From: Desulfobacteraceae bacterium
Lineage (GTDB): Bacteria > Desulfobacterota > Desulfobulbia > Desulfobulbales > Desulfobulbaceae
Direction of reading: 5' to 3'
Length of the DNA stretch: 63,161 bases
Assembly (NCBI GenBank): GCA_011372855.1
Contig: DSAE01000177.1
Coordinates: forward strand, 1 to 63,161
Shown: piece by piece, positions 1 through 63,161 of the stretch
Layout of the letters: the number at the start of each line of letters is the position of its first letter
Numbering within the stretch: position 1 is the stretch's first letter
The notes under the pieces: generated by a model
Seen by the model: only the letters and a program-made list of their open reading frames with translations
The model's database searches: none
What the model was told of the DNA's origin: nothing
Position numbers and translations under genes: made by a program

Positions 1-290
1 CACCAGGCCAACGGCAAGGCCTACAGACGAGTGCGGATGGAAGCGTGACGTGAACGGGTTTTGCGGGGAAAAGTGGTCCGCCACGTCGGACACTGCTTGA
101 CAAGCCTTCTCATGGAAGGACAGTGAACAGAACACGGCTTTGCGGAGATTTGGCTGTCTTTTGGCGGGCTGTCAGGCTGCGGGATGCGAAAACCAGCTAA
201 TATCTAAACACCGCAACTGGCCACTTGTTCCCATCGGGATTGAATCCGGAACGGAGCGGTACCAGGGGACCATGGTCGCTCGTGTTCCTG

Positions 291-1439
291 TCAGATCGTG
301 GCCAGGGCGATGAGCAGCCGGGTCAGGCCGACCATGTCGCGCAGGTTCACCTGTTCGTCGGTGGAGTGGACGTTGGTCATGCCGGTGGCGATGATGGCCG
401 TCTGCAGGCCATGGCTGTTGAATATGTTGGCGTCGCTGCCGCCCCCGGCAATGGCGTATTGCAGGTCCAGGCCGATGGAGCGGGCCGCTCTGTCGATGTG
501 ACGGATGACGGGATCATTGCCGGAGAGCTTCATGACCGGGAAGTCGGGCTCCACGGTGAATGTCAGGTCGGGCCGGCCGCGGGCCTCCCCCTTTGGGTCA
601 CGCCAGTCCGACACGGTCCTGGCAAAGATGTCCCTGACCTGACCGGTCAGACTTTCCAGCCGGTCCGCGGCATGGCTGCGGATTTCCCCGCGGATGACCA
701 CCTGGTCGGCAACGATGTTGATGGCCTTGCCGCCCTGGATGGTGCCGAAATTGATGGTGCTCAGGTCGTCCACCCGGCCATGTGGCGAACTGCTGACGGC
801 CTGGGCCGCCAGGGTGATGGCGCTGACCCCCCATTCAGGATGCAGGCCGGCATGGGCGGCGACGCCCCGGACAGTAATGTCCAGGCGGTTGGCGGCCGGC
901 GCCCCGGTGATGACCGTGCCGAAACCGGTGCTGTCCAGGGCGTAGCCGATCTGTGACCTGAGAAGGGCGGGGTCGAGAGATTTTGCCCCCAGCAGTCCGA
1001 TTTCCTCGCAGGTCGTCAGGACGATTTCCAGGGGGCGGTGGGCAATACGATTCTCGCGCAGGCAGCGGATCGCCTCGATGACCGCGGCAATGCCCGACTT
1101 GTCGTCACTGCCCAGGACCGTGTCGCCGCTGCTGAAAAACAGATCCCCCTCCCGCCGCACCTTCACGCCCCGGGCCGGTTCCACGGTGTCCATGTGGCAG
1201 TTGAAGAACAGGGGTTCCCGAGTCGGTTCGCCGGGAATGCGGATGACCAGGTTGCCGGTGTCGGAGCCGGTGGCGGCGGCTGAGCCGTCCTCTATGATTT
1301 CAGCGGCGCCGAGGTCGGCAAAGATGTCCTTCAGCAGGGCGGCGACTTCTCCTTCCTGCCGGGAGGGGCTGTCGGTCTCGCAGAGGCGGACGAAGTCCGC
1401 TGCCAGGCGTTCGCCGTTGATGGGGCATTGTTCGGTCAT
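291..1439 (-). CDS. M20 family metallopeptidase (peptidase T / tripeptidase-like)
   Basis: 382-aa ORF with M20-type motifs HMDTVEP, GSDDKSG and CEEIGLLGAK. Its start overlaps the ispDF stop by 4 nt (ATGA). Confidence 0.8.
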   Translation of the reverse strand: MTEQCPINGERLAADFVRLCETDSPSRQEGEVAALLKDIFADLGAAEIIEDGSAAATGSDTGNLVIRIPGEPTREPLFFNCHMDTVEPARGVKVRREGDLFFSSGDTVLGSDDKSGIAAVIEAIRCLRENRIAHRPLEIVLTTCEEIGLLGAKSLDPALLRSQIGYALDSTGFGTVITGAPAANRLDITVRGVAAHAGLHPEWGVSAITLAAQAVSSSPHGRVDDLSTINFGTIQGGKAINIVADQVVIRGEIRSHAADRLESLTGQVRDIFARTVSDWRDPKGEARGRPDLTFTVEPDFPVMKLSGNDPVIRHIDRAARSIGLDLQYAIAGGGSDANIFNSHGLQTAIIATGMTNVHSTDEQVNLRDMVGLTRLLIALATI

Positions 1440-2626
1440 TCGTATTTGCCTTCCTTTTGCGGGCGGTGCAGGAGAACGACCGCATGGGCCGCCACCCCTT
1501 CGCCCCTGCCGGTAAAACCCATCTGTTCCGTTGTGGTGGCTTTTATGTTGACGGCGTCCCGGGAAACGGAGCAGACGGCCGCCAGGTTGTCGCGCATGGA
1601 CTCCATGAAAGGGGCCAGTTTCGGCTGCTGGCAGATGAGGGTCATGTCGGCGTTGATCAATGACATGCCGCGTTTCGCAGCGCTCCCCATCACCTGCCGA
1701 AGCAGCTCGAGGCTGCTGATGTTTCTGTAGCGGCCGTCGGTATCCGGAAAATGCCGGCCGATATCCCCTTGACCCATGGCCCCGAGAAGGGCGTCGATGA
1801 AGGCATGGGTGAGGACATCGGCATCGGAGTGCCCTTCAAGGCCCAGCGGGTAGGGGATGGCTACGCCCCCCAGAATCAGCGGGCGTCCTTCCGTGAACCG
1901 GTGGGCATCGAAACCGTGACCGATGGTATTGATTTTTTTCTCCCGTATCAGTCCCGAGGCCAGTACGAGGTCGTCGGGCCGGGTGATTTTGAAATTCAGT
2001 TCGCTCCCCTCGACAATGGTTACCGGGATGCCGGCGTGTTCCAGCAGCGAAGCTTCATCCGTTCCGGAAAAGCCGTCCCGGTCAGCCAGGTCATAGGCGC
2101 GGCGCAAAAGCCCGATCCTCGCGGCCTGCGGGGTCTGTGCCTGCCAGAGACCCTTCCGGTCCACCGTCCGCTGCACGGCCCGATCCGGTCCCTCCATTTT
2201 CAGGGTATCACGGACAGGGACGGCGGCGATGGCCGCCCCCTGCTGCAGAGCACCCTCCAGGCAACGCTCGATGATGGCGGGCGTGACAAAGGGGCGGGCG
2301 GCGTCATGGACCAGGACGACCTCCGTTTCCGCCGGGAGAGCGGACAGTCCTGCTCGAACCGATTCCTGCCGGGTTGGACCGCCGTCGATGACGATGATCC
2401 GCTGCCGCTCCTTCGGTGAAAAAAAGGCGGCGAGCATGGCCGCGGCGGTCTTCCGGTGATCCCCGGGAACTGTCGCGACGACGATGCCGATCTCCCTGAC
2501 CTCGAGGAAGGGGGTAATGCTCATGATCAGGACAGGTTTTCCGTCAAGGGCGACAAACTGCTTGGGGAGCGCGGAGCCGCAGCGGACCCCGCTCCCGGCA
2601 GCCGGAATGACGGCGGCGGCGATCAT
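1436..2626 (-). CDS. ispDF: Bifunctional 2-C-methyl-D-erythritol 4-phosphate cytidylyltransferase / MEcPP synthase (IspD-IspF fusion)
   Basis: N-terminal half carries the IspD signature (VIPAAGSGVRCG...LPKQF). C-terminal half carries the IspF signature (GHGFDAHRF, GHSDADVLTHA). 396 aa fits the fused form. Confidence 0.93.
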   Translation of the reverse strand: MIAAAVIPAAGSGVRCGSALPKQFVALDGKPVLIMSITPFLEVREIGIVVATVPGDHRKTAAAMLAAFFSPKERQRIIVIDGGPTRQESVRAGLSALPAETEVVLVHDAARPFVTPAIIERCLEGALQQGAAIAAVPVRDTLKMEGPDRAVQRTVDRKGLWQAQTPQAARIGLLRRAYDLADRDGFSGTDEASLLEHAGIPVTIVEGSELNFKITRPDDLVLASGLIREKKINTIGHGFDAHRFTEGRPLILGGVAIPYPLGLEGHSDADVLTHAFIDALLGAMGQGDIGRHFPDTDGRYRNISSLELLRQVMGSAAKRGMSLINADMTLICQQPKLAPFMESMRDNLAAVCSVSRDAVNIKATTTEQMGFTGRGEGVAAHAVVLLHRPQKEGKYE

Positions 2627-2675
2627 CCGGTTATGTTCCGCCCCCCGTACGGCTGGGAGGGCGGGGTGAAAAAAT

Positions 2676-3040
2676 GGGGCGGGCTGTAAGCCGAATTCTG
2701 TTTCCGCATACGCAGACCATGATCATTTATCTGGGATGCCGGTCGCCCGGCATCTCGTGCAACCTACCCGGAAACATCAGGCGGGCAGCCTTCAAGCGTT
2801 TCCCTATTTGGTCTTGCACCCGGTGGGGTTTACCCTGCCTTCCATGTCACCATGGAAGCGGTGAGCTCTTACCTCGCCATTTCAACCTTGCCTGTTTCCG
2901 CCCGGAAGCGGCTCATCGGCGGTGTATTTTCTGTGGCACTTTCCCCCGGTTACCCGGAGTTCGCGTTACGAACCACCGTGCCCTGTGGTGTTCGGACTTT
3001 CCTCCCCGGCCGCGGGCCGGAGCGATCATGCGCCCGCCCC
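2676..3040 (-). ncRNA. rnpB: RNase P RNA, bacterial type A
   Basis: The reverse complement reads GGGGCGGGCGCAUGAUC...GGGGAGGAAAGUCCGAACACCACAGGGC...GGUAAGAGCUCACC...ACAGAAUUCGGCUUACAGCCCGCCCC. It contains the universally conserved GAGGAAAGUCCG and ACAGAAxxCGGCUUA blocks. P1 (GGGGCGGGC/GCCCGCCCC) and P2 (CAUGAUC/GAUCAUG) pairings close the molecule. Confidence 0.9.
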
Positions 3041-3673
3041 AATCTGTTGCTGCCGTCCGTCGATGCCCATGTTGGCCAGTTTGTCGGCCCGGGCGTTTTC
3101 CGAACGGGGAATGTGATGTATGCTCCAGTCGTCCAGGCGGTTCAGCAGGCCTTTGGCCTTGATGAACAACGGCTGGAGCTGGGCGTTTCTGACTTTGTAC
3201 CGGCCGCTGATCTGCCGGACGATCAGCTCGGAATCAAGATGGATGCGCAAGGCACGGCACCCGAAGCGGACGGCGGTTTCCAGACCGGCTATCAGTGCTT
3301 GATATTCCGCGACATTGTTGGTGCACCGGCCCAGATAGATGGCCTCGGCGGCGATTTCCCGTCCGTTTTTGTCGAGCAGGACCAAGCCGGCGCCGGCTTG
3401 GCCGGGATTGCCGCGTGAAGCGCCATCGGCAAACAATATACAGCTCCCGGCGTGGTCTTTCAAGGGGGAAGGCTTCGGTCCACCCCCGGTATCCGGAAAC
3501 GGAGGCGCGCCGGTTGACGTCTGCCGCCCCGCCTTGGGGTGTCCGGACATGGCGCGCAGAGCGTCCCTGATTGATTGCGGTGTTGCGGACGGGAAGAGAT
3601 CCCGCAGCACATCGTCGGAAAGACGGGCGGCCAGGGTCAGAAGGATGGCGGGGTCAGTGGTTTCGTCATGCAT
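3026..3673 (-). CDS. RNase HI-like ribonuclease with an N-terminal Pro/Gly-rich extension
   Basis: The C-terminal ~130 aa match the RNase H fold pattern: FADGASRGNPGQAGAG, NNVAEYQALIAGLE, HLDSELIVRQ and RSENARADKLAN. The start overlaps the stop of the upstream zinc-ribbon gene. Confidence 0.8.
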   Translation of the reverse strand: MHDETTDPAILLTLAARLSDDVLRDLFPSATPQSIRDALRAMSGHPKAGRQTSTGAPPFPDTGGGPKPSPLKDHAGSCILFADGASRGNPGQAGAGLVLLDKNGREIAAEAIYLGRCTNNVAEYQALIAGLETAVRFGCRALRIHLDSELIVRQISGRYKVRNAQLQPLFIKAKGLLNRLDDWSIHHIPRSENARADKLANMGIDGRQQQIGAGA

Positions 3674-4397
3674 CGAGGGACTCGGCTTCTTCTTCCTCCA
3701 GGTAGTACAGTATGCGTTGACAGGTGGGACAGAAGCTCAACTTCTCACCCTTGCGCACTTCGTTCTCCTGTTGGGGGGGAATGGTCATGAAACAGCCCTG
3801 GCAGACGCCGTTTCTGGTCGGGACCACCGCGGTGCCGTTTCGTTTTTCGCGGAGCATGGTGTAGCGCTGCAGGGTGTTCGGCCGCAGGGCCGGGGCCAGG
3901 GCCTCCCTTTTGCCCAGCACGGCAGTTTTCCGGGAGTTGATTTTGTTGACGGCTTTTTTCACTTCCTCTTTTTTGCCGAGCAGCAGCTCTTTTTCTTCGG
4001 CAATCTGTTTTTCCAGTTCAGCGGCATCCTGTCCCAGCTGTTCAACCTGTTCAATGATCTGGAGTATCCTGTCCTCCTGGGTCTTGATCATTTTTTTGTT
4101 TTCCTCGATCTCCTTCAGGAGGGCCTGGTGTTCGCGGCTGGTCTGGACCTGCATCATTTTATTCTGCCTGTCCTTGATGCGGGCGAATGATTCCTCCATG
4201 CCGGTTTTCAGCTCGCGCTGCTGCCGGTCAAGCTGCTCCGTTTCCTCCCGGCACAGGCTGATTTTGTTCTCCCTGTCGGCGATGGATTGTTCCAGGGCGG
4301 TTATTTCCTGCTCCATGGTTTGAATTTCCTGATCAAAACCGTCAATCTCCGAATCGATTGCCTGCAGGTCGATGAGTTTGGTGATTTCTTCGTTCAA
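3666..4397 (-). CDS. Coiled-coil protein with C-terminal C4 zinc ribbon (COG1579-type)
   Basis: Long heptad-rich coiled coil followed by CQGC...CPTC. TTG start lies 8 nt after an AAGGAG Shine-Dalgarno. It is the usual partner gene downstream of Nif3. Confidence 0.75.
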   Translation of the reverse strand: MNEEITKLIDLQAIDSEIDGFDQEIQTMEQEITALEQSIADRENKISLCREETEQLDRQQRELKTGMEESFARIKDRQNKMMQVQTSREHQALLKEIEENKKMIKTQEDRILQIIEQVEQLGQDAAELEKQIAEEKELLLGKKEEVKKAVNKINSRKTAVLGKREALAPALRPNTLQRYTMLREKRNGTAVVPTRNGVCQGCFMTIPPQQENEVRKGEKLSFCPTCQRILYYLEEEEAESLDA

Positions 4398-4581
4398 TGG
4401 TCCACTCCTTTTCAGGTCCGTAAATGTATTTGTGCTGATGCAGGTCGATAAACGGTTTTACCAACGTCGGCCGGTAGCGCTGCCATTCCCGGCCGACCGA
4501 TCAGCGTTTTAACTGGTGGTTGCGCGATCTCACCCGTCCATTGATTGGTCTCCGCGGAAGACGGCATCGCCCGATTCGTCA

Positions 4582-5400
4582 TCAATTGCTCCCATTCAGC
4601 AGGGTGAGGGGGCCGGTCTGCCTCGCCGAGACCCCGACGTGCATTGAGCCGAAACGTGCCGATGCTTCGGCCTGTAATCTCTCCGCGAAATCAAGCAGAG
4701 CGGAATTTTCGGTTGCAAAATGCCCGGCGTCGATGATCCACATGCCCGTCTGCTCCGCCAGCCGGGCGACATGGTGCTTGACTTCGGCGGTGACGAAGAC
4801 CTGGGCGCCGGCCCGCAGAGCGGTGTCGGCAAGTTCCGAACAGGAGCCGCCGCAGACTGCTGCCCGGCTGATCTGTTCAGGCCGGGCCCCGGCCCCGAGA
4901 ATCCAGGGGGGATTGCACGCCGCTTTAAGACGCCGGATAAATTCAGGCGCCGAAATTGGTGCGGGAAAGGTGCCGATCCGGCCGAGACCGCATCCGGCAT
5001 CGCTGTTTTTCTGCCTTGCCAGGGGCGCGGTTTCAGTGAGCCCCAACCGCCGGGCCAGGATTTCACTGACGCCGTGGAGGGCCGAATCAAGATTGGTATG
5101 ACAGCTTATGACATTGATCCGCTGATCGAGGGCCCGGGCGATGAATTTCCCTTCCGGCCGGTCCGGATCGATTGATTTCAGGGGATGGAAGATAACGGGA
5201 TGGTGGGTGATGAGCAGGTTTGCTCCCCGGGCCTCCGCTTCCTCAAGGAGTTCGGTGGTCGGGTCAAGGCCGATCAGGATGGTTGTGACTTTTTCCCCCG
5301 GGCTGCCGATCATGAGCCCTGTGTTGTCCCAGGGTTCGGCCAGCTTTGCCGGGGCCATGGTTTCAATGATTGCGAGAATATCCCGAACGGTTGGTGTCAT
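4582..5400 (-). CDS. Nif3-like dinuclear metal centre protein (GTP cyclohydrolase 1 type 2 family)
   Basis: Nif3 pattern: PWDNTGLMIG, LLITHHP, ISCHTNLD and DAGHFATE. Start placed at the ATG of MTPTVRDIL (5400), not the longer ORF start at 5454. Confidence 0.85.
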   Translation of the reverse strand: MTPTVRDILAIIETMAPAKLAEPWDNTGLMIGSPGEKVTTILIGLDPTTELLEEAEARGANLLITHHPVIFHPLKSIDPDRPEGKFIARALDQRINVISCHTNLDSALHGVSEILARRLGLTETAPLARQKNSDAGCGLGRIGTFPAPISAPEFIRRLKAACNPPWILGAGARPEQISRAAVCGGSCSELADTALRAGAQVFVTAEVKHHVARLAEQTGMWIIDAGHFATENSALLDFAERLQAEASARFGSMHVGVSARQTGPLTLLNGSN

Positions 5401-5588
5401 TAATCCTGCGTGAAAACAAAAAGAGGTACGTTCGCAGGGAAGTACCTCTTGCAACTGACGTGTTGTCGGTTATGTCGTCTTGACAAAATGCGTTTTCGGA
5501 AGCGGTTGTTGTGCTCAATCGTCCGGGTTGGGCCGGTATCGGCAACGGGGACAAGGAGCGGTTATTTCCCATTTCGCCTTCATGGCTG

Positions 5589-5665
5589 TGGTGGGCCTAC
5601 CTGGACTCGAACCAGGGACCGACCGGTTATGAGCCGGTGGCTCTAGCCAACTGAGCTATAGGCCC
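5589..5665 (-). tRNA. tRNA with CAU anticodon (elongator Met, or Ile2 if lysidine-modified), CCA encoded
   Basis: The reverse complement folds as a cloverleaf: GGGCCUA UA GCUC AGUUGGCUA GAGC C ACCGG CUCAUAA CCGGU CGGUC CCUGG UUCGAGU CCAGG UAGGCCC ACCA. It is not an initiator: 1:72 is G-C and there is no GGG/CCC anticodon stem. Confidence 0.9.
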
Positions 5666-5869
5666 ATCTCGTCAGAATAACTTTTTATATTACCATGAAA
5701 AACAGACCGGTCAATATTTTTCTTAACATTTCTCGCCGAGGACCGGGACCAAGGGGATATTTGTCCGATCTTCGCGGAGTTGCTTGGCAGGGAGGAAATC
5801 AGTGACTATGATGTGAGGAACACAATTCGAACCGAAACGGCGACTGATTCAGGGAGTGCTCCTCAGAGA

Positions 5870-7684
5870 ATGATATACAACAACCTGCTCTATTTCCTGG
5901 TGGCGATTTTTGTCCTGTCAACGGACCGGGCGCCGGAAGTTCCGATGATGTCTCCCATGGCGGCCCTGCCCCTGCTGCTCGCCGTGTATGCGGCGTTTTA
6001 CATCCTGAGCGGGACGATTTATTCCCGGGTCCGGGACGACGGGACAAGGGCGTATTTTGCCGCGGAAGGAAAGCTGTCCATCCTGGCTGTCCTGCTTTTC
6101 GTACTGACCCTGCATGGCCTGGATTTGAAATATTATGTCCATCCTCTTTCCCTGGACGGCAGACTGCCGGCCCTGGAGAATATCGGCGGGCTGGCCTTTT
6201 TCTTTGTGTTCCTCATCCTCATGTGGATACGGGCCAGGGTACCTTATCAGGCAATATTTCCGCGCACCCACACCGCCCTGTCCTTTATTGTCGCCAATAT
6301 CCGGGTCAATCTGCCCATTATCCTGCCCTGGATGGCGCTGTCCCTTCTCTTTGACCTGCTGGCGCTCCTCAGAATTCCCGGCCTGCAGGGAGTCATGTCC
6401 TCACCATGGGGCGACCTGTTTCTTTTCCTGGTCTTTATTGTTTTCCTTCTCATCTTTTTCCCCCCGCTGGTCTGCGCGCTCTGGGGCTGCCGGCCGCTGC
6501 CCCCCGGACCCCTGCGGGCAAGGATGGAATCCTTCTGCCGCCGGCAGGGCTTCACGGCTGATATCCTCATCTGGCCCCTGTTCGAAGGTCAGGTCGTCAC
6601 CGCGGGGGTCATGGGCATTGTTCCGCGTCTGCGCTATCTGCTGGTTACCCCCGCCCTGCTGCAGGCGATGGACTGGGAGGAGCTGGAAGCGGTCCTGGCC
6701 CATGAAATCGGTCACGTCAAGAAGAGACACCTGCCCCTGTATATCTTTCTGTTTCTGGGTTTCAGCCTGCTCGCAGGAATGGCGGTGGAGCCGATGCCGT
6801 ACCTGATCCTCGGCTCCGAGTTGTATTACCGGCTTCTCGAACGGCTGGCCATGTCGCCGGAAGCCCTCCTTGCCGCATTGGTCACTGTGCCCCTGCTGCT
6901 GCTCATGGTTTTCTATTTCCGCTACCTGTTCGGCTACTTTATCAGGAATTTCGAACGACAGGCGGACCTGTACGTGTTTCAGGCCCTGGGAAAAAGCGGA
7001 GCGCTGATCAGTTCCTTCGAGAAGATCGCCCAATTGGGCGGCAAAATACGTGATCAGAAAAGCTGGCACCATTTCGGTCTCGGGGAGCGGATCGATTTCC
7101 TGGAAAAGTGCGAGCGGGACAGGGGGCTGGTCCGCAAACATGATAGAAAGGTGTATCTCAGCCTGGCGGTGTATTTCCTTTTCATTTCGGTCAGTGGAGG
7201 GATTCTGGGCGCCACGGATTATGACAGGCTGGACGACGAGAACGAGATCCGCTATATCGAGGCCGTGCTTGAACACAAACTGCGCAAGGATCCGGAAAAC
7301 GGGCTGCTTTTTCTGCTGCTGGGCGACCTGCTGCAGGAAAAGAAGATGGAAAGCAGGGCCGTGGCCGCCTATGAGCGGGCCCTGGATCTCAATCCGATGA
7401 ATCCCGACGTTCATAATAATCTCGCCTGGCTGCTGGTGACGGCACGGGACGCATCGCTGCATGATCCGGTCAGATCCCTGCAGTTGGCCCGGCGGGCAGC
7501 GCAGATCAAGGAGGCCGGCTATATCCTGGACACCCTGGCGGCAGCCCTCTGGGCCAACGATCTGATCGATGAGGCGATAGCCGCCGAGGCGCGGGCCATG
7601 GAGATTGATCCGGAAAACAAACGGTATTATCTCCAGCAGATGAAAAAGATACGGAGTCAACCCTGGGGCCGGCCGGAATCCTGA
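5870..7684 (+). CDS. M48 family zinc metalloprotease, polytopic membrane protein with C-terminal TPR repeats
   Basis: HEIGHVKKRH zinc motif after several hydrophobic segments, with TPR-like repeats in the last ~130 aa. Start placed at the first ATG (5870); the track ORF begins at TTG 5780. Confidence 0.8.
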   Translation: MIYNNLLYFLVAIFVLSTDRAPEVPMMSPMAALPLLLAVYAAFYILSGTIYSRVRDDGTRAYFAAEGKLSILAVLLFVLTLHGLDLKYYVHPLSLDGRLPALENIGGLAFFFVFLILMWIRARVPYQAIFPRTHTALSFIVANIRVNLPIILPWMALSLLFDLLALLRIPGLQGVMSSPWGDLFLFLVFIVFLLIFFPPLVCALWGCRPLPPGPLRARMESFCRRQGFTADILIWPLFEGQVVTAGVMGIVPRLRYLLVTPALLQAMDWEELEAVLAHEIGHVKKRHLPLYIFLFLGFSLLAGMAVEPMPYLILGSELYYRLLERLAMSPEALLAALVTVPLLLLMVFYFRYLFGYFIRNFERQADLYVFQALGKSGALISSFEKIAQLGGKIRDQKSWHHFGLGERIDFLEKCERDRGLVRKHDRKVYLSLAVYFLFISVSGGILGATDYDRLDDENEIRYIEAVLEHKLRKDPENGLLFLLLGDLLQEKKMESRAVAAYERALDLNPMNPDVHNNLAWLLVTARDASLHDPVRSLQLARRAAQIKEAGYILDTLAAALWANDLIDEAIAAEARAMEIDPENKRYYLQQMKKIRSQPWGRPES

Positions 7685-7699
7685 GGCCATGGGGCCAGG

Positions 7700-8578
7700 T
7701 CATGCGGCCGGGGCGGTCTTCTCCAGGCCGCCGGAGTCTGCATCCCGGGCCTCGGTCCAGGACCTGGGGCCAAGCTCCGCCATCAGTTCGGTGTTTTTGC
7801 AGTTCAGGATGACCGCGTCCACCCCGGCAGCCGTCAGCAGGGACAGCATGCCCGCCCCGGTCCGGCCGCCTTTCTGTACCCCTGCCTCCCGGGCACCTGC
7901 TCCCAGGGCGGCAATGGTTCTGACGCCGGTGTCGAGTCCCTTGATCAGGCTGATGCTTTCCGCCGTCGAACCGATATCGGGCAGCCCACGGCTGACATGC
8001 CAGGCAAAGGGGTCCGGGCGGCAGGCAAGGACCGGATCAAGATAGAGCCGGGAGAACGGCAGTCTGACCCGGTACGCCAGGTCGAGGACCTCCGCGGCCA
8101 GCAGCAGCCGGTCGTCGACTCCCCGGGGAGTGAGGCCGGGCCTGACCAGGAGCACCGCCAGGCCTGTTCCGTACTGTTCAGCGATCCGCATGGAAAGGGA
8201 GAGCGAGGCCGGATCGGCGGTTACGGCGTTGACAACGATCCGGTGGCCCAACGAGCGCAGGATGGCCGGATGGTCAAGGATGTTGGCGGAGACGAAGAGC
8301 GGGACATCGGTCCATTCAGCCAGCGAGGCAATGACCCAGGGCGTCAGTTCCCTCATTGTCCTTCCCGTCCCGAGGTTGACCGCCAGGGCCTGGGCGCCCG
8401 TGCGCAGGTGATGCAGGGCGAGCCGGCGGAGCATGGCGCCGTCCCGGCCGGTGACGGCTTCGTAGGCCAGCCGGTGGAGGACATGCAGGCCCTCGGCCAC
8501 CAGCAGAGGTTTCCGCTTCATGTCAATTGCGGGCTGGTCGAGGTTGATGGGCTCCACTGTGTGATTTTTCCCGGTCAT
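7700..8578 (-). CDS. Divergent pterin-binding domain protein (methyltetrahydrofolate:corrinoid methyltransferase / DHPS-like TIM barrel)
   Basis: The 292-aa version starts at MTGKNHT, preceded by AAAGGAGAAAAAG. The block pattern ALAVNLG, VPLFVSANILDHPAIL, RIVVNAVT, YGTGLAVLLV and LYLDPVL mirrors MeTr/AcsE-type pterin-binding barrels, but several canonical residues are substituted. Confidence 0.65.
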   Translation of the reverse strand: MTGKNHTVEPINLDQPAIDMKRKPLLVAEGLHVLHRLAYEAVTGRDGAMLRRLALHHLRTGAQALAVNLGTGRTMRELTPWVIASLAEWTDVPLFVSANILDHPAILRSLGHRIVVNAVTADPASLSLSMRIAEQYGTGLAVLLVRPGLTPRGVDDRLLLAAEVLDLAYRVRLPFSRLYLDPVLACRPDPFAWHVSRGLPDIGSTAESISLIKGLDTGVRTIAALGAGAREAGVQKGGRTGAGMLSLLTAAGVDAVILNCKNTELMAELGPRSWTEARDADSGGLEKTAPAA

Positions 8579-8620
8579 CTTTTTCTCCTTTGACGATGAA
8601 TGAAAAGGATTGGCCCGGGC

Positions 8621-8655
8621 AAAAAAAAACCCGGACCGACGGCGGTCGATCCGGG
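8621..8655 (-). terminator. Intrinsic terminator (riboswitch expression platform)
   Basis: Minus strand reads CCCGGAUCGAC-CGCC-GUCGGUCCGGG (11-bp stem) followed by U9. It lies about 40 nt upstream of the pterin-binding gene start. Confidence 0.7.
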
Positions 8656-8711
8656 ATGTCCCTTTTTTATCCACAGATACACCATGGCTTTCCCTGGTCC
8701 GCGAGGAAATC

Positions 8712-8900
8712 CAACAGGCAACAAGGCAGGTCTTCTGACTTTCCCGATCAATCAGCGGCCTTCCCGTCTCCCGGCGCGGGCCGGTCACAGACAGTGGCAT
8801 CGGTGCTGACGATCTTTTCCCGACAGGGGGGATCACAGCGGCGGGCCCGTCCCTGATTTGCACAGGGTTCCCTTTTCATCCGCGCAGGCGGAACCTTATT
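8712..8900 (-). promoter_or_regulatory. Cobalamin (B12) riboswitch
   Basis: Minus strand contains GGUUCC...AAAGGGAACCCUGUGCAAAUCAGGGACGGGCCCGCCGCUGU...CCACUG...GGGAAGGCC...AGUCAGAAGACCUGCC. These are the conserved core, the GGGAAGGC element and the B12 box of the cobalamin riboswitch class. Confidence 0.85.
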
Positions 8901-8907
8901 GGCTCCG

Positions 8908-8936
8908 ATCTTACCGGCAAAAGGGAGGCCTGTCAA
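8908..8936 (-). promoter_or_regulatory. Sigma-70-type promoter for the riboswitch leader
   Basis: Minus strand has TTGACA, a 17-nt spacer, then TAAGAT, immediately upstream of the riboswitch. Confidence 0.5.
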
Positions 8937-9039
8937 GATATTTGCCCCCCTGAGGCACCATATATTGTATGCGGGTGAGGCGGCGATTCCATATCCGGTA
9001 TGCCACGGGACGGGAACCGGGCAGCCGAGGGAGTCTTGA

Positions 9040-10581
9040 TCAGAGCAGGAAATCAGCCGGCTGGATATTGTATGAGGCGGGATGCAGCGTTTCGGCAATG
9101 GGAATCCGGTATTGCCGCGCCTCCGGGTCGTAGGAGCCGAGATTGACCAGATCCCCTTTCATAAACCTGCCGTCCTGCCCGGGCTCCAGCATCTGAACCC
9201 AGAGGTTCTGCTTTTCCCCCCTTTCCCCGGAGTATTTGGCCACCAGCCCTATTTCGCCGTTGTCAAGCTTAAGGAGGGTGCCGATGGGATAGACGCCGAT
9301 CATGTTGATGAAGACCTTGAGGAGGAGCGGGTCGAAATCCTTGCCGGAGCCTTCCTGCATGATGCTCAGGGCGCGGTCGGGGATGATGGCATAGGGACGG
9401 TAGACCCGGGGGGCGGTCAGAGCGTCGAAGACATCCGCGATCGAGATAATGCGGCCAAACAGGCTGAGGGGTTTGCTTCTCGGCGTCTGGGGGTAGCCGC
9501 TCAGATCGAATTTCAGGTGGTGTTCGAAGGGGGCGAGAAGCATTTGGGCTTTTTTCTCCTGGGTTGTCTTGAGCAGGAGAATCTGGCGGACGCTGTACAG
9601 GGAGTGGTTTTTCATCTCCTTGAATTCCTGGTCGGTGAGCTTGCCGGGCTTGTTGAGGATGGATTTCGGGACATTGATCTTGCCGAGGTCATGGAACAGG
9701 GCGCTGAGGGTCAGGATTTCCAGTGACTTCTTCGACAGGCCGATACGGTGGCCGAGGCACATGGACAGTATGGCGACATTGATGGAGTGGGTAAAGGTAT
9801 AATCATCATAGTGCCTGATCGTGCTCAGGCCGAGCAGGACATTGCTGTCCTCGGTGACCATGTCGATCAGCTTATGGACCATCCGCAGGGCTTTCTTGAT
9901 GCCCGTCGTCTGGTTGCTGGAAACCTTGCGGGCTATTTCCTGGAGGGACTGCACGGCATATCCGTAGGTCAGGACCGCCTTCTGCCTTGTAGTCAATTCC
10001 CGGGCGGATGCCGGTGATTCCGACCGGCCGTCGCCTCCCTCATCACCCCGGGAGTCATCCCCGCCCGCGGTCGACTCAGGGGCAAGGACCTCCTCAGGGT
10101 TGGCAGCCGATTCCGGCACATATTCAACCCAGGCCAGGTCGCGCCGGGCCAGTTCTTCCTCCAGCCATCCGGGCGGGTCCGCATGCTTTTCCGCGCTGAT
10201 CAGGAGGCGGGCAAAGGAAGCGATGTCCTCGGTGGAAGCTTCGGCCACGGCGGGCAGAAAACGTAATCCGCCGAGTTTTCTCTTTTCGAAAAAATCGAGC
10301 AGCGACTTGGCAATGCCCGCGATGTTGGAGCGGTAGACGACTTTTTCCTGCTGCAGGTAAAACCGGCCGGCAAAGGTCAGCAGGGTGACATCATCATCTT
10401 CTTCGAGCAGGCGTTTGATGATCGCGATAAACTGGTTGACGGAGGATATCAGGACACGATTATTGTCCTGGTGGATCCTGGCCGAATGGAGCAGCATGTT
10501 GAGCGCCGCCAGGAACTGCAGGTCGGGGAACGGCGAGGGGGGCCGCGGATCGGGCTTTGACCGTGATTGCATGTCGCTCAT
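9040..10581 (-). CDS. HD-GYP domain phosphodiesterase with uncharacterised N-terminal domain
   Basis: HD-GYP motifs: HSINVAILS, LFHDLGK, HHLKFDLSGYPQ. An acidic low-complexity linker separates the two halves. The ATG at 10581 lies 1 nt after the TAA of the upstream gene (TAAGATG). Confidence 0.85.
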   Translation of the reverse strand: MSDMQSRSKPDPRPPSPFPDLQFLAALNMLLHSARIHQDNNRVLISSVNQFIAIIKRLLEEDDDVTLLTFAGRFYLQQEKVVYRSNIAGIAKSLLDFFEKRKLGGLRFLPAVAEASTEDIASFARLLISAEKHADPPGWLEEELARRDLAWVEYVPESAANPEEVLAPESTAGGDDSRGDEGGDGRSESPASARELTTRQKAVLTYGYAVQSLQEIARKVSSNQTTGIKKALRMVHKLIDMVTEDSNVLLGLSTIRHYDDYTFTHSINVAILSMCLGHRIGLSKKSLEILTLSALFHDLGKINVPKSILNKPGKLTDQEFKEMKNHSLYSVRQILLLKTTQEKKAQMLLAPFEHHLKFDLSGYPQTPRSKPLSLFGRIISIADVFDALTAPRVYRPYAIIPDRALSIMQEGSGKDFDPLLLKVFINMIGVYPIGTLLKLDNGEIGLVAKYSGERGEKQNLWVQMLEPGQDGRFMKGDLVNLGSYDPEARQYRIPIAETLHPASYNIQPADFLL

Positions 10582-10582
10582 C

Positions 10583-12430
10583 TTATCTGCCCAAGGCGTG
10601 CTGACAGGCAAGCCGTATGTCCGGGCGCAGACTTTGCGCTCCTTTTTTCAATACGGCCATGGCCTCATCGGTGCCGATTGTTTTCAAGGCCATGGCCGCC
10701 CCTTTTTTATGAACGGCACTGGTGTTGCTGAACATGTCGCTGAGCCTGCTGTCCAGCAGGCTGCTTTCCAGAAAGGGAAGCGCATCATTTGAACGGCAGG
10801 AGGCGAGGGCCCTGTAGTTTTCGAAGATGATTTTCTGGTCGAACTGTTCACCGCCGGTCGTTGCCTGGGATAAAAAACGGATCAGGGTCCGGACGGCTGT
10901 TTTTTCCTCGCCGCTCAGCAGGTAGGAGGTGATCCGTTCCCGGACCGCGGTGCTGCCGTCCCCCAGGAGGTGAAAAAGATCATTGTAGTCGGGGGATTTC
11001 GTTGTCTGCATGTATCCGTCCAGGCCGATCCGGCGGACTTCCGCCGAACTGTGGCGGATCATGCACAGGTAGAGGTCCGCGGCCTTTTGCAAGGGCAGTT
11101 CCTTGATGACCGGCGCCAGCAGGATATTGACCTGCTCGCCCGAATTGTCCAGCAATATGCCCAGTTTCGCAGGATCCTCCTTTGCCTTGCTTTCAATAAT
11201 TTCCAGCAGTTCGTTGCGAATGTGCACATTATTGATCGGGATCCGCCCTGCCAACGGTCCCAGGGTAAAGATCACCTCCGGGTCGAGCAGCCGCAGCACC
11301 CGCCAGAGATGGGAGAGATAGGGGGTATTCTGCCAAAGGTACTCTTCGTTGGTCACCCACCAGGTCCGGTTGAGTTTGTCCGCTTCGGAGACGGAAGCGA
11401 TGAAGCCGTCAAGCAGGGTGAACGCCCAGGTTTTGCGATCCTGGAACAGTTTGCGGATAATGAGAATATTATTGAGCAATTTGTAGGAAAGGTGAAATTC
11501 GCCCCGGTCCATGGTTTCAAGGAACTCGAATTCGAGAAATTCCAGGACATGGAGAAAGCTTTCCCTGTTTTTCTGCGTAACAAGGATTATGAGCAGGACA
11601 TCGATCGCGTCACTGGTGAAATTTTTGCCTTCCTCGTCCTGCACGTACTCCTTGAGAATATTTTCCTCATCCGGGCTGATTTCCAGCAGCTTCATCCCCT
11701 GTTTCGACAGGAAGAGGTCGGCCCCGGATATCTGTTCCGGCTTTTCTGCCGGGGTCGCGCCCTGCTCGGCCATCCTGGCATCTCTTTCGGAGGCCGCGGC
11801 GGCGTGAACCCGTTTTTCCATCATGCTTGTCGGCCTGCCTGAGGTACCGGACTGCGGGGCCGGCGAAGAAGCGGCCCGGCGTGGGGCAGCGGCCGCGGCG
11901 TCAGGAGTGACCTGAAAGCCGGACAGATCAAACTGGAATGATTCCAGGGTGAAAATATCAACCTCCTCGTACAGGATATGGGGAAAATTGCTCTGCCACA
12001 ACGAGGTGACGATATCGCCCCCGGATTCGTCAAAAGGGTTGCGATGCTGGTTGAGGATGTTGAGCAGGCCGGAGATTTCGGGAGCCGTGATGCCCTGGAT
12101 GAATTCTATATATTCTATGCCGTCGCGGGTCAGCAGGTAGGCGGGGTTGCTTTCCTCCTCCTGGCCTTCATAGAGGATTTCGCCCTTGTAGGAAAAAGTG
12201 TTTCTGACCGTGTCAAGACGCAGCGACCGGTAGTTCTGGAGAAACGCATCGAGATCGTGCAGCAGTTTTGACAGGTTTCTGCGGGAGAAGGCGTGGTCGG
12301 CGGGATAAAGGGTATAGGTCTTGAATGCCGAGATAAAGGAAGGGAGCGTTTTCTTCACCGCCTGCAGCTCTTCCCGGCTCACGGTATCGGCAAGGGTGTT
12401 GTTAAGTTCCTGCATCGTCTCTGTCGGCAT
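10583..12430 (-). CDS. HEAT-repeat protein of unknown function
   Basis: 615-aa ORF with HEAT/PBS-lyase-like repeats at the C-terminus (SAEVRRIGLDGY, STAVRERITSYL, PDIRLACQHALG). Ala/Pro-rich central linker. Translationally coupled to the HD-GYP gene. Confidence 0.6.
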   Translation of the reverse strand: MPTETMQELNNTLADTVSREELQAVKKTLPSFISAFKTYTLYPADHAFSRRNLSKLLHDLDAFLQNYRSLRLDTVRNTFSYKGEILYEGQEEESNPAYLLTRDGIEYIEFIQGITAPEISGLLNILNQHRNPFDESGGDIVTSLWQSNFPHILYEEVDIFTLESFQFDLSGFQVTPDAAAAAPRRAASSPAPQSGTSGRPTSMMEKRVHAAAASERDARMAEQGATPAEKPEQISGADLFLSKQGMKLLEISPDEENILKEYVQDEEGKNFTSDAIDVLLIILVTQKNRESFLHVLEFLEFEFLETMDRGEFHLSYKLLNNILIIRKLFQDRKTWAFTLLDGFIASVSEADKLNRTWWVTNEEYLWQNTPYLSHLWRVLRLLDPEVIFTLGPLAGRIPINNVHIRNELLEIIESKAKEDPAKLGILLDNSGEQVNILLAPVIKELPLQKAADLYLCMIRHSSAEVRRIGLDGYMQTTKSPDYNDLFHLLGDGSTAVRERITSYLLSGEEKTAVRTLIRFLSQATTGGEQFDQKIIFENYRALASCRSNDALPFLESSLLDSRLSDMFSNTSAVHKKGAAMALKTIGTDEAMAVLKKGAQSLRPDIRLACQHALGR

Positions 12431-12726
12431 TGTTTCGGGGATTCGTCCGAAAGCCGCCTTGATCTGAGGACCGGCGGCCCGGAATGACTGAATTTATATA
12501 TGTTATATACTATGGAAGGAATTTTTGTAAAAAACAAGATTTTTTGTCGCATGATACCGGGGAGATAGAGCCAGGAAACGGAACAGTGAGCCCGGCCGGA
12601 AGGGGGATGCAACCCCCGGTGCCCCGCCGGAAATCATCGACGGGTGAAAAATATTCTCACATTCCTGTAATAATGGTAGAGTAGTGGTTATAGTTTACCT
12701 TACCTCTCAACCACGTCGGAAAAGTC

Positions 12727-15700
12727 ATGAATGGTGTGCAAGACAGCGTAAAATTCACCTCGGACGCCCTGCGGGCCAATCTCGAGGAAACCGCGGGCGA
12801 AGTCGTCGTCGACCCGGCCTTCGATCCCCTGCGGGAAGCCGTCGGCAATTATCAGGGACTGGCGGGCAAACTGGATCTGCTCCTGCTGGAAATCCATCAT
12901 CCGTACAGGAACTGGGGCTTCATTATTCCTGAACTGCGGGCCTTTGTCCTGAAAAACATGTCCCATTACCTGTCCCATGACCTGGGGCCGGAATGCTTCC
13001 GTCTGTTTACCGGTATTTTTCTCGAGGCCCTGGTCGATTCACGCAAAAACAGCAAGCTGGTGTCCATGATCATGGAGGCCATGCTGGCGTATACGGACAA
13101 GCTGGTCAATTCGATCAGTCCGGAGGAGCTGTTCCGCTACGAGAAGGCATGTAATGATTTTTTCGCCCGCCTGATCGACCTCGACCAGGTGGAGGGACAG
13201 CTGATGATGTACATGGTCCAGGGACATCATCCGATGAAAAAGGTCGCCCAGAAGCTTGCTTCCCTCAGCTGCGCCGATCCGGCGGTTTCCTTTGACTACG
13301 GGCCGGTGGCCAGGCTCATGCGCAAAATCCTGGCCCTGAACTATCAGTACTGGCTGAGCGAGGAAGATCCCCTCCCCTGGTTTCTCGAGGAGTGCGGGGA
13401 GTACTGTTATGACTGGCACGCCGGTCCGCTGCTGGCGGCGGTCTCCCATGAACAGTTCAGAAAATACCGGGATGAGCTCGCCGCCATCACCATTGAAGGG
13501 GACGCCCGAACGGCCTTGACCCGTATTCTCGAGCTGCCGAACCACATGGATATTGTCCGCCTCTATCGGGAGATACCCGGCAAGCTGGCCCGGGATGAGG
13601 AGGCGGACTCCACCTTCGCCGAAAACCGGAAACTCCTCTTCCTGTTCCGGATCATGGATACCTCCGGGTTGTACCTGATCCACGAGGAAACCCTGCGGGA
13701 GATCAACCGCAGCCTCGTTCAGTTGATCCGGATGCAGTCCTTCGAGCATATCGAGCAGTTTTTCGTGACGACCTTTCATCTGCTCAAAGCCAACGTCCGC
13801 CGCTATCCGCATACGTCCCTGCAGTGCATCCAGGTCATCGGCGGCGAAGTGTTCAAGCGGGGCAATTCACGCCTGGTCGAAACGTTTTTGTGGGAGGCCG
13901 TCCGCTTCGGATTTCAGTATGCCAATGTCATGGGAGTGGACGAGGACTGGCAGCCGATAACCAACCCGGCCCACCTGGCCAATATCAGAGTATGGCTCAA
14001 TTTGATCATGCAGGAGCCCAAATGGTGCTCCACCCTGTTTTCCGCCCTGATCATCAACCTGAAGCTGTCCGGGACCTGCGTCAAGGATACCGACCTCTTC
14101 CAACGGGATATCACCGAGCTGCTCAACCATCCCATTGAGCCCATTTACAACCTGGCCAAACAGTTCACCAAGCTGATGCCGGTCTTTTTCAACGAGATCG
14201 GCGCCGAGGGAGAATTGCGGGACGTCTCCACCGAGCTCGATGAACTGCACAACCGCCGGGACCTCCTTATCCATTTTCTGCGGAAACAGAGCCATGTCGA
14301 GTCGAGCAACCTGATCGTCGACTTCATCATCGCTATTTTTCAATTCTGGCTGAAATGCGACAAGGAGTTCCTGCGGTCGTTTCTGCCCGAGGAGGTCTAC
14401 CGGCAGGTCGAAACGAGCGGCCCCTTTGTCGATGAGCAGCATCTGCTGGCCCAACGCATCCGCAAGGAACTGAAGTTCACAAAGGTTCAGGATATCCTGC
14501 ATTGGAAGGAGCAGGACCGCTGGAGCTACCTGGCCCGCCAGGAAGATATCTCCGTGGTTGAGCGGCACCGGTTCGAACTGCTGGTCAAAATGTTCAAGCT
14601 CCTCCATCACAAATACAACCTCGGCCTGCAGGAACTGCGCTATCAGCTGCGGCAGGCGACATTGACCGGTTTTCCCGAGCTGGAGGACCTGCTGGAAATA
14701 CTTGACGACTGCGACACGTTTACCTGTCTGGCCGCCATCCTCGACCACCTGGAGCAGCTCAAGGAGATCATTCTCAGCAAGGAAAAATTTCCCCCCAAGG
14801 AGGAAATTTACCACAAGCGCCATATCGCCGTCGATATCCCCTCGGTGTACGGCCGCTACAGCGAACGGAAGTTCGACGCCCTTGGACTGACCTTCCGGCT
14901 GGAGAACCTGGCCAACATCTACCTGGAACGGCTGTCGGACACGATCAATCTCACCTTCATCACCGAGGCGACGTTCATCCGCATTTCCCGGTGCCTGAAG
15001 CTGTACCAGCGGGCCCTGCGCATTGACGGAATCATCAGCCGCAAGCTCGACACCTTTATCAGCCTCCTGGCCTCTTCCATGGGGATCAAGAGGTTTTCCT
15101 ACACCCAGTATCTTGATATCTTCCGCGGCATGTCCGAGGGCGTCAAGGATATCATTTATGCCTACTATACCAATATCCACCAGAACAACCTGTCGATCAT
15201 CATCCCCCAGATCGGCGAGGACAACCTGCTGACCAAGTACCGCAAGCACTGGGACGGGAACGATCTCGCTTCCACGGTCCACCGGCTGTCGGAGACCTTT
15301 TTCCGGGACCTCATCTCCTCCACCTTCGGTCTGCAGCACCTGGACAATTTCATCACCCGGATCATGCAGACCCTGGAAGCCCAGCGGGACATCCTGGACG
15401 AGAGCGACCTGGATCTGTTGATGACCTACAACCCGGACAAAACCATCAGCTCTCTGTACAGGGAGAATCCCCGGACCCACAATCTGATTCACCTCGGCAA
15501 CAAGGGGTTCAACCTCATGGTGATGGCGCGGGACGGCAAGCCCGTACCCCCCGCCTTCATCATCACCACCGAGGTTTTCCGCTGCTGGCCGGCGGTCCGC
15601 CGTTTTGAACGGGTGCGGGACGATTTCATGCAGCGGGTACGAAAGTCGATCAGCGGCATTGAGCAACTGACCGGTTCGGTGTTCGGCTCCCCCGACAAGC

Positions 15701-16974
15701 CGCTCCTCCTCTCCGTGCGCTCCGGTTCCGCCATGTCCATGCCGGGCATGATGACGACCATCCACAACATCGGCCTGAACGAAGACCTGATCAACGAGTA
15801 TGTCCAGGAAACGGGGCGGGGCTATTTCGCCTGGGATAATTTCCGCCGTTTTCTCCAGTCCTGGGGCATGGCCCAGGGAATAGACCGGGAGGATTTTCAG
15901 GCGCTGATGAACAGCCATAAACAGCGTTATCACGTCACGCTGAAACGGGAGTTCAGCCCCTCGGCCATGCAGGAACTGGCCCTCAGGTATCTGGAGCTTG
16001 TCCGCAGACGGGGCCTGGATGTGCCCGATGATCCGTGGCGGCAGCTGATCAAATCGGTGGAGATGGTGCTTGATTCATGGAACACCGAAAAGGTGCATGA
16101 ATACCGGCGGCTGATGAGGTTGTCGGAGGACTGGGGAACAGCGGTCATCATCCAGGCCATGGTGTACGGCAATCTCGGACAGAACTCGGGCAGCGGCGTT
16201 GTGTTCACCGCCCATCCTTACCGCAAGGTCAGAAGGGTGGCGCTCTGGGGCGACTATGCCCCCGGTGATCAGGGAGAGGACATCGTTTCCGGTCTGGTGA
16301 CCAGCCATCCCATCTCCGTTGAGCAGGCGCAGATTGACGGGCGCCCGGAGGAGAATTCACTGGAAAAGCGTTTTCCGGCCATTTACGAAAGGCTGCTGTC
16401 CATATCGCGGGACCTGGTCTACACCAAGGGATGGAACCCCCAGGAAATCGAATTCACCTTCGAGGGGCCGGAGGCGGATCAATTGTATATCCTGCAGACC
16501 CGGGACATGATCACCATCAAGACCATGGAGCGGTTCACGGTTTTTGCCGATGAGGCGGAGGTGCAGAAGTTCATCCTCGGCAAGGGGATCGGCGTCAGCG
16601 GCAGCGCCCTGTGCGGGCGGGCGGTTTTTACGGAGCAGAACATCGACCGGCTGCGCCGGGATGATCCCGAGACGCCGCTTATCCTCATCCGCCAGGATAC
16701 CGTCCCCGAGGATATCAGGGAAATATCCCTGGCCGACGGGCTGCTGACCGCACGGGGCGGTCAGACATCGCACGCGTCGGTTGTCGCCATCCGGCTCGAA
16801 AAAACCTGCGTGGTGGGTATCCGTGATCTGCGGGTGTACGAGACCGAGGAATACGCCGAGATAAACGGCCACCGGATCGGATTCGGCGACCCCATTGCCA
16901 TTGACGGGCGTTCCGGCCTTTTCGTCCGAGGCATGCATCCGGTGCGGGAGGAGGTGCACATCCTGCCGCTGTAG
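12727..16974 (+). CDS. Giant PPDK-like dikinase: ~915-aa unknown N-terminal region + ATP-grasp nucleotide-binding domain + phosphohistidine swivel domain, no PEP/pyruvate TIM barrel
   Basis: From about residue 919 (nt 15481) the sequence parallels the PPDK N-terminus: LGNKGFNLMVMARDGKPVPPAFIITTEVF and PLLLSVRSGSAMSMPGMMTTIHNIGLN. The swivel motif LLTARGGQTSHASVVAIRLEKTCVVG follows (His codon at 16771-16773). The ORF stops about 65 aa later. Confidence 0.85.
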   Translation: MNGVQDSVKFTSDALRANLEETAGEVVVDPAFDPLREAVGNYQGLAGKLDLLLLEIHHPYRNWGFIIPELRAFVLKNMSHYLSHDLGPECFRLFTGIFLEALVDSRKNSKLVSMIMEAMLAYTDKLVNSISPEELFRYEKACNDFFARLIDLDQVEGQLMMYMVQGHHPMKKVAQKLASLSCADPAVSFDYGPVARLMRKILALNYQYWLSEEDPLPWFLEECGEYCYDWHAGPLLAAVSHEQFRKYRDELAAITIEGDARTALTRILELPNHMDIVRLYREIPGKLARDEEADSTFAENRKLLFLFRIMDTSGLYLIHEETLREINRSLVQLIRMQSFEHIEQFFVTTFHLLKANVRRYPHTSLQCIQVIGGEVFKRGNSRLVETFLWEAVRFGFQYANVMGVDEDWQPITNPAHLANIRVWLNLIMQEPKWCSTLFSALIINLKLSGTCVKDTDLFQRDITELLNHPIEPIYNLAKQFTKLMPVFFNEIGAEGELRDVSTELDELHNRRDLLIHFLRKQSHVESSNLIVDFIIAIFQFWLKCDKEFLRSFLPEEVYRQVETSGPFVDEQHLLAQRIRKELKFTKVQDILHWKEQDRWSYLARQEDISVVERHRFELLVKMFKLLHHKYNLGLQELRYQLRQATLTGFPELEDLLEILDDCDTFTCLAAILDHLEQLKEIILSKEKFPPKEEIYHKRHIAVDIPSVYGRYSERKFDALGLTFRLENLANIYLERLSDTINLTFITEATFIRISRCLKLYQRALRIDGIISRKLDTFISLLASSMGIKRFSYTQYLDIFRGMSEGVKDIIYAYYTNIHQNNLSIIIPQIGEDNLLTKYRKHWDGNDLASTVHRLSETFFRDLISSTFGLQHLDNFITRIMQTLEAQRDILDESDLDLLMTYNPDKTISSLYRENPRTHNLIHLGNKGFNLMVMARDGKPVPPAFIITTEVFRCWPAVRRFERVRDDFMQRVRKSISGIEQLTGSVFGSPDKPLLLSVRSGSAMSMPGMMTTIHNIGLNEDLINEYVQETGRGYFAWDNFRRFLQSWGMAQGIDREDFQALMNSHKQRYHVTLKREFSPSAMQELALRYLELVRRRGLDVPDDPWRQLIKSVEMVLDSWNTEKVHEYRRLMRLSEDWGTAVIIQAMVYGNLGQNSGSGVVFTAHPYRKVRRVALWGDYAPGDQGEDIVSGLVTSHPISVEQAQIDGRPEENSLEKRFPAIYERLLSISRDLVYTKGWNPQEIEFTFEGPEADQLYILQTRDMITIKTMERFTVFADEAEVQKFILGKGIGVSGSALCGRAVFTEQNIDRLRRDDPETPLILIRQDTVPEDIREISLADGLLTARGGQTSHASVVAIRLEKTCVVGIRDLRVYETEEYAEINGHRIGFGDPIAIDGRSGLFVRGMHPVREEVHILPL

Positions 16975-16977
16975 CGG

Positions 16978-17616
16978 CTACTTTGGCGGGGGGATGAGAC
17001 GGTCCTTGCGCAGTCCCTGGATCACCTTTTTACTGACGCTTTCGACGAGCTGGTTGATCGACCGGGGATCAAAGGTGTCGGAGGACATGCTCCATATCAA
17101 CTCCTGGGTGTCCGCCTGGTAGAGGTTGGTCTCCAGGAGCACGATGGTATGGGTCGAGGTGTACCCGGGCGAATACACCCGGTCGTACACGTAGGGGTAG
17201 TAATTGTAGAAGTGGTTGTAGTACCAGAAGGGACCGCCGTAATAGACTCCTCTGGGCGGGTGGTACACCTGTTCCGTTCTGGTGTCGACCAGCCGGGTGA
17301 CCAGCATCCCGTCGATGGCATGCCGCCTGACGAATGCCACTATTTTTTCCCTGGTAACGTTGTTTTCCCCCGGAAAAGCCTCGGCGCAGGGGACGGCGGC
17401 AATGCCGCTGCGGTTCAACTGGTCGGCCATGATGTTTTCCCACAGCGTCTTATTGATGTCTTCCCCGGTGAGGGCGACGACCAGCATGGACCGGAACGGC
17501 GGGCCGGCAAAATCACTTTTTTTCCAGAGCCCGGTGACGCTGGTTTGACTGCACCCGGCAAAAAGAAGAAAGAACAGGACGGCGCAAAGCCGGATTGTCG
17601 TATGGAAGCCGTTCAT
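16978..17616 (-). CDS. Lipoprotein (DUF4136-like)
   Basis: Signal peptide with lipobox LLFAGC and a Tyr-rich central segment. Convergent with the dikinase gene, 3 nt apart. Confidence 0.7.
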   Translation of the reverse strand: MNGFHTTIRLCAVLFFLLFAGCSQTSVTGLWKKSDFAGPPFRSMLVVALTGEDINKTLWENIMADQLNRSGIAAVPCAEAFPGENNVTREKIVAFVRRHAIDGMLVTRLVDTRTEQVYHPPRGVYYGGPFWYYNHFYNYYPYVYDRVYSPGYTSTHTIVLLETNLYQADTQELIWSMSSDTFDPRSINQLVESVSKKVIQGLRKDRLIPPPK

Positions 17617-17782
17617 AAGCTGCCTCGCTGTTCATGAGGGTGTGGGGGGCGGCGCCGGTTTTATGTGACGTTTTATTATACCATGGAACAAGCCGGTCCG
17701 GCAAAAAATCCTCTTTCCTTCCGGGCCGGGCGGTGGCTTGCGCCGCTGCTGCAAGCGGCACGTTCCGGGCAGGAGGGATACT

Positions 17783-18874
17783 TCAGGCCGGGGAGGCGAT
17801 ATTGGCCGCTCCGGTGGCCCTGACCCTGATCCGCTCGGCAAAATCAAGCATCCGTCTGACCGACTGCATGGCCCGCCTGCCTGTTTCCGGGTCGACCAGG
17901 ATTTCGTTTTCCCCCGTTTCCAGGGTCCAGGCCAGGTTGACCAGACCGTTCATGGCCATCCAGGGGCAATGGGCGCAGCTCAGGCAGGAAGCGCCGACCC
18001 CGCCCATGGGCGCCTCGATGAAGCGCTTGCCCGGGGCGGCCTCTTTCATCTTGTGAAATATGCCGCGATCGGTGGCGACAATGAACAGGTCATGGGGCAA
18101 TTCCGTCACCGCCTGGATCAACCGGGTGGTTGATCCGACAACGTCGGCCTGCCTGATCACCTCCAAGGGTGACTCGGGATGCACCAGAACGGCGGCCTGG
18201 GGATATTTTTTCCTCAGGGCGGTCAGCCCTTCGGCCTTGAAGGCGTCATGGACAATGCAGTACCCGGGCCAGAGCAGCATGTCCGCCCCGGTAACGCTGC
18301 GGATGTAGTTGCCGAGATAGCGGTCGGGAGCCCAGAGAATTTTTTCACCCCTGGAGTGCAGGTATTTCACGACCTTGACGCCGATGCTGGAGGTGACAAC
18401 CCAGTCGGCCCTGGCCTTGACCTCGGCGCAGGTGTTGGCATACACAACCGCGGTACGGTCGGGATGGGCGTCGCAGACGGCGGCGAATTCATCGGCCCTG
18501 CAGCTCAGGTCCAGGGAGCATTCGGCATCCAGGGTCGGCATGAGGACCCGTTTTTCAGGGTTGAGGATTTTTGCCGTTTCTCCCATGAAACGGACGCCGG
18601 CGACGACTATGGTTCCCGCCGGATGGGCATGGCCGAAGCGCGCCATCTCCAGAGAATCGGAAACGCAGCCGCCTGTTTCGTCGGCCAGGATCTGCAGGTC
18701 CCGGTCGGTGTAATAATGGGCGACCAGGACGGCGTTTCTTTCCCGCAGCAGCTGCTTGATACGGGCGATCAGATTCTCCCTTTCCGCCCCGGCTACCGGG
18801 ATGGCGGGCTGGGCCCGGGCGGCAAGGGTGTCGATCAGTTCTTTGTCAACAATGATGGCATCGGTTGGATTCAT
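17783..18874 (-). CDS. nadA: Quinolinate synthase
   Basis: [34 protein letters not shown] and Cys ligands near the C-terminus. Start at MNPTD gives an N-terminal length matching E. coli NadA; the longer ORF start is 18931. Confidence 0.9.
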
Positions 18875-19065
18875 GATTGTTCGCAGTTCATGGTTCAGGC
18901 TTGTCGCGATCCGGTTTCCCGGAGCATCCATTAAGCACTATCCGGCTCTTCCCGTCAAGCATGGTTCCGATTTTTTCACCGGCTGAATGTCCCGATAAAG
19001 TTTTCCGTAAACCCCATGCCTCTTTCAAAGCAGATGTGCGGGACGCCAAGCCCATCGGCAGGGTT

Positions 19066-19611
19066 TTATCCTTGCCCCGGTTCTTGTCCGGCAATTTCCT
19101 CGAGGACGCGCCGGTGCGTTTCCAGGTCGGATTGACTGAACAGGACAAAACGGACGCGGCGGACAGCTGTCAGTGCGGGCAGCTCGGCAAGGATCGTTCT
19201 GAAGGCGACCCGGGCCGCCTGTTCCACCGGATAGCCGAAAGCCCCGGTCGACAGGGCGGGAAAGGCTATGGAGGCGATGCCGGCGCGATCGGCAAGCCGC
19301 AGGGCATTGCGGTAACAGGAGGCCAGCAGACCGTCGGAAGGCCGGTCTCTCCCGTATACCGGACCCAGACAGTGGATCACATGCCGGTTCGGCAGGTTGT
19401 GCGCCGTTGTCATAACGGCCTCACCCGGCCGGATCGGCGCCAGCAGCCGGCACTCGGCCTCGAGCCCCGGCCCGGCGGCGCGGTGGATCGCGCCGGCAAC
19501 GCCGCCGCCGCTGCGCAGTTCCGCGTTGGCCGCGTTGACAACAGCCTCCATGTCGGGCTGGTCGGTGATGTTGCCCTGCACGCACTCGATGGTTTTTCCT
19601 GATATCCGCAT
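19066..19611 (-). CDS. Macro domain protein (O-acetyl-ADP-ribose deacetylase / ADP-ribose binding, YmdB-like)
   Basis: GNITDQPDMEAVVNAANAELRSGGGVAGAIHRAAG and SIAFPALSTGAFGYP are classic macro-domain blocks. Confidence 0.85.
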   Translation of the reverse strand: MRISGKTIECVQGNITDQPDMEAVVNAANAELRSGGGVAGAIHRAAGPGLEAECRLLAPIRPGEAVMTTAHNLPNRHVIHCLGPVYGRDRPSDGLLASCYRNALRLADRAGIASIAFPALSTGAFGYPVEQAARVAFRTILAELPALTAVRRVRFVLFSQSDLETHRRVLEEIAGQEPGQG

Positions 19612-19825
19612 ACCATCCTCCCTGAAGCAAATTTTCCGTCCGCCCGTCGTGTCCGGCGGTTGTCGGCTGAAAGCTGCTGGTCGGGCGCTGATCCGCCAGG
19701 AGCGGCCCCGCTCCCGGGGTCAGCAGCCGCGGATTCAAGCCGGCGCCGGCATCAGGCACGGTCTCCGGGACGTTGCCGCCGCCCTTGTCCGTCTGCCTTG
19801 ACGAGGGAGAGGGGTTTGCCGGAGA

Positions 19826-20035
19826 TCAACGTGACTCCGGCACTCCGAATTTCTTGAGCACCAGTCCCAGGGGGCAGAATCCGGAAAACCCGTACTGGAA
19901 GAGATTCGCTCCGACAAAGGCGGTGAACCAGAGCCAGTATTTGCTCAGAAAAACAGGGCTGGCCTCCACGCCCAGGGCGAGGCTGAGCAGGATGAAGGCG
20001 CCGGCGAAAACGTGAATATAGTCATTGACGGTCAT
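19826..20035 (-). CDS. DUF2892 (YgaP-like) small membrane protein
   Basis: 69-aa two-TM protein (RIxxGxxLL-like hydrophobic pattern, CPLGLVLKKFG near the C-terminus). GGAGAAG Shine-Dalgarno before the ATG at 20035. Lies downstream of an ArsR gene, as is common. Confidence 0.65.
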   Translation of the reverse strand: MTVNDYIHVFAGAFILLSLALGVEASPVFLSKYWLWFTAFVGANLFQYGFSGFCPLGLVLKKFGVPESR

Positions 20036-20119
20036 GTTTCTTCTCCATGGAAAGGCAGCGCGCTGCAAGGTGAGCCCGAGGCAGGGAACCAGGCAGCGAA
20101 GCCCGGGAGTCTTGTCCTG

Positions 20120-20455
20120 TCAGGCGTTCCGGCTTTCCTCCCGGTCGCAGAACAGGAGCCGCATCGTCTTGATCAGCTCCGTGATCCGGCCGTCGCTGAT
20201 CCGGTTGCAGATGAAATTGGCGTCCCTGCGGAAGTCGATAATGCCGTGGCTTCTCAGTATGGCAAGGTGCTGGGAGACATTGGCATGGGTGGTCCGGACT
20301 TCTTTCCTGATATCCCCCACCGTCATTTCCTTTTCCTGGAGAAGGCAGAGAATTTTGAGCCGGATGGGATGGGCTATCGATTTCAGCAATTCGGCCAACT
20401 GTTCCATTTCACTGTACTGCATGGGCGAAACGGGTGGAAAAATTGCGGCCCGCAT
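20120..20455 (-). CDS. ArsR/SmtB family transcriptional regulator
   Basis: Winged-helix pattern: LLKSIAHPIRLKILCLLQEKEMTVGDI...NVSQHLAILRSHGII. An alternative start lies at 20422. Confidence 0.8.
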   Translation of the reverse strand: MRAAIFPPVSPMQYSEMEQLAELLKSIAHPIRLKILCLLQEKEMTVGDIRKEVRTTHANVSQHLAILRSHGIIDFRRDANFICNRISDGRITELIKTMRLLFCDREESRNA

Positions 20456-20614
20456 CGGCAGGCCTCGGTTGTAATTACAGTTTTTAATTTAATGCTTAAA
20501 TACATTTCGTCAAGGAAGAAAGACCGGCCTGCAATACCAGGGGCAGCGCCGCCCCTTTCCCATTTCCCGCAATGCCGGACAAGGCGGCGGATTTGGGAAT
20601 AATTCACAATCTCC

Positions 20615-21151
20615 TTACGATATTCGTTCGTTTTTCGGAAAAAGCCTGATATAGAGATACATTGCCGCCACCACCATGCCGATATTGATGCCGAGGTCGG
20701 GCAGGACCCTGTTCTCCCGGTACAGGAAGGAAAGACAGGTGAGGAGCGTCAGGAAGAGGTAGCCGGTGCGGTGAAAACGGAAAATTTCCCGGAGGACGTA
20801 AAAATTGATTGTCGGCACAATGAAGTCGGCGGCCAGATAAAAATCAAAATGACCCGCGGCTGAAATGGCGGCCAGACGTCGGAGGGTCATGGCGAGCAGG
20901 ACCGCGCCCAGCAGCAGGTTGACCCACATGTATTTGCGGCGCCGGAAAAGGGGGGATTTGTTGTTCAGCAGGAAGAGTAATTTCGCCTGATTTTCCTCGG
21001 TCCTGAGCCGGGAGAAGATGGCTTTTTTGCTGGTGCCCTCCTGCAGCAGTCGTTCCACCTGTTTGTCAAGGGATTCGGCCATGGGTTCCTCGTCATAAAT
21101 CATTGCCCCCCGCCGGGGGACGGCAGGGGTGGTAAAAATCATGATTTTCAA
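20615..21151 (-). CDS. Hypothetical membrane protein
   Basis: Soluble charged N-terminus followed by 3-4 hydrophobic helices. No recognisable motif. Start uncertain: TTG 21151, ATG 21142 or 21103. Confidence 0.5.
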   Translation of the reverse strand: MKIMIFTTPAVPRRGAMIYDEEPMAESLDKQVERLLQEGTSKKAIFSRLRTEENQAKLLFLLNNKSPLFRRRKYMWVNLLLGAVLLAMTLRRLAAISAAGHFDFYLAADFIVPTINFYVLREIFRFHRTGYLFLTLLTCLSFLYRENRVLPDLGINIGMVVAAMYLYIRLFPKNERIS

Positions 21152-21357
21152 TACTCTATCTTGACAGGAACATCAACATGGGTAAATTGGAGCGTGCCTT
21201 TTATGGGGATGTCAGGCCAAGATTGACATGAATTCAGGGTCATACGAGCCAGGATAAGATGGCGCGTTTCGCGCTGCCGCACCGTGCGCGGCAATGAAAA
21301 AGGAATAGATTGAACTTTGGATGTTGGATAAAGATTTAACATGAGAAGGAGTGCACT

Positions 21358-23343
21358 ATGAGTGGAAATCAGGACAAAATCACCAGTCTGCTCAGCGAGG
21401 CCCGGATTTTCGAGCCTCCGGCGGAGAACCGGGATTCGGCCTATGTCAAAAGCATGGATGAATACCGTGCCCTGTATGACCGTTCCATGGATGATCCGGA
21501 AGGGTACTGGGCCGAGAGGGCGGAAGAGTTGACCACCTGGGACAGGAAATGGGACAGTGTTCTGGAGTGGGATTTCTCGACGCCTGATATCAAATGGTTC
21601 CGGGGCGCCCGGCTCAACGTGGCGTACAACTGTCTTGACCGGCACCTGACCGACGGCCGGCGGAACAAGGCGGCCCTGATCTGGCAGGGTGAGCCTGAGG
21701 AAGACGTCATGGTCTACACCTACCAGATGCTCCATTCGGCGGTTTGCCGCTTTGCCAATGTACTGAAGAAAAAAGGAGTGAAGAAGGGCGACAGGGTTTC
21801 CATCTATCTGCCGATGATTCCCGAGTTGGCCATTTCCCTGCTTGCCTGCGCCAGGATCGGCGCCGTCCACTCCGTGGTTTTTGCCGGGTTTTCCGCCATT
21901 GCGCTGCAGAGCCGTATCCAGGACAGCGAAGCCAAGGTCCTGATCACCTCCGACGCGGTCCTGCGGGCGGGCAAAATCATCCCGCTCAAGCCCAACGCCG
22001 ACACCGCCCTGGAGAACTGCCCGACGATCAAGGACTGCATCGTGGTCAGACGGGCCGGCAACGAGGTGTCCATGAGGGAGGGAAGGGACACCTGGTGGCA
22101 TGAAGAAGTCGGGGCCGACGATATCACCACGGAGTGCCCGCCCGAGTCCATGGACGCCGAGGACACCCTTTTCATTCTGTATACTTCCGGCTCAACCGGC
22201 AAGCCCAAAGGGGTGGTGCACACCACCGGCGGCTACCTGACCTATGCCATGCATACCTGCCAGTATGTCTTCGATCTGAAGGATAACGACGTCTTCTGGT
22301 GCACAGCGGATATCGGCTGGATCACCGGTCACACCTATATTGTCTACGGCCCCCTGGGTCTTGGAGCGACATCACTGATGTTCGAGGGTGTGCCCACCTA
22401 TCCCGCTTCGGACCGCTTCTGGAAAGTGGTCGAAAAGTTCAAGGTGGACATCTTCTACACCGCCCCGACGGTTATCCGCTCCCTGATGCGGGAGGGGGAG
22501 GAGCCGACCAGGCGCCATGATCTGTCCAGCCTGCGGCTGCTGGGGACGGTGGGCGAGCCGATCAATCCCGAGGCCTGGATGTGGTATCACGCCAATATCG
22601 GCAAGTCCAGGCTGCCGGTTGTCGACACCTGGTGGCAGACCGAAACCGGCGGGATTCTCATCTCGCCGCTGCCGTACGCCACCCCCCTGAAACCGGGGTC
22701 GGCGACGTTTCCCCTGCCGGGAGTCGACGCCGCCATTTACACCGAGGACGGCAGAGAGGCCGGGCCCAATGAAGGAGGGCACCTGGTCATCCGCAAACCC
22801 TGGCCGGGCATGCTGCGCGGTGTCTTCGGCGATCCGGAGCGGTTCAAGAAGACCTATTTCAGCCGCTATGAAAATATTTACGACCCGGAAGACGGCGCCC
22901 GCAAGGATGAGGACGGCTATTACTGGATAATGGGCCGCCTTGATGACGTTATCAATGTTTCCGGCCATCGGCTGGGCACCGCGGAAATAGAGTCGGCGCT
23001 GGTGGCCCATCCGGCGGTGGCCGAAGCGGCCGTGGTCGGCATGCCGCACCCGATCAAGGGGCAGTCGATATACGCCTATGTGACCCTGACCGCCGCGGCC
23101 ACGGAAAGCGACGAACTGCGTAAGCAGCTGGTTCAGCATGTCCGCAAGGAGATCGGCCCCATTGCCACCCCGGAGATCATCCAGTGGGCGCCGGGTCTGC
23201 CCAAGACCCGTTCGGGCAAGATCATGCGCCGCATTTTGCGCAAGATCGCCGCCAACGAACACGCCGATTTCGGCGACACTTCGACCCTCGCCGATCCGAG
23301 TGTGGTCGACAGTCTGCTGCAGGACCGCCAATCGATGGGTTAA
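21358..23343 (+). CDS. acs: Acetyl-CoA synthetase
   Basis: 661 aa with [20 protein letters not shown] and the C-terminal [18 protein letters not shown]. Unmistakable Acs pattern. Confidence 0.95.
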
Positions 23344-23448
23344 GGGAGATTTTTCCTCCGACTCCCGGCGGGCCAGGGTCGGTCCCGCCCCGCGGATTTC
23401 CGCGGGTGGATTCAGTCAGGAAGTCGGGAGGAGAAAATGATCAAAGCG

Positions 23449-23489
23449 GCAGGCAGAGCGCGTCACGGTGCTCTGCCTGCTTTCGGTTT
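23449..23489 (+). terminator. Hairpin / partial terminator between acs and the downstream gene
   Basis: Perfect 11-bp stem GCAGGCAGAGC-N10-GCTCTGCCTGC followed by TTTCGGTTT. It ends about 12 nt before the next ATG, so it could act as an attenuator rather than a full stop. Confidence 0.45.
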
Positions 23490-23500
23490 GGGAGAACGAC

Positions 23501-25435
23501 ATGGCGGCTATGAAAAGAAACGATGTGCACAGCGTGGCTCCGGAAGTGGCGGTCGATTTTCTCAAGGGAATCATGCCGTTCAATTCCCTGGACGAGGAAA
23601 CCCTCACCATGGTGGCCCGGCACTGCCGGATCGATTTCTTCCCCAAGGGAACCAGGCTCCTGACCGCGGGGCAGACAGACATCACCCATCTCTATCTCAT
23701 CCAGCGGGGTGGAGTGAAGAGCTTCATCACCAACGACGAGGGCCAGGTGACCCTCAAGGATTACCGGGGTGAGGGAGATTTCATCGGCGCACTGGGCATC
23801 ATTCGCGGTACCAAGGCCAACCTCAACATCGAAACAGTGGAGGACACGTTCTGTTTCCTGATCCCCCGGGAGATTTTTCTTGAACTGATTGACACCCAGC
23901 CCGGCTTTGCCCAGTACTACCTGAAGACCTTTTCCGACAAGGTCGTCAACACGGCCTATAATGAACTGCGTCGCCATAAATGGACCCTGCGGGGGGAAGA
24001 AGACCTGTACCTCTTCACCATGCGGGCCGGGGACCTGATCAAGACGCTCCGCAAGGTTGACGCCTCCGTGACCATTCAGGAGGCGGCGGCGGAAATGGCC
24101 CGACATCGCATCGGTTCCCTGCTGATCCATCAAGCGGGCGATCCGGAGAATATCATCGGCATCGTCACGGACCGTGATCTGCGCAGCAAGGTGCTCGCCA
24201 GGGGGCTGGATTATTCACTGCCCATCGAGCACGTCATGTCGTCGCCGGTCCAGAGGGTCCTCTCCCAGACGATCTGTTTCGAGGTGCTGCTCAAAATGAT
24301 GTCGACCAATATCCACCACCTGGCGGTTGAGCGGGGGGGGAGGGTTGTCGGTGTCATTACTTCCCATGACATCATGCTGCAGCAGGGCCATTCCCCCTAT
24401 TACCTGTTCAAGGAAATCATCACCCAGTCGACCATCCAGGGCTTGTATCCCCTGGCCCAGAAAATCCCGGACATGATCCGCAACCTGATCAAGGAAGGGG
24501 GCAAGGCGGGCAACATCACCCGGATGATCGCGGTGCTCAACGATCATATCCTGGAACGGATGCTGATTCTGCTCCAGGATGAACTGGGTCAGCCGCCCCT
24601 CCCCTACTGCTGGCTGCTGATGGGGAGCGAAGGGAGGAGGGAGCAGACGTTTCGGACGGATCAGGACAATGCCCTCATTTATGCCGACCCCCAAAGCGAG
24701 GAAGAAAAAAAGCTGGCGGAGGAGTATTTCAGCGAATTTGCCCGACGGGCCATTGATCATCTGGTCAACTGCGGCTATCCTCTTTGCCCCGGCGATATCA
24801 TGGCACGAAACCCGAAATGGCGGCAGCCCTATTCTGTCTGGCGCAGGTATTTTGAACGGTGGATTTCCGCCCCCGATCCCCGGGAGCTGCTGAATGTCAT
24901 GATTTTCTTTGATTTCCGTGCGGGATTCGGTGACGCCACCCTGGCGGAGAACCTGCGCAATCATCTCGTCAGGACAACGCAGCGCCAGGAAATTTATCTG
25001 CTGCATCTGGCCAAGGACTGTCTGAACAGCAGGGCGCCGTTATCCTTCTTCCGGACCTTCATCGTTGAAAGAAACGGTGAGCACAAGAACACCCTGGACA
25101 TAAAACGACAGGGGATCACCCCTTTCGTCAATTTTGCCCGGGTCATGGCTTTGAAACACGGCGTCAAGGAAACCAATACCCTTGCCCGCCTCAAGGTGCT
25201 GGCCGATGAAGGACATATCTCCCGCAATCTCTGGCAGGCGGCAAGCGAAGCCTATGAGCTGCAGATGCAGCTGCGCCTGATCCATCAGCTGCACCAGCTC
25301 GATAACGGCATCCTGCCGGACAACTACATCAATCCCGCCAACCTGACGGACCTGGAAAAGCGGATGCTCAAGGAGGCCTTTTCGGTCATTGACCGCCTGC
25401 AGTCCCTGTTGAAGACGGAATTTCCGGTAATCTGA
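23501..25435 (+). CDS. cNMP-binding + tandem CBS + DUF294-type (GlnD-like) nucleotidyltransferase protein
   Basis: Four parts in order: a cNMP-binding beta-roll (FFPKGTRLLTAGQ...GEGDFIGALG), a CBS pair (IIGIVTDRDL, VVGVITSHDI), the NTase motif LLMGSEGRREQTFRTDQDNALIY, and a C-terminal DUF294_C-like helical region. Confidence 0.85.
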   Translation: MAAMKRNDVHSVAPEVAVDFLKGIMPFNSLDEETLTMVARHCRIDFFPKGTRLLTAGQTDITHLYLIQRGGVKSFITNDEGQVTLKDYRGEGDFIGALGIIRGTKANLNIETVEDTFCFLIPREIFLELIDTQPGFAQYYLKTFSDKVVNTAYNELRRHKWTLRGEEDLYLFTMRAGDLIKTLRKVDASVTIQEAAAEMARHRIGSLLIHQAGDPENIIGIVTDRDLRSKVLARGLDYSLPIEHVMSSPVQRVLSQTICFEVLLKMMSTNIHHLAVERGGRVVGVITSHDIMLQQGHSPYYLFKEIITQSTIQGLYPLAQKIPDMIRNLIKEGGKAGNITRMIAVLNDHILERMLILLQDELGQPPLPYCWLLMGSEGRREQTFRTDQDNALIYADPQSEEEKKLAEEYFSEFARRAIDHLVNCGYPLCPGDIMARNPKWRQPYSVWRRYFERWISAPDPRELLNVMIFFDFRAGFGDATLAENLRNHLVRTTQRQEIYLLHLAKDCLNSRAPLSFFRTFIVERNGEHKNTLDIKRQGITPFVNFARVMALKHGVKETNTLARLKVLADEGHISRNLWQAASEAYELQMQLRLIHQLHQLDNGILPDNYINPANLTDLEKRMLKEAFSVIDRLQSLLKTEFPVI

Positions 25436-25438
25436 TTG

Positions 25439-26152
25439 ATGTTGCGGCAACTGAAGGGCCTGAACTGGTTCAGGAAACCCCACCCGATAATTCGGCAAAA
25501 CAGGAAGCATTTCGATGAGTTCAGTCAGTCCAGGTCCCTGGCCGACTACACGTTCGTCGTTTTCGACACGGAACTGACCGGTCTGAACCGGAGGCGCGAC
25601 CAAATCATTTCCATCGGCGCGGTCAAGATCGTCGACCTGCGGATCGAGCTCGACCAGGTGTTTCACCAGTATATCCGTCCCCCGAACCTTGAACATACCG
25701 ATTCAACGCTTATCCATAGAATCACCCCCGAACAGCTGCGCACCATGCCGGCCATGGAGGATGTCCTGCCGGGCTTTGTCGAATTCTGCGGCGCTGCCCT
25801 GCTGGTGGGACATTACGTCACCCTGGACATGAATTTTCTCAACCGGGCGGCCAGGGAGGTCCTGGGGGGTACCATGTCCAATCCCAGCATTGACACCATG
25901 CGTCTGGCCATGGGATACAAGGAGGTGCTGTTCATGGACCGTTACGGGCATAACAAAATGTCCACCTCGTACAACCTCAGCGACCTGAGCCGTGAGTTCG
26001 GACTGCCGGAATTCAAGCCGCACGATGCCCTGGAGGACGCCCTCCAGACCGCCTATCTCTTTTTATTCCTCATCAAGAAAATGAAGCAGGGAAAAATCCG
26101 CACCCTGAAGGACCTGTATCAGGCCGGCCGCAACGTCGACATGATGTATTAG
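25439..26152 (+). CDS. DEDDh 3'-5' exonuclease (DNA polymerase III epsilon-like)
   Basis: ExoI FVVFDTELTGL, ExoII LLVGHYVTLDMNFL, ExoIII HDALEDALQTA. The start lies 3 nt after the previous stop. Confidence 0.85.
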   Translation: MLRQLKGLNWFRKPHPIIRQNRKHFDEFSQSRSLADYTFVVFDTELTGLNRRRDQIISIGAVKIVDLRIELDQVFHQYIRPPNLEHTDSTLIHRITPEQLRTMPAMEDVLPGFVEFCGAALLVGHYVTLDMNFLNRAAREVLGGTMSNPSIDTMRLAMGYKEVLFMDRYGHNKMSTSYNLSDLSREFGLPEFKPHDALEDALQTAYLFLFLIKKMKQGKIRTLKDLYQAGRNVDMMY

Positions 26153-26377
26153 CACCACGGATGGGGTTGACCGGTTCGGCCCTTTTCGCCGCGCAGCAGC
26201 GATGCCCTGTCTCCTGTCGCCGGAACTGTGCGTTCCGGCGGCCGAAATGAGAAAAATTAGCATTGGCCAAATTGCTCCTTGCCAATTCAATGCCATGTAT
26301 GCTACATGGTGGCTGTTAGGGTGGGGCTTTTGAACCCAACATGGTGAATAATGATAAAAATTCCGTCCACGATTATC

Positions 26378-26400
26378 GGGAGAAAAACAGTTTTTCTCCC
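26378..26400. promoter_or_regulatory. Perfect 10-bp inverted repeat upstream of the DUF4212-symporter operon
   Basis: GGGAGAAAAA-CAG-TTTTTCTCCC, 30 nt upstream of the ATG at 26431. Could be an operator or an RNA hairpin. Confidence 0.3.
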
Positions 26401-26430
26401 ATCAAATTTTAGAATGAGGAGGAGAGGTAT

Positions 26431-26682
26431 ATGAAAGACATGAGTGCCTACTGGCGGGAGAACCTCCGGCTGGTGATCGGATGTATCATCGTCTGGTTTG
26501 TCGTTTCCTACGGTTTCGGCATTTTGCTCGTGAAGCCGATGAACGCGATTCCGTTGGGCGGGTACAAGCTGGGCTTCTGGTTTGCCCAGCAGGGTTCCAT
26601 TTATATTTTCGTCGCCCTGATTTTTTTCTATATGGTGCGGATGAACAAACTTGACCGAAAATATAACGTGCACGAAGAATAG
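26431..26682 (+). CDS. DUF4212 small membrane subunit of a sodium:solute symporter
   Basis: 83 aa with two TM segments, YWRENLRL and FWFAQQGSIYIF motifs. Sits directly upstream of the SSS permease. Confidence 0.85.
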   Translation: MKDMSAYWRENLRLVIGCIIVWFVVSYGFGILLVKPMNAIPLGGYKLGFWFAQQGSIYIFVALIFFYMVRMNKLDRKYNVHEE

Positions 26683-26693
26683 GGGGCAGATTT

Positions 26694-28460
26694 ATGGAAC
26701 TCAAAACAATGACCTTTCTTGTAGTGGGTTTTACCTTTGCCCTCTACATCTACATCGCCATCCGGTCCAAGGCGGCGACAACGGGTGAATTTTATGTTGC
26801 CGGCAAGGGAGTCCATCCCGTCCTGAACGGCATGGCGACCGGCGCGGACTGGATGTCGGCCGCGTCATTTATCTCCATGGCCGGCATGATTGCCTTTCAA
26901 GGCTACGATGCCTCGGTGTTTCTCATGGGCTGGACAGGGGGCTATGTGCTGCTGGCCATGCTCCTGGCGCCGTATCTCAGAAAATACGGAAAATATACTG
27001 TCCCTGCTTTTATCGGCGACCGGTATTATTCCCGAACCGCCAGGGTGACGGCGGTCATCTGCCTGATCGTCGCCTCGCTGACCTATGTTATCGGCCAGAT
27101 GAAGGGCATCGGGGTCGCCTTTTCGCGATTCCTGGAGGTCTCCTTTGAACTGGGCCTGGTGGCCGGCATGATCATCGTCTTCATTTACGCTGTTCTGGGG
27201 GGGATGAAAGGTGTCACCAACACCCAGATCGCTCAGTACTGCGTCCTGATTTTTGCCTATACCATTCCGGCAATCTTTATTTCCCTGCAGTTGACGGGCA
27301 ACCCCATTCCCCAGCTCGGGCTCGGCGGCAGCATGGCCGACGGCACCCATCTCCTGAAAAAGCTTGACCAGGTTCTGGTGGAACTCGGCTTTGCCGAATA
27401 TACCGCTCAGAAGGGGGGGACGCTGAATATCTTTTTGTATACCATGTCCCTGATGATCGGCACCGCCGGTCTGCCCCATGTCATCATCAGATTCTTCACG
27501 GTGCCCAAGGTCCGTGACGCCCGATCTTCAGTCGGCTGGGCCCTGGTATTCATCGCCATCCTCTATACCACCGCGCCGGCGGTCGGGGCCATGGCCCGCC
27601 TCAACCTCATGGAAACCATCCAGACCGGGGAGATCGGCAGCCCCGACGGCAACTTGCTCTACGAGGAACGGCCGGACTGGTTCAAGAACTGGGAGAAGAC
27701 CGGTCTGCTCGTCTTCGAGGACAAAAACAATGACGGCCGGATTCAGTATTACGGACCCGGGCTCGATGCCCAGGCGGAGTCCTTTGGCTGGAAAGGCAGC
27801 GAAATGGTCAAAGTCGACAACGACATCATGGTGCTGGCCAACCCTGAGATCGCCCATCTGCCCAACTGGGTCATCGCCCTGGTCGCCGCCGGCGGCATCG
27901 CCGCCGCCCTGTCCACCGCGGCGGGGCTCCTGCTGGCTATTTCATCGGCCATTTCCCATGACGTGTTGAAAGGCATCCTCATGCCCGACCTGACCGACAA
28001 GGGCGAACTGCTGGCGGGCCGCCTTGCCATGGCCGGTGCCATCATCGTGGCCGGTTACTTCGGGCTCCATCCTCCGGGATTCGCGGCCCAGGTTGTGGCC
28101 CTGGCATTCGGACTGGCCGCCTCGTCAATTTTCCCGGCCCTGATGATGGGGATCTTCTCCAAGAAGGTCAACAGGTCAGGGGCGACGTTCGGCATGCTGG
28201 CCGGCATCGGCTCCACCCTGGTCTATATCTTCTGGTTCAAGGGCTGGTTCTTCATCCCCGGTACCGAGATGATGGCCAATACCCCGGACAACTGGTTCCT
28301 GGGCATTTCGCCGGAGGCATTCGGCTCCGTCGGGGCGCTGATCAACTTTATCGTGGCGTTTACCGTTTCCAGTTTTACGCCGGCACCGCCCGAACATATC
28401 CAGCACCTGGTCGAGGATATCCGTATCCCCTCGGGAGCGGGAGCGGCCCAGGATCATTGA
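26694..28460 (+). CDS. Sodium:solute symporter (VC_2705 / ActP-related acetate-type permease)
   Basis: 588 aa, about 13 TM segments, SSF-family N-terminus (EFYVAGKGVHPVLNGMATGADWMSAASFIS). Its context with acs and DUF4212 supports the call. Confidence 0.9.
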   Translation: MELKTMTFLVVGFTFALYIYIAIRSKAATTGEFYVAGKGVHPVLNGMATGADWMSAASFISMAGMIAFQGYDASVFLMGWTGGYVLLAMLLAPYLRKYGKYTVPAFIGDRYYSRTARVTAVICLIVASLTYVIGQMKGIGVAFSRFLEVSFELGLVAGMIIVFIYAVLGGMKGVTNTQIAQYCVLIFAYTIPAIFISLQLTGNPIPQLGLGGSMADGTHLLKKLDQVLVELGFAEYTAQKGGTLNIFLYTMSLMIGTAGLPHVIIRFFTVPKVRDARSSVGWALVFIAILYTTAPAVGAMARLNLMETIQTGEIGSPDGNLLYEERPDWFKNWEKTGLLVFEDKNNDGRIQYYGPGLDAQAESFGWKGSEMVKVDNDIMVLANPEIAHLPNWVIALVAAGGIAAALSTAAGLLLAISSAISHDVLKGILMPDLTDKGELLAGRLAMAGAIIVAGYFGLHPPGFAAQVVALAFGLAASSIFPALMMGIFSKKVNRSGATFGMLAGIGSTLVYIFWFKGWFFIPGTEMMANTPDNWFLGISPEAFGSVGALINFIVAFTVSSFTPAPPEHIQHLVEDIRIPSGAGAAQDH

Positions 28461-28483
28461 TCCGGACTGTCTGAGGACGTAAT

Positions 28484-28524
28484 CGGCGCATCCTTCCTCT
28501 CCGGGAGGGTGCGCCGTTTTTTTT
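28484..28524 (+). terminator. Intrinsic terminator after the symporter gene
   Basis: CGGCGCATCCTTCC-TCTCC-GGGAGGGTGCGCCG (14-bp stem including G-U pairs) followed by T8. Confidence 0.8.
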
Positions 28525-28766
28525 ATCACAACCTGGCCCCTGAAGCCGCATCGTAAAACCCGATGGCGATTTCGATCCCGATGCGCTAAAATATTGTGCG
28601 GGAAAGATTTCATCCAGATTGGATACGAGTCTTTAGCTGTTGAGGCTGGAGTCTTTCAGCTGTTAGTTGGCCGCCAAGCCGGCAGGCTTCAAGCCCCAAA
28701 CTGCCGACTCCCGGCGCAGCAGGGAAAGATCCCAATGAATTGATAAGAAAGTATGGTCACGTTATT

Positions 28767-29324
28767 ATGAATCCCGAATTTCTTCATTCCGATCAGTGCT
28801 GTCTCTATGTGGTGGATCCCCAGGAGAAGCTCATGGCCCACATTCATGAGGCGGACCGGGTCGTCTGCAATACGGCCCTGATGATCAGGCTGGCCGGGAT
28901 CCTGCATTTCCCGATATTTGCCAATACCCAATACAAGAAAGGGATCGGGCCGATTGTCCCGGAACTGGCATCCCTGCTCGAAGGTGTTCCCTGTCCGGAC
29001 AAGGTCTGTTTCAACGGCCTGGCCGATCCCGCCGTTCAGAAAGCGATCAGCGGTTTGCCCCCCTCCGTGGACACCCTCCTGCTTTGCGGGGTGGAAACCC
29101 ATATTTGTGTCTACCAGACTGCGATGGGAGCACTGCAGCGCGGTTACGGCGTCTGGGTGGTGGCCGATGCGGTGTCGTCACGGAGGCCGATCAATGACAG
29201 CCTCGGTCAGCAGCGGCTGCGCGACATGGGAGCGGTATTGGCCCCGGCGGAAATGATTGTCTACGAATTGCTGCAGCGGGCCGGCACCGATGCATTCAAG
29301 GCGATGCTGCCTTATTTGAAGTAA
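28767..29324 (+). CDS. Isochorismatase-family cysteine hydrolase
   Basis: LYVVDPQE (Asp), DKVCFNG (Lys) and GVETHICV (Cys) correspond to the family catalytic triad positions. Confidence 0.8.
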   Translation: MNPEFLHSDQCCLYVVDPQEKLMAHIHEADRVVCNTALMIRLAGILHFPIFANTQYKKGIGPIVPELASLLEGVPCPDKVCFNGLADPAVQKAISGLPPSVDTLLLCGVETHICVYQTAMGALQRGYGVWVVADAVSSRRPINDSLGQQRLRDMGAVLAPAEMIVYELLQRAGTDAFKAMLPYLK

Positions 29325-29427
29325 CTTTAGCTCCCGCAGCCGCAAGGTTGGGATTTATTTTTTTCCACCGGGCAGCCGGTCCCGGGGCCGTTCGTGCCGC
29401 CGGGAAAGGGACCGTGTTGCTTTTCAG

Positions 29428-29456
29428 TTGAAATTTTCCCCTAAAATCGCTAATAA
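29428..29456 (+). promoter_or_regulatory. Candidate sigma-70 promoter for alaS
   Basis: TTGAAA, a 17-nt spacer, then TAATAA, in an AT-rich stretch about 80 nt upstream of alaS. Confidence 0.35.
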
Positions 29457-29533
29457 AAAAAGTTTTACATGTATGTTACGTTTGGCTTCCCAGGCTGGAA
29501 GTCAGGGACATTCCTTTTTTGCACCCGATGGTT

Positions 29534-32185
29534 ATGACCGGAAACGAAATACGCGCCCGTTTTTTACAGTTTTTTGCCGCCAGGGGCCATGCCGTGGTCG
29601 ACGGCTCCCCGCTCGTGCCGCTCGACGACCCGACCCTGCTGTTCACCAACGCCGGCATGGTGCAGTTCAAGCGGGTGTTCATGGGCGAAGAACAGCGGGA
29701 CTATGTCCGGGCCGCGACCTGCCAGCGGTGCGTTCGGGCGGGCGGCAAGCATAACGATCTGGACAATGTCGGTCACACCGCCCGCCATCACACCTTTTTC
29801 GAGATGCTGGGCAATTTTTCCTTCGGTGATTATTTCAAGAAAGAGGCGATTGCCTTTGCCTGGGAATTTCTGACCGTGGAGATGGGTCTCGACCCGGAAA
29901 AGCTGTGGGTTTCCGTCTTCCGGGAGGATGACGAGGCCTATGAACTGTGGGAGGGTGTTGACAACCTGCCGCCCGGCCGGATCGTCCGCATGGGCGAGGA
30001 GGATAATTTCTGGGCCATGGGCGATACCGGTCCCTGCGGTCCCTGTTCGGAGATCCATATCGACCAGGGACCCGAGGTCGGCTGCGGCCGTTCCGACTGC
30101 GGCGTGGCCTGTGATTGCGACCGCTTCCTTGAGCTGTGGAACCTGGTGTTCATGCAGTTTTACCGGGACGAAAGCGGCGCCATGACCCCCCTGCCCAAAC
30201 CGTCCATCGATACGGGCATGGGACTCGAGCGGATCGCCGCGGTCATCCAGGGCAGGCGGAATAATTTCGAATCTGATCTCTTCCGGCCGCTGATTGACCG
30301 CATTGCCCTTCTTTCCGGCAAAACCTACGGTGCCGACGAGCAGGACAATGTCGCCATGCGGGTTATCGCCGATCATGCCCGGGCAGCAGCGTTTCTGGTC
30401 GCCGACGGCGTTCTGCCCTCCAATGAAGGACGGGGATACGTCCTGCGCCGGATCATGCGGCGGGCCATCCGCTTCGGCAGGTTCCTGGGGCTGAGCGACC
30501 GATTCTTTGCGGAAATCTGCCTGCTCGTCGTCGACATGATGCAGGCCAGTTACCCTCATCTGACCGGTGCCCGTGAACTGCTCGGCAAGGTGGCCGGCAA
30601 CGAGGAAGGCCGCTTCGGGGAGACCCTGGATCACGGACTGGCGATCCTTGCGGACGAAATCGACCGCCTGGGCAGAGAGCAGGACGCCTCCCCGGTGATT
30701 GACGGGGAGTTTATTTTCAAGCTCTACGATACCTACGGATTTCCGGTCGACATTGTCCGGGACGTGGCGCTGGAACGCGGCATCGGGGTGGACGAGGCGG
30801 GTTTTCAGAGGGCCATGGAGGTGCAGCGGGAACAGTCCAAGCGGTCCTGGAAGGGAAGCGATGTGGCCCATCTTCAGGAAGGGGTTGTTCAGCTTTTGCG
30901 GCAGGGGTTGGAAAGCGAGTTTGTCGGATATGCCCGGAAAACGGTCGATTCGATCGCCGCGGGGCTGGTGGATGGCGCCGGCCGGCTGGTTGACCGGGTC
31001 GAGGCGGGCGAACCGGTGCTGGTCTGCTGCCCCCGGACGGTTTTCTATTCCGAGGCGGGCGGTCAGGTGGGGGACAGCGGCATCATCACCGGCCCCCATG
31101 GCCGGATTGAAGTGGCCAACACCAAAAGGGTGGCCGACCGGATCGTGCTGCACGAAGGCAGGGTGATCGAGGGGTTCATCGCCCGGGGGGATGCGGTTGT
31201 CCTGACCGTCACCTCGGAGCGCCGGAACGATATCGCCCTCAACCATACCGCCACCCATCTTCTCCATGCCGCCATGAAAAAGATCCTCGGAGATCATATC
31301 AAGCAGGCGGGTTCCCTGGTTGAGGAAGAGCGGCTGCGCTTTGACTTTACCCATTTTTCTCCGCTGACCGGGGAGGAAATCAGGGCCGTTGAAGAAGCCG
31401 TCAATGCGAAGATCCGCGAAAACATTCCGGTGGCGACCGCCGTGCAATCCCGGGATCGGGCCGTAGCCGAGGGCGCCACCGCCCTGTTCGGCGAAAAATA
31501 CGGAGATGAGGTGCGGGTCGTTTCGGTGGGGGACTTCAGCAAGGAGTTGTGCGGCGGCACTCATGTCAAGGCGACGGGTGAGATCGGCTTTTTCAAGATC
31601 ATCGCCGAGACGGGCATAGCCGCAGGGGTGAGGAGAATCGAGGCTGTGACCGGAGCCCGGGCGGTGGCCTGGGTGCAGGACCTGGTCGACAGGAGCAACG
31701 AAGTTGCGGCCGCCCTTACCGCTCCGTTGCCGGCGGCCGCCGATAAAATCAGGTCTCTTCTGCGGCAGCAGAAGGAACTGGAGAAAAAGGTCGCCGGCCT
31801 CACCGCCCGGCTGGCCCTGGCGGATATGGATCAATTGTTGCAGCAGGCTGTTGTGGTCGACGGCGTTCGGGTCATTGCGGCCGAGTTGCCCCTTGATTCC
31901 CCCAAAACCCTGCGGGAAATCGGCGACCGCGTCCGGGACGCCATGGGCAGCGGGATCGCTGTTCTGGGGGGTGTTCTGGACGGCAAGGCCGCTCTGCTGG
32001 CGCTGGTCAGCAAAGACCTGACCGGCAGGATCAGGGCCGGGGAGGTGGTGAACGGTACCGCCAGGATCGTCGGTGGCAAAGGGGGCGGGCGTCCCGACAT
32101 GGCCCAGGCCGGCGGTCCGAGAGGCGACAAAGTATCCGAGGCGATCAGGCGGGTGCCGGAAGTGGTCCGGCAGATCCTGCAATGA
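29534..32185 (+). CDS. alaS: Alanine--tRNA ligase
   Basis: MTGNEIRARFLQFF..., FTNAGMVQFK, HHTFFEMLGNFSFGDYFK, HTATHLLH editing motif and a C-terminal DHHA1 region. ATG 29528 is also possible as start. Confidence 0.95.
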   Translation: MTGNEIRARFLQFFAARGHAVVDGSPLVPLDDPTLLFTNAGMVQFKRVFMGEEQRDYVRAATCQRCVRAGGKHNDLDNVGHTARHHTFFEMLGNFSFGDYFKKEAIAFAWEFLTVEMGLDPEKLWVSVFREDDEAYELWEGVDNLPPGRIVRMGEEDNFWAMGDTGPCGPCSEIHIDQGPEVGCGRSDCGVACDCDRFLELWNLVFMQFYRDESGAMTPLPKPSIDTGMGLERIAAVIQGRRNNFESDLFRPLIDRIALLSGKTYGADEQDNVAMRVIADHARAAAFLVADGVLPSNEGRGYVLRRIMRRAIRFGRFLGLSDRFFAEICLLVVDMMQASYPHLTGARELLGKVAGNEEGRFGETLDHGLAILADEIDRLGREQDASPVIDGEFIFKLYDTYGFPVDIVRDVALERGIGVDEAGFQRAMEVQREQSKRSWKGSDVAHLQEGVVQLLRQGLESEFVGYARKTVDSIAAGLVDGAGRLVDRVEAGEPVLVCCPRTVFYSEAGGQVGDSGIITGPHGRIEVANTKRVADRIVLHEGRVIEGFIARGDAVVLTVTSERRNDIALNHTATHLLHAAMKKILGDHIKQAGSLVEEERLRFDFTHFSPLTGEEIRAVEEAVNAKIRENIPVATAVQSRDRAVAEGATALFGEKYGDEVRVVSVGDFSKELCGGTHVKATGEIGFFKIIAETGIAAGVRRIEAVTGARAVAWVQDLVDRSNEVAAALTAPLPAAADKIRSLLRQQKELEKKVAGLTARLALADMDQLLQQAVVVDGVRVIAAELPLDSPKTLREIGDRVRDAMGSGIAVLGGVLDGKAALLALVSKDLTGRIRAGEVVNGTARIVGGKGGGRPDMAQAGGPRGDKVSEAIRRVPEVVRQILQ

Positions 32186-32217
32186 AAAGCGTTTCCCGAA
32201 AGCGGGGTTGAAAAGGC

Positions 32218-33483
32218 ATGCATGCCGGAACGGAACAGCACAGAATAGTCATCACAGGGGTCGGCCTCGCCGCTCCGAACGCTTCGAATCTGCCTGAATT
32301 CAGGACCAAACTTCTGGAGGGACGGAGCGAAATCAGGATGATCGAGCTGCGATATATGCAGCCTTCTCCGGCCGGAGTATGCACGTTTGATGAAACGAAA
32401 TACCGCAGGAAAAGGGAGAACAAGCGCGGCACCAGGGCCGGGTGCATCGGGGTTTACTGCGCCAATGAGGCCCTGATTGACGCGGGAATCGATTTCTCCG
32501 GCTACGACAGGGCCAGGACCGGAGTATACATAGGGCTGACGGAACACGGAACCGTTGAGACCGAAAACGAGGTCTACAATATCAGCCAGTACGGCTACAA
32601 TATCGATTACTGGACCCATCATCATAATCCCCGCACCGTCCTCAATAACCCCGCCGGCGAAATCACCATGAACCTGGGGATCACCGGGCCGCATTATTCA
32701 GTGGGAGCGGCCTGCGCCGCCGGCAATGCCGCCCTGATCCAGGGGGTGCAGATGTTCAGGCTCGGGGAAGTGGACCTGGCGATGTGCGGCGGCATCTCCG
32801 AGTGTGTCGGCTCCTTCGGCATTTTTGCGAGCTTCCGCGCCCAGGGGGCCCTGGCCGAACATCATGATCCCGCCAGGGCCAGCCGTCCCTTCGATGCCGC
32901 CCGCAACGGTATTGTCATTTCCGAGGGCGGCTGCGTCTTCATCCTGGAGCGCCTGGACAGGGCGTTGGCCCGCGGCGCCAAGATTTACGGGGAAATTACG
33001 GGATACGCCATGAATTCCGATGCCCGAGATTTTGTTCTCCCTTACGGGGAGCGCCAGGCCCAATGCATGGAGCTGGCCCTGCGGCGGGCGGGCCTGGCCC
33101 CAGGTCAGGTGACGATCATCAATACCCATGCCACCGGGACCAGGCAGGGTGACGTGGAAGAGTGCAGGGCGATCAGGCAGGTATTCGGCGAGTCGGTCCC
33201 TCCCTGGATCAACAATACCAAGTCCAATATCGGCCATGCCATGGGTGCGGCCGGCGTCCTCGAGCTGGCGGGCAATCTGCCCTCATTTGTTGACAACATG
33301 GTCCATCCGACTATAAATTTGGATCAGCCCGATCCGGAGTGCGCTCTTGCCGGTCTGGTGGTCGATGCGCCGAAACAGCTTGACAGGGTTGATGTGATTT
33401 TGAATAACTCCTTCGGCATGGTCGGCATAAATTCCGTGGTTATCGTCGAACGGTATGCCCACGACCGGAGACAAGCGTCATAG
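32218..33483 (+). CDS. Beta-ketoacyl-ACP synthase, KAS I/II (FabF/FabB-like) type
   Basis: Cys-His-His active-site blocks: VGAACAAGNAAL, NTHATGT, NIGHAMGAAG. Starts 32 nt after the alaS stop. Confidence 0.9.
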   Translation: MHAGTEQHRIVITGVGLAAPNASNLPEFRTKLLEGRSEIRMIELRYMQPSPAGVCTFDETKYRRKRENKRGTRAGCIGVYCANEALIDAGIDFSGYDRARTGVYIGLTEHGTVETENEVYNISQYGYNIDYWTHHHNPRTVLNNPAGEITMNLGITGPHYSVGAACAAGNAALIQGVQMFRLGEVDLAMCGGISECVGSFGIFASFRAQGALAEHHDPARASRPFDAARNGIVISEGGCVFILERLDRALARGAKIYGEITGYAMNSDARDFVLPYGERQAQCMELALRRAGLAPGQVTIINTHATGTRQGDVEECRAIRQVFGESVPPWINNTKSNIGHAMGAAGVLELAGNLPSFVDNMVHPTINLDQPDPECALAGLVVDAPKQLDRVDVILNNSFGMVGINSVVIVERYAHDRRQAS

Positions 33484-33545
33484 CCGGAGAAACCGGACGC
33501 TGCAATCCATTATTCACTGTATGGAGTGAGAGATAGAGGAAGAGT

Positions 33546-33797
33546 ATGACCAGGAACGAGATCAAAAACGTCATTTTGGAAATTATTGAAGATATAGACG
33601 AGGAAGCGGATTTTGACAGCCTGGAGGCGGACAAGCCGCTCCGGGACCAGCTGGATCTCGATTCCATGGACTTCCTGGATATCGTCATGGAACTGCGCAA
33701 ACGATACAAGCTGCAGATCCCGGAAGAGGAGTACCCCGAACTGTCCACCCTGAACAGTTGCGTCAATTATCTTGAACCGAAGCTCAAAGACTTTTGA
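33546..33797 (+). CDS. Acyl carrier protein (non-canonical, cluster-dedicated)
   Basis: 83 aa and acidic, with the phosphopantetheine site LDLDSMDFLDIVMEL. It differs from housekeeping AcpP sequences. Confidence 0.85.
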   Translation: MTRNEIKNVILEIIEDIDEEADFDSLEADKPLRDQLDLDSMDFLDIVMELRKRYKLQIPEEEYPELSTLNSCVNYLEPKLKDF

Positions 33798-33912
33798 AAT
33801 ACGGTAAAACTGTCTCTCTCCCCCCTGCTTCGTTCGCTGTACCGCCGGCCGGACCGGGGGGCCTCCCGCAGGTATTTCGTTGTGCCCGATCAGCCGCCGG
33901 CAGCCTGAGCCC

Positions 33913-35295
33913 ATGGCTGATTATCAGCTGATCATCATCGGCGCCGGCCTCTCCGGTCTTGCCGCCGGCATCCGGGCGGCCCGCTTCGGCCTCAAGGTGT
34001 TGATCGTCGAACAGCACTGGCAGCCCGGGGGCCTCAATTCCTTTTACTTCCGTCAGGGACATCTCCTTGAAACCGGCCTGCACGCAATGACCAATTACGC
34101 TCCGCCGGAAGAAAAACGCGCCCCGTTGAACAGGCTGTTCCGGCAGCTGCGCCTGTCCCGCCGATCTTTCCGGACCCATGAGCAGATCTGCTCGGAGATC
34201 GTCTTTCCGGACCGTACACTCAGATTCTCCAATGATCCCGATCTGTTGACCGAGGATATCTCCCGGGAGTTCCCTGGGGCGGCGGACGGTTTTCGCCGGC
34301 TGCTGGACATGGTCAGGGACTATGATCCCTTTGCCCCGGCCCCGTGGCGCTCGGCCCGCCGGTTTCTCGACGGGGTCCTGCCCGACGGCCGGCTGGCGGA
34401 CATGCTCCTGCTGCCCCTCATGGTGTACGGCAACAGCGAGGAAGAGGACATGGACCTCGGCCAGTTCGTCATCATGTTCCGGGCGCTTTTTCTTGAGGGT
34501 CTGTTCCGCCCGGCGGAAACGATCAAGGAATTTCTTGACATGCTGGTCGACCATTACACGGCTTTCGGCGGGGAAATACGCTTCCGGGCGGGAGTGAAAA
34601 GGATTCTGCGCCGCGGCGACAGGGTTGACGGCGTCGTGCTGCACAATGGCGAACGGATCACCGCCGGAAGCGTCCTGTCAACCGCCGGCATTCCGGCAAC
34701 GGCCGACCTTGCGGACTGGGACATTGACAGGAGCGCCTACCGGGGAAAAATGAGCTTCATGGAAACGATCTACCTGCTGCCCCTGCGGCGCGGGGCCTCC
34801 ATCAGGAACGACCGCACCATCATTTTTTTCAACCACGGGGAACACTTCGCCTACCGCTGCCCCGGCGAAGCGTTGGAAACGTCCTGGGGGGTGATCTGCT
34901 TCCCGGGGAATTTCAAAGGGCTGCCCGGGACCGATCCCTTTCAGGTCAGGGTGACCAATGCCGCCAACTACGAGGTGTGGAAAGCGGCGGCGCCGGGGGA
35001 ATACGAAATGATGAAGGAACGGTGGCGGGAGCGGTCCGCCGACCAGGTCGGGAAAATTATTGGGAATTTCCGGCAGGATGTAGTATATGTTGACAGTTTT
35101 ACCCCGATGACCATTGAACGGTTTACCGCCAAGGCCGGGGGAGCCGTGTACGGAAGCCCGGTGAAGTTGAAGGACGGACGCACCCATTGCGCCAATCTCT
35201 TTATCGCCGGCACCGACCAGGGGTATCTCGGGATTGTCGGCGCCATGCTTTCCGGCGTCACCATCATCAACCGGCACCTGCTGCGGCAGGAGTGA
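33913..35295 (+). CDS. FAD/NAD(P)-dependent oxidoreductase, phytoene desaturase (CrtI) family, copy 1
   Basis: N-terminal dinucleotide fold [37 protein letters not shown]. About 460 aa with a C-terminal [16 protein letters not shown] block typical of the amine-oxidase/CrtI fold. Confidence 0.8.
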
Positions 35296-35350
35296 GGGCA
35301 GCGACGACCTCGACCCGGCTTATACAGTGAACATTCCTACCGCGTTGGCA

Positions 35351-36757
35351 ATGGATAGAACATCTCCCGATGGGATCAGCGACCATTATGACGTCATAGT
35401 CGTCGGCTCGGGGCTGGGCGGCCTGACCTGCGCCAACCGCCTGGCCTGCGCCGGTCACTCGGTCCTGCTCCTCGAGCACCATTCCCGCCTGGGCGGACTG
35501 GCTACCTGGTTCAGGAGAAAAGGACACATTTTCGACGTTTCCCTGCACGGCTTCCCCTTCGGCATGGTGAAGACCTGCAAAAAATACTGGAACAGGGCGA
35601 TTCGCGACTCCATCGTCCAACTGAAGAATATTGTCTTCGACAACCCCCAGTTTTCCCTGACCACAACCTTCAGCCGGGATGATTTCACCCGCATCCTCCA
35701 GGAAAAATTTGCTGTTTCCCGTTCCACGGTGGAAGATTTTTTCGACACCGTCGGCAGGATGAATTTTTACGACGACCGGACCATGACCACCAGGGAGCTG
35801 TTTGCCTGGTTTTTCCCCGGCCGTTCCGATGTCCACCGTCTGCTGATGGAGCCCATCACCTATGCCAACGGCTCGACCCTCGACGACCCCGCCATTACGT
35901 ACGGCATCGTCTTTTCCAATTTCATGAGCAGGGGCGTGTTTACCTTTCAGGGCGGGACCGACAGACTGATCGGCCTGATGGCCGACGAGCTGCGGCAAAA
36001 CGGGGTGACGATCCGCACCGGCGCCCGGGTGGACCGGATTGTCGTCGAACAGGGGCAGGCAAAAGGGGTGGTGACCGGCGGCCGGTTCATCGCCGCCTCG
36101 GCGGTGGTCTCAAACAGCGGTATTACCAATACGGTGAACAACCTCGCCGGCCGGGATGCTTTTTCCCGGCAGTTTCTCGACAAATTTGATGCGGTGAAGG
36201 TCAACAATTCGAGCTGCCAGGTCTATTTCGGCATCCGCCGGGGCGAATCGATTCCCGATATCGGGGACCTGCTGTTCACCTCGACGGCGGAGGAATTTTC
36301 CTCAGAGGAGATGCTCGACATGGAAACGAAAAGCAGGACCTTCTCCGTCTATTATCCCAAGACGCGTCCCGACCGTCCTGATTTTACGGTTGTGGCCTCG
36401 ATGAACGCCAACTATGACGATTGGGCCGGGCTGGACGAGGAGGCGTACCGGGAGGCCAAGGCCGCCATGATCGAACGCTGCTTCACCGATCTGGAACGCT
36501 ATGTTCCCGGGATCAGAGGGAGGGTTGACTGGGTCGAGGCGGCGACTCCCCGGACCTTCAACCGCTACACGCTGCATACCAAGGGAACCTCCTTCGGCAC
36601 CAAGTTTGAAGGGCTCGATATCTCGCGTTCCCTGTTCAAGGAAGTACAGGGACTGTTTCATGTCGGTTCGGTGGGCATCATCATGAGCGGTTGGCTGGGG
36701 GCGATCAATTACGGCGTCATCGTCGCCAATGATGTGGACGGCCTCCTGCGGAGCTGA
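35351..36757 (+). CDS. FAD/NAD(P)-dependent oxidoreductase, phytoene desaturase (CrtI) family, copy 2
   Basis: [37 protein letters not shown], about 468 aa, with C-terminal [18 protein letters not shown]. Start set at ATG 35351 to avoid overlap with copy 1. Confidence 0.8.
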
Positions 36758-36764
36758 TATTGCC

Positions 36765-37505
36765 ATGAAAGATTTCCAGGGACAGAAAGCGGTCGTAACC
36801 GGAGCCACAAGGGGGATAGGGAAAGCCATAGCATCGGCCCTGCTTCGGCGGGGGGCGACGGTCATCGGCATCTACGGTTCTGACGGGGAGGCCGCCCAGG
36901 GCTTCCTGGAGGAAAGCGGGGAGGTGTCAGGCCGCCTGTTGCTGTACCAATGCGACGTCAGCAGCTACGGGGCGGTCGAAGCCCTGTACGGAAAAATCGA
37001 AGAGCGGTTCGAGACCATCGACATCCTGGTGAACAACGCCGGAATCAGGCGGGACGGGGTTCTGGCCATGATGCCCGAGGAAGACTGGCGGCGGGTGGTC
37101 GACGTCAACCTGACCGGCGGCTATATCATGTCCAAGTTCGGGGTCCGGCTCATGCTCAAGCAGCGCTACGGCCGCATCATTTTCATCACTTCGCCCATGG
37201 CCCATCTGGGCTTTGCCGGGCAGTCGAACTATGCCGCCTCCAAGGCGGGCCAGATCGGGATGATGAAGGCCCTGTCGCGGGAAACCGCCAAACGGAATAT
37301 CACGGTCAACTGCATTTCTCCCGGCTTCATCGAAACCGAACTGCTGGATGATCTGCCCGAGAACCTGGTCAGGGAGTACAGAAACATGGTCCCGCTCAGG
37401 CGGTTCGGCAAACCCGAGGAGGTGGCCGAGGCGGTGCTCTTCCTGGCCGGGCGGCAGGCGACGTATGTCACCGGCGCGGTGCTGGAAGTGACCGGAGGGA
37501 TATGA
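36765..37505 (+). CDS. 3-oxoacyl-ACP reductase (FabG-like SDR)
   Basis: AVVTGATRGIGKAIA, NNAGI and the YAASKAG catalytic Tyr-Lys. 246 aa. Confidence 0.9.
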   Translation: MKDFQGQKAVVTGATRGIGKAIASALLRRGATVIGIYGSDGEAAQGFLEESGEVSGRLLLYQCDVSSYGAVEALYGKIEERFETIDILVNNAGIRRDGVLAMMPEEDWRRVVDVNLTGGYIMSKFGVRLMLKQRYGRIIFITSPMAHLGFAGQSNYAASKAGQIGMMKALSRETAKRNITVNCISPGFIETELLDDLPENLVREYRNMVPLRRFGKPEEVAEAVLFLAGRQATYVTGAVLEVTGGI

Positions 37506-37957
37506 TGGACGGGCAAGGGGAGCGCTACATTTACGACCGCATCCCCCATCGGCCGCCCTTTCTGTGGCTGGACCGGGTGCTGGAAATCACCCCTGATGCG
37601 ATCAGGGCGGAAAAAACGATACCCGCCGACCTCGACCTGTTCCGGGGGCATTACCCCCACCATCCCCTCATGCCCGGGGTCCTCCTGTGCGAGGCCGTTT
37701 TCCAGGCCGGGGCGGTTCTGCTTGCCGAGCGGGAACAAACCGGGGAGGGCGCCATGCCGGTCCTGACCAGGATAACGGCGGCGCGGTTCAAAAGGGAGGT
37801 CCCTCCCGGGGCAACCATGGTCATCACCGCCAGGCTCGTCGAGCGCGTGGGCCCGGCCTGGTTCCTGAAGGGATCGGTCCGGGTCGGGGACAGAACGGCG
37901 CTGCAGGTCGAGTTTGCCTGCGCCGTCAAGGAAGAAAGGGGCAAGGGAAGCCGATGA
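37502..37957 (+). CDS. 3-hydroxyacyl-ACP dehydratase (FabZ-like hot-dog fold)
   Basis: [13 protein letters not shown] and [22 protein letters not shown] match the FabZ catalytic His and motif. ATGA overlap with the upstream gene. Confidence 0.8.
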
Positions 37958-38754
37958 GCTTTCTTGGACTCGAGGGCAAAAAAATTGTCGTCTTCGGCCT
38001 CGCCAACCGGAAATCCGTGGCCTGCGCGGTCGGCCGGGTGCTGGACGAGGTCGGGGCCGAGGTGATTCACGTGGTCCGCAGCCCGCAGCGGGAGGAGGCG
38101 GCCCGGAAGCTGTTCCCGCGCTCGCCCGTCTACACCTGTGATGTGGAGAATGAGCGCAACATCGTCCGGGTCCGGGATGCGATTGCCGCCGACGGCCATG
38201 GATCGATCAGCGGCATTGTCCATTCCATCGCCTATGCCAATTATTCTGAAGGGTTGAAGCCCTTTCACGAGACCCTGAAGAAGGATTTCCTGCAGGCCGT
38301 GGACATCTCCTGTTTTTCGCTGATCGCCATCAGCAATCATTTCCGCGACCTGCTCGAGGAACATGCCTCGGTCGTCACCATTTCCATTTCCACCACCAGG
38401 ATGGCCGCGGAAAATTACGGGTACATGGCCCCGGTCAAGGCGGCCCTGGAATCGTCTCTCTGTTTTCTGGCCAAAAGTTTTTCCGCTTTTTCCCAAGTCC
38501 GCTTCAACGCGGTCTGTCCGGGGCTGCTGAAGACATCCGCCTCCGCCGGCATCCCAGGCTACGTGGACAGCTACCTGTTTGCGGAACAGGCCATTCCCCG
38601 GAAAAAGGCTCTTCAGTCCAGGGAGGCAGCCGATGTCGCCGCATTTCTCCTGTCCGGGCGGTCGTCGGGCATCAACGGCCAGTGTCTCGTGGTTGACGCC
38701 GGCATGGGATTCAATTACTTTGACCGGCAGATTGTGGCCGGCGTCGTCGGCTGA
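37954..38754 (+). CDS. Enoyl-ACP reductase (FabI-like SDR)
   Basis: [30 protein letters not shown] and [14 protein letters not shown] align block-for-block with the E. coli FabI blocks VHSIGFA and NYNVMGLAKASLEA. ATGA overlap with the upstream gene. Confidence 0.8.
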
Positions 38755-38833
38755 CCGGAACGGCGGCCGTATTCCGGTACAAGTGGAACCGGGTGTGAAG
38801 CGGAGCGGGAACATTATCCGTCATATCGGGGGA

Positions 38834-39031
38834 ATGATCCGGCGGACCATCGCCGTTTTTCTCTCCAGGGAGACTCCCCTGTATGTCAAGGCGCTGCTGG
38901 CCGCCGGTCTGCTCTACGCGCTGTCGCCCTACGACCTGATTCCCGACTGGATCCCGGTGGCCGGCCTCATGGACGATCTGGCCCTTGCCGCCCTGCTGAT
39001 CAGCTGGGCCTCGGGCTACAGACCGTCCTGA
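38834..39031 (+). CDS. DUF1232 (YkvA-like) small membrane protein
   Basis: YALSPYDLIPDWIPVAGLMDDLALAALL is the DUF1232 signature. The start may lie further upstream (GTG about 38796). Confidence 0.55.
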   Translation: MIRRTIAVFLSRETPLYVKALLAAGLLYALSPYDLIPDWIPVAGLMDDLALAALLISWASGYRPS

Positions 39032-39088
39032 TCCGGGGTCAAGGTTGCCGAACCTCTACAATTAAGACTTTTCCCGGTTATCTTGTTC

Positions 39089-40123
39089 ATGCGATACGAA
39101 CATGTCTGTCTCAACAGCTTCGGATATGAACTGCCTCCCAATGAGGTGGGTTCCGCCCGGCTCGAGGAGCGGCTGCTGCCGCTCTATCAGCGCTTGAAAC
39201 TGCCGCCGGGCCGTCTGGAACTGATGAGCGGCATTGCCGCCCGGCGCTTCTGGCACGCGGGAATGCGGCCGAGCGCGGCCGCGGCCCTGGCCGGCGCCAA
39301 AGCCATCAAGGCTTCCGGCGTCGATCCGGCAACAATCGACTGCCTTCTTTTTACCTCCGTCTCCCGGGACATGCTGGAACCGGCGAGCGCCTCGTTCGTC
39401 CACCGCACCCTTGGCATTGCGCAGCGGTGCCAGGTCTTTGACATCTCCAATGCCTGCCTGGGCTTTCTCAACGGCATGATCGTGCTGGCCAACATGATTG
39501 AACTGGGACAGGCGCGGCGCGGTCTTATCGTTGCCGGGGAAACCGCGGAAGATCTTGTTGATTCGACGATCCGTCATCTGCTGGACGACCGGACCCTGAC
39601 CCGCAGGGACATCAAGCCGCTGTTCGCCTCGCTGACCATCGGCTCCGGGGCCGTGGCCCTGGTCATGGAGGACCGCCGGCTCAATGACACCGGCCATTAT
39701 CTGGCCGGGAGCGCCTGCTATGCCAACACAACCCACAACGATCTCTGCCAGGGCGGGCAGAATGCCGAGCAGGGGACCCTGATGTCCACCGCCTCCGAGG
39801 AGCTTCTTGCCCGGGGAGTTGAAACCGCCGCCCGATGCTGGAGTGATTTTCTCGCCGCACTTCGGTGGGAGAAAGAGTCCATTGACCGTTTTTTCTGCCA
39901 TCAGGTCGGCAGGGCCCATGCCCAGCTTCTGTTTCAGACCCTGGCCATCGATCCCGCCAGAAATTATGAGACCCTCGCCATGCTGGGGAATGTCGGTTCG
40001 GTCTCCGCGCCCATCACCATGGCCATGGGGATCGACAACGGCGCCCTCCGCCCCGGGGAAAGGGCCGCCCTTCTGGGGATAGGCAGCGGCATCAATTCGC
40101 TTATGCTGGGCATCGAATGGTAA
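39089..40123 (+). CDS. oleA: OleA, FabH-like thiolase for head-to-head acyl condensation
   Basis: Thiolase-fold KAS III pattern with active-site Cys (FDISNACLGFLNG), His (FFCHQVGRAH) and Asn (LGNVGSVSAP). It is the first gene of an A-B-C-D set. Confidence 0.8.
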   Translation: MRYEHVCLNSFGYELPPNEVGSARLEERLLPLYQRLKLPPGRLELMSGIAARRFWHAGMRPSAAAALAGAKAIKASGVDPATIDCLLFTSVSRDMLEPASASFVHRTLGIAQRCQVFDISNACLGFLNGMIVLANMIELGQARRGLIVAGETAEDLVDSTIRHLLDDRTLTRRDIKPLFASLTIGSGAVALVMEDRRLNDTGHYLAGSACYANTTHNDLCQGGQNAEQGTLMSTASEELLARGVETAARCWSDFLAALRWEKESIDRFFCHQVGRAHAQLLFQTLAIDPARNYETLAMLGNVGSVSAPITMAMGIDNGALRPGERAALLGIGSGINSLMLGIEW

Positions 40124-41004
40124 TGCCGGGCCATCCCCATCTTTTTCAGTATCCCTTTGAACCGGGAAGCCGCCTGCTGGGGAACGGGCACCGTATGAGC
40201 TATGTCGACGAGGGGCGGGGCAACCCGGTGGTCTTGCTCCATGGCAACCCGAGCTGGTCCTATCTGTACCGGAACCTCATATCCCTGCTCAGCCGTTCGC
40301 ACCGGTGCATCGCCCCGGATCACCTGGGCTGCGGCCTGTCCGACAAGCCGCAGGATTACCCGTACCGTCTGGCCGACCATATCGACAACCTGGAGGATTT
40401 TCTGGAACAGATGGCTGTCGGGGGCTGCGTCCTGGTGATGCATGACTGGGGGGGCGCCATCGGCATGGGCTGGGCCGCCAGGCATGTTGAAAAAATTGCC
40501 GGGCTGGTTGTGATGAACACCGCCGCCTTCAGGTCGCGTCTGCTGCCGCGGCGGATAGCGGTCTGCCGCCTGCCGGTGCTCGGGGCCTTCCTGGTTCGCG
40601 GCCTCAACCTTTTCGCCCGCGGGGCCACGGTTATGGCCGTGCGGAAAAAAATGGCTCCGGGCGTCAGGTCCGGTTTTCTCTTTCCCTACGATTCCTGGGC
40701 CAGCAGGATTGCACTGCATCGCTTTGTCCAGGACATTCCGCTCAACGAGGGCCATCCTTCCTGGCCGACGCTGCTGCGGGTGGAGGAAGGCCTGGGGACG
40801 CTGGCCGGCAAGCCCATGCTTATCTGCTGGGGAGGCCGGGATTTCTGTTTCACCGAGGCCTTTTACCACGAATGGCGGCAGCGCTACCCCGATGCCGAGG
40901 GCCACTATTTTGCCCAGGCCGGACATTACCTGCTCGAAGATGAACTCAACGAAGTGGGCGGCAGGATAAACCGTTTTCTCAAGACCATCGGCTGGACGGC
41001 ATGA
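40117..41004 (+). CDS. oleB: OleB, alpha/beta hydrolase (haloalkane dehalogenase-like beta-lactone decarboxylase)
   Basis: LLHGNPSWSYLYRN and MHDWGGAIG (nucleophile elbow with Asp). Overlaps the oleA stop. Confidence 0.8.
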   Translation: MVMPGHPHLFQYPFEPGSRLLGNGHRMSYVDEGRGNPVVLLHGNPSWSYLYRNLISLLSRSHRCIAPDHLGCGLSDKPQDYPYRLADHIDNLEDFLEQMAVGGCVLVMHDWGGAIGMGWAARHVEKIAGLVVMNTAAFRSRLLPRRIAVCRLPVLGAFLVRGLNLFARGATVMAVRKKMAPGVRSGFLFPYDSWASRIALHRFVQDIPLNEGHPSWPTLLRVEEGLGTLAGKPMLICWGGRDFCFTEAFYHEWRQRYPDAEGHYFAQAGHYLLEDELNEVGGRINRFLKTIGWTA

Positions 41005-42650
41005 ACGGCGACAGGCAATCCATTGATTACAATATCGCCCTGGCACTGGAGGAGGCCGCAGCCCCCCGGACCGCCAAGGCAGCCCTGGTCATGGGCAGGG
41101 ACGGCAGCTATGGGAGCTGGACCTTCGGAGAACTGAGGGAAAATACCGTCACCTATGCGGCTGCCCTCGGGGAGGCGGGGGTCAGGCAGGGACAACGGGT
41201 CATGCTCATGGTCCGGCCGTCAATGGAGTTTGTCTGCCTCACCTTTGCCCTTTTTCGCCTGGGCGCGACGGTCATTCTCATCGATCCGGGCATGGGCTAT
41301 CGCAATCTGGTGCGCTGCGTGGGCCGCGTCCGGCCAGACTCGCTGGTCGCCATACCCCTTGTCCATCTGTTGAGCAGGATATTTCCTCAACCGTTCAGCA
41401 CTGTCCGGATCAGGGTCTGCGTGGGCCGGTCATTCCCCGGTTCGGGCCCATCCCTGCGCAGGCTGGAGGCCCTCGCACCACGCGGAGAAACCACCCGTTT
41501 CGCTGCGGGCCGGGACGATCTTGCGGCGATCATTTTCACCACCGGTTCAACCGGTCCCCCGAAAGGGGTCAGGTATACGCATGGCATATTCCATGCCCAG
41601 TTGCGGCTGATCAGGGAGTATTACCGCATCGGCCCGGGCGAGGTGGATCAGCCCTGTTTTCCTCTTTTCGCCCTGTTTTCCACCGCCCTCGGGGCAAGGG
41701 CCGTCATTCCGGAAATGAACCCCGCCAAACCCGCCCGGGTAAACCCGCGCCTGTTTGTCCGCTCGATTCTTGACCAGGGAGTGACCTATTCGTTCGGTTC
41801 TCCCGCAATATGGGAGGTGGTCAGCCGCTACTGTCTCGAGCATGACATTGTTTTGCCGGTGCGGAAAATACTGATGGCCGGGGCCCCGGTTTCCGGCGCC
41901 CTGGTTGAGCGGGTCAGCCGCATCATGGACCCCCGCGGGGAAATACATACCCCGTACGGCGCCACCGAATGTCTGCCGGTGGCCTCCGTTTCCGGCAGGG
42001 AGATCCTTGGCGAAACGTGGGATCGTACCAGGCAGGGTGGAGGAGTCTGCGTCGGCCGGCCCCTGCCGGGCATCGAGGTCAGGATCATCCGGCCGGAAGA
42101 CGGCCCCATCCGGTCGTGGCGGGAGGCCTGGGAACTGCCTGCCGGCGAAATCGGGGAGATCGTTGTCAAGGGGCCGGTCGTGACCGAGGTCTACGATCAT
42201 GACGACCGGGAGACCCTGCTGGCCAAGATCAGGGACAAGAAGGGCTTCTGGCACCGGATGGGAGACATGGGCTATCTCGACGATGAGGGCAGGTTATGGT
42301 TCTGCGGCCGCAAGGCCCACCGGGTCAGGACGGAGCAGGGGGTCATGTACACCATTCCCTGTGAAGCCATTTTCAATGAACATCCCGAGGTCCGGCGTTC
42401 CGCTCTCGTCGGCGTGGGCAAGGAAGGCGCGCAGCGGCCGGTGCTGGCCGTCGAGCTCGCCGAAGGAAAAAAAAGAACCGACAGACTGGTGGCCGAACTG
42501 CGCGCGTTGGCCCTGGACAACGATTTGACAAGATCCATTGAGACGTTTCTGGTGCATCCGTCTTTTCCCGTGGATATCCGCCACAATGCCAAGATATTCC
42601 GCGAACGGCTGGCCCTCTGGGCCGAGGATCAGCTTCAGGCGCAGGGCTGA
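41001..42650 (+). CDS. oleC: OleC, AMP-dependent synthetase/ligase-fold beta-lactone synthetase
   Basis: ANL-superfamily motifs: IIFTTGSTGPPKGV, TPYGATE, MGDMGYLDDEGRLWFCGRK. ATGA overlap with oleB. Confidence 0.8.
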   Translation: MNGDRQSIDYNIALALEEAAAPRTAKAALVMGRDGSYGSWTFGELRENTVTYAAALGEAGVRQGQRVMLMVRPSMEFVCLTFALFRLGATVILIDPGMGYRNLVRCVGRVRPDSLVAIPLVHLLSRIFPQPFSTVRIRVCVGRSFPGSGPSLRRLEALAPRGETTRFAAGRDDLAAIIFTTGSTGPPKGVRYTHGIFHAQLRLIREYYRIGPGEVDQPCFPLFALFSTALGARAVIPEMNPAKPARVNPRLFVRSILDQGVTYSFGSPAIWEVVSRYCLEHDIVLPVRKILMAGAPVSGALVERVSRIMDPRGEIHTPYGATECLPVASVSGREILGETWDRTRQGGGVCVGRPLPGIEVRIIRPEDGPIRSWREAWELPAGEIGEIVVKGPVVTEVYDHDDRETLLAKIRDKKGFWHRMGDMGYLDDEGRLWFCGRKAHRVRTEQGVMYTIPCEAIFNEHPEVRRSALVGVGKEGAQRPVLAVELAEGKKRTDRLVAELRALALDNDLTRSIETFLVHPSFPVDIRHNAKIFRERLALWAEDQLQAQG

Positions 42651-42770
42651 GGGCCGTTCGGATGTGCCGGGTCGGCACGGTGACAGCGGAAAGCACAAAC
42701 GGAGGGCGGGAGCCCCGCCCGGCCTGGCCGCGGAGAGGCCGGTTTTCCGCAGCAGTTGGGGAGGTGACAG

Positions 42771-43802
42771 GTGCGTAAGGTTCTGGTTACCGGCGGCGGA
42801 GGTTTCGTCGGGCTGGCTGTCGTTGCCAGGCTGGCGGCCGAAAAGGTGGAGACAACCGTCGTCGGCCGGCACCACTACAGGGCTGCGGAAGCGCTTGGCG
42901 CCCGCTGCCTGGTCGGCGACATCCGGGACCCCCATTTCATGGACCGGGCAACGGCCGGCTGCGACACGGTGTTTCATGTCGCTGCCAAGGCCGGTATCTG
43001 GGGGAGCCGGAACGATTACTTTTCCATCAATGTCGGCGGGACGGAGAACGTGATAAGCGCCTGCCGCAAGCACGGGGTTCGGTCGCTGATCCATACCAGT
43101 ACGCCGAGCGTTGTTTTTGACGGCAGGTCCATCGAAGGGGGGGACGAAAGTCTGCCGTACAGCCGAAAACCCCTCTGTCATTACGCGGCGTCCAAGATCG
43201 TGGCGGAACAGAAGGTCCTGGCCGCCAACGGCGATGGTCTCAGAACCGTTGCCCTGCGTCCCCATCTGGTCTGGGGGCCGCAGGACACCCAGATCATTCC
43301 CCGGCTCCTTGAGCGGGGCCGGCGCGGTACCCTGCGCATGGTCGGCGGCGGCGGCAACCGGGTCGATATTTCCTACATAGACAATGTTGCCGCAGCCCAT
43401 ATCCTGGCGGCCAGGAACCTTGAGGAGTCGGGTTCCGCCGCCGGGCAGCCGTTTTTCATCTCCCAGGGGGAGCCGGTGGTGCTGTGGGGGTGGATCAACG
43501 AATTGTTTGACAGGGTGGGCATCCCGAGGGTCAGGAAAGAAATTTCGTTCCGCACGGCCTACCGGCTCGGCTGGCTGTTCGAAAAACTGTTCACCCTGCT
43601 GCGCCTGGAAAACGAACCGCAAATGACGCGGTTCCTGGCCGAACAACTGGCCGAATCCCACTGGTTCTCCATAGAAAGGGCGAGACTGGTACTGGCCTAC
43701 CGCCCGGAGGTGCCGACAGGGGAGGGGGTGGACCGCCTTGTTCGCTGGCTCGAAACCTCGGTCGGCGCGGAGAAAGAACAGCCTCGTTCTTTTTTTTCCT
43801 GA
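42771..43802 (+). CDS. oleD: OleD, NAD(P)-dependent 3beta-HSD/epimerase-family reductase
   Basis: GTG start after GGGGAGG. VLVTGGGGFVG Rossmann motif and YAASK catalytic dyad. 343 aa. Confidence 0.8.
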   Translation: MRKVLVTGGGGFVGLAVVARLAAEKVETTVVGRHHYRAAEALGARCLVGDIRDPHFMDRATAGCDTVFHVAAKAGIWGSRNDYFSINVGGTENVISACRKHGVRSLIHTSTPSVVFDGRSIEGGDESLPYSRKPLCHYAASKIVAEQKVLAANGDGLRTVALRPHLVWGPQDTQIIPRLLERGRRGTLRMVGGGGNRVDISYIDNVAAAHILAARNLEESGSAAGQPFFISQGEPVVLWGWINELFDRVGIPRVRKEISFRTAYRLGWLFEKLFTLLRLENEPQMTRFLAEQLAESHWFSIERARLVLAYRPEVPTGEGVDRLVRWLETSVGAEKEQPRSFFS

Positions 43803-43957
43803 AAGGATAAGTTCAAGGGAAAAGACTTTCGGATTTATGAAAAAAACTATTTGACAGCTTGTTATTTTTTCAGTAGTTATGCAGTTCGGAAGCTGAATCC
43901 TCATTCACTTTATTCTCTGGCCGGCAAATTTTTATTCAGTGATCAGGAGTAGTTGAG

Positions 43958-44389
43958 ATGATTACCATTGATATCACTATGTTCATTCACATTGTCAACA
44001 TGATTGTGTTGATGATTGTACTCAACGCGATTCTCTACAAACCCGTCCAATCCATACTGCGCAAGCGCCAGGAAAAACTGGAGACCCTCAGCAAGGACGT
44101 GGAGCAGTTCGAGGAAAATGCCCGTCACCGCCAGCAGGAAGTGGATAAGAAGATGAGGGAGGCCAGCGCCAGGGCCAAGCAGGCCCTGGACGGCGCCCGC
44201 AGCGAAGCCCAGGCGGCGGGAACCGTGCAGCTCGAAGCCGTTCGTTCCGAGGCGGAAGGCGAAAAGAAGAAACGACAGGCTGAAATTCATTCGCAGATCG
44301 AGGCCGCCCAGAAGGAACTCCGGGAGGCCACGTCCGAATTTGCCAATCAGATGGCAGGAAAGATTCTTGGAAGGAGTCTGGAAGCATGA
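43958..44389 (+). CDS. atpF2: F0F1 ATP synthase subunit b' (second b-type stalk subunit)
   Basis: Single N-terminal TM helix followed by a long charged coiled coil. First gene of the F1/stalk operon. Confidence 0.8.
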   Translation: MITIDITMFIHIVNMIVLMIVLNAILYKPVQSILRKRQEKLETLSKDVEQFEENARHRQQEVDKKMREASARAKQALDGARSEAQAAGTVQLEAVRSEAEGEKKKRQAEIHSQIEAAQKELREATSEFANQMAGKILGRSLEA

Positions 44390-45081
44390 GGCTGAAAGTG
44401 ACAAAATTCGTTTTTCCGCTGATGTTGGTCTTTGTGCTGGGCGGCATGCCTTTTTTGGCGGCCGTTTCCCAGGATGGCGGCGTTTCGTATGCCGCGGAAA
44501 CCGCAACCGTTGATGCCGGGCACGGTGTTGAAGCCGCGGTGGAGGGCCATGGCTCCGAAGACGCCCACGGCTCGGCCCATGGAGCGAAAAGCATCACGCC
44601 GGCCAAGCTGAAGGATCTCTTCTGGCGGACGGTCAATTTCATCGCCCTGCTCGTCATTCTCATCAAATTTCTGGCCAAGCCCATCGGCAATGCCATCGCC
44701 GGTCGGCAGCAGCAGGTCGTTGACGAACTGAAAACCCTGCAGGCCAAGCGGGACGCCGCCGAGCGTTCCTATAAGGAATTTGAGTCCCGGCTGGCAGGCA
44801 TGGAAAAAGAAATGGAAGTCGTGGTTCAGCGCGCCATAGCCCAGGCGGAGAACGAAAAGGCGAAAATCCTCCAGGATGCCGAAAAGGCCGCCGAGGATTT
44901 CAAGCGCCAGGCGGAAGCGGCGATCCAGGCTGAGATCGTCGAGGCCAAGCGCGCTCTGCGCGACGATATTGCCGATCAGGCGGCGGCCATGGCGGAAGAG
45001 TTGATCATTAAGAACCTGACACCGGAAGATCAGGTGAAGATAACCGAACAGTATCTTGACAGGATAGGTGCAGTACAGTGA
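44386..45081 (+). CDS. atpF: F0F1 ATP synthase subunit b, with N-terminal extension
   Basis: A b-type TM helix plus coiled coil, preceded by an extra hydrophobic segment and a His/Gly/Ala-rich stretch (GHGVEAAVEGHGSEDAHGSAHG). Confidence 0.8.
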   Translation: MRLKVTKFVFPLMLVFVLGGMPFLAAVSQDGGVSYAAETATVDAGHGVEAAVEGHGSEDAHGSAHGAKSITPAKLKDLFWRTVNFIALLVILIKFLAKPIGNAIAGRQQQVVDELKTLQAKRDAAERSYKEFESRLAGMEKEMEVVVQRAIAQAENEKAKILQDAEKAAEDFKRQAEAAIQAEIVEAKRALRDDIADQAAAMAEELIIKNLTPEDQVKITEQYLDRIGAVQ

Positions 45082-45623
45082 GACAGACAATTTTAGCCAG
45101 AAGGTATGCCAAGGCCCTTTTCTCACTTGGCAAGCAGCAGGACAACTACGAGGCATACAATGAGGTGCTCACGGCCATCGCCGATCTGATGAACGAGAGC
45201 CCGGAGGTTGGCGATTCGCTCACCAATCCCCTGTATCCTCTGGAAGCCCGCAAGAAAATCATGGCCAAGATCGCCTCCCTGGTCAAGGGGGACGCAATTC
45301 TCACCGCTTTTCTCAATCTCCTGGTGGAAAGGCAGCGGGCGGCCATCCTGCCGGATATCGCCCAGGAGATGCAGGTCATGGTCGACCATGAGCAGAACAT
45401 CAGCCACGGGACCCTGATCTCCGCCATTGAGCTGGACAGCGCCCTGCAGGAAAAAATTCAGGCAACGCTGGAAAAAATAACCGGAACCAAGGTAATCCTT
45501 GAATCACAGGTTGATCCTTCCATAATCGGCGGCATCATCGCCAAGGTCGGAGACCTGGTTGTCGATGGAAGCATACGAACGCAACTTAACGGCTTAAAAG
45601 ATTCTATCAAGGGGAGAGAGTAG
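45078..45623 (+). CDS. atpH: F0F1 ATP synthase subunit delta (OSCP)
   Basis: 181 aa. RYAKALF at the N-terminus and [18 protein letters not shown] at the C-terminus. Confidence 0.9.
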
Positions 45624-45627
45624 TCAA

Positions 45628-47151
45628 ATGCAGATCAAAGCCTCAGAAATCAGTCAGATCATTAAGGATCAAATTGCGGGCTACCAGAGAGATGTCGACC
45701 TGAAAGAGACGGGAACGGTTCTCTCGGTCGGTGACGGTATCGCTCGTGTCTACGGTGTTGAAAACTGCCAGGCCATGGAACTTCTCGAGTTCCCGGGCGG
45801 CATTTTCGGCCTGGCCTTGAACCTTGAAGAGGACAACGTCGGCTGCGCAGTTCTGGGCGACGTCCGTTATATCAAGGAAGGCGATATAGTCAAGCGCACC
45901 GGCAGGATTGCCGAAGTTCCCGTGGGACCGGAAATGGAAGGCCGGGTCGTTGACGGCATCGGCCAGCCCATCGACGGCAAGGGCCCCATCAACGCCAAGG
46001 AGACCCGCAAGATCGAAGTAATCGCTCCCGGTGTTATTGCCAGAAAGAGCGTTCACGAGCCGTGCTATACCGGTCTGAAAGCCATCGATGCCATGACCCC
46101 GGTCGGCCGCGGTCAGCGTGAGCTGATCATCGGCGACCGGCAGATCGGCAAGACGGCTGTCTGCATCGATGCGATCATTGCCCAGAAGGATACGGACGTG
46201 CACTGCATATACGTCGCCATCGGCCAGAAAAAATCAACCGTGGCCCTGGTTGTCGAGGCTCTGCGGAAGCACGGCGCAATGGATTATACCACCGTTGTCG
46301 CGGCCTGCGCCTCCGACCCTGCACCGATGCAGTATGTCTCCGCCTATTCCGGCTGCTCGATGGGTGAGTATTTCAGGGATAACGGCCAGCATGCCCTGAT
46401 CATTTATGACGATCTTTCCAAGCAGGCTGTTTCCTATCGCGAGCTTTCCCTGCTCCTGCGCCGGCCTCCCGGACGCGAGGCCTATCCCGGCGATATCTTC
46501 TTCAACCATTCGCGACTGCTCGAGCGGGCATCCAAACTCAATGACGAGCTTGGTGCCGGCTCCCTGACCGCCCTGCCCATCATCGAAACGCAGGCCGGTG
46601 ACGTTTCCGCCTACATCCCGACCAACGTTATTTCCATCACAGACGGCCAGGTCTATCTGGAGCCGGCTCTCTTTTTTGCCGGCGTCCGTCCGGCGATCAA
46701 CGTCGGTCTCTCCGTTTCCCGGGTCGGCGGCGCGGCCCAGGTCAAGGCCATGAAGCAGGTGGCCGGCACCCTGCGCCTTGATCTGGCACAATATCGCGAG
46801 CTCGCGGCATTTGCCGGTTTCGGCTCCGATCTCGACGCCGCGACCCAGGCCCAACTGACCCGCGGCGAGCGCCTGGTGGAAATCCTCAAGCAGCCGCAGT
46901 ATCAGCCGCTGCCGATGGAAAAACAGGTTACCATCCTCTTTGCCGGTGCCAAGGGCTTCCTGGATGAACTTCCTGTCGATGCTCTGGCGGATTATGAAAA
47001 GGAGCTGTACACGTATATCGAATCCAACGAACCGTCCATTTTTTCCGAGTTGACGGAAAAGAAAGAAATCTCCTCCTCCCTGGAGGAGAAGATGAAAAAG
47101 ACCATGACCACCTTTGGGGAAACCTTCAAGGCGACAAAGGGACTCAACTAA
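45628..47151 (+). CDS. atpA: F0F1 ATP synthase subunit alpha
   Basis: GDRQIGKT Walker A, 507 aa, canonical alpha-subunit sequence. Confidence 0.97.
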
Positions 47152-47169
47152 ACAGAAGGAGAGTACCCC

Positions 47170-48051
47170 ATGCCCGCATTAAAGGACGTTAAAAATAAAA
47201 TTCAGGGTGTCAAGAAGACCGCGCAGATCACCAAGGCGATGAACATGGTCGCCTCGGCCAAGCTGCGCGGCGCCCAGGAAAAAATGGAGCGGTTCAGGCC
47301 ATACAGCCAGAAGTTTGCGGCGGCAATGAGCAACCTCTCCGGCAATATCGAGAGCGGCAATCTCCCCTTGATGGAGATCCGCGCCGTGCAGTCGGCGGAA
47401 ATTGTCGTGGTGACATCGGACCGCGGCCTGTGCGGCAGCTTTAATGCCAACATCATCTCCACCGCGGAAAAACTGATGAGACAGTATGAAGCTGAAGGGA
47501 AAAAGGTCAGCTTTGTCTGCATCGGTAAGAAAGCGCATCGTTATTTCCGCAAGACCGGTAAGGTCCGGTCGTCCTATTCCGACATCATGGGGACGTTCCA
47601 AATGTTCAACGCCCGCGAAATCGCCATGGATGTCGCCGAGAATTTCATGGTCGGAGGGAGCGACGAGGTCAGGATCGTGTACGGCAAGTTTTATTCCGTG
47701 GCCATTCAGAGACCGGAAGTCGAAGACCTGCTGCCGATCAAACCTCTTTCCCCGGCCGAAGGGGCTGTGAAGGAAGCGGCGAAAGTCAGCGGTGCCTACA
47801 CCTATGAGCCGGAGCCGGGGGAGATTATGGAAGTTCTCCTGCCCCTCTACCTCAATGTGCAGGTATATCATGTCATGCTGGAGGTAGGGGCGAGCGAGCA
47901 TGCCGCGCGAATGACCGCCATGGACAATGCGACCAACGCCTGCAAGGACATAATACATGATCTGACCCAGCTGTATAATAAAGCGCGTCAGTCTGCGATT
48001 ACCAGCGAACTGATGGACATAGTCGGCGGTGCCGAGGCATTGAAAGGATAA
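47170..48051 (+). CDS. atpG: F0F1 ATP synthase subunit gamma
   Basis: MPALKDVKNKIQGVKKTAQITKAMNMVASAKLR at the N-terminus and ITSELMDIVGGAEAL at the C-terminus. Confidence 0.95.
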   Translation: MPALKDVKNKIQGVKKTAQITKAMNMVASAKLRGAQEKMERFRPYSQKFAAAMSNLSGNIESGNLPLMEIRAVQSAEIVVVTSDRGLCGSFNANIISTAEKLMRQYEAEGKKVSFVCIGKKAHRYFRKTGKVRSSYSDIMGTFQMFNAREIAMDVAENFMVGGSDEVRIVYGKFYSVAIQRPEVEDLLPIKPLSPAEGAVKEAAKVSGAYTYEPEPGEIMEVLLPLYLNVQVYHVMLEVGASEHAARMTAMDNATNACKDIIHDLTQLYNKARQSAITSELMDIVGGAEALKG

Positions 48052-48080
48052 TTACACTGTACGGGTACATATTTTATTGA

Positions 48081-49520
<1,440 letters not shown>

Positions 49521-49553
49521 CAACATGGTTTGAGTCCCAGCTGAGGAAAAAGT

Positions 49554-49973
49554 ATGGCACAGATTCATCTTGAAGTCGTCACCCCATCCGGACCGGTTGT
49601 CAGTGATGATGTCGATATTGTAACCGCGCCGGGCTATGCCGGAGAATTCGGTGTCCTTGCCAATCACGCAATGTTTCTCAGTACCATCAAAACCGGTACC
49701 CTGACATTCAAGAAGGACAAGCAGACCAGATACCTGATGGTCAGCGGTGGATTTTCGGAAGTGTCCAATAACAAGATCACTTTTCTGGTGGAAAGTGCTG
49801 AGTACGGCCAGGACATTGATGTTGACCGGGCCATGCGGGCCAAGGAAAGGGCGGAGAAACGCCTTGCCCAGGCAATCCAGAAAACCGAGCAGATCAACAG
49901 AACCCGGGCCGAGGCTGCATTGCAGAGAGCTCTGGCCAGGTTGAAAACAGCCGAACAGGCTCGCCGACAGTAA
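49554..49973 (+). CDS. atpC: F0F1 ATP synthase subunit epsilon
   Basis: 139 aa. Beta-sandwich N-terminus ([10 protein letters not shown]) plus a helical hairpin. Confidence 0.9.
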
Positions 49974-49992
49974 GCTTTTTTTATATTTTTCC

Positions 49993-50022
49993 AAAAAGCC
50001 GCCCTTCGGGGCGGTTTTTTTT
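49993..50022 (+). terminator. Intrinsic terminator of the atp operon
   Basis: AAAAAGCCGCCC-TTCG-GGGCGGTTTTTTTT. Confidence 0.85.
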
Positions 50023-50284
50023 GTACCCCGCGGGGGGCTCTTTTGAAGCCGTAAATCATTAGGGGTGATGACAGCCCATGCAGGTTGCCGGACATGAGGC
50101 GACCTGACGCTGGGGAACCGCCGCCAGGCAGGCCTTATGGCCGGCGGCGCCTGAATTGTCGGGCAGTTCGGTCGTCTGTTTCTTTGCCTGGTTGGAAAAA
50201 ATGTAGGGTTGGGCTTGGCAAACTTGTTCTATTCTGATACATATCAAAGATTTCTTGTACTCATAATGTGATCAAGGAGCAGCT

Positions 50285-51697
50285 ATGAAACCGAAAGAGC
50301 GCCTGGCGATTCCCCGGCAGAAGCCGAGGGAGCTCGATCCACGTGAGCGAATAACGAATTTCAGAGAAGTCACCCTCGGATTCGACGAACAAACGGCCAT
50401 TCTCGAAGCAAACCGGTGTCTGCAATGCAAAAAACCCGCCTGTATAGACGGCTGTCCGATTAACAACAATATTCCAGCATTTATCAACCTGCTGCGGAAC
50501 AGACAGTTTGAGGAAGGGTACTGGAAGATCCGGGAGACGAGCACAATGCCCGCTGTCTGTTCCAGGATATGTCCGCATGAGTTTCAGTGCGAAGGAGCCT
50601 GCCTGCGCGGCAAAAAGGGTGAGCCGGTCGCCATCGGCATGCTTGAGCGCTTTCTTGCCGACTGGATGGTGCTGAATAAAAAGAACCTTTTTCTCCCGTG
50701 CAAGGTTGACAGGGGAAAGAAGGTGGCCATAGTCGGTTCCGGACCGGCCGGCATCACCGTAGGCCATTATCTGGCCCACGAGGGCTATCAGTGCACCATA
50801 TTTGAAAGTCTGCCGGTGTTTGGCGGCATGCTTTCCGTCGGCATCCCCAATTATCGTCTGCCGCGCGACATCATCGGGGCGGAGCTGTATTCCCTTAAGA
50901 ACTGCGGTGTCGATATCGTCAACGGCGTAACCATAGGTCGTGACAAGACCCTCCGGGATCTGCAGGAAGAAGGATTCGAAGCTGTATTTCTGGGAATCGG
51001 AGCTCATGCCAGCAGAAAGCTCGGCCTCGAAGGCGAGGAGGGGACTGCCGGGGTCATTCATGGGGTGGATTATCTGCGCCGGGTCCTGACCGGCGAGGAC
51101 CTGGACATCGGTCGAACCGTCGTTGTCGTCGGCGGCGGCAATGTGGCCATTGATGTGGCCAGGTGCGCGCTGCGCAGGGGCTCAAGCAATGTGTTTATTC
51201 TCTATCGGCGGACCAAAAAAGAGATGCCGGCCTCCAGGGCGGAAATCCGTCATCTGGAGGAGGAGGGGGTTCGCATAGAAATGCTGGCCGCTCCGGTCAG
51301 CATTCAGGCGGAAAACGGCAAATTGACCGGGGTCGAATGCATCCGCATGGAACTGGGCGAACCGGATGAGTCGGGCCGGCGGCGGCCGGTGCCCCTGGAA
51401 GGCTCGAATTTTTTCATTGAAGCCGATTGCCTGATTCCGGCCATCAGTCAGAACGTTGACCATACAGCCGACAGCGGAATCAAATTCCAAATTGCCCCCT
51501 GGGGGACGTACGCGGTGGATCCCGTTACCCTGCAGACCAGTGTGCCATGGGTTTTCGCCGGAGGCGACAATGTCCTCGGGCCGCAGACGGCGGCCAAGGC
51601 GGTTTACCAGGGCAAAGTGGCGGCGGAATCCATCCAGCGGTACCTGGAAGGCATGGACCTGAAGGAAAACAGGAAGTTTCCCCAGAAATACATATAG
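50285..51697 (+). CDS. GltD/NfnB-family NAD(P)H-dependent iron-sulfur flavoprotein (glutamate synthase small-subunit-like)
   Basis: N-terminal Cys clusters (CLQCKKPACIDGCP, CSRICPHEFQCEGAC) and two Rossmann motifs (VAIVGSGPAG, VVVVGGGNVAID). Confidence 0.85.
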   Translation: MKPKERLAIPRQKPRELDPRERITNFREVTLGFDEQTAILEANRCLQCKKPACIDGCPINNNIPAFINLLRNRQFEEGYWKIRETSTMPAVCSRICPHEFQCEGACLRGKKGEPVAIGMLERFLADWMVLNKKNLFLPCKVDRGKKVAIVGSGPAGITVGHYLAHEGYQCTIFESLPVFGGMLSVGIPNYRLPRDIIGAELYSLKNCGVDIVNGVTIGRDKTLRDLQEEGFEAVFLGIGAHASRKLGLEGEEGTAGVIHGVDYLRRVLTGEDLDIGRTVVVVGGGNVAIDVARCALRRGSSNVFILYRRTKKEMPASRAEIRHLEEEGVRIEMLAAPVSIQAENGKLTGVECIRMELGEPDESGRRRPVPLEGSNFFIEADCLIPAISQNVDHTADSGIKFQIAPWGTYAVDPVTLQTSVPWVFAGGDNVLGPQTAAKAVYQGKVAAESIQRYLEGMDLKENRKFPQKYI

Positions 51698-51764
51698 GCC
51701 CAGGAACAGGGGCGGGCCGCTGATGACGGTGCAGCCTCACGCAAAGGCTTATCTCTCTGCCGGA

Positions 51765-53657
51765 TCAGAGCTGTAGGGCAGCCGTGGCCTGATGTTCGAC
51801 GTAGCCCGCCACGCCGGCCGCAATCCGGCCGGCGATTTCATCAAGGTAGTTCTCCTGCCGTAATTGCCCGGCATCCCCGGGATTGCTGATGAATGATATC
51901 TCCGCCAGGATCGAAGGCATTTCCGCGCCAATGAGCACATAGAATGGGGCTTGCTTGACGCCCAGATCCCTGGTCTGGAAATTGTTCGCCAGCAGACCCG
52001 ATACCAGACTGTTTTGTACATATTCGGCCAGGATGGACGATTCCTGAATTTTCGAATTCTGCATCAGATCCGTCAGGATATCCTGGAGGTCGCTGATGTT
52101 GTGGGTTGACGTCGCATTTTCCCGGGCGGCAACGCGCATTGCCTCGCTGTTGGTCGCCAGGTTCAGGTAAAAAGTTTCGATGCCGCGGGTGGTTTGCCGG
52201 GGATGGGCATTGACATGGATGGAGATGAAGAGGTCCGCCTTGGCGGTGTTGGCAATGGCGGTCCGCTCCTCCAGGGGCAGGGTCCGGTCATCCTCCCTGG
52301 TCAGAATGACGTCGTAGGCATAGGTGCTTCTGAGTCGTTGAGCGGTTTTTTTCGCCACCTGCAGGACGATATCCTTTTCCTTCAGACCATGGGCCATGGC
52401 GCCCGGATCCTTGCCGCCGTGACCGGGATCGATGACGATCCGTCGTACTCCCAGACCAAGCTGCTGAGCCAGGGAAAAGACCCCGGCCGATCCGTCTTCT
52501 CCGGTCCAGCTTGAACGCCCGGCGATTCGTTTGTGGTTGTCCTGCAGAACAATGAGGTGCTCTTCGGGATCGGCGGCAGCCATCTCCCGGTGCCCGGCGG
52601 GGACGGTTTTTTTCCGGACCGGCTCAAGGACCGGGAGGGGATCGCTTTTCATGGCCGTGATCCGTTCCCGCTGCAGCTCGGGCAGGGTCTTCGAGGCGGT
52701 TATGATTTTTTGCGGGCCATGAATATCGACAATGACCCGGAAAGGATCGTTGAGGCTGAAAATCTTGTAGGAGGAAATGGCTTCCACTTCAAGGTTGACA
52801 CGCACCGTGGTCGGGTCGAGTTGGACGGAGTGAATTTTTTGCAGCAGACCTTCCTGTATCGCCACCGGCACGGCATATCTGGCCTCGATGGCGCTCTGGG
52901 AAAAATCGATATGCAGCTTCCTGGGACGGCCCTCCTGCATGGCCGTCAGGGTTGAGGTGTAGCTGACAGCCGCCGAGGAGCTGATGACGATTCTGGAATA
53001 ATCGTCGGAGGACCAGTACTTGACCGGCAGGACCGCAACGAGGTCCTCCCTGTGTTCCGGCCCGGTCAGAACGGCGGGAAGCCCGGTGGCAAATTCGGCG
53101 TCGATTTCCCGCAACCGGCTGAGGGCCTGGCTGTACTTGTCGCCGTCGGGGAAGCGTTTGACCTGCAGGGCGTAGAGCTCGGCCGCCCGGTCCGGGTCTT
53201 TCCTGTCCTTCAGATGGATTTCAGCGCTCCAGAAGAGGGCGTCATCGGCAAGGGAATTGTCCGGGAAGGTCGTCCAGACCTGGTCGTAGTTGGCTATGGA
53301 TTCGTCCAGGTCGGCCTGGTCGGCGAACTGCATGTACATCCGGTAATAGAGCTTGGCCAGGGTAAAGAGGGAGCCGGGCGCAAACTGCCCCCCGGGCTCA
53401 TCGGCGTAAATCCGGCGAAAATCCCCGACGCACCGCAGCCAGTTCCGTCGATCGCTGCGGACCTGTTCATCACGCAGGAGAAGCAGGTAATAATCCTTGG
53501 CCTCCCGGTATCGGACCGCGATGGGGTTTGATCCGCCGTTGACGGGATCATCAGCGGCAAAGGCGGCGCCGGGCCCGCAGGTCATCAGGACAAAGAGGAC
53601 CGTGAGCAGCAGTATCGGGCAATTCAGGTATGCGGGCAGTATGCGGTCTCGTTCCAT
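51765..53657 (-). CDS. N-acetylmuramoyl-L-alanine amidase (Amidase_3) with N-terminal TPR-like and AMIN-like regions
   Basis: Signal peptide, then a YbgF/TPR-like region, and a catalytic block IVIDPGHGGKDPGA...FISIHVNA...APFYVL. Confidence 0.85.
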   Translation of the reverse strand: MERDRILPAYLNCPILLLTVLFVLMTCGPGAAFAADDPVNGGSNPIAVRYREAKDYYLLLLRDEQVRSDRRNWLRCVGDFRRIYADEPGGQFAPGSLFTLAKLYYRMYMQFADQADLDESIANYDQVWTTFPDNSLADDALFWSAEIHLKDRKDPDRAAELYALQVKRFPDGDKYSQALSRLREIDAEFATGLPAVLTGPEHREDLVAVLPVKYWSSDDYSRIVISSSAAVSYTSTLTAMQEGRPRKLHIDFSQSAIEARYAVPVAIQEGLLQKIHSVQLDPTTVRVNLEVEAISSYKIFSLNDPFRVIVDIHGPQKIITASKTLPELQRERITAMKSDPLPVLEPVRKKTVPAGHREMAAADPEEHLIVLQDNHKRIAGRSSWTGEDGSAGVFSLAQQLGLGVRRIVIDPGHGGKDPGAMAHGLKEKDIVLQVAKKTAQRLRSTYAYDVILTREDDRTLPLEERTAIANTAKADLFISIHVNAHPRQTTRGIETFYLNLATNSEAMRVAARENATSTHNISDLQDILTDLMQNSKIQESSILAEYVQNSLVSGLLANNFQTRDLGVKQAPFYVLIGAEMPSILAEISFISNPGDAGQLRQENYLDEIAGRIAAGVAGYVEHQATAALQL

Positions 53658-53810
53658 ATATGGAGGGCAACGGTCGATGGTCGTCCCTGCGGAGGAAGTA
53701 GTCTGTCGTCGTTTCCCCTGTATTATCCGGAAAAAAACAGATAAATTCCAGTAAAATCGTCACGATAAAATTATCACGGCGACCGGGCGGGGACAGGGAG
53801 GACGGCAACA

Positions 53811-56483
53811 CTATTCATTGTCGAGCAGGGTCCGAACTTCATAGAGCAGCTGCAAGGCTTCGAGGGGAGTCAGCTTGTCGGGCTTCAGGTCCCGGAGCAG
53901 TTTTCGCAGGGGATCATCCTGGGGCATGAACAGGGAAAGCTGGCTGGGATGGCTACGGTCTTTTTTTCTCGTTCTGGAGACGGCGATGGCCGGCTCCCCG
54001 TTCCGGTTGAACTCCCCCTGTTCTATATTCCGGAGGATTTCATGGGCCCTGCTCACCACGTGATCCGGCACGCCGGCCAAGGAGGCGACCTGGATGCCGT
54101 AGCTCCTGTTTGTCGCCCCCCTGACCAGGTGGTGAAGGAAAATAATGGAGTCGTTCCATTCGCGCACGGCAATGGAATAGTTCTGGATCCGCGGGTTGGT
54201 CGCGGCCAGGTCGGTCAGTTCATGGTAATGGGTGGCGAACAGGGTCTTGACGCCCCGGCCGTTTTTTTCCGACAATTCCTCGGTCACGGCCCAGGCGATG
54301 GCCAGGCCGTCGTACGTGGAGGTCCCCCGGCCGATCTCGTCAAGAATGACCAGGCTCTTGTCGGTGGCGTTGTGCAGGATGTTGGCGGTTTCGTTCATCT
54401 CCACCATGAAGGTCGACTGGCCCCGGCGCAGGTCGTCCATGGCGCCGACCCGGGTGAAGATGCGGTCGACGATGCATATTTCGGCATGTTCCGCGGGGAC
54501 GAAACTGCCGACGTGGGCCATCAGGACGATGAGGGCGGTCTGGCGAAGAACCGTCGATTTACCGGCCATGTTGGGGCCGGTGAGGATGAGCAGTTCATTT
54601 TCCTGGTGGTCGAGCTGTATATCGTTGGGAACAAACCGGCCAGGATCCATGGTCCGTTCGATGACCGGATGGCGTCCCGCGGTGATGGTGATCCGGTCGT
54701 CGTCGTTGATCACCGGCTTGGTGTAGTGATAGCGGTCTGCTGCTTCGGCAAGGGCGGTGAGAAAATCAAGGCGGGCAATCAGGCCGGCGGTCTGGAGAAT
54801 CCGGTCGCTCTGGCCGGCAATGTGGCTGCGGATATCGCAGAACAGGGTGTACTCCAGGTCCAGGCGTTTTTCCTGGGCCGAAGCGATATTGTTTTCCAGC
54901 TCCTTCAATTCGGGGGTGATGAACCGTTCGGCGTTGACCAGGGTCTGCTTGCGGATGAAGTAATCGGGAATATCGTTGGCCCGGGTGCGGCTCACCTCAA
55001 AATAGTAGCCGAATACCTTGTTGTAGCCGACCTTGAGTTTGGCAATACCGCTACGCTCCCGCTCCTGTTGCTCCAGGTTGAGGATCAGCTGTTTGCCGTC
55101 GCGCAGCAGGTGAATCAGCCCGTCCAGCTCCGCGTGGTACCCTTCCCGGATCAGGCCGCCTTCCCGGAGGGTGACCGGGGCGTCGTCGCGAATGGCCCTG
55201 TCAAGGAGGTCATGCAGATCGGCCAGTTCGTCCATTTCCCGGTCGATGTCGCGGGCCAGCCCGGCGGGGATGTCCCGGAGGAGGGTCTTGACTGCAGGCA
55301 GCTGCGCCAGGGAGACCTTGAGGGCGGTCATGTCCCGGGCATTGCCGTTGCCAAGGACCAGCCGGCTGCAAAGCCGCTCCAGGTCGTACATGTTCTGCAG
55401 CGCTTTTCTGAGGGCCAGCCGTCTGTTGCCGTCCCTGAAAAGCTGCTCGACCGCATCGAGCCGGCGCCGGATTTGCCGGGGGTCCTGGAGCGGAAACAGG
55501 AACCGGGTGCGCAGCAGGCGGGCGCCCATGGGGGTGCAGGTCAGGTCCAGAACGGCCAGGAGGGAGCCCTCCCTGCCGGAGCCGATAATGGTGGCGGTGA
55601 GTTCGAGGTTGCGGCGTGAGGATTCGTCAATAATCATGCAGTCGCCGCGGTTCAGAGGTCGCAGGCGCCGGATGAAGGACAGCTCGGTTTTCTGGGTTTC
55701 CCGGAGGTAGGCCAGCAGCGCCCCGGCCGCACCCAGCCCCGCTGTCATGTGTTCACAGCCGAAACCGGCGAGATTGGCGGTGCGGAAATGATCGGTCAGG
55801 GTCGCGAAGGCGACGTCGGGGGCAAAGGTGACGTCCTGGCGGGACGTGAGGCACAGGCCGGGAAGCAGGATCTGCAGGGTATTGAGGACCGGGTCGAGCA
55901 GCTCCCTGTCCTGTTCGGCAAGGATGATCTCCGCCGGCTGCATGAGGCTGATCTCTTCGACCAGTTGATCCGCTTTTCCCTGCGCCGTTTCCAATTCGGT
56001 GACCAGGAAGTCCCCGGTTGAGACGTCCAGAAAGCTCAAGCCGGTGATGGTTCTGCCTTTCGGAGCGGACAGGAGGGCGATGGCGCAGACATAGCGGTTG
56101 CTTTTTTCATCAAGGAGCTGCTCCTCGGTTGTCACCCCGGGGGTGACGACGCGGATGACCTCCCGATTGACAATGCCCTTGGCCTGGGCCGGGTCCTCGA
56201 TCTGCTCGCAGATGGCCACCCGGTGGCCGGCTTTGACCATTTTGGCCAGGTAGCCCGAAACCGCGTGAAAGGGGACGCCGCACATGGGGACCCTGTTCTC
56301 GTCGTCCCTGCTGCTGCGTGAAGTCAGCGTTATCCCGAGGATTTTGGAAGCAGTGACCGCATCGTCGAAGAACATCTCGTAAAAATCGCCCATGCGGTAA
56401 AAGAGGATGGCGTCCGGGTACTGTTCCTTGATGTCCAGGTACTGTTTGAGCATGGGGGTTATTTTGACCGGCCGGCTATTCAT
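53811..56483 (-). CDS. mutS: DNA mismatch repair protein MutS
   Basis: TPMLKQYLDIK, FYEMFFDDA, Walker A GPNMAGKST and TFMVEMNE. Start at ATG 56483 after GGAGGAAAACA. Confidence 0.96.
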   Translation of the reverse strand: MNSRPVKITPMLKQYLDIKEQYPDAILFYRMGDFYEMFFDDAVTASKILGITLTSRSSRDDENRVPMCGVPFHAVSGYLAKMVKAGHRVAICEQIEDPAQAKGIVNREVIRVVTPGVTTEEQLLDEKSNRYVCAIALLSAPKGRTITGLSFLDVSTGDFLVTELETAQGKADQLVEEISLMQPAEIILAEQDRELLDPVLNTLQILLPGLCLTSRQDVTFAPDVAFATLTDHFRTANLAGFGCEHMTAGLGAAGALLAYLRETQKTELSFIRRLRPLNRGDCMIIDESSRRNLELTATIIGSGREGSLLAVLDLTCTPMGARLLRTRFLFPLQDPRQIRRRLDAVEQLFRDGNRRLALRKALQNMYDLERLCSRLVLGNGNARDMTALKVSLAQLPAVKTLLRDIPAGLARDIDREMDELADLHDLLDRAIRDDAPVTLREGGLIREGYHAELDGLIHLLRDGKQLILNLEQQERERSGIAKLKVGYNKVFGYYFEVSRTRANDIPDYFIRKQTLVNAERFITPELKELENNIASAQEKRLDLEYTLFCDIRSHIAGQSDRILQTAGLIARLDFLTALAEAADRYHYTKPVINDDDRITITAGRHPVIERTMDPGRFVPNDIQLDHQENELLILTGPNMAGKSTVLRQTALIVLMAHVGSFVPAEHAEICIVDRIFTRVGAMDDLRRGQSTFMVEMNETANILHNATDKSLVILDEIGRGTSTYDGLAIAWAVTEELSEKNGRGVKTLFATHYHELTDLAATNPRIQNYSIAVREWNDSIIFLHHLVRGATNRSYGIQVASLAGVPDHVVSRAHEILRNIEQGEFNRNGEPAIAVSRTRKKDRSHPSQLSLFMPQDDPLRKLLRDLKPDKLTPLEALQLLYEVRTLLDNE

Positions 56484-56991
56484 TGTTTTCCTCCGGCGGG
56501 GCAAGGAGTTGAAAGTCCGGAAGCAGCATGTCGAAGGTTGCCTCGATATGCTGCGGGATGGTCCGGATTTCCGCGGTCACGGTCATGAAATTATGGTCGC
56601 CCTCCCAACGGGGGACAACGTGGATATGCAGGTGGTCGTCGATGCCCGCGCCGGCCGCCCTGCCCAGGTTGATGCCGATGTTGAAGCCGTCCGGGCGGAG
56701 GCGGTCTGCAAGTATCCGGCTGCAGTGCTGGAGCATGGTCATGAGGGCGAGGCTTTCCTGGGGGCCCAGGGCGGAAAGATCCCCCACATGACGTACGGGG
56801 GCCAGCAGCAGGTGGCCGTTGGCATAGGGATAGCGGTTGAGCAGGACCAAAACGAGCCGGTCCCGGTACAGGAGCAGCTGCTTCCGGTCCCAGGACCCTC
56901 GGCCCGGGGGGTCAAACAGGCAGCCCTCGGGACCGGGGACCGCTCCTGTTACATGCTCCATGCGCCAGGGATTCCAGAGGGTCTTCATCAT
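56476..56991 (-). CDS. HIT (histidine triad) family nucleotide hydrolase/transferase
   Basis: DDHLHIHVVPRWEGD histidine-triad motif. Overlaps the mutS start by 8 nt. Confidence 0.85.
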   Translation of the reverse strand: MMKTLWNPWRMEHVTGAVPGPEGCLFDPPGRGSWDRKQLLLYRDRLVLVLLNRYPYANGHLLLAPVRHVGDLSALGPQESLALMTMLQHCSRILADRLRPDGFNIGINLGRAAGAGIDDHLHIHVVPRWEGDHNFMTVTAEIRTIPQHIEATFDMLLPDFQLLAPPEENNE

Positions 56992-57482
56992 TATCCCCCT
57001 GTTTCATGGAGGGTGGCGGAAAGCTCCCTGCCCGCCTCAAGGATGGCATAGGTCCCGGGCGCCCCGTAGGGCCCGGTGCCGCGAAAGGAGCCGGGATTGA
57101 TGATCAGGACTCCGCCCGGCCGGTGGATGACGGGATGATGGGTATGGCCGTACACCAGGCAGTCGGCATCGGGGAACAGGCTCCACAGGGCCGATTCAAT
57201 GTCCCGGCCGAGATGGGCGCCGTGGGTCAGGCCTATGGTGAAATCTCCGAGCCGGAAGGCGATTTCCCGGGGCAGCGTACGGTGGCTGCCGGCGTCGCAC
57301 ATATTGCCGTGCACTGCGTAGACAGGGCGACCGGCGAATACCTCGAGCACCGCGGTGCCGGTCAGGTCGCCGGCATGGATGATGAGGTCGCAGTCCGCGA
57401 AGCACTTTTCGGCCAGTTCGATGAACCGCTCGTCCGGGCGGCTGAGGTGGGTGTCGGAGAGGATTCCTGCCTTGATTGTCAT
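56991..57482 (-). CDS. YfcE/MJ0936-family metallophosphoesterase
   Basis: ILSDTHL, HAGDL and GHTH motifs. TAATG junction with the HIT gene. Confidence 0.85.
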   Translation of the reverse strand: MTIKAGILSDTHLSRPDERFIELAEKCFADCDLIIHAGDLTGTAVLEVFAGRPVYAVHGNMCDAGSHRTLPREIAFRLGDFTIGLTHGAHLGRDIESALWSLFPDADCLVYGHTHHPVIHRPGGVLIINPGSFRGTGPYGAPGTYAILEAGRELSATLHETGG

Positions 57483-57572
57483 ACGCTGCCGGCTGCAAGA
57501 TTATCGAGGTGAAGCATAAACTTTCAGTTTATACAAGATCCCTGCTTATGACAAGAAAAGATAAGGAAGAAG

Positions 57573-57601
57573 TTGCAAAAACAACAGCCATCCCGTAACA
57601 T
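57573..57601 (+). promoter_or_regulatory. Candidate sigma-70 promoter for efp
   Basis: TTGCAA, a 17-nt spacer, then TAACAT, about 50 nt upstream of efp. Confidence 0.3.
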
Positions 57602-57649
57602 GTTTTCCGCTTTCATCAACCGCCAATTAATTTCTGTGAAGGAAGGAGT

Positions 57650-58213
57650 ATGTACAGCGCATCCGATTTACGAAAGGGTCTGAAGATACAGATAGACGGG
57701 GAACCGTACATTGTCATCGATTTCGAGTTTTCCAAGCCCGGCAAGGGGCAGGCCCTGTACCGGACCAAGATGCGGAACATGATTACCGGTAACCAGTTCA
57801 CCAACACGTATCGTTCCAACGACAAGTTCGAGAAGCCGGACCTGGAGGAACGGACCATGCAGTTCCTCTATTCCCAGGATGATGAATACCATTTCATGGA
57901 CACTTCTTCCTATGAGCAGATATTCCTGACCAGGGAGCAGCTCGGGGACAACCTGAACTACCTGGTGGACAATATGGAGGTGCAGGTGCTCTTTTTCGGG
58001 AGCAAGCCCATCGACATCAGCCTGCCCACCTTTGTCAACCTCGAGGTCATCAAGGCCGATCCGTGGGTCAAGGGCGACACTTCCGGAACGGATACCAAGC
58101 CGGTCACCGTCCAGACCGGCTATGTCGTCTGGGTGCCGCCCTTTGTGGAAGTGGGAGACCGCATCCAGATCGATACCCGCACCGGCGAGTATATTACCAG
58201 GGTCAAAGACTGA
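57650..58213 (+). CDS. efp: Elongation factor P
   Basis: SKPGKGQALYRTKMRN loop carrying the modifiable Lys. 187 aa. Confidence 0.95.
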   Translation: MYSASDLRKGLKIQIDGEPYIVIDFEFSKPGKGQALYRTKMRNMITGNQFTNTYRSNDKFEKPDLEERTMQFLYSQDDEYHFMDTSSYEQIFLTREQLGDNLNYLVDNMEVQVLFFGSKPIDISLPTFVNLEVIKADPWVKGDTSGTDTKPVTVQTGYVVWVPPFVEVGDRIQIDTRTGEYITRVKD

Positions 58214-58216
58214 TCG

Positions 58217-59137
58217 GTGATTTCTCCCAGGCGCCTTGGCCAGCGTTCCGCCGTGCTGGCCGCCGTCCGGTCCTTTTTCCTGGACCGGGGATATCTGGAG
58301 GTCGACACGCCGATCCGCCTGCCGGTCCTGCTGCCCGAGGCGCATATCAAGCCGTTCAGCTCCGAAGGGTGGTACCTGCAGACTTCGCCGGAACCGTGCA
58401 TGAAGCGGCTTCTGGCCCGGGGAAACACGAAGCTGTTTCAGATCTGCCATTGTTTCCGCAAAGAAGAGGAGGGCCGGCACCATCAGACCGAGTTTTCCCT
58501 CCTGGAATGGTACCGGACCGGCTGGTCGTATCGGGAACTGATGGAGGAATGCGAGGAATTCATCCGGTGGCTGGTCCGCGCGGTCCGGGCCCTTGACGGA
58601 ATCATCGGTCCCGATGCCCTGCGACGGCAGGGACGAACTATTTCCCTGCAGTCCCCCTGGGAGCGGCTGACCGTTGCGGAAGCATTCCTGCAGTATGCGG
58701 GCATGCCGGCCCGGGAGGCCCTGCGGCGGGACATGTTCGATGAACTGTTGGTCACCCGCGTTGAGCCCCGGCTTGGCTGGCGCGGGCCTGTTTTTCTGTA
58801 TGACTATCCCGCGGAACTTGCCTCCCTGGCACGAAAAAAGGCGGGAGATCCCACCGTGGCCGAACGCTTTGAGCTTTATATCGCCGGCATTGAGCTGGTC
58901 AACGGGTTCTCCGAACTGACCGATCCGGATGAACAGCGCCGCCGCTTTGCCCTGGAGCTCGACAAGTCGGCGGCAACCGGCAGCAACTACAGGGAGATGC
59001 CCCAAGGGTTCCTGGCCGATCTCGGCCGCCTGCCGGAGACGGCCGGTGCGGCCCTCGGTTTCGACCGGCTGTGCATGATCCTCATGGGCTGCCCGACAGT
59101 GGCGGACGCCATGTGTCTGCTCCCGGATCCTGCCTGA
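58217..59137 (+). CDS. epmA: EF-P--(R)-beta-lysine ligase (truncated class II LysRS paralogue)
   Basis: FFLDRGYLEVDTPI, FRKEEEGRHHQTEFSLLEWY and ERFELYIAGIELVNGFSEL. GTG start 3 nt after the efp stop. Confidence 0.85.
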   Translation: MISPRRLGQRSAVLAAVRSFFLDRGYLEVDTPIRLPVLLPEAHIKPFSSEGWYLQTSPEPCMKRLLARGNTKLFQICHCFRKEEEGRHHQTEFSLLEWYRTGWSYRELMEECEEFIRWLVRAVRALDGIIGPDALRRQGRTISLQSPWERLTVAEAFLQYAGMPAREALRRDMFDELLVTRVEPRLGWRGPVFLYDYPAELASLARKKAGDPTVAERFELYIAGIELVNGFSELTDPDEQRRRFALELDKSAATGSNYREMPQGFLADLGRLPETAGAALGFDRLCMILMGCPTVADAMCLLPDPA

Positions 59138-59148
59138 GCAAAGGCGCC

Positions 59149-60615
59149 ATGACCGGGTTTCCCATTGACCGGGCGGTAGCCCTGCTGGAGGAGGAAGTCA
59201 AGGGGCTCCAGGTTCCGGTCGTCGACCTGGTTGCGGCCCAGACCAGGGACCCGTTCAGGATCCTGGCGGCAACCATCCTTTCGGCCCGCACCAGGGATGA
59301 AGTGACCGCAGCGGCCTGCCGCCGGCTGTTCAAAAGGGCCGCCACCCCGGAGGACCTCGAGACCCTCCGGGTTGAGGAATTGGAACGGATAATTTATCCG
59401 GTGGGATTTTACCGCAGCAAGGCGAAGCATCTGGCCAGGCTGCCCGCGGCCCTGAGGGAACTTTTCCAGGGCCGCATCCCCGATGACGTGGAGTCGCTGG
59501 TCCGGCTGCCCGGCGTGGGAAGAAAAACCGCCAATCTGGTCGTGGCCGTCGCCTTCAACAAACCAGCCATCTGCGTCGACACCCATGTCCACCGGATCAT
59601 GAACATCTGGGGCTACGTGCAGACGAAAACCCCACTGGAAACGGAAACGGCTCTGCGGGAAAAACTCCCGGGGGAATACTGGATCCGCATCAATTCCCTC
59701 CTGGTTGCTTTCGGCCAGGCGGTCTGCAAACCGTTGCGACCCCACTGCGACCGGTGTATTCTTTTCGATATCTGTCCCCGGATCGGGGTCACGCCCAGGC
59801 GGCCCCCGAAAACTCAAGCCAGGCAGGTGCGGCAAAATATGACACGGGAAAACGTCAAAAAGCTTGTTTCCTGGAATGTCAACGGTCTGCGGGCTGCCCT
59901 GCAGAAGGGATTTGTGGATGTTTTCCGCGAACTGGACGCCGATATCGTCGCCCTCCAGGAAATCAAGGTAACCCCCGATCAGCTCCCGGACAATGTGGTC
60001 AACATGGACGGCTACGCGTCCTACTGGTACCCGGCGGGCAGGAAAGGATATTCAGGCACGGCGGTATTTACCCGGCTGGAGCCGGTCCAGGTCATCTACG
60101 GCCTGGACAACCATGAGTTTGATCAGGAAGGCAGGGCCCTTACCCTTGAGTTTGACGATTTTTACCTGATCAACCTTTATTTCCCCAACGCTCAGCCAGG
60201 GCTCAAGCGGCTTGATTTCAAAACAGCGTTCAACCGGGCCGTGCTTGCGTTCATCAGCAGGCTGGCCGGCAGGAAATCGGTGGTTGCCTGCGGTGACTTC
60301 AACGTGGCTCATAAGCCGATCGATCTGGCCAATCCGAAGGCCAACGAGCAGAATCCTGGATATTCGGCCCGGGAGCGGGCCTGGATGGATGAGGTCGTCG
60401 CCGCCGGATTTGTCGATACCTTTCGCAAGTTCAACCAGGAGCCGGGCCAGTACACCTGGTGGACCTACCGTTTTAACGCTCGGAGCAGGAACATCGGCTG
60501 GCGCATCGATTATTTTCTGGTCGATCCGGGCAGCGAGAAGAGGGTGGTCAGGGCGGCCATCCATGCCGATATAACCGGTTCCGACCACTGTCCGATCAGT
60601 ATCGAGTTCAAATGA
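59149..60615 (+). CDS. In-frame fusion of endonuclease III (Nth) and exodeoxyribonuclease III (Xth)
   Basis: N-terminal half: HhH-GPD (LPGVGRKTANLVV, VDTHVHR) and the 4Fe-4S loop CKPLRPHCDRCILFDIC. A 16-aa basic linker follows. C-terminal half is the EEP nuclease (LVSWNVNGLRAA, LQEIK, CGDFNVAH, SDHCPI). No stop codon lies between the halves. Confidence 0.8.
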   Translation: MTGFPIDRAVALLEEEVKGLQVPVVDLVAAQTRDPFRILAATILSARTRDEVTAAACRRLFKRAATPEDLETLRVEELERIIYPVGFYRSKAKHLARLPAALRELFQGRIPDDVESLVRLPGVGRKTANLVVAVAFNKPAICVDTHVHRIMNIWGYVQTKTPLETETALREKLPGEYWIRINSLLVAFGQAVCKPLRPHCDRCILFDICPRIGVTPRRPPKTQARQVRQNMTRENVKKLVSWNVNGLRAALQKGFVDVFRELDADIVALQEIKVTPDQLPDNVVNMDGYASYWYPAGRKGYSGTAVFTRLEPVQVIYGLDNHEFDQEGRALTLEFDDFYLINLYFPNAQPGLKRLDFKTAFNRAVLAFISRLAGRKSVVACGDFNVAHKPIDLANPKANEQNPGYSARERAWMDEVVAAGFVDTFRKFNQEPGQYTWWTYRFNARSRNIGWRIDYFLVDPGSEKRVVRAAIHADITGSDHCPISIEFK

Positions 60616-60623
60616 GAACCGGG

Positions 60624-61838
60624 TCAGAGCCGAATCCACAGAGTCAGGATCAGCAACGAAGCCAGAGTGACCGGGATACCTATGGCTGCGTGGTCCCTGA
60701 AGGCAATCCGTATGCCCGCCGCCGATGCCTGTTCGACGACGATCAGGTTGGCGATGCTGCCCAGCAGAAACAGGTTGCCGGCAAAGGTGCTGGCCAGGGC
60801 CAGGGTATACCACTCGGCCGGGTTGTCAGGGGAGAGGAAGGGGAGCAGGAGCATGACGGCCGGGACATTGCTGAAGATATTGCTCAGGATCGTCGCGGTC
60901 CAGGTCAGTACCGTGAGGCTGTGCAGGTCAAATCCCTTTCCGGCCAATTGAGCGGCCAGGTTATGGAATCCCTGGTGCTGCAGCAGGCCGTTGATGAGAA
61001 TGAAAAGGGCGCAGAACAGGGTAATGAGGTGCCAGTCCACCAGGCCGAGAATGTCACGGGTTTTCTGTTTGCGGCTGCACAGCAGGAGGCCGGCGATGCT
61101 GATGGCGGCCACTTCCCGGGGCAGGGGGGTAAAGAACAGGGCAATGAGGACAATTATGGCCACGATTCCCTTGCATGTCTGCCAGGGATTGAAGGCCGGC
61201 CAATCCCCGGCGGGCACCTCCTGACCGGCCGGCGGCGTGAGGGACATTTTGTTGCGGTACCCCCAGCAGATGATGATATAGCCGGCCAGCAGCGCCATGG
61301 CCGATGGGGGGCCGGACCACAGGAGGAAGCCGCCGAAGTCCAGTTGGCCCACCTGGCCGATGAGCATGTTCTGGGGATTGCCGATGATCGTGGCCGCCGA
61401 ACCGATATTGCTTGCCACCGCCAGGCCGAGGAGAAAAGGCAGGGGGTTGAGGCGGGCCTGGAGCAGTGATGCCGCCAGGACCGGGGTAAAGGCGAAACAG
61501 ACAATATCGTTTGCCAGTAAGGCGGACAGGAAGGCGCTCAGGACCATGCAGGTCAGCAGGAAGAGCTTGGGGCGGGTCATCAGGGCCAGAATTCCGGACG
61601 CGGACCAGGTGTAAAACCCGCCCAGGCGCAACTGGGCGGAAATAATCATCAGGGAGTAGAGCAGGAGGAGAGTTGACAGGTCAATGGCATGAAAAGCGGC
61701 TTCCGGGGTCAGGACTCCGAATCCCACCATGGCAATGGCCCCGAGCAGGGCAATGCCCGTCCTGTCCAATCCGGCTCCGGGTATTTTGCCCAGAGCGATG
61801 CCGACATAGGTGAGGGTGAAAATAACGGCGGCGATCAT
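60624..61838 (-). CDS. ArsB/NhaD-superfamily anion permease (YbiR-like)
   Basis: About 11 TM segments; LANDIVCFAFTP and IGSAATIIGNPQNMLI motifs. Start set at ATG 61838 because a terminator hairpin occupies the longer TTG-initiated N-terminus. Confidence 0.75.
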   Translation of the reverse strand: MIAAVIFTLTYVGIALGKIPGAGLDRTGIALLGAIAMVGFGVLTPEAAFHAIDLSTLLLLYSLMIISAQLRLGGFYTWSASGILALMTRPKLFLLTCMVLSAFLSALLANDIVCFAFTPVLAASLLQARLNPLPFLLGLAVASNIGSAATIIGNPQNMLIGQVGQLDFGGFLLWSGPPSAMALLAGYIIICWGYRNKMSLTPPAGQEVPAGDWPAFNPWQTCKGIVAIIVLIALFFTPLPREVAAISIAGLLLCSRKQKTRDILGLVDWHLITLFCALFILINGLLQHQGFHNLAAQLAGKGFDLHSLTVLTWTATILSNIFSNVPAVMLLLPFLSPDNPAEWYTLALASTFAGNLFLLGSIANLIVVEQASAAGIRIAFRDHAAIGIPVTLASLLILTLWIRL

Positions 61839-61842
61839 GATT

Positions 61843-61874
61843 GGAAAAGAAAAAAGCCGCTGAAAAAGCGGCTT
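61843..61874 (-). terminator. Intrinsic terminator / attenuator between the marR-like gene and the permease
   Basis: Minus strand reads AAGCCGCT-TTTTC-AGCGGCTT followed by TTTTCTTTTCC. Confidence 0.55.
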
Positions 61875-61932
61875 GGTTTCTGATGCCTTTTTTGCACTGT
61901 TCCTGTGCAAAAAAAGCGTTTTCCCGAGGGGG

Positions 61933-62436
61933 TCAATCCTGTTTTGCCGACTCTTTCTGTTCGAGCTTATCGCAGAGTTGCTTCAGCTCTTCCTGCTCAC
62001 CTTTCGTCAATTTATCCATGACCTGGTCAACGCGCCGGACATGGGTGGGATAAATTTTCTTGATAAGCTTTGCGCCCTCCGGAGTCAGAACAACCTGGAA
62101 GTAACGGCGGTCCTTCATCTCCCGGATCCGCTGGACCAGTTCCCTTTTTTCAAGGTTGTCGATCACCGTGGTGATGTTTCCGGTTGTCTTGAGAATCTGG
62201 GCGGCAAGATCACGCTGGTACATGGGCCCGATCTTGTGCAGGGCCTCGAGAATGCCGAACTGACTGACCGTCAAATTGTTCGCCCCCAGATTTTTGTGCA
62301 CCTCGTTGGAAATGATGTTGGCGCTCCGCAACAGGGCGGTAAACGACATCAACCCCAATGAATCCTTTTTGGTTCGCTTTTGTTGTTTCATTTTTTTTCC
62401 CGAAAATGATGTGTTCGTTTTCTTTCTTTCTCCCAT
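61933..62436 (-). CDS. MarR family transcriptional regulator
   Basis: Winged-helix pattern LTVSQFGILEALHKIGPMYQRDLAAQILKTTGNITTVIDNLEKRELVQR. Start ambiguous: 62436, 62391 or 62349. Confidence 0.8.
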   Translation of the reverse strand: MGERKKTNTSFSGKKMKQQKRTKKDSLGLMSFTALLRSANIISNEVHKNLGANNLTVSQFGILEALHKIGPMYQRDLAAQILKTTGNITTVIDNLEKRELVQRIREMKDRRYFQVVLTPEGAKLIKKIYPTHVRRVDQVMDKLTKGEQEELKQLCDKLEQKESAKQD

Positions 62437-62699
62437 TTGGTTTTACCAAATATCTTTTTGTTCGATTTCAAATTAATAACAAAGGGATATTTGTCAATGG
62501 CAAATGATAATTTTTCTCGATAATGGAAAGCATCGGATCTGTTTGCAGTAATGGCTATTTAGTGTCCATCCGGAAACTGCAACAGGTTGATATTTTTATA
62601 AAACAACGAAGAATTTGCTATGATTTTCCGGTGCGTCATGATAGGATGTGAGTTCAATATGCTGGTATCATTAGGTAATTTATTTTTGGGACTCTCGTT

Positions 62700-63161
62700 A
62701 TGCGCCGAAAATTTAACCCGCAGCTGAATCTGTTCACGATCATGGCCCGGAACCAAATCGCCCAAGAGCTGCAACAGATATCCCAAGTGCTCGATGCCAC
62801 CCCCCAGGTATTGGAACTGGCATATCAGGACTTGGTGCGCTCAAGCCGTCCGACCACCGGTCGGGAGGGGATGACCGCTGAGCAGGTTTTGCGCTGTGCC
62901 ATCCTGAAGCAGTATCGTCAGCTCACCTACGAGGAACTGGCCTTTCATTTGGAAGATTCAAGTTCCTTTCGAGGTTTCTCCCGTCTGGAGATGGGGCAGT
63001 ATCCCGGTAAGTCGATCCTGCAGCAGAACATCAAAGCCCTGCTGTTGTTTCCAGCAGTAATTCACCGGCAAATCTCAGGATTATTTCGCAGTTGCGCCAG
63101 GCATAATTCCGGGATTATTTTCTCTGAGTGGAATAATTCGAAGAAGTGGGACAAAGCGAGA
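62700..63161 (+). mobile_element. N-terminal part of an IS5-type (DUF772 / InsH N-terminal domain) transposase ORF, running off the window
   Basis: The ATG at 62700 opens MRRKFNPQLNLF...GREGMTAEQVLRCAILKQYRQLTYEELAFHLEDSSSFRGFSRL, the DUF772 pattern. The ORF has no stop before the window edge, so it is absent from the ORF track. Flanking DNA is markedly AT-rich. Confidence 0.6.

What the first reader, a model, noticed from the sequence alone, without database searches (positions are those of the whole stretch)
12727..16974. 1415-aa dikinase-like protein: large unknown N-terminal region fused to PPDK ATP-grasp and swivel-His domains, without the pyruvate/PEP barrel
Residues from about 919 to the end reproduce the PPDK nucleotide-binding domain (GKPVPPAFIITTEVF; LSVRSGSAMSMPGMMTTIHNIGLN). 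They also reproduce the phosphohistidine carrier (GGQTSHASVVA, His codon 16771-16773). The ORF ends about 65 aa after the His, so the PEP/pyruvate TIM barrel is absent.

In known enzymes with this truncated layout (rifampin phosphotransferase, glucan water dikinases), another domain binds the phosphate acceptor. Here the only candidate is about 915 aa with no motif I can place.

The implied activity is ATP-dependent phosphorylation via a phospho-His of an unknown substrate, whether small molecule, polymer or protein. Its divergent pairing with an HD-GYP operon hints at a signalling role.
Basis: partly seen in the sequence, partly recalled or inferred. Interest (0 to 1): 0.7.

Follow-up and report, generated by a model that had tools for sequence, protein, structure and literature searches.

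The report
GAPDH-linked dikinase with novel acceptor domain
This 1415-residue protein is a real ATP-driven phosphohistidine "dikinase" in which an unknown all-helical domain replaces the usual pyruvate-binding barrel. Across several bacterial phyla its gene sits next to the glycolytic enzyme GAPDH, so it probably performs an undescribed step at the 3-phosphoglycerate/1,3-bisphosphoglycerate node.

Summary
**Observation: confirmed.**
- ORF 12727-16974 (+) encodes 1415 aa.
- Residues 918-1403 align to the ATP-grasp and swivel-His domains of pyruvate phosphate dikinase (PPDK). All checked catalytic residues are kept. His1349 is codon 16771-16773.
- The protein ends 66 aa after the His, with no PEP/pyruvate barrel.
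- Residues 1-915 match no Pfam, NCBIfam, PADLOC or PDB entry.

**Not an artefact.**
- More than 1000 homologues keep the same architecture (604 clusters at 50% identity).
- They come from Thermodesulfobacteriota, Magnetococcus marinus MC-1, Bacteroidales and Delongbacteria.
- An AlphaFold model (pLDDT 86, pTM 0.80) is all-helical with one β-hairpin. It has no real Foldseek match in the PDB.
- The N-terminal core is as conserved as the catalytic domains.

**Interpretation: partly supported.**
- The HD-GYP/HEAT pairing occurs only in the 4 closest relatives.
- The family-wide neighbour is GAPDH: 48 of 76 Desulfobulbales loci, 8 of 8 distant loci, and 59 of 80 metagenome loci, usually about 100-160 bp away. 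It is the only widely conserved neighbour in distant clades.

**Best inference (unproven).** A GAPDH-coupled dikinase interconverting 3-phosphoglycerate and 1,3-bisphosphoglycerate, with ATP going to AMP, as an alternative to phosphoglycerate kinase. This is a new variant of a known enzyme kind.

The parts
12727..16974 (+). Complete gene for the 1415-aa dikinase-like protein (stop codon included)
   Evidence: ORF list and translation. A full-length homologue of 1415 aa is 96% identical over the N-terminal 915 aa searched (P0001; locus L002).
12727..15471 (+). N-terminal domain, aa 1-915. All-helical with one β-hairpin, with no known family or fold. Presumed acceptor-binding and partner-docking module.
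   Evidence: No hit in Pfam, NCBIfam or PADLOC. A PDB profile search gave nothing. The AlphaFold2 model has pLDDT 86.2 and pTM 0.80. Foldseek against the PDB gave only generic solenoids at TM about 0.1.
13597..14406 (+). Most conserved N-terminal core, aa 291-560. Family-wide motifs: W408..H416..R421; D454-T-D456-L-F; P485..I491-G-A-E-G495..R498..T502..D505-E506; F517-x-R519-K520-x-x-H523-x-E525.
   Evidence: Mean identity to 112 family members is 58%, against 54% for the ATP-grasp domain. Residues at least 97% conserved are listed.
14797..14907 (+). Predicted β-hairpin, aa 691-727, carrying the near-invariant motif E692-x-I-Y-x-K697-R698-H699-I-A-x-x-I704-P-S706-x-Y708-G709-x-Y711-x-E713-x-x-F716...R724.
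   Evidence: Strands at 691-698 and 706-712 are among the very few β elements in the model. The residues are at least 97% conserved in 113 sequences.
15478..16506 (+). PPDK-type ATP-grasp nucleotide-binding domain, aa 918-1260
   Evidence: Pfam PPDK_N. TIGR01828 aligns 922-1260 to profile positions 17-335. PDB alignment to 1kbl/9pzl. Catalytic residues are kept in 111-113 of 113 members.
16573..16935 (+). Swivelling phosphohistidine (PEP-utilizers mobile) domain, aa 1283-1403
   Evidence: Pfam PF00391 at 1317-1394. Aligns to the isolated PPDK His-domain structure 2fm4 (E 1.7e-17).
16771..16773 (+). Codon CAC for His1349, the predicted phospho-carrier histidine (GGQ-T1347-S-H1349)
   Evidence: Aligned with PPDK His455. 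His is present in 112 of 113 members and Thr1347 in 113 of 113.
12431..12726 (.). Intergenic region of 296 bp between the dikinase gene and the divergent HEAT-repeat gene. One weak sigma-70-like match lies at 12484-12511 (+).
   Evidence: The match is 9 of 12 positions and its count is not above the shuffle expectation, so the location of the promoter is not established.

Best explanation
**What it is**
The gene encodes a functional member of a widespread, uncharacterised family of His-swivel dikinases.

**Shown by sequence**
- A PPDK-type ATP-grasp domain and a swivel-His domain with intact catalytic residues occupy the C-terminal 500 aa.
- The PEP/pyruvate TIM barrel is absent in every member examined.
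- A roughly 900-aa all-helical domain of unknown fold lies at the N-terminus. Its core is as conserved as the catalytic domains.

**Shown by comparative genomics**
The family is specifically linked to glyceraldehyde-3-phosphate dehydrogenase (GAPDH) genes across phyla.

**Inferred mechanism**
1. ATP pyrophosphorylates His1349 at the ATP-grasp site.
2. The gamma-phosphate is passed to Pi, giving PPi as in PPDK, or to water.
3. The His~P domain swings to the N-terminal domain.
4. There it phosphorylates the carboxylate of 3-phosphoglycerate to give 1,3-bisphosphoglycerate, the GAPDH substrate. The reverse direction would make ATP from AMP + PPi at the expense of 1,3-bisphosphoglycerate.

The enzyme would then be an AMP-forming alternative to phosphoglycerate kinase (PGK) that serves a dedicated GAPDH. 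The large helical domain would probably also dock that GAPDH.

**Confidence**
- The general statement (active dikinase, novel acceptor domain, GAPDH-linked function) is about 0.85 likely.
- The specific substrate assignment is about 0.4. The confidence figure given refers to that assignment.
For: **Catalytic module**
- The PPDK-type module is intact.
- It scores far better against PPDK (TIGR01828, 354 bits) than against PEP synthase (54-63 bits) or rifampin phosphotransferase (28 bits).

**N-terminal domain**
- Core segments 291-560 and 691-915 are 58% and 53% identical on average across 112 members. The ATP-grasp and His domains are 54% and 59%.
- The N-terminal domain has 58 residues conserved in at least 97% of members. 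Among them are 10 Arg/Lys, 4 His and 12 Asp/Glu. This fits a site for a polyanionic phospho-substrate plus Mg2+ (inference).

**GAPDH linkage**
- Desulfobulbales: a 334-aa gap gene lies immediately upstream on the same strand in 48 of 76 loci with enough flank (median gap 159 bp). glgA lies upstream of that in 43 of 64 loci.
- Distant members: 8 of 8 loci have GAPDH adjacent. These include Desulfobacterales, Bacteroidales and Magnetococcus marinus MC-1.
- Independent metagenome loci from distant clades: 59 of 80 have GAPDH in the flanks.
- GAPDH is the only widely conserved neighbour there: 62 of 88 loci at a median 123 bp. The next family occurs in 10 loci.
- Gene arrangements differ between clades (co-directional upstream, co-directional downstream, divergent, convergent). 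The link is therefore not one inherited operon.

**Parallel with gap-pgk**
- Desulfobulbales carry gapL-GNAT-pgk-tpi-secG at one locus.
- They carry glgA-gapS-dikinase at another.
- The dikinase thus takes the position beside a GAPDH that pgk takes in the other operon.

**Chemistry (established knowledge)**
- Phospho-His to carboxylate transfer is known from succinyl-CoA synthetase and ATP-citrate lyase.
- Replacing ATP->ADP by ATP+Pi->AMP+PPi lowers the reaction energy by roughly 16-20 kJ/mol. Compare PPDK at +11.5 kJ/mol with reversed pyruvate kinase at about +28 to +31 kJ/mol (own knowledge).
- That would bring the PGK reaction (about +19 kJ/mol) close to equilibrium.
Against: - No biochemical data exist for any member, and no paper was found.
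- Gene adjacency cannot tell 'uses the GAPDH substrate' from 'acts on the GAPDH protein'.
- PGK is present next to or near the dikinase in several loci (L086, L087, L088, L170). The dikinase is therefore not needed to replace it.
- A 900-aa helical solenoid-like domain is large for a three-carbon substrate and looks more like a protein-binding scaffold.
- About 10 of the distant loci with adequate flanks, and the window itself, have no GAPDH nearby.
- Use of Pi/PPi rather than water is inferred only from greater similarity to PPDK.
Confidence: 0.4

Rival explanations
1. The acceptor is the GAPDH protein itself. The helical N-terminal domain docks the GAPDH tetramer, and the phospho-His modifies a GAPDH residue to regulate or repair it. 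One example would be ATP-dependent activation of an over-oxidised catalytic cysteine, as in sulfiredoxin. Alternatively the dikinase is a sensor-controlled regulator of flux at the triose-phosphate node.
For: - The same GAPDH adjacency applies.
- The N-terminal fold resembles alpha-solenoid protein-binding scaffolds, although only at TM about 0.1.
- Some members carry an N-terminal hemerythrin (O2/iron-sensing) domain.
- The hosts are anaerobes or microaerophiles, in which GAPDH is oxidation-sensitive (established knowledge).
Against: - Among characterised relatives with an ATP-grasp domain plus a swivel His, none is known to phosphorylate a protein (own knowledge). PTS Enzyme I does, but it uses PEP and a TIM barrel.
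- The very high, enzyme-like conservation of many buried-looking polar residues in the core fits a small-molecule site better than a docking surface.
- Both GAPDH paralogues, gapS and gapL at 34-40% identity to each other, are partners in different clades. That is harder to reconcile with one specific protein interface.
Confidence: 0.2
2. It is a glucan or other storage-polymer dikinase, functionally like plant glucan, water dikinase. It would phosphorylate glycogen made by the neighbouring glycogen synthase.
For: - A GlgA-like gene (Glyco_transf_5 plus Glycos_transf_1) lies two genes upstream in 43 of 64 Desulfobulbales loci.
- Glucan dikinases also lack the TIM barrel (established knowledge).
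Against: - glgA is associated only in Desulfobulbales. Among the 80 distant metagenome loci only 2 had a weak glgA-like hit, 3-5 kb away.
- No glgA cluster appears among the conserved neighbours there.
- No carbohydrate-binding module is detected.
- The domain order differs from glucan dikinases, where the His domain comes before the ATP domain.
Confidence: 0.07
3. It is a non-orthologous replacement of PEP synthase/PPDK, in which the helical N-terminal domain binds pyruvate/PEP in place of the TIM barrel. It would act with GAPDH in a gluconeogenic regulon.
For: - The catalytic half is most similar to PPDK.
- The context includes gluconeogenesis-related genes: gap, glgA and acs.
Against: - The linkage is specifically to GAPDH, not to enolase or phosphoglycerate mutase.
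- A genome survey that validated dikinases by their TIM-barrel residues reports that M. marinus relies on a pyruvate water or phosphate dikinase plus PEP carboxykinase. This suggests a canonical dikinase co-exists with this protein. I did not verify the gene itself.
- Every characterised PEP-utilising enzyme uses the TIM barrel for pyruvate/PEP chemistry (established knowledge).
Confidence: 0.07
4. One reading: a signalling kinase that works with the divergently transcribed HEAT-repeat/HD-GYP (cyclic-di-GMP phosphodiesterase) genes.
For: - In the window the HEAT gene (10583-12430, -) and the HD-GYP gene (9040-10611, -) diverge from the dikinase gene across a 296-bp intergenic region.
- The same arrangement is found in L002-L005.
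Against: - The pairing occurs in only 4 of 81 Desulfobulbales loci, all among the closest relatives at 78-96% identity.
- It is absent in Desulfolithobacter.
- No HD-domain or HEAT-repeat neighbour is listed next to the gene in any of the 8 distant loci examined.
- It is therefore a recent rearrangement, not a conserved partnership.
Confidence: 0.03
5. Artefact: a mis-assembled or mis-called fusion of two genes, or a decaying pseudo-enzyme.
For: None found.
Against: - More than 1000 homologues from independent assemblies, including complete genomes, keep the same single-ORF architecture. Those genomes include AP024233, CP178758, CP000471 and CP050698.
- The 113 aligned members are 1335-1540 aa long.
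- Catalytic residues are invariant.
Confidence: 0.01

Closest known systems
Pyruvate, phosphate dikinase (PPDK, EC 2.7.9.1; for example Clostridium symbiosum 1KBL/1DIK)
   Same: - Residues 918-1403 align end to end with PPDK residues 16-509, covering the ATP-grasp domain, linker and swivel-His domain (E 3e-72).
- K22, R92, G101, R135, E323, Q335, R337, T453 and H455 equivalents are conserved, with D321 replaced by Glu.
- The probable chemistry is the same: ATP to AMP through a pyrophosphoryl/phospho-His intermediate.
   Different: - There is no PEP/pyruvate TIM barrel.
- A 915-aa helical domain lies N-terminal to the ATP-grasp domain instead.
- TIGR01828 scores 354 bits against a cut-off of 843.
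- The genomic partner is GAPDH.
Rifampin phosphotransferase (RPH) and its relatives misnamed 'PEP synthase' (PRK06241 group; also PigC/RedH)
   Same: - The logic is the same: ATP-grasp plus a C-terminal swivel His, with no TIM barrel.
- A non-homologous domain supplies the acceptor site.
   Different: - In RPH the acceptor domain is inserted between the ATP-grasp and His domains. Here it precedes both, and only about 20 residues separate the ATP-grasp and His domains.
- NCBIfam RPH scores 27.6 bits against a cut-off of 999.
- No RPH chain appears among the top 50 Foldseek matches.
Alpha-glucan, water dikinase (GWD/PWD)
   Same: - A dikinase without a TIM barrel whose N-terminal region binds the acceptor.
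- glgA lies nearby in Desulfobulbales.
   Different: - GWD has CBM45/CBM20 modules, and its His domain comes before the nucleotide-binding domain.
- No carbohydrate-binding module is present here.
- The glgA linkage is confined to one clade.
Phosphoglycerate kinase (PGK), the proposed functional analogue
   Same: - The gene position beside gap is comparable: gap-pgk-tpi against gap-dikinase.
- The proposed substrate pair is the same, 3-phosphoglycerate and 1,3-bisphosphoglycerate.
   Different: - There is no sequence or fold relationship.
- PGK transfers directly between ADP and ATP without a phospho-enzyme.
- The dikinase would use ATP to AMP through His~P.
- The analogy is inferred from context only.
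PTS Enzyme I
   Same: It has a swivel phospho-His domain of the same Pfam family (weak hits, E 0.01-0.03) and transfers phosphate to a protein.
   Different: - Enzyme I is charged by PEP on a TIM barrel.
- It has no ATP-grasp domain.
- It has an HPr-binding domain that is not found here.

Membership tests
Pyruvate, phosphate dikinase (TIGR01828 / EC 2.7.9.1) | ATP-grasp nucleotide-binding domain with K22, R92, D321, E323, Q335 and R337 | tested here: met
   K926, R998, E1240 (Asp to Glu), E1242, Q1257 and R1259 are conserved in 111-113 of 113 members.
Pyruvate, phosphate dikinase (TIGR01828 / EC 2.7.9.1) | Swivel domain with the catalytic His (GG-x-TSH) | tested here: met
   The sequence is GGQ-T1347-S-H1349. 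Pfam PF00391 gives E 3e-15.
Pyruvate, phosphate dikinase (TIGR01828 / EC 2.7.9.1) | C-terminal PEP/pyruvate TIM barrel (PF02896; R561, R617, E745, D769, C831) | tested here: not met
   The ORF ends 66 aa after the His and there is no PF02896 hit. The family-wide tail is 39-77 aa. TIGR01828 scores 354 bits against a cut-off of 843.
PEP synthase / pyruvate, water dikinase (TIGR01418) | Whole-protein score above the curated cut-off, and a TIM barrel | tested here: not met
   54 bits against a cut-off of 740. Only residues 1237-1367 match.
Rifampin phosphotransferase (NF041857) | Order ATP-grasp, then inserted rifampin-binding domain, then C-terminal His domain; curated score | tested here: not met
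   27.6 bits against a cut-off of 999. Nothing is inserted between the ATP-grasp domain (to about 1260) and the His domain (from about 1283). The extra domain is N-terminal. No RPH chain appears among the top 50 Foldseek matches.
Glucan, water dikinase | N-terminal starch-binding modules (CBM45/CBM20), with the His domain upstream of the nucleotide-binding domain | tested here: not met
   No CBM Pfam hit. The domain order is ATP-grasp then His.
Generic 'His-swivel dikinase' mechanism (ATP to AMP via E-His~P) | Autophosphorylation of the His by the beta-phosphate of ATP | not testable with these tools
   This needs labelling with [beta-32P]ATP versus [gamma-32P]ATP and an H1349A control.
New family defined here (N-terminal helical domain + PPDK_N + PEP-utilizers, about 1335-1540 aa) | N-terminal motifs E55-x-x-H58, W408/H416, D454-x-D456, IGAEG491-495, R519-K520-x-x-H523 and K697-R698-H699...Y708-G709 | tested here: met
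   All are present in the window protein and at least 97% conserved in 113 members.
New family defined here | GAPDH gene adjacent to the dikinase gene | tested here: not met
   The 63-kb window contains no gap, pgk, tpi or glgA. The linkage holds in 48 of 76 related Desulfobulbales loci, 8 of 8 distant loci and 59 of 80 metagenome loci. It has been lost in the window's own clade (L002-L005). This is a contextual feature, not a sequence one, so it does not exclude membership.

The most novel reading that the evidence does not exclude
Lower glycolysis/gluconeogenesis in many anaerobic and microaerophilic bacteria contains a previously unrecognised enzyme. It would be a 3-phosphoglycerate dikinase built from a PPDK-type ATP-grasp/swivel-His module and a structurally novel helical domain. 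It would catalyse ATP + 3-phosphoglycerate (+ Pi) <-> AMP + 1,3-bisphosphoglycerate (+ PPi).

The host groups include sulfate reducers, sulfur disproportionators, cable bacteria, Magnetococcus, Bacteroidales and Delongbacteria.

The enzyme would work with a dedicated GAPDH as a PGK-independent route. In one direction it would be a strongly driven gluconeogenic step. In the other it would be a substrate-level phosphorylation that salvages AMP and PPi, which are the by-products of sulfate activation.
Probability: 0.35. Interest if true: 0.85.

Novelty: new variant of a known kind. Interest (0 to 1): 0.72.

Why it matters
**If the substrate assignment is right**
- The PGK step is regarded as universal and without alternatives. 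The other ATP-yielding step of glycolysis does have a dikinase counterpart (pyruvate kinase versus PPDK/PEP synthase).
- A dikinase at the 3-phosphoglycerate/1,3-bisphosphoglycerate step would complete that symmetry.
- It would change the ATP/PPi bookkeeping of energy-limited anaerobes, including cable bacteria and sulfate reducers.

**Whatever the substrate**
- The family is large: at least 604 clusters at 50% identity, and more than 560 species genomes.
- It is routinely mis-annotated as 'pyruvate phosphate dikinase' or 'PEP synthase', which can corrupt metabolic reconstructions.
- It contains a roughly 900-aa domain with no structural relative in the PDB.
- It has a clear, testable partner (GAPDH) and cultured hosts: Magnetococcus marinus MC-1, Desulfolithobacter dissulfuricans, Desulfobulbus elongatus and Desulfosediminicola flagellatus.

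Tried and rejected
**Family and structure searches on the N-terminal domain**
- Pfam, NCBIfam and PADLOC scans gave nothing on residues 1-915.
- A profile search of PDB sequences with an N-terminal alignment gave only a chance hit to RsbU (E 0.19).
- The first AlphaFold2 model used a shallow alignment of sequences 67-96% identical to the query. It reached pLDDT 70.7, with the conserved loops disordered, and gave no Foldseek hit.
- It was re-run with 88 sequences at 31-96% identity and reached pLDDT 86.2, but still gave only TM about 0.1 solenoid matches.

**Ideas tested and dropped**
- The HD-GYP/HEAT partnership is not conserved.
- The tblastn signal for the ORF at 20012-20602 (+) in 22 loci came from a shadow ORF. 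The real gene there is an ArsR-family regulator on the minus strand (20120-20455), belonging to the acs cluster.
- Enolase is reported missing in some cable bacteria. As an explanation this was rejected because the family is far broader than cable bacteria and enolase is present in several of them.
- No fusion of the N-terminal domain to another enzyme, which could have hinted at function, was found. Every protein with Pfam hits shows the same dikinase domains, and the only extra domain is an N-terminal hemerythrin.
- The large ORFs in the window were checked for a canonical PPDK. They are alaS and mutS instead.
- Literature searches for the family, its NCBI name, and a 3-phosphoglycerate dikinase returned nothing relevant.

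**Not possible with these tools**
- Whole-genome presence/absence of pgk, ppdK and ppsA.
- Prediction of a complex with GAPDH.
- Inspection of model coordinates.

Full report
**1. Observation**

The ORF 12727..16974 (+) starts with ATG and encodes 1415 aa. Codon 16771-16773 is CAC, giving His1349.

- Pfam finds PPDK_N (923-1202, E 3.5e-27) and the PEP-utilizers mobile domain (1317-1394, E 3e-15). It finds nothing else above noise.
- NCBIfam places the C-terminal half closest to pyruvate, phosphate dikinase: TIGR01828 gives 354 bits, far below the 843-bit cut-off. PEP synthase (54-63 bits), rifampin phosphotransferase (28 bits) and PigC/RedH (30-33 bits) score much lower.
- Against PDB sequences, residues 918-1403 align continuously with residues 16-509 of Clostridium symbiosum PPDK (E 3e-72). 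That covers the ATP-grasp domain, linker and swivel-His domain.
- The protein ends 66 aa after the His, so the PEP/pyruvate TIM barrel is absent.

**2. Not an artefact: a large, conserved family**

- A search with only the N-terminal 915 aa returned at least 1058 proteins. The 120 listed are 67-96% identical. Most are 1412-1444 aa and carry both dikinase domains; a few are truncated partials. They come from Desulfobulbaceae, cable bacteria (Electrothrix, Electronema), Desulfolithobacter and Desulfogranum.
- An exhaustive HMMER search of representatives at 50% identity found 604 clusters down to 28% identity. The full-length clusters are about 1335-1540 aa.
- Most of the distant representatives scanned show PPDK_N, usually with PEP-utilizers. 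A few shorter or more divergent ones gave no Pfam hit. Two carry an extra N-terminal hemerythrin domain. No other fusion partner was seen.
- A scan of one genome per species found relatives in at least 567 genomes. The window is 96% identical to a Desulfobulbaceae MAG (BF_dRep_26, L002).
- Named members include Magnetococcus marinus MC-1 (WP_011714018.1), Bacteroidales and Candidatus Delongbacteria. All are annotated only as 'PEP/pyruvate-binding domain-containing protein', 'pyruvate phosphate dikinase', 'PEP synthase' or 'hypothetical'.
- In 113 aligned members the tail after the swivel His is 39-77 aa, so none has a barrel.

**3. Catalytic competence**

The equivalents of PPDK K22, R92, G101, R135, D321, E323, Q335, R337, T453 and H455 are K926, R998, G1007, R1041, E1240, E1242, Q1257, R1259, T1347 and H1349. 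Each is conserved in 111-113 of 113 members. Nothing suggests a pseudo-enzyme.

**4. The N-terminal 915 aa**

- No family model matches, and neither does a PDB sequence profile.
- A first AlphaFold2 model from a shallow alignment was mediocre (pLDDT 70.7).
- With 88 sequences spanning 31-96% identity the model reached pLDDT 86.2 and pTM 0.80. It is about 45 helices plus one β-hairpin (691-698 and 706-712).
- Foldseek against the PDB returned only generic alpha-solenoids (importins, FANCI, PP2A-A and the like) at TM about 0.1 and rmsd above 24 Å. No rifampin phosphotransferase, PGK or DhaL-type hit appeared among the top 50 matches. The fold has no solved relative.
- Conservation is uneven. Segments 291-560 and 691-915 average 58% and 53% identity across the family, equal to the ATP-grasp (54%) and His (59%) domains. 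Segments 1-290 and 561-690 average 34-36%.
- The N-terminal domain has 58 residues conserved in at least 97% of members. They cluster in the motifs E55-x-x-H58, W408...H416...R421, D454-T-D456, I491-GAEG...R498...T502...D505-E506, R510-x-D512, F517-x-R519-K520-x-x-H523-x-E525, and E692-x-IY-x-K697-R698-H699...IPS706-x-Y708-G709-x-Y711-x-E713 on the hairpin.
- The many invariant Arg/Lys/His and Asp/Glu residues fit a catalytic pocket for an anionic phospho-compound plus a metal. This is inference.

**5. Genomic context: the key result**

*In the window.* The gene diverges from a HEAT-repeat gene (10583-12430, -) and an HD-GYP gene (9040-10611, -). It converges on a DUF4136-like gene, followed by nadA and a macro-domain gene. 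The HEAT/HD-GYP pairing is present in only 4 of 81 Desulfobulbales loci, all among the closest relatives. It is absent in Desulfolithobacter. It is a lineage-specific rearrangement.

*Desulfobulbales.*
- A 334-aa type-I GAPDH gene lies immediately upstream on the same strand in 48 of 76 loci with enough flank (median gap 159 bp).
- A GlgA-like glycogen synthase lies upstream of that in 43 of 64 loci.
- ArsR and acetyl-CoA synthetase genes follow downstream in 15-22 loci.

*Distant members.* All eight loci fetched individually have GAPDH adjacent:

| Locus | Source | Arrangement |
|---|---|---|
| L082 | Desulfobacterales | dikinase then gapL |
| L083 | Bacteroidales | gap divergent |
| L084 | not named | tpi-secG divergent; gapL and gap convergent |
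| L085 | not named | dikinase then gapL |
| L086 | not named | gap, dikinase, gapL |
| L087 | not named | gapL convergent; gap-pgk-tpi nearby |
| L088 | not named | gap, dikinase, gapL, pgk |
| L089 | M. marinus MC-1 | sucAB-lpd, dikinase, gapL |

*Independent metagenome set.*
- I fetched 80 loci centred on a clade about 30% identical to the window. Of these, 59 have GAPDH in the flanks.
- In 32 loci it is the long paralogue, nearly always directly downstream.
- In 34 loci it is the short paralogue upstream, either co-directional or divergent.
- Unbiased clustering of all neighbours in the 88 distant loci shows GAPDH in 62 loci at a median 123 bp. The next most frequent neighbour family occurs in only 10 loci.

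With 1-3 gap genes per genome, chance adjacency is on the order of 0.1% (my own estimate). The varied arrangements also rule out simple inheritance of one operon. The window itself has no gap, pgk, tpi or glgA in its 63 kb.

**6. The two GAPDHs**

- gapS (about 334 aa) is a standard type-I enzyme with the NAD-specifying Asp (I-N-D-L).
- gapL (403-430 aa) scores just below the TIGR01534 cut-off (322-344 bits against 367).
- gapL keeps the catalytic Cys and His and the Arg of the SVR-I/V-P motif.
- gapL carries four or five insertions and lacks that Asp.
- gapL has no solved structure of its own subtype.
- gapL is 60-69% identical from Magnetococcales to Desulfobulbaceae.
- In Desulfobulbales, gapL heads a classical gapL-GNAT-pgk-tpi-secG operon (L170, L171). 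gapS sits with glgA and the dikinase.

These organisms therefore have a 'gap + pgk' unit and a 'gap + dikinase' unit.

**7. Mechanism**

*Shown.* The ATP-grasp/swivel-His machinery is intact. There is no barrel. The N-terminal core is novel and conserved at enzyme-like levels. The genetic coupling to GAPDH is specific.

*Inferred.*
1. His1349 is charged from ATP, which goes to AMP. The gamma-phosphate goes to Pi, given the closer similarity to PPDK, or to water.
2. His1349 delivers the phosphoryl group at the N-terminal domain.
3. The acceptor that best explains a two-gene module with GAPDH is 3-phosphoglycerate, giving 1,3-bisphosphoglycerate.

Supporting chemistry:
- Phospho-His to carboxylate transfer has precedent in succinyl-CoA synthetase and ATP-citrate lyase (established knowledge).
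- Exchanging ATP->ADP for ATP+Pi->AMP+PPi lowers the reaction energy by roughly 16-20 kJ/mol. Compare PPDK at +11.5 kJ/mol with reversed pyruvate kinase at about +28 to +31 kJ/mol (own knowledge).
- That would bring the PGK reaction (about +19 kJ/mol) near equilibrium.
- The enzyme could therefore drive gluconeogenesis, or in reverse make ATP from AMP + PPi. Those are the by-products of sulfate activation in many of the hosts.

I put about 0.4 on this assignment. The rivals are:
- About 0.2 on GAPDH protein as the acceptor (regulation or repair). The hemerythrin-fused members and the solenoid-like shape favour this.
- Less than 0.1 each on glycogen or pyruvate as substrate.
- About 0.03 on the HD-GYP signalling idea.
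- The remainder on some other metabolite.

*Against the leading idea.* PGK co-occurs, sometimes in the same cluster. The domain is very large for a three-carbon substrate. There are no experimental data.

**8. Comparison with known families**

- The protein works like PPDK in its first half-reaction.
- Its overall logic (a non-barrel acceptor domain) resembles rifampin phosphotransferase and glucan dikinases.
- It fails the defining tests of each: no barrel, no inserted rifampin-binding domain, no carbohydrate-binding module, a different domain order, and scores far below the cut-offs.
- It is best described as a new variant of the His-swivel dikinase kind, with its own recognisable family signature.
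- No publication on it was found.

**9. Verdict**

The dikinase with an unknown acceptor domain stands. The HD-GYP signalling link does not.
- The new element is the cross-phylum coupling to GAPDH. It turns 'unknown substrate' into a sharply testable hypothesis at a step of glycolysis thought to have no alternative enzyme.
- Interest is 0.72.

Noticed in passing
window 8708-8913 (-): A cobalamin riboswitch (RF00174, 99.9 bits) overlaps the 5' end of the listed ORF 7700-8863 (-). That gene's true start must therefore lie downstream of 8708, and it is probably B12-regulated. It has no Pfam hit. The riboswitch also separates it from the HEAT/HD-GYP pair upstream.
   Followed up: partly
window 9040-12430 (-): A HEAT-repeat gene (10583-12430, 615 aa) and an HD-GYP/HD_5 gene (9040-10611, 523 aa) overlap by 29 bp and look like one operon. 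They diverge from the dikinase gene only in the window's closest relatives (L002-L005).
   Followed up: yes
window 20120-28460: Acetate-utilisation cluster: ArsR-family regulator (20120-20455, -) divergent from acetyl-CoA synthetase (21358-23343, +); a cNMP-binding/CBS/DUF294 nucleotidyltransferase (23468-25435); an RNase_T-type exonuclease (25436-26152); and an SSF permease (26694-28460). In Desulfocapsaceae-type loci the ArsR-acs part lies directly downstream of the dikinase.
   Followed up: partly
window 13867-15933 (-), 29564-32182 (-), 20012-20602 (+), 6401-7690 (-): These are long antisense 'shadow' ORFs inside or over real genes: the dikinase, alaS, ArsR, and an M48 peptidase/TPR gene at 5780-7684 (+). 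The 20012-20602 ORF gave misleading tblastn conservation until the minus-strand ArsR gene was recognised.
   Followed up: yes
window 2671-3041 (-) and 5592-5665 (-): RNase P RNA (class A, 318 bits) and a tRNA gene. The rest of the window carries housekeeping genes: NIF3, nadA, macro domain, alaS, fabF-like, ATP synthase alpha/beta, mutS and an amidase. This is an ordinary chromosomal region, not a mobile element.
   Followed up: partly
L082, L084-L089, L170, L171 and 32 of L090-L169: A distinct long GAPDH paralogue (gapL, 403-430 aa) has 4-5 insertions, including one of about 31 aa near the C-terminus, and lacks the NAD-specifying Asp32. It is 60-69% identical from Magnetococcales to Desulfobulbaceae and has no solved structure of its subtype. 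In Desulfobulbales it heads gapL-GNAT-pgk-tpi-secG. Elsewhere it directly follows the dikinase gene.
   Followed up: partly
P0170 and P0168 (family members outside the window): Some family members carry an extra N-terminal hemerythrin (HHE cation-binding) domain. This suggests control by O2, iron or NO in those lineages.
   Followed up: no
L170/L171 9218-9661: A small GNAT acetyltransferase gene is conserved between gapL and pgk in Desulfobulbales, overlapping the gapL stop by 4 bp. It may acetylate or regulate a glycolytic enzyme.
   Followed up: no

Follow-up and report, generated by a model that had tools for sequence, protein, structure and literature searches.

The locus examined here, from a bacterium of the sulfate-reducer type, raises the question of why a set of fatty-acid-synthase (FAS)-like genes and two flavoproteins of the phytoene-desaturase superfamily should lie directly upstream of oleABCD, and what such a combination might make. 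Our analysis suggests that the island probably uses type II enzymes, independently of Pfa, to provide the (poly)unsaturated acyl-ACP that head-to-head olefin synthesis consumes. In broader terms, the pairing of this cassette with ole genes appears to be the best candidate for the route by which certain anaerobes produce highly unsaturated hydrocarbons while lacking the usual giant PUFA synthase. A preliminary description of the same DNA had likewise proposed an anaerobe's alternative to the Pfa plus Ole route, and this is the best-supported reading.

Organization of the locus

The window, i.e., the whole stretch of 63,161 nucleotides that was analyzed, contains a single + strand run of 12 genes at 32218-43802, as established by an ORF and family check:

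32218..33483, +, KAS, FabF-like elongating beta-ketoacyl-ACP synthase, 421 aa (Pfam ketoacyl-synt and Ketoacyl-synt_C)
33546..33797, +, ACP, dedicated acyl carrier protein, 83 aa (Pfam PP-binding, E 6.5e-9)
33913..35295, +, Crt1, FAD flavoprotein of the amine-oxidase/phytoene-desaturase superfamily, 460 aa (Amino_oxidase, DAO, NAD_binding_8)
35351..36757, +, Crt2, second flavoprotein of the amine-oxidase/phytoene-desaturase superfamily, 468 aa (Amino_oxidase/NAD_binding_8)
36765..37505, +, FabG-like 3-oxoacyl-ACP reductase (KR), 246 aa (adh_short_C2 and KR domains)
37502..37957, +, FabZ-like 3-hydroxyacyl-ACP dehydratase (DH), 151 aa (Pfam FabA-like domain)
37954..38754, +, FabI-like enoyl-ACP reductase (ER), 266 aa (adh_short_C2)
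38795..39031, +, DUF1232 membrane peptide, 65-78 aa (Pfam DUF1232, E 1.4e-12)
39089..40123, +, OleA, thiolase-fold head-to-head Claisen condensing enzyme (NF006720, 424 bits vs cut-off 285)
40117..41004, +, OleB, haloalkane-dehalogenase-like alpha/beta hydrolase (beta-lactone decarboxylase; Abhydrolase_1; placed oleA-oleB-oleC)
41001..42650, +, OleC, AMP-dependent beta-lactone synthetase (AMP-binding; NF006754, 653 vs cut-off 478)
42771..43802, +, OleD, NADPH-dependent 2-alkyl-3-oxoalkanoate reductase (3Beta_HSD and Epimerase)

All twelve ORFs of the preliminary description are present at its coordinates with their families upheld by profile searches, and its four short or overlapping junctions (37502/37505, 37954/37957, 40117/40123 and 41001/41004) were recovered. 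As to start sites, Crt2 begins at ATG 35351, the resulting 468 aa equaling the length of its homologues; Crt1 probably begins at ATG 33913, within an ORF that opens earlier at TTG 33880; and the FabG-like protein probably begins at ATG 36765, which gives the 246 aa of its relative L001, with 36729 as a possible alternative. OleA may start at 39083 or 39089 and the DUF1232 peptide at GTG 38795 or ATG 38834.

The island is bordered by alaS, whose stop codon lies 32 nt from the KAS start, and on its other side by the ATP synthase operon. The same 12-gene order with alaS and atpF flanks was found again in six or more further contigs of Desulfobulbales (protein identity 54-92%); thus, the arrangement is conserved above chance. 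Promoter and terminator scans gave signals not above those of shuffled sequence. As had been pointed out earlier, FabD, a thioesterase and a phosphopantetheinyl transferase are absent from the island; further, among the window ORFs scanned, none elsewhere in the window is pfa-like or belongs to a housekeeping fab cluster.

The FAS-like enzymes

The top NCBIfam match of the KAS is FabF (TIGR03150 fabF, 305 bits vs cut-off 494), and alignment with Pseudomonas aeruginosa FabF 4b7v, with which its Cys, His, His and Lys residues line up, bears out the intact Cys-His-His triad reported before; its cassette orthologues share 60-83% identity across five phyla. The ACP, previously termed non-canonical for the serine motif DLDSMDF (within ...LDLDSMDFLDIVMEL...), does contain a PP-binding domain and scores under the cut-off of every NCBIfam ACP model. 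Profile searches likewise recover the domains expected of a KR, DH and ER. The FabG-like protein displays a YxxxK motif and scores 279 against the cut-off of 298 for TIGR01830 and 233 against 222 for the subfamily model NF009466. The FabZ-like protein preserves the His/Glu motif GHYP...PGVLLCEA, with scores of 108 (cut-off 113) and 104 (cut-off 155) in the FabZ models, while the FabI-like protein, whose cassette orthologues are 48-83% identical, has a Y-x6-K motif (YGYMAPVK) and reaches 164 in its top FabI model (cut-off 370). Because the island proteins all lie under the NCBIfam equivalog cut-offs for FabF, FabZ, FabI and ACP, and because FabG or FabI is missing from the cassette in some lineages, these genes appear to form a dedicated set distinct from the housekeeping one, in keeping with the private set proposed at the outset.

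The OleABCD enzymes

The assignment of OleA-D proves genuine. OleA aligns with Xanthomonas campestris OleA 3row (E 4e-59) and keeps the equivalents of its Glu117, Cys143, His285 and Asn315. OleB finds its top NCBIfam and PDB matches among haloalkane dehalogenases and keeps the nucleophilic Asp of the HDWG motif. OleC scores 547 and 504 bits in the olefin beta-lactone synthetase equivalogs, under their cut-offs of 900 and 850; the two top NCBIfam matches of OleD are OleD equivalogs (372 and 359 bits, cut-off 580), and close relatives of the latter are named '2-alkyl-3-oxoalkanoate reductase' by JGI. The four enzymes, their order and the OleA catalytic residues are those of the OleABCD systems of Xanthomonas, Micrococcus and Chloroflexus; however, those systems work on housekeeping FAS-II, drawing from the common acyl pool, and none has private genes for a KAS, ACP, KR, DH, ER or flavoprotein attached.

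The Crt1 and Crt2 flavoproteins

Among the members of the phytoene-desaturase superfamily are enzymes that introduce C=C bonds into lipid chains, saturate them or switch them between cis and trans in a redox-neutral manner. Crt1 and Crt2, paralogues of each other (25% identity, E 6e-26), share with CrtI, CrtD, CrtISO and RetSat a FAD-binding Rossmann GxGxxG N-terminus, the Amino_oxidase architecture and a length of about 460-500 aa. The closest solved structure to Crt2 is the carotenoid desaturase 4rep (E 3e-10), CrtI 4dgk being matched too; Foldseek gives a TM of 0.54 between 4rep and a low-confidence Crt2 model (pLDDT 62). The earlier view of two CrtI-family flavoproteins of ~460 aa holds as regards two superfamily members of 460 and 468 aa, but 'CrtI-family' is too specific: the top NCBIfam matches (carot_isom, CrtD and crtI_fam) are all far under cut-off, crtI_fam yielding 94 bits for Crt2 and 53 for Crt1 against 238. 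Within the two sequences, no feature was found that separates desaturase, isomerase and saturase.

Public annotation as 'phytoene desaturase family protein', together with these top matches, might suggest ordinary carotenoid enzymes (phytoene/hydroxyneurosporene desaturase or isomerase) that lie by chance among fab-like genes. We regard this as highly improbable given the low crtI_fam scores and the constant partnership with ACP-dependent FAS-like genes and OleA rather than carotenoid genes, the presumed substrate being a thioester-bound acyl chain. Moreover, no phytoene synthase or prenyl-diphosphate synthase appears among the scanned window ORFs (a set leaving out some at the window ends), and more distant Kuenenia homologues failed to replace CrtI in vivo (PMC4790861).

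Judged by sequence comparison, no other cassette gene is as conserved or as diagnostic as Crt2: at E<1e-30, a search among 1.84 billion representatives recovered only 181 clusters (50% identity). Crt1 is kept next to Crt2, with 40-70% identity. In one case, Crt2 is fused to FabZ (Crt2::FabZ), with a FabI gene next, an arrangement that connects the flavoprotein with the ACP-dependent dehydratase reaction. Crt2 is also found solitary in cable bacteria, some Verrucomicrobia and some Planctomycetes; hence, it may act outside the cassette too.

Spread of the cassette across phyla and linkage to ole genes

A Crt2 orthologue (58-84% identity) defined the 82 loci of our neighborhood survey, which represent phyla including Chloroflexota (Dehalococcoidia) and Verrucomicrobiota (Opitutales). 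FAS-like genes are adjacent in the same order in 75 of the 82, the order KAS-ACP-Crt1-Crt2-(FabG)-FabZ-FabI being kept in Desulfobulbales, Chloroflexota, Opitutales, Planctomycetota and Nitrospinota; the Chloroflexota cassette carries its own phosphopantetheinyl transferase. Genes for ole functions, which reportedly occur in only ~2% of genomes, are represented by at least one member in the fetched flanks of 43 of the 82 loci, and in 23 of the 36 with long flanks. Their arrangements differ: (i) in Desulfobulbaceae, oleABCD is immediately downstream of the cassette; (ii) Opitutales show FabI-OleA-OleB; (iii) in Dehalococcoidia, an OleA-like gene with an intact OleA Glu/Cys/His/Asn set immediately precedes KAS; (iv) in Phycisphaerae, OleC-OleD lie upstream of the cassette; (v) in Desulfocapsa-type loci, OleD/OleC are ~8 kb off, past tol genes; (vi) a Crt2 relative of only 39% identity occurs in a Crt2-FabG-FabZ-FabI block beside a convergent oleABCD. 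The linkage of cassette and ole genes recurs independently in several phyla; a lack of synteny between the FAS/CrtI and ole blocks among relatives, which the preliminary description had named as a possible refutation, is not what we observe. Counting against a role in ole supply, flanking ole genes are missing from the Nitrospinota cassettes and from several loci of Planctomycetota.

The recurrence of the ole linkage bears on the proposal that the cassette makes some other ACP-bound secondary lipid (a polyene pigment, an aryl-polyene-like compound or a precursor of the ladderane type) and lies next to oleABCD here through an accident of gene order. In its favor are weak ApeI/ApeP-like Pfam matches of FabZ-like relatives, the 231 bits of the FabG-like protein on the flexirubin FlxB model, the ladderane role proposed for related Kuenenia clusters and a radical SAM gene that comes after one cassette variant. 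Nevertheless, we consider it very unlikely: the ole linkage is recurrent and independent in several phyla, the cassette has an ER, which aryl-polyene systems lack, and genes of the methyltransferase, adenylation, glycosyl and radical SAM types are missing from the window; further, Desulfotalea psychrophila is without ladderanes (PMC2649909).

A different view starts from systems that place double bonds in ordinary membrane lipids. FabA/FabB, FabM and the Helicobacter flavoenzyme FabX keep or move a double bond during type II elongation by means of a dehydratase/isomerase or a flavin enzyme plus a specialized KAS, and yield monoenes for phospholipids. The cassette, which has no kinship in sequence with FabA-type isomerase function, with FabM (crotonase fold) or with FabX (nitronate-monooxygenase-like), could be the lineage's anaerobic route to ordinary monounsaturated membrane fatty acids and a non-orthologous replacement for these systems, with Crt2 as an enoyl-ACP isomerase/dehydrogenase, Ole acting on the general acyl-ACP pool and the neighborhood reflecting shared lipid regulation. 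Consistent with this, Crt2 homologues are 77-97% identical and plentiful on Desulfobulbaceae metagenome contigs; the island sits between the core genes alaS and atp with a GC content equal to that of its flanks; Crt2-(FabG)-FabZ-FabI is the sub-block kept most widely; Crt2 of cable bacteria stands without neighboring ole or FAS genes in the contigs examined; and some C16:1 and C18:1 isomers of D. psychrophila carry the same isotopic signature as its polyenes (PMC2649909). Yet this leaves unexplained the rare ole genes beside the cassette in four phyla in varied arrangements, the two flavoproteins with a private KAS, ACP and ER, and the C31:8/9 of D. psychrophila, made with no other known source of polyunsaturated chains (PMC2649909). 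We therefore consider this view unlikely.

The Desulfotalea psychrophila cassette

The claim that an ACP-based set joined to CrtI-like enzymes was undescribed turns out to be too strong: tandem phytoene-dehydrogenase-like genes within FAS-II clusters were already reported for D. psychrophila, Geobacter, Pelobacter and Kuenenia by Rattray et al. 2009, who put forward a new anaerobic route to PUFA (PMC2649909), the same role as considered here. The D. psychrophila cluster (DP2405/DP2406) is orthologous to the present cassette, strain LSv54 carrying KAS-ACP-Crt1-Crt2-FabG-FabZ with 47-74% identity to the window proteins. This organism makes C31:8/C31:9 hydrocarbons, their double bonds counted but not placed, without a PKS-type PUFA pathway (PMC2649909). 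In contrast to that cluster, the window form also includes genes for FabI and the DUF1232 peptide and joins directly onto oleABCD; FabI of D. psychrophila is located elsewhere (PMC2649909), and no ole gene occurs within 10 kb of the cassette there, which again counts against ole supply. The 2009 study predates the ole genes, assuming decarboxylation of C32 acids, and its emphasis lay on radical SAM genes and ladderanes (PMC2649909), both absent from the window case. What is new here is the ordered cassette kept across five lineages and its ole linkage, beside the one Crt2::FabZ fusion; in the literature searched, we found no description of the physical fusion of the cassette to oleABCD or of the multi-phylum linkage.

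A proposed pathway

Briefly, under the olefin-supply reading that we favor, the island would constitute one lipid pathway with two modules. Module 1 (32218-38754) would be a dedicated type II 'secondary' fatty-acid synthase, in which the KAS with the KR, DH and ER would carry out rounds of elongation on the private ACP, with FabD, phosphopantetheinyl transferase and malonyl-CoA taken from the host cell. Crt1 and Crt2 might then make or move double bonds on ACP-bound intermediates in an O2-free fashion. In module 2, OleA would draw acyl chains straight from the ACP and join two of them head-to-head, after which OleD would reduce the 3-oxo acid, OleC close the beta-lactone and OleB decarboxylate it to a long-chain internal olefin. 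The hand-off from ACP to OleA, once posed as a puzzle, has a published answer, since OleA accepts acyl-ACP directly in vivo (Allemann 2019, PMC6463001). The expected product would be a polyunsaturated C31-type hydrocarbon, as in D. psychrophila; thus, the cassette would fill the role of the type I Pfa synthase in Shewanella and Geobacter. According to a 2026 review, the desaturase step is still a proposal; our working guess is that Crt1 and Crt2 belong to the CrtISO kind and serve as redox-neutral enoyl isomerases. Assembly of 16:4(4,7,10,13) would need two isomerizations (2E to 3Z and 2E to 2Z) along with ER cycles on dienoyl intermediates, which would explain the two flavoproteins and the private KAS and ER.

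Alternatively, the flavoproteins could act after condensation, by desaturating, isomerizing or saturating the finished olefin or ketone in the membrane, with the KAS, ACP, KR, DH and ER making a special saturated or monoene chain. The nearest characterized relatives and the top structural match, carotenoid desaturases/isomerases whose substrates are long hydrocarbons containing a central double bond, would fit such a role, as would the JGI label of one relative, retinol 13,14-reductase. However, the crt genes sit between ACP and KR/DH/ER, away from the ole genes, a fusion to FabZ is known, many cassettes (Nitrospinota and D. psychrophila) have both Crt1 and Crt2 with no ole gene nearby, and the cable-bacteria Crt2 contigs are without one; hence, we deem it quite unlikely.

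The proposed pathway resembles Pfa plus OleABCD (C31:9; Shewanella, Photobacterium and Geobacter bemidjiensis), in which a dedicated ACP-based synthase feeds OleA with unsaturated acyl chains and OleBCD yield a long-chain polyolefin, O2 is not required and the chain passes directly from ACP to OleA (PMC6463001). The ole genes co-occur with Pfa-like clusters (PMC3098273), and supplier genes are sometimes in tandem with oleABCD, as in Photobacterium profundum (PMC6463001) and in G. bemidjiensis, where pfaDABC-oleABCD-pfaE accompanies C31:9 production (PMC4882568). In contrast to the multidomain type I megasynthase, the supplier of the island consists of discrete type II proteins and lacks an acyltransferase, a chain-length factor, tandem ACPs and FabA-type DH domains; the window has no PfaE-type phosphopantetheinyl transferase or PfaT thioesterase, and the two CrtI-superfamily flavoproteins are without a Pfa counterpart.

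Finally, the membrane peptide between the two modules, whose Pfam match agrees with its initial identification as DUF1232, recurs between FabI and OleA in eight relatives (L001, L003, L004, L007, L008, L024, L025 and L049) and is confined to the Desulfobulbaceae form of the island.

Architecture of the island and its gene products

The 12 genes of the island lie on the + strand, bounded by alaS (29519-32185) on one side and by the ATP synthase genes (from 43958) on the other. Closely spaced or overlapping, they form a same-strand run of 11.6 kb that holds both supplier and consumer genes and may be one operon. Rechecked ORF coordinates bore out the four overlaps reported in the preliminary description of this DNA, and Pfam and NCBIfam profiles upheld its 12 family assignments: a seven-gene cassette (a FabF-like KAS, a PP-binding ACP, the flavoproteins Crt1 and Crt2, and KR, DH and ER enzymes), a DUF1232 peptide and OleA-D. 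Alignment with 4b7v recovers the intact Cys-His-His triad claimed for the KAS together with the Lys of elongating synthases, and the motif noted in the ACP was verified as LDLDSMDF. Starts and diagnostic features of the other cassette genes and of the DUF1232 gene are as follows:

start adjusted to 33913, + strand: Crt1, ~460 aa, Amino_oxidase and NAD_binding_8 (Pfam)
start adjusted to 35351, + strand: Crt2, ~460 aa, Amino_oxidase and NAD_binding_8 (Pfam)
start adjusted to 36765, + strand: FabG-like KR, YxxxK motif in the translation
+ strand: FabZ-like DH, motif GH..P...PG....EA in the translation
+ strand: FabI-like ER, motif Y-x6-K in the translation
start 38795 or 38834, + strand: DUF1232 peptide (Pfam)

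Domain scans of the window ORFs yielded no FabD, thioesterase or phosphopantetheinyl transferase, in agreement with the earlier view that these functions are missing from the island, and likewise no pfa-like gene or housekeeping fab cluster. Long minus-strand ORFs (e.g., 42294-43904 and 37651-38814) were rejected as shadow ORFs of well-supported + strand genes in GC-rich DNA.

Scans with consensus patterns returned six promoters against 3.3 in shuffled sequence and 11 terminators against 13, counts that are uninformative for or against a single transcript. The gap from the alaS stop to the KAS start is only 32 nt (32186-32217), and 25 nt in the Desulfobulbaceae locus L001; transcription may continue from alaS into the island or start at a promoter within alaS. 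GC content is uniform between island and flanks (0.59-0.63). A mobile or recently transferred island was considered and rejected, since its GC matches the flanks and the alaS and atpF flanks are kept with it in relatives. The window also carries a class A RNase P RNA (2671-3041, - strand, 318 bits) and a tRNA-Met gene (5589-5665, - strand), which confirm it as core chromosome.

The Ole pathway itself is already known: OleABCD yields a long-chain internal olefin, and OleA alone a ketone. The island OleA, a thiolase-fold condensing enzyme, aligns with Xanthomonas campestris OleA (3row, E 4e-59) across the motifs LEP, NACL, HQV and GN(V/I)G, keeps the equivalents of Glu117 (the OleA-specific base), Cys143, His285 and Asn315 (X. 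campestris numbering), and scores 424 bits against the NF006720 cut-off of 285. OleB, an alpha/beta hydrolase, has haloalkane dehalogenases as its best matches (NF002938, 173 bits, under the dehalogenase cut-off of 241), keeps the Asp nucleophile of the HDWG motif and is encoded by a gene overlapping both oleA and oleC. OleC passes the related model NF006754 (653 versus 478 bits), with the equivalogs for AMP-dependent beta-lactone synthetases, NF045786 and NF045785, ranking second and third (547 and 504 bits versus cut-offs of 900 and 850). The two best matches of OleD are the OleD equivalogs NF042422 and NF042423 (NADPH 2-alkyl-3-oxoalkanoate reductases; 372 and 359 bits versus a cut-off of 580), and both the place of the gene and the names JGI gives to relatives agree with this call.

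Divergence of the fab-like and Crt-like proteins

Identity with the housekeeping FAS was rejected, as all five fab-like proteins fall under the NCBIfam equivalog cut-offs: 305 versus 494 for the KAS against FabF, at most 46 bits versus cut-offs of at least 66 for the ACP, 279 versus 298 for FabG (the subfamily model NF009466 alone was passed, 233 versus 222), 108 versus 113 for FabZ and 164 versus 370 for FabI. By these profile scores the island fab-like genes are divergent paralogues. Indirect evidence also speaks against their being the sole fab copies of the genome: in Desulfotalea psychrophila, five fabB/F paralogues have been reported, with its FabI sitting elsewhere (PMC2649909), and some lineages have no FabG or no FabI in the cassette.

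Crt1 and Crt2 are 25% identical to each other (E 6e-26), and both bear the GxGxxG motif of an FAD-binding Rossmann fold at the N-terminus. Against the crtI_fam model TIGR02734 (cut-off 238 bits) Crt2 scores 94 and Crt1 53, and both are likewise far under the cut-offs of the carot_isom and CrtD models; judged by these profiles, they are only distant relatives of the carotenoid enzymes. No carotenoid gene (crtB/crtE context) was found among the window ORFs scanned. The reading of Crt1 and Crt2 as ordinary carotenoid enzymes is very unlikely, as both the TIGR02734 scores and the missing carotenoid genes speak against it. Distant homologues from Kuenenia do not replace CrtI (Javidpour et al. 2016, PMC4790861).

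The closest PDB sequence to Crt2 is the carotenoid desaturase 4rep (E 3e-10), which is also the top Foldseek match (TM 0.54) of a low-confidence AlphaFold2 model (pLDDT 62, from a shallow alignment of sequences 77-90% identical), along with amine oxidases, CrtI 4dgk and plant PDS; at the level of such a model, the matches fix the CrtI/amine-oxidase superfamily only and do not separate a desaturase from an isomerase. Close homologues of Crt2 (77-97% identity) number in the thousands, most of them in metagenome-assembled genomes of Desulfobulbaceae, which places the window in that family. The Crt2 protein family itself is narrow, with only 181 members at E<1e-30 among 1.84 billion cluster representatives.

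Conservation of the cassette across phyla

All 12 island proteins were compared with 82 loci, 80 from a scan with a Crt2 alignment (one genome per species) and two fetched earlier. The order KAS-ACP-Crt1-Crt2-(FabG)-FabZ-FabI surrounds the Crt2 orthologue in 75 of them, distributed over Desulfobulbales, Chloroflexota/Dehalococcoidia, Verrucomicrobiota/Opitutales, Planctomycetota, Nitrospinota and one Nitrospirota MAG. Outside Desulfobulbales, identities to the window are ~60% for KAS, Crt2 and FabI and ~43% for Crt1. The full alaS-island-atpF arrangement recurs in Desulfobulbaceae (loci L001, L003, L006, L008, L024, L025 and L049). The cassette lacks FabG in Opitutales and Planctomycetota and FabI in the Desulfocapsa group; the Desulfocapsaceae cassettes without FabI (L038, 12663-19470; L087, 12842-18153) are followed directly by tolQ-tolR-tolA-tolB and by genes for a TPR protein and for an FtsJ-like methyltransferase. 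A 50%-identical Crt2 relative sits in a Crt2-FabG-FabZ-FabI locus.

The Chloroflexota cassette L044 ends with its own phosphopantetheinyl transferase gene, as expected of a dedicated carrier system. Further, a metagenomic contig (L088, JGI metagenome 3300038404) encodes at 2209-4086 a 625-aa Crt2::FabZ fusion, whose Crt2-like part is 51% identical to Crt2 and whose C-terminus is 36% identical to the window FabZ-like protein (E 2e-31); a FabI-like gene and then a radical SAM gene lie downstream. As a single sequence, the fusion may be an assembly or frameshift artefact. Together, it and the Chloroflexota transferase offer a clue that Crt1 and Crt2 act on ACP-bound chains. The flavoproteins may alternatively act on the finished hydrocarbon, a possibility that the order of the genes, the Crt2::FabZ protein and the cassettes without ole genes all speak against.

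At seven loci, including those of the cable bacteria Electrothrix and Electronema, Crt2 occurs alone among unrelated neighbours (M16 peptidase, RNase R, TonB-dependent receptor, PAS protein), and no Pfa-like gene was seen at these loci. In the cable bacteria a lone Crt2, 77-78% identical to that of the window, lies beside a small PAS-domain gene (L002 of Ca. Electrothrix sp. AR5, 857-2263; L005 of Ca. Electronema sp. TJ, 10001-11407), and these two contigs contain no KAS, ACP, Crt1, FabZ, FabI or ole genes. Thus, Crt2 may have a function independent of the cassette, or else this lineage has lost the cassette by decay. In a Ca. Margulisiibacteriota MAG (L085, 223-14413), a 30%-identical Crt2 relative is found among four or five amine-oxidase-like genes, on a contig that also encodes a KAS and a protein resembling Old Yellow Enzyme/2,4-dienoyl reductase; the locus may represent another kind of lipid-modifying cluster drawing on the same superfamily.

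Linkage of the cassette to ole genes

The joining of the two blocks postulated from the window alone is borne out by the neighbourhood survey: cassette and ole block adjoin in several phyla, and an ole gene is present in the fetched flank at 43 of the 82 loci (23 of 36 among those with long flanks). Sukovich et al. are said to have found, in 2010, ole genes in only ~2% of genomes. In Desulfobulbaceae oleABCD lies immediately downstream of the cassette; Opitutales show the arrangement FabI-OleA-OleB; Phycisphaerae have OleC-OleD upstream of KAS; and several Desulfocapsa-type MAGs carry OleD/OleC on the opposite strand, ~8 kb off, past tolQRAB. A 39%-identical Crt2 relative belongs to a Crt2-FabG-FabZ-FabI set beside a convergent oleABCD. 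Dehalococcoidia have an OleA-like gene, with the OleA-specific residues kept, immediately upstream of KAS; it comes first in the Dehalococcoidia/Chloroflexota loci L043, L050, L055 and L044, some of which have a second pair of OleA-like and KAS genes. The two Chloroflexota loci with long flanks (L041, L044) showed neither oleB nor oleC nor oleD, so that, going by gene content, their product may be a ketone or something else that OleA makes alone. The Nitrospinota cassettes have no ole gene within 10 kb.

Because the adjacency repeats in differing arrangements, it furnishes strong evidence for a functional tie between cassette and ole genes, and the synteny across phyla shows that their pairing has been selected. 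Alternatively, the product of the cassette may be a ladderane-type lipid or a polyene of an unrelated kind; the repeated association with ole genes tells against this, as do the presence of the ER and the lack of radical SAM genes in the window.

The Desulfotalea cassette and earlier work

FAS-II clusters with phytoene-dehydrogenase-like genes were described in Kuenenia, D. psychrophila (the tandem DP2405/DP2406), Geobacter and Pelobacter by Rattray et al. 2009 (PMC2649909). The same study reported C31:8 and C31:9 hydrocarbons at ~5% of the lipid of D. psychrophila, found neither ladderanes nor, in the genome, a PKS-type PUFA pathway, and put forward a new anaerobic route to PUFA; in a 2026 review the desaturase step still has the status of a proposal. 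In the locus from D. psychrophila LSv54 (L087) we observe KAS-ACP-Crt1-Crt2-FabG-FabZ, then tol genes, in the same order as in the window and with respective identities of 73, 74, 47, 74, 59 and 52%, which mark it as an orthologous cassette. From the text of the 2009 paper we infer that its flavoprotein genes are DP2405/DP2406. No ole gene lies within 10 kb of this cassette, and in a search with the Desulfocapsa-type OleD no D. psychrophila protein was among the best 120 matches.

These precedents alter the claim of the preliminary description that such a system had not been described. The FAS-II/'phytoene dehydrogenase' cluster and the same functional idea were published in 2009; what stands is the direct fusion of a complete cassette, including FabI, to oleABCD, which was not found in the literature searched. 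The same holds, within that scope, for the recurrent and variable ole linkage, of oleA above all. Conservation of the cassette in at least five phyla and the Crt2::FabZ fusion were also not found in the literature searched, nor were papers linking oleABCD with phytoene desaturase, or OleA, phytoene and Geobacter; kuste3607 and DP2405 were mentioned there only in two papers on ladderanes.

It may also be asked if the cassette is simply the lineage's route to ordinary monoenes, as its very high conservation, its core-genome position and the solitary Crt2 of the cable bacteria would favour. That reading leaves both the ole linkage and the D. psychrophila polyenes unexplained.

A proposed two-module pathway

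We lean towards a two-module pathway, as the gene neighbourhoods suggest, in which the cassette would supply OleABCD with unsaturated acyl-ACP. Briefly, elongation would take place on the cassette's own ACP, with FabD, malonyl-CoA and, here, also the phosphopantetheinyl transferase being borrowed; Crt1 and Crt2 would introduce double bonds or shift them, using no oxygen; and OleA would take two of the resulting acyl-ACPs, with OleD, OleC and OleB completing the olefin. The preliminary description had asked how an ACP-bound product reaches OleA. OleA condenses chains straight from ACP domains, without an acyl-CoA synthetase (Allemann et al. 2019, PMC6463001), and as it draws on ACP directly this hand-off problem is removed and the missing thioesterase explained.

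The cassette would act as a type II secondary synthase in the place held by the Pfa synthase in Geobacter: in G. bemidjiensis, a producer of C31:9, the genes run pfaDABC-oleABCD-pfaE in tandem (PMC4882568), and Pfa-like clusters are often accompanied by ole genes (PMC3098273). A 2011 list of pfa-like carriers has no Desulfotalea, Opitutaceae or Desulfobulbaceae (PMC3098273). In contrast to the multidomain type I Pfa synthase (KS-AT-ACPn-KR, KS-CLF-DH2, ER), the island proteins are all single-function (83-549 aa), and the sole window ORF over 1000 aa is a PEP-utilising enzyme.

Assembling the C31:9 precursor 16:4(4,7,10,13) two carbons at a time would take three kinds of cycle: a fully reduced one, including reduction of a 2E,4Z-dienoyl; one with a 2E-to-3Z shift; and one with a 2E-to-2Z change. 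These demands would be matched by two CrtISO-like isomerase flavoproteins together with a KAS and an ER of the cassette's own. One flavoprotein might perform the 2E-to-3Z and the other the 2E-to-2Z isomerization on ACP-tethered intermediates, with the private KAS and ER coping with enoyl and dienoyl substrates. Alternatively, the flavoproteins might work like CrtI, by allylic dehydrogenation that passes electrons to a quinone, which would tend to give conjugated double bonds. Such specific new double-bond chemistry is a tentative part of the proposal, to be held with rather more caution than the two-module scheme. In its widest form, which we regard as conceivable and still somewhat doubtful, the cassette would be an uncharacterised type II O2-independent polyunsaturation pathway, its CrtISO/CrtI-like flavoproteins setting cis double bonds, and would have reached at least five phyla by horizontal transfer along with oleA, serving as a compact substitute for Pfa, with distant anammox relatives performing the same chemistry in ladderane clusters.

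The source of the C31:8 and C31:9 polyenes in Desulfotalea, without a Pfa synthase or oxygen, has been a question since 2009, some ~17 years, and probably extends to many Planctomycetes, Verrucomicrobia and sediment Desulfobulbales. The island is the most compact statement of an answer so far and a directly clonable test object; it also bears on a second question, the role that 'phytoene desaturase' genes play within FAS-II clusters and ladderane clusters. If the flavoproteins install or isomerise double bonds on acyl-ACP, the gain would be threefold: (i) new enzymology for anaerobic polyunsaturation; (ii) a small set of genes with which polyunsaturated lipids and olefins could be engineered; (iii) a marker by which a class of hydrocarbon biomarkers in sediments could be traced in genomes.

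Other features of the window

Right after oleD, the atp operon opens with two successive ATP synthase b-type genes (b and b', 43958-44389 and 44386-45081, + strand), the second with an N-terminal extension of ~75 residues. A 387-aa ORF (7700-8863, - strand) that lacks a Pfam match has a cobalamin riboswitch (8708-8913, - strand, 100 bits) at its 5' end and would be a B12-regulated gene of a family unassigned by Pfam. Finally, in a 1415-aa ORF (12727-16974, + strand) the PPDK_N and PEP-utilizer mobile domains are confined to the last ~500 residues, the first ~900 being without a Pfam match.
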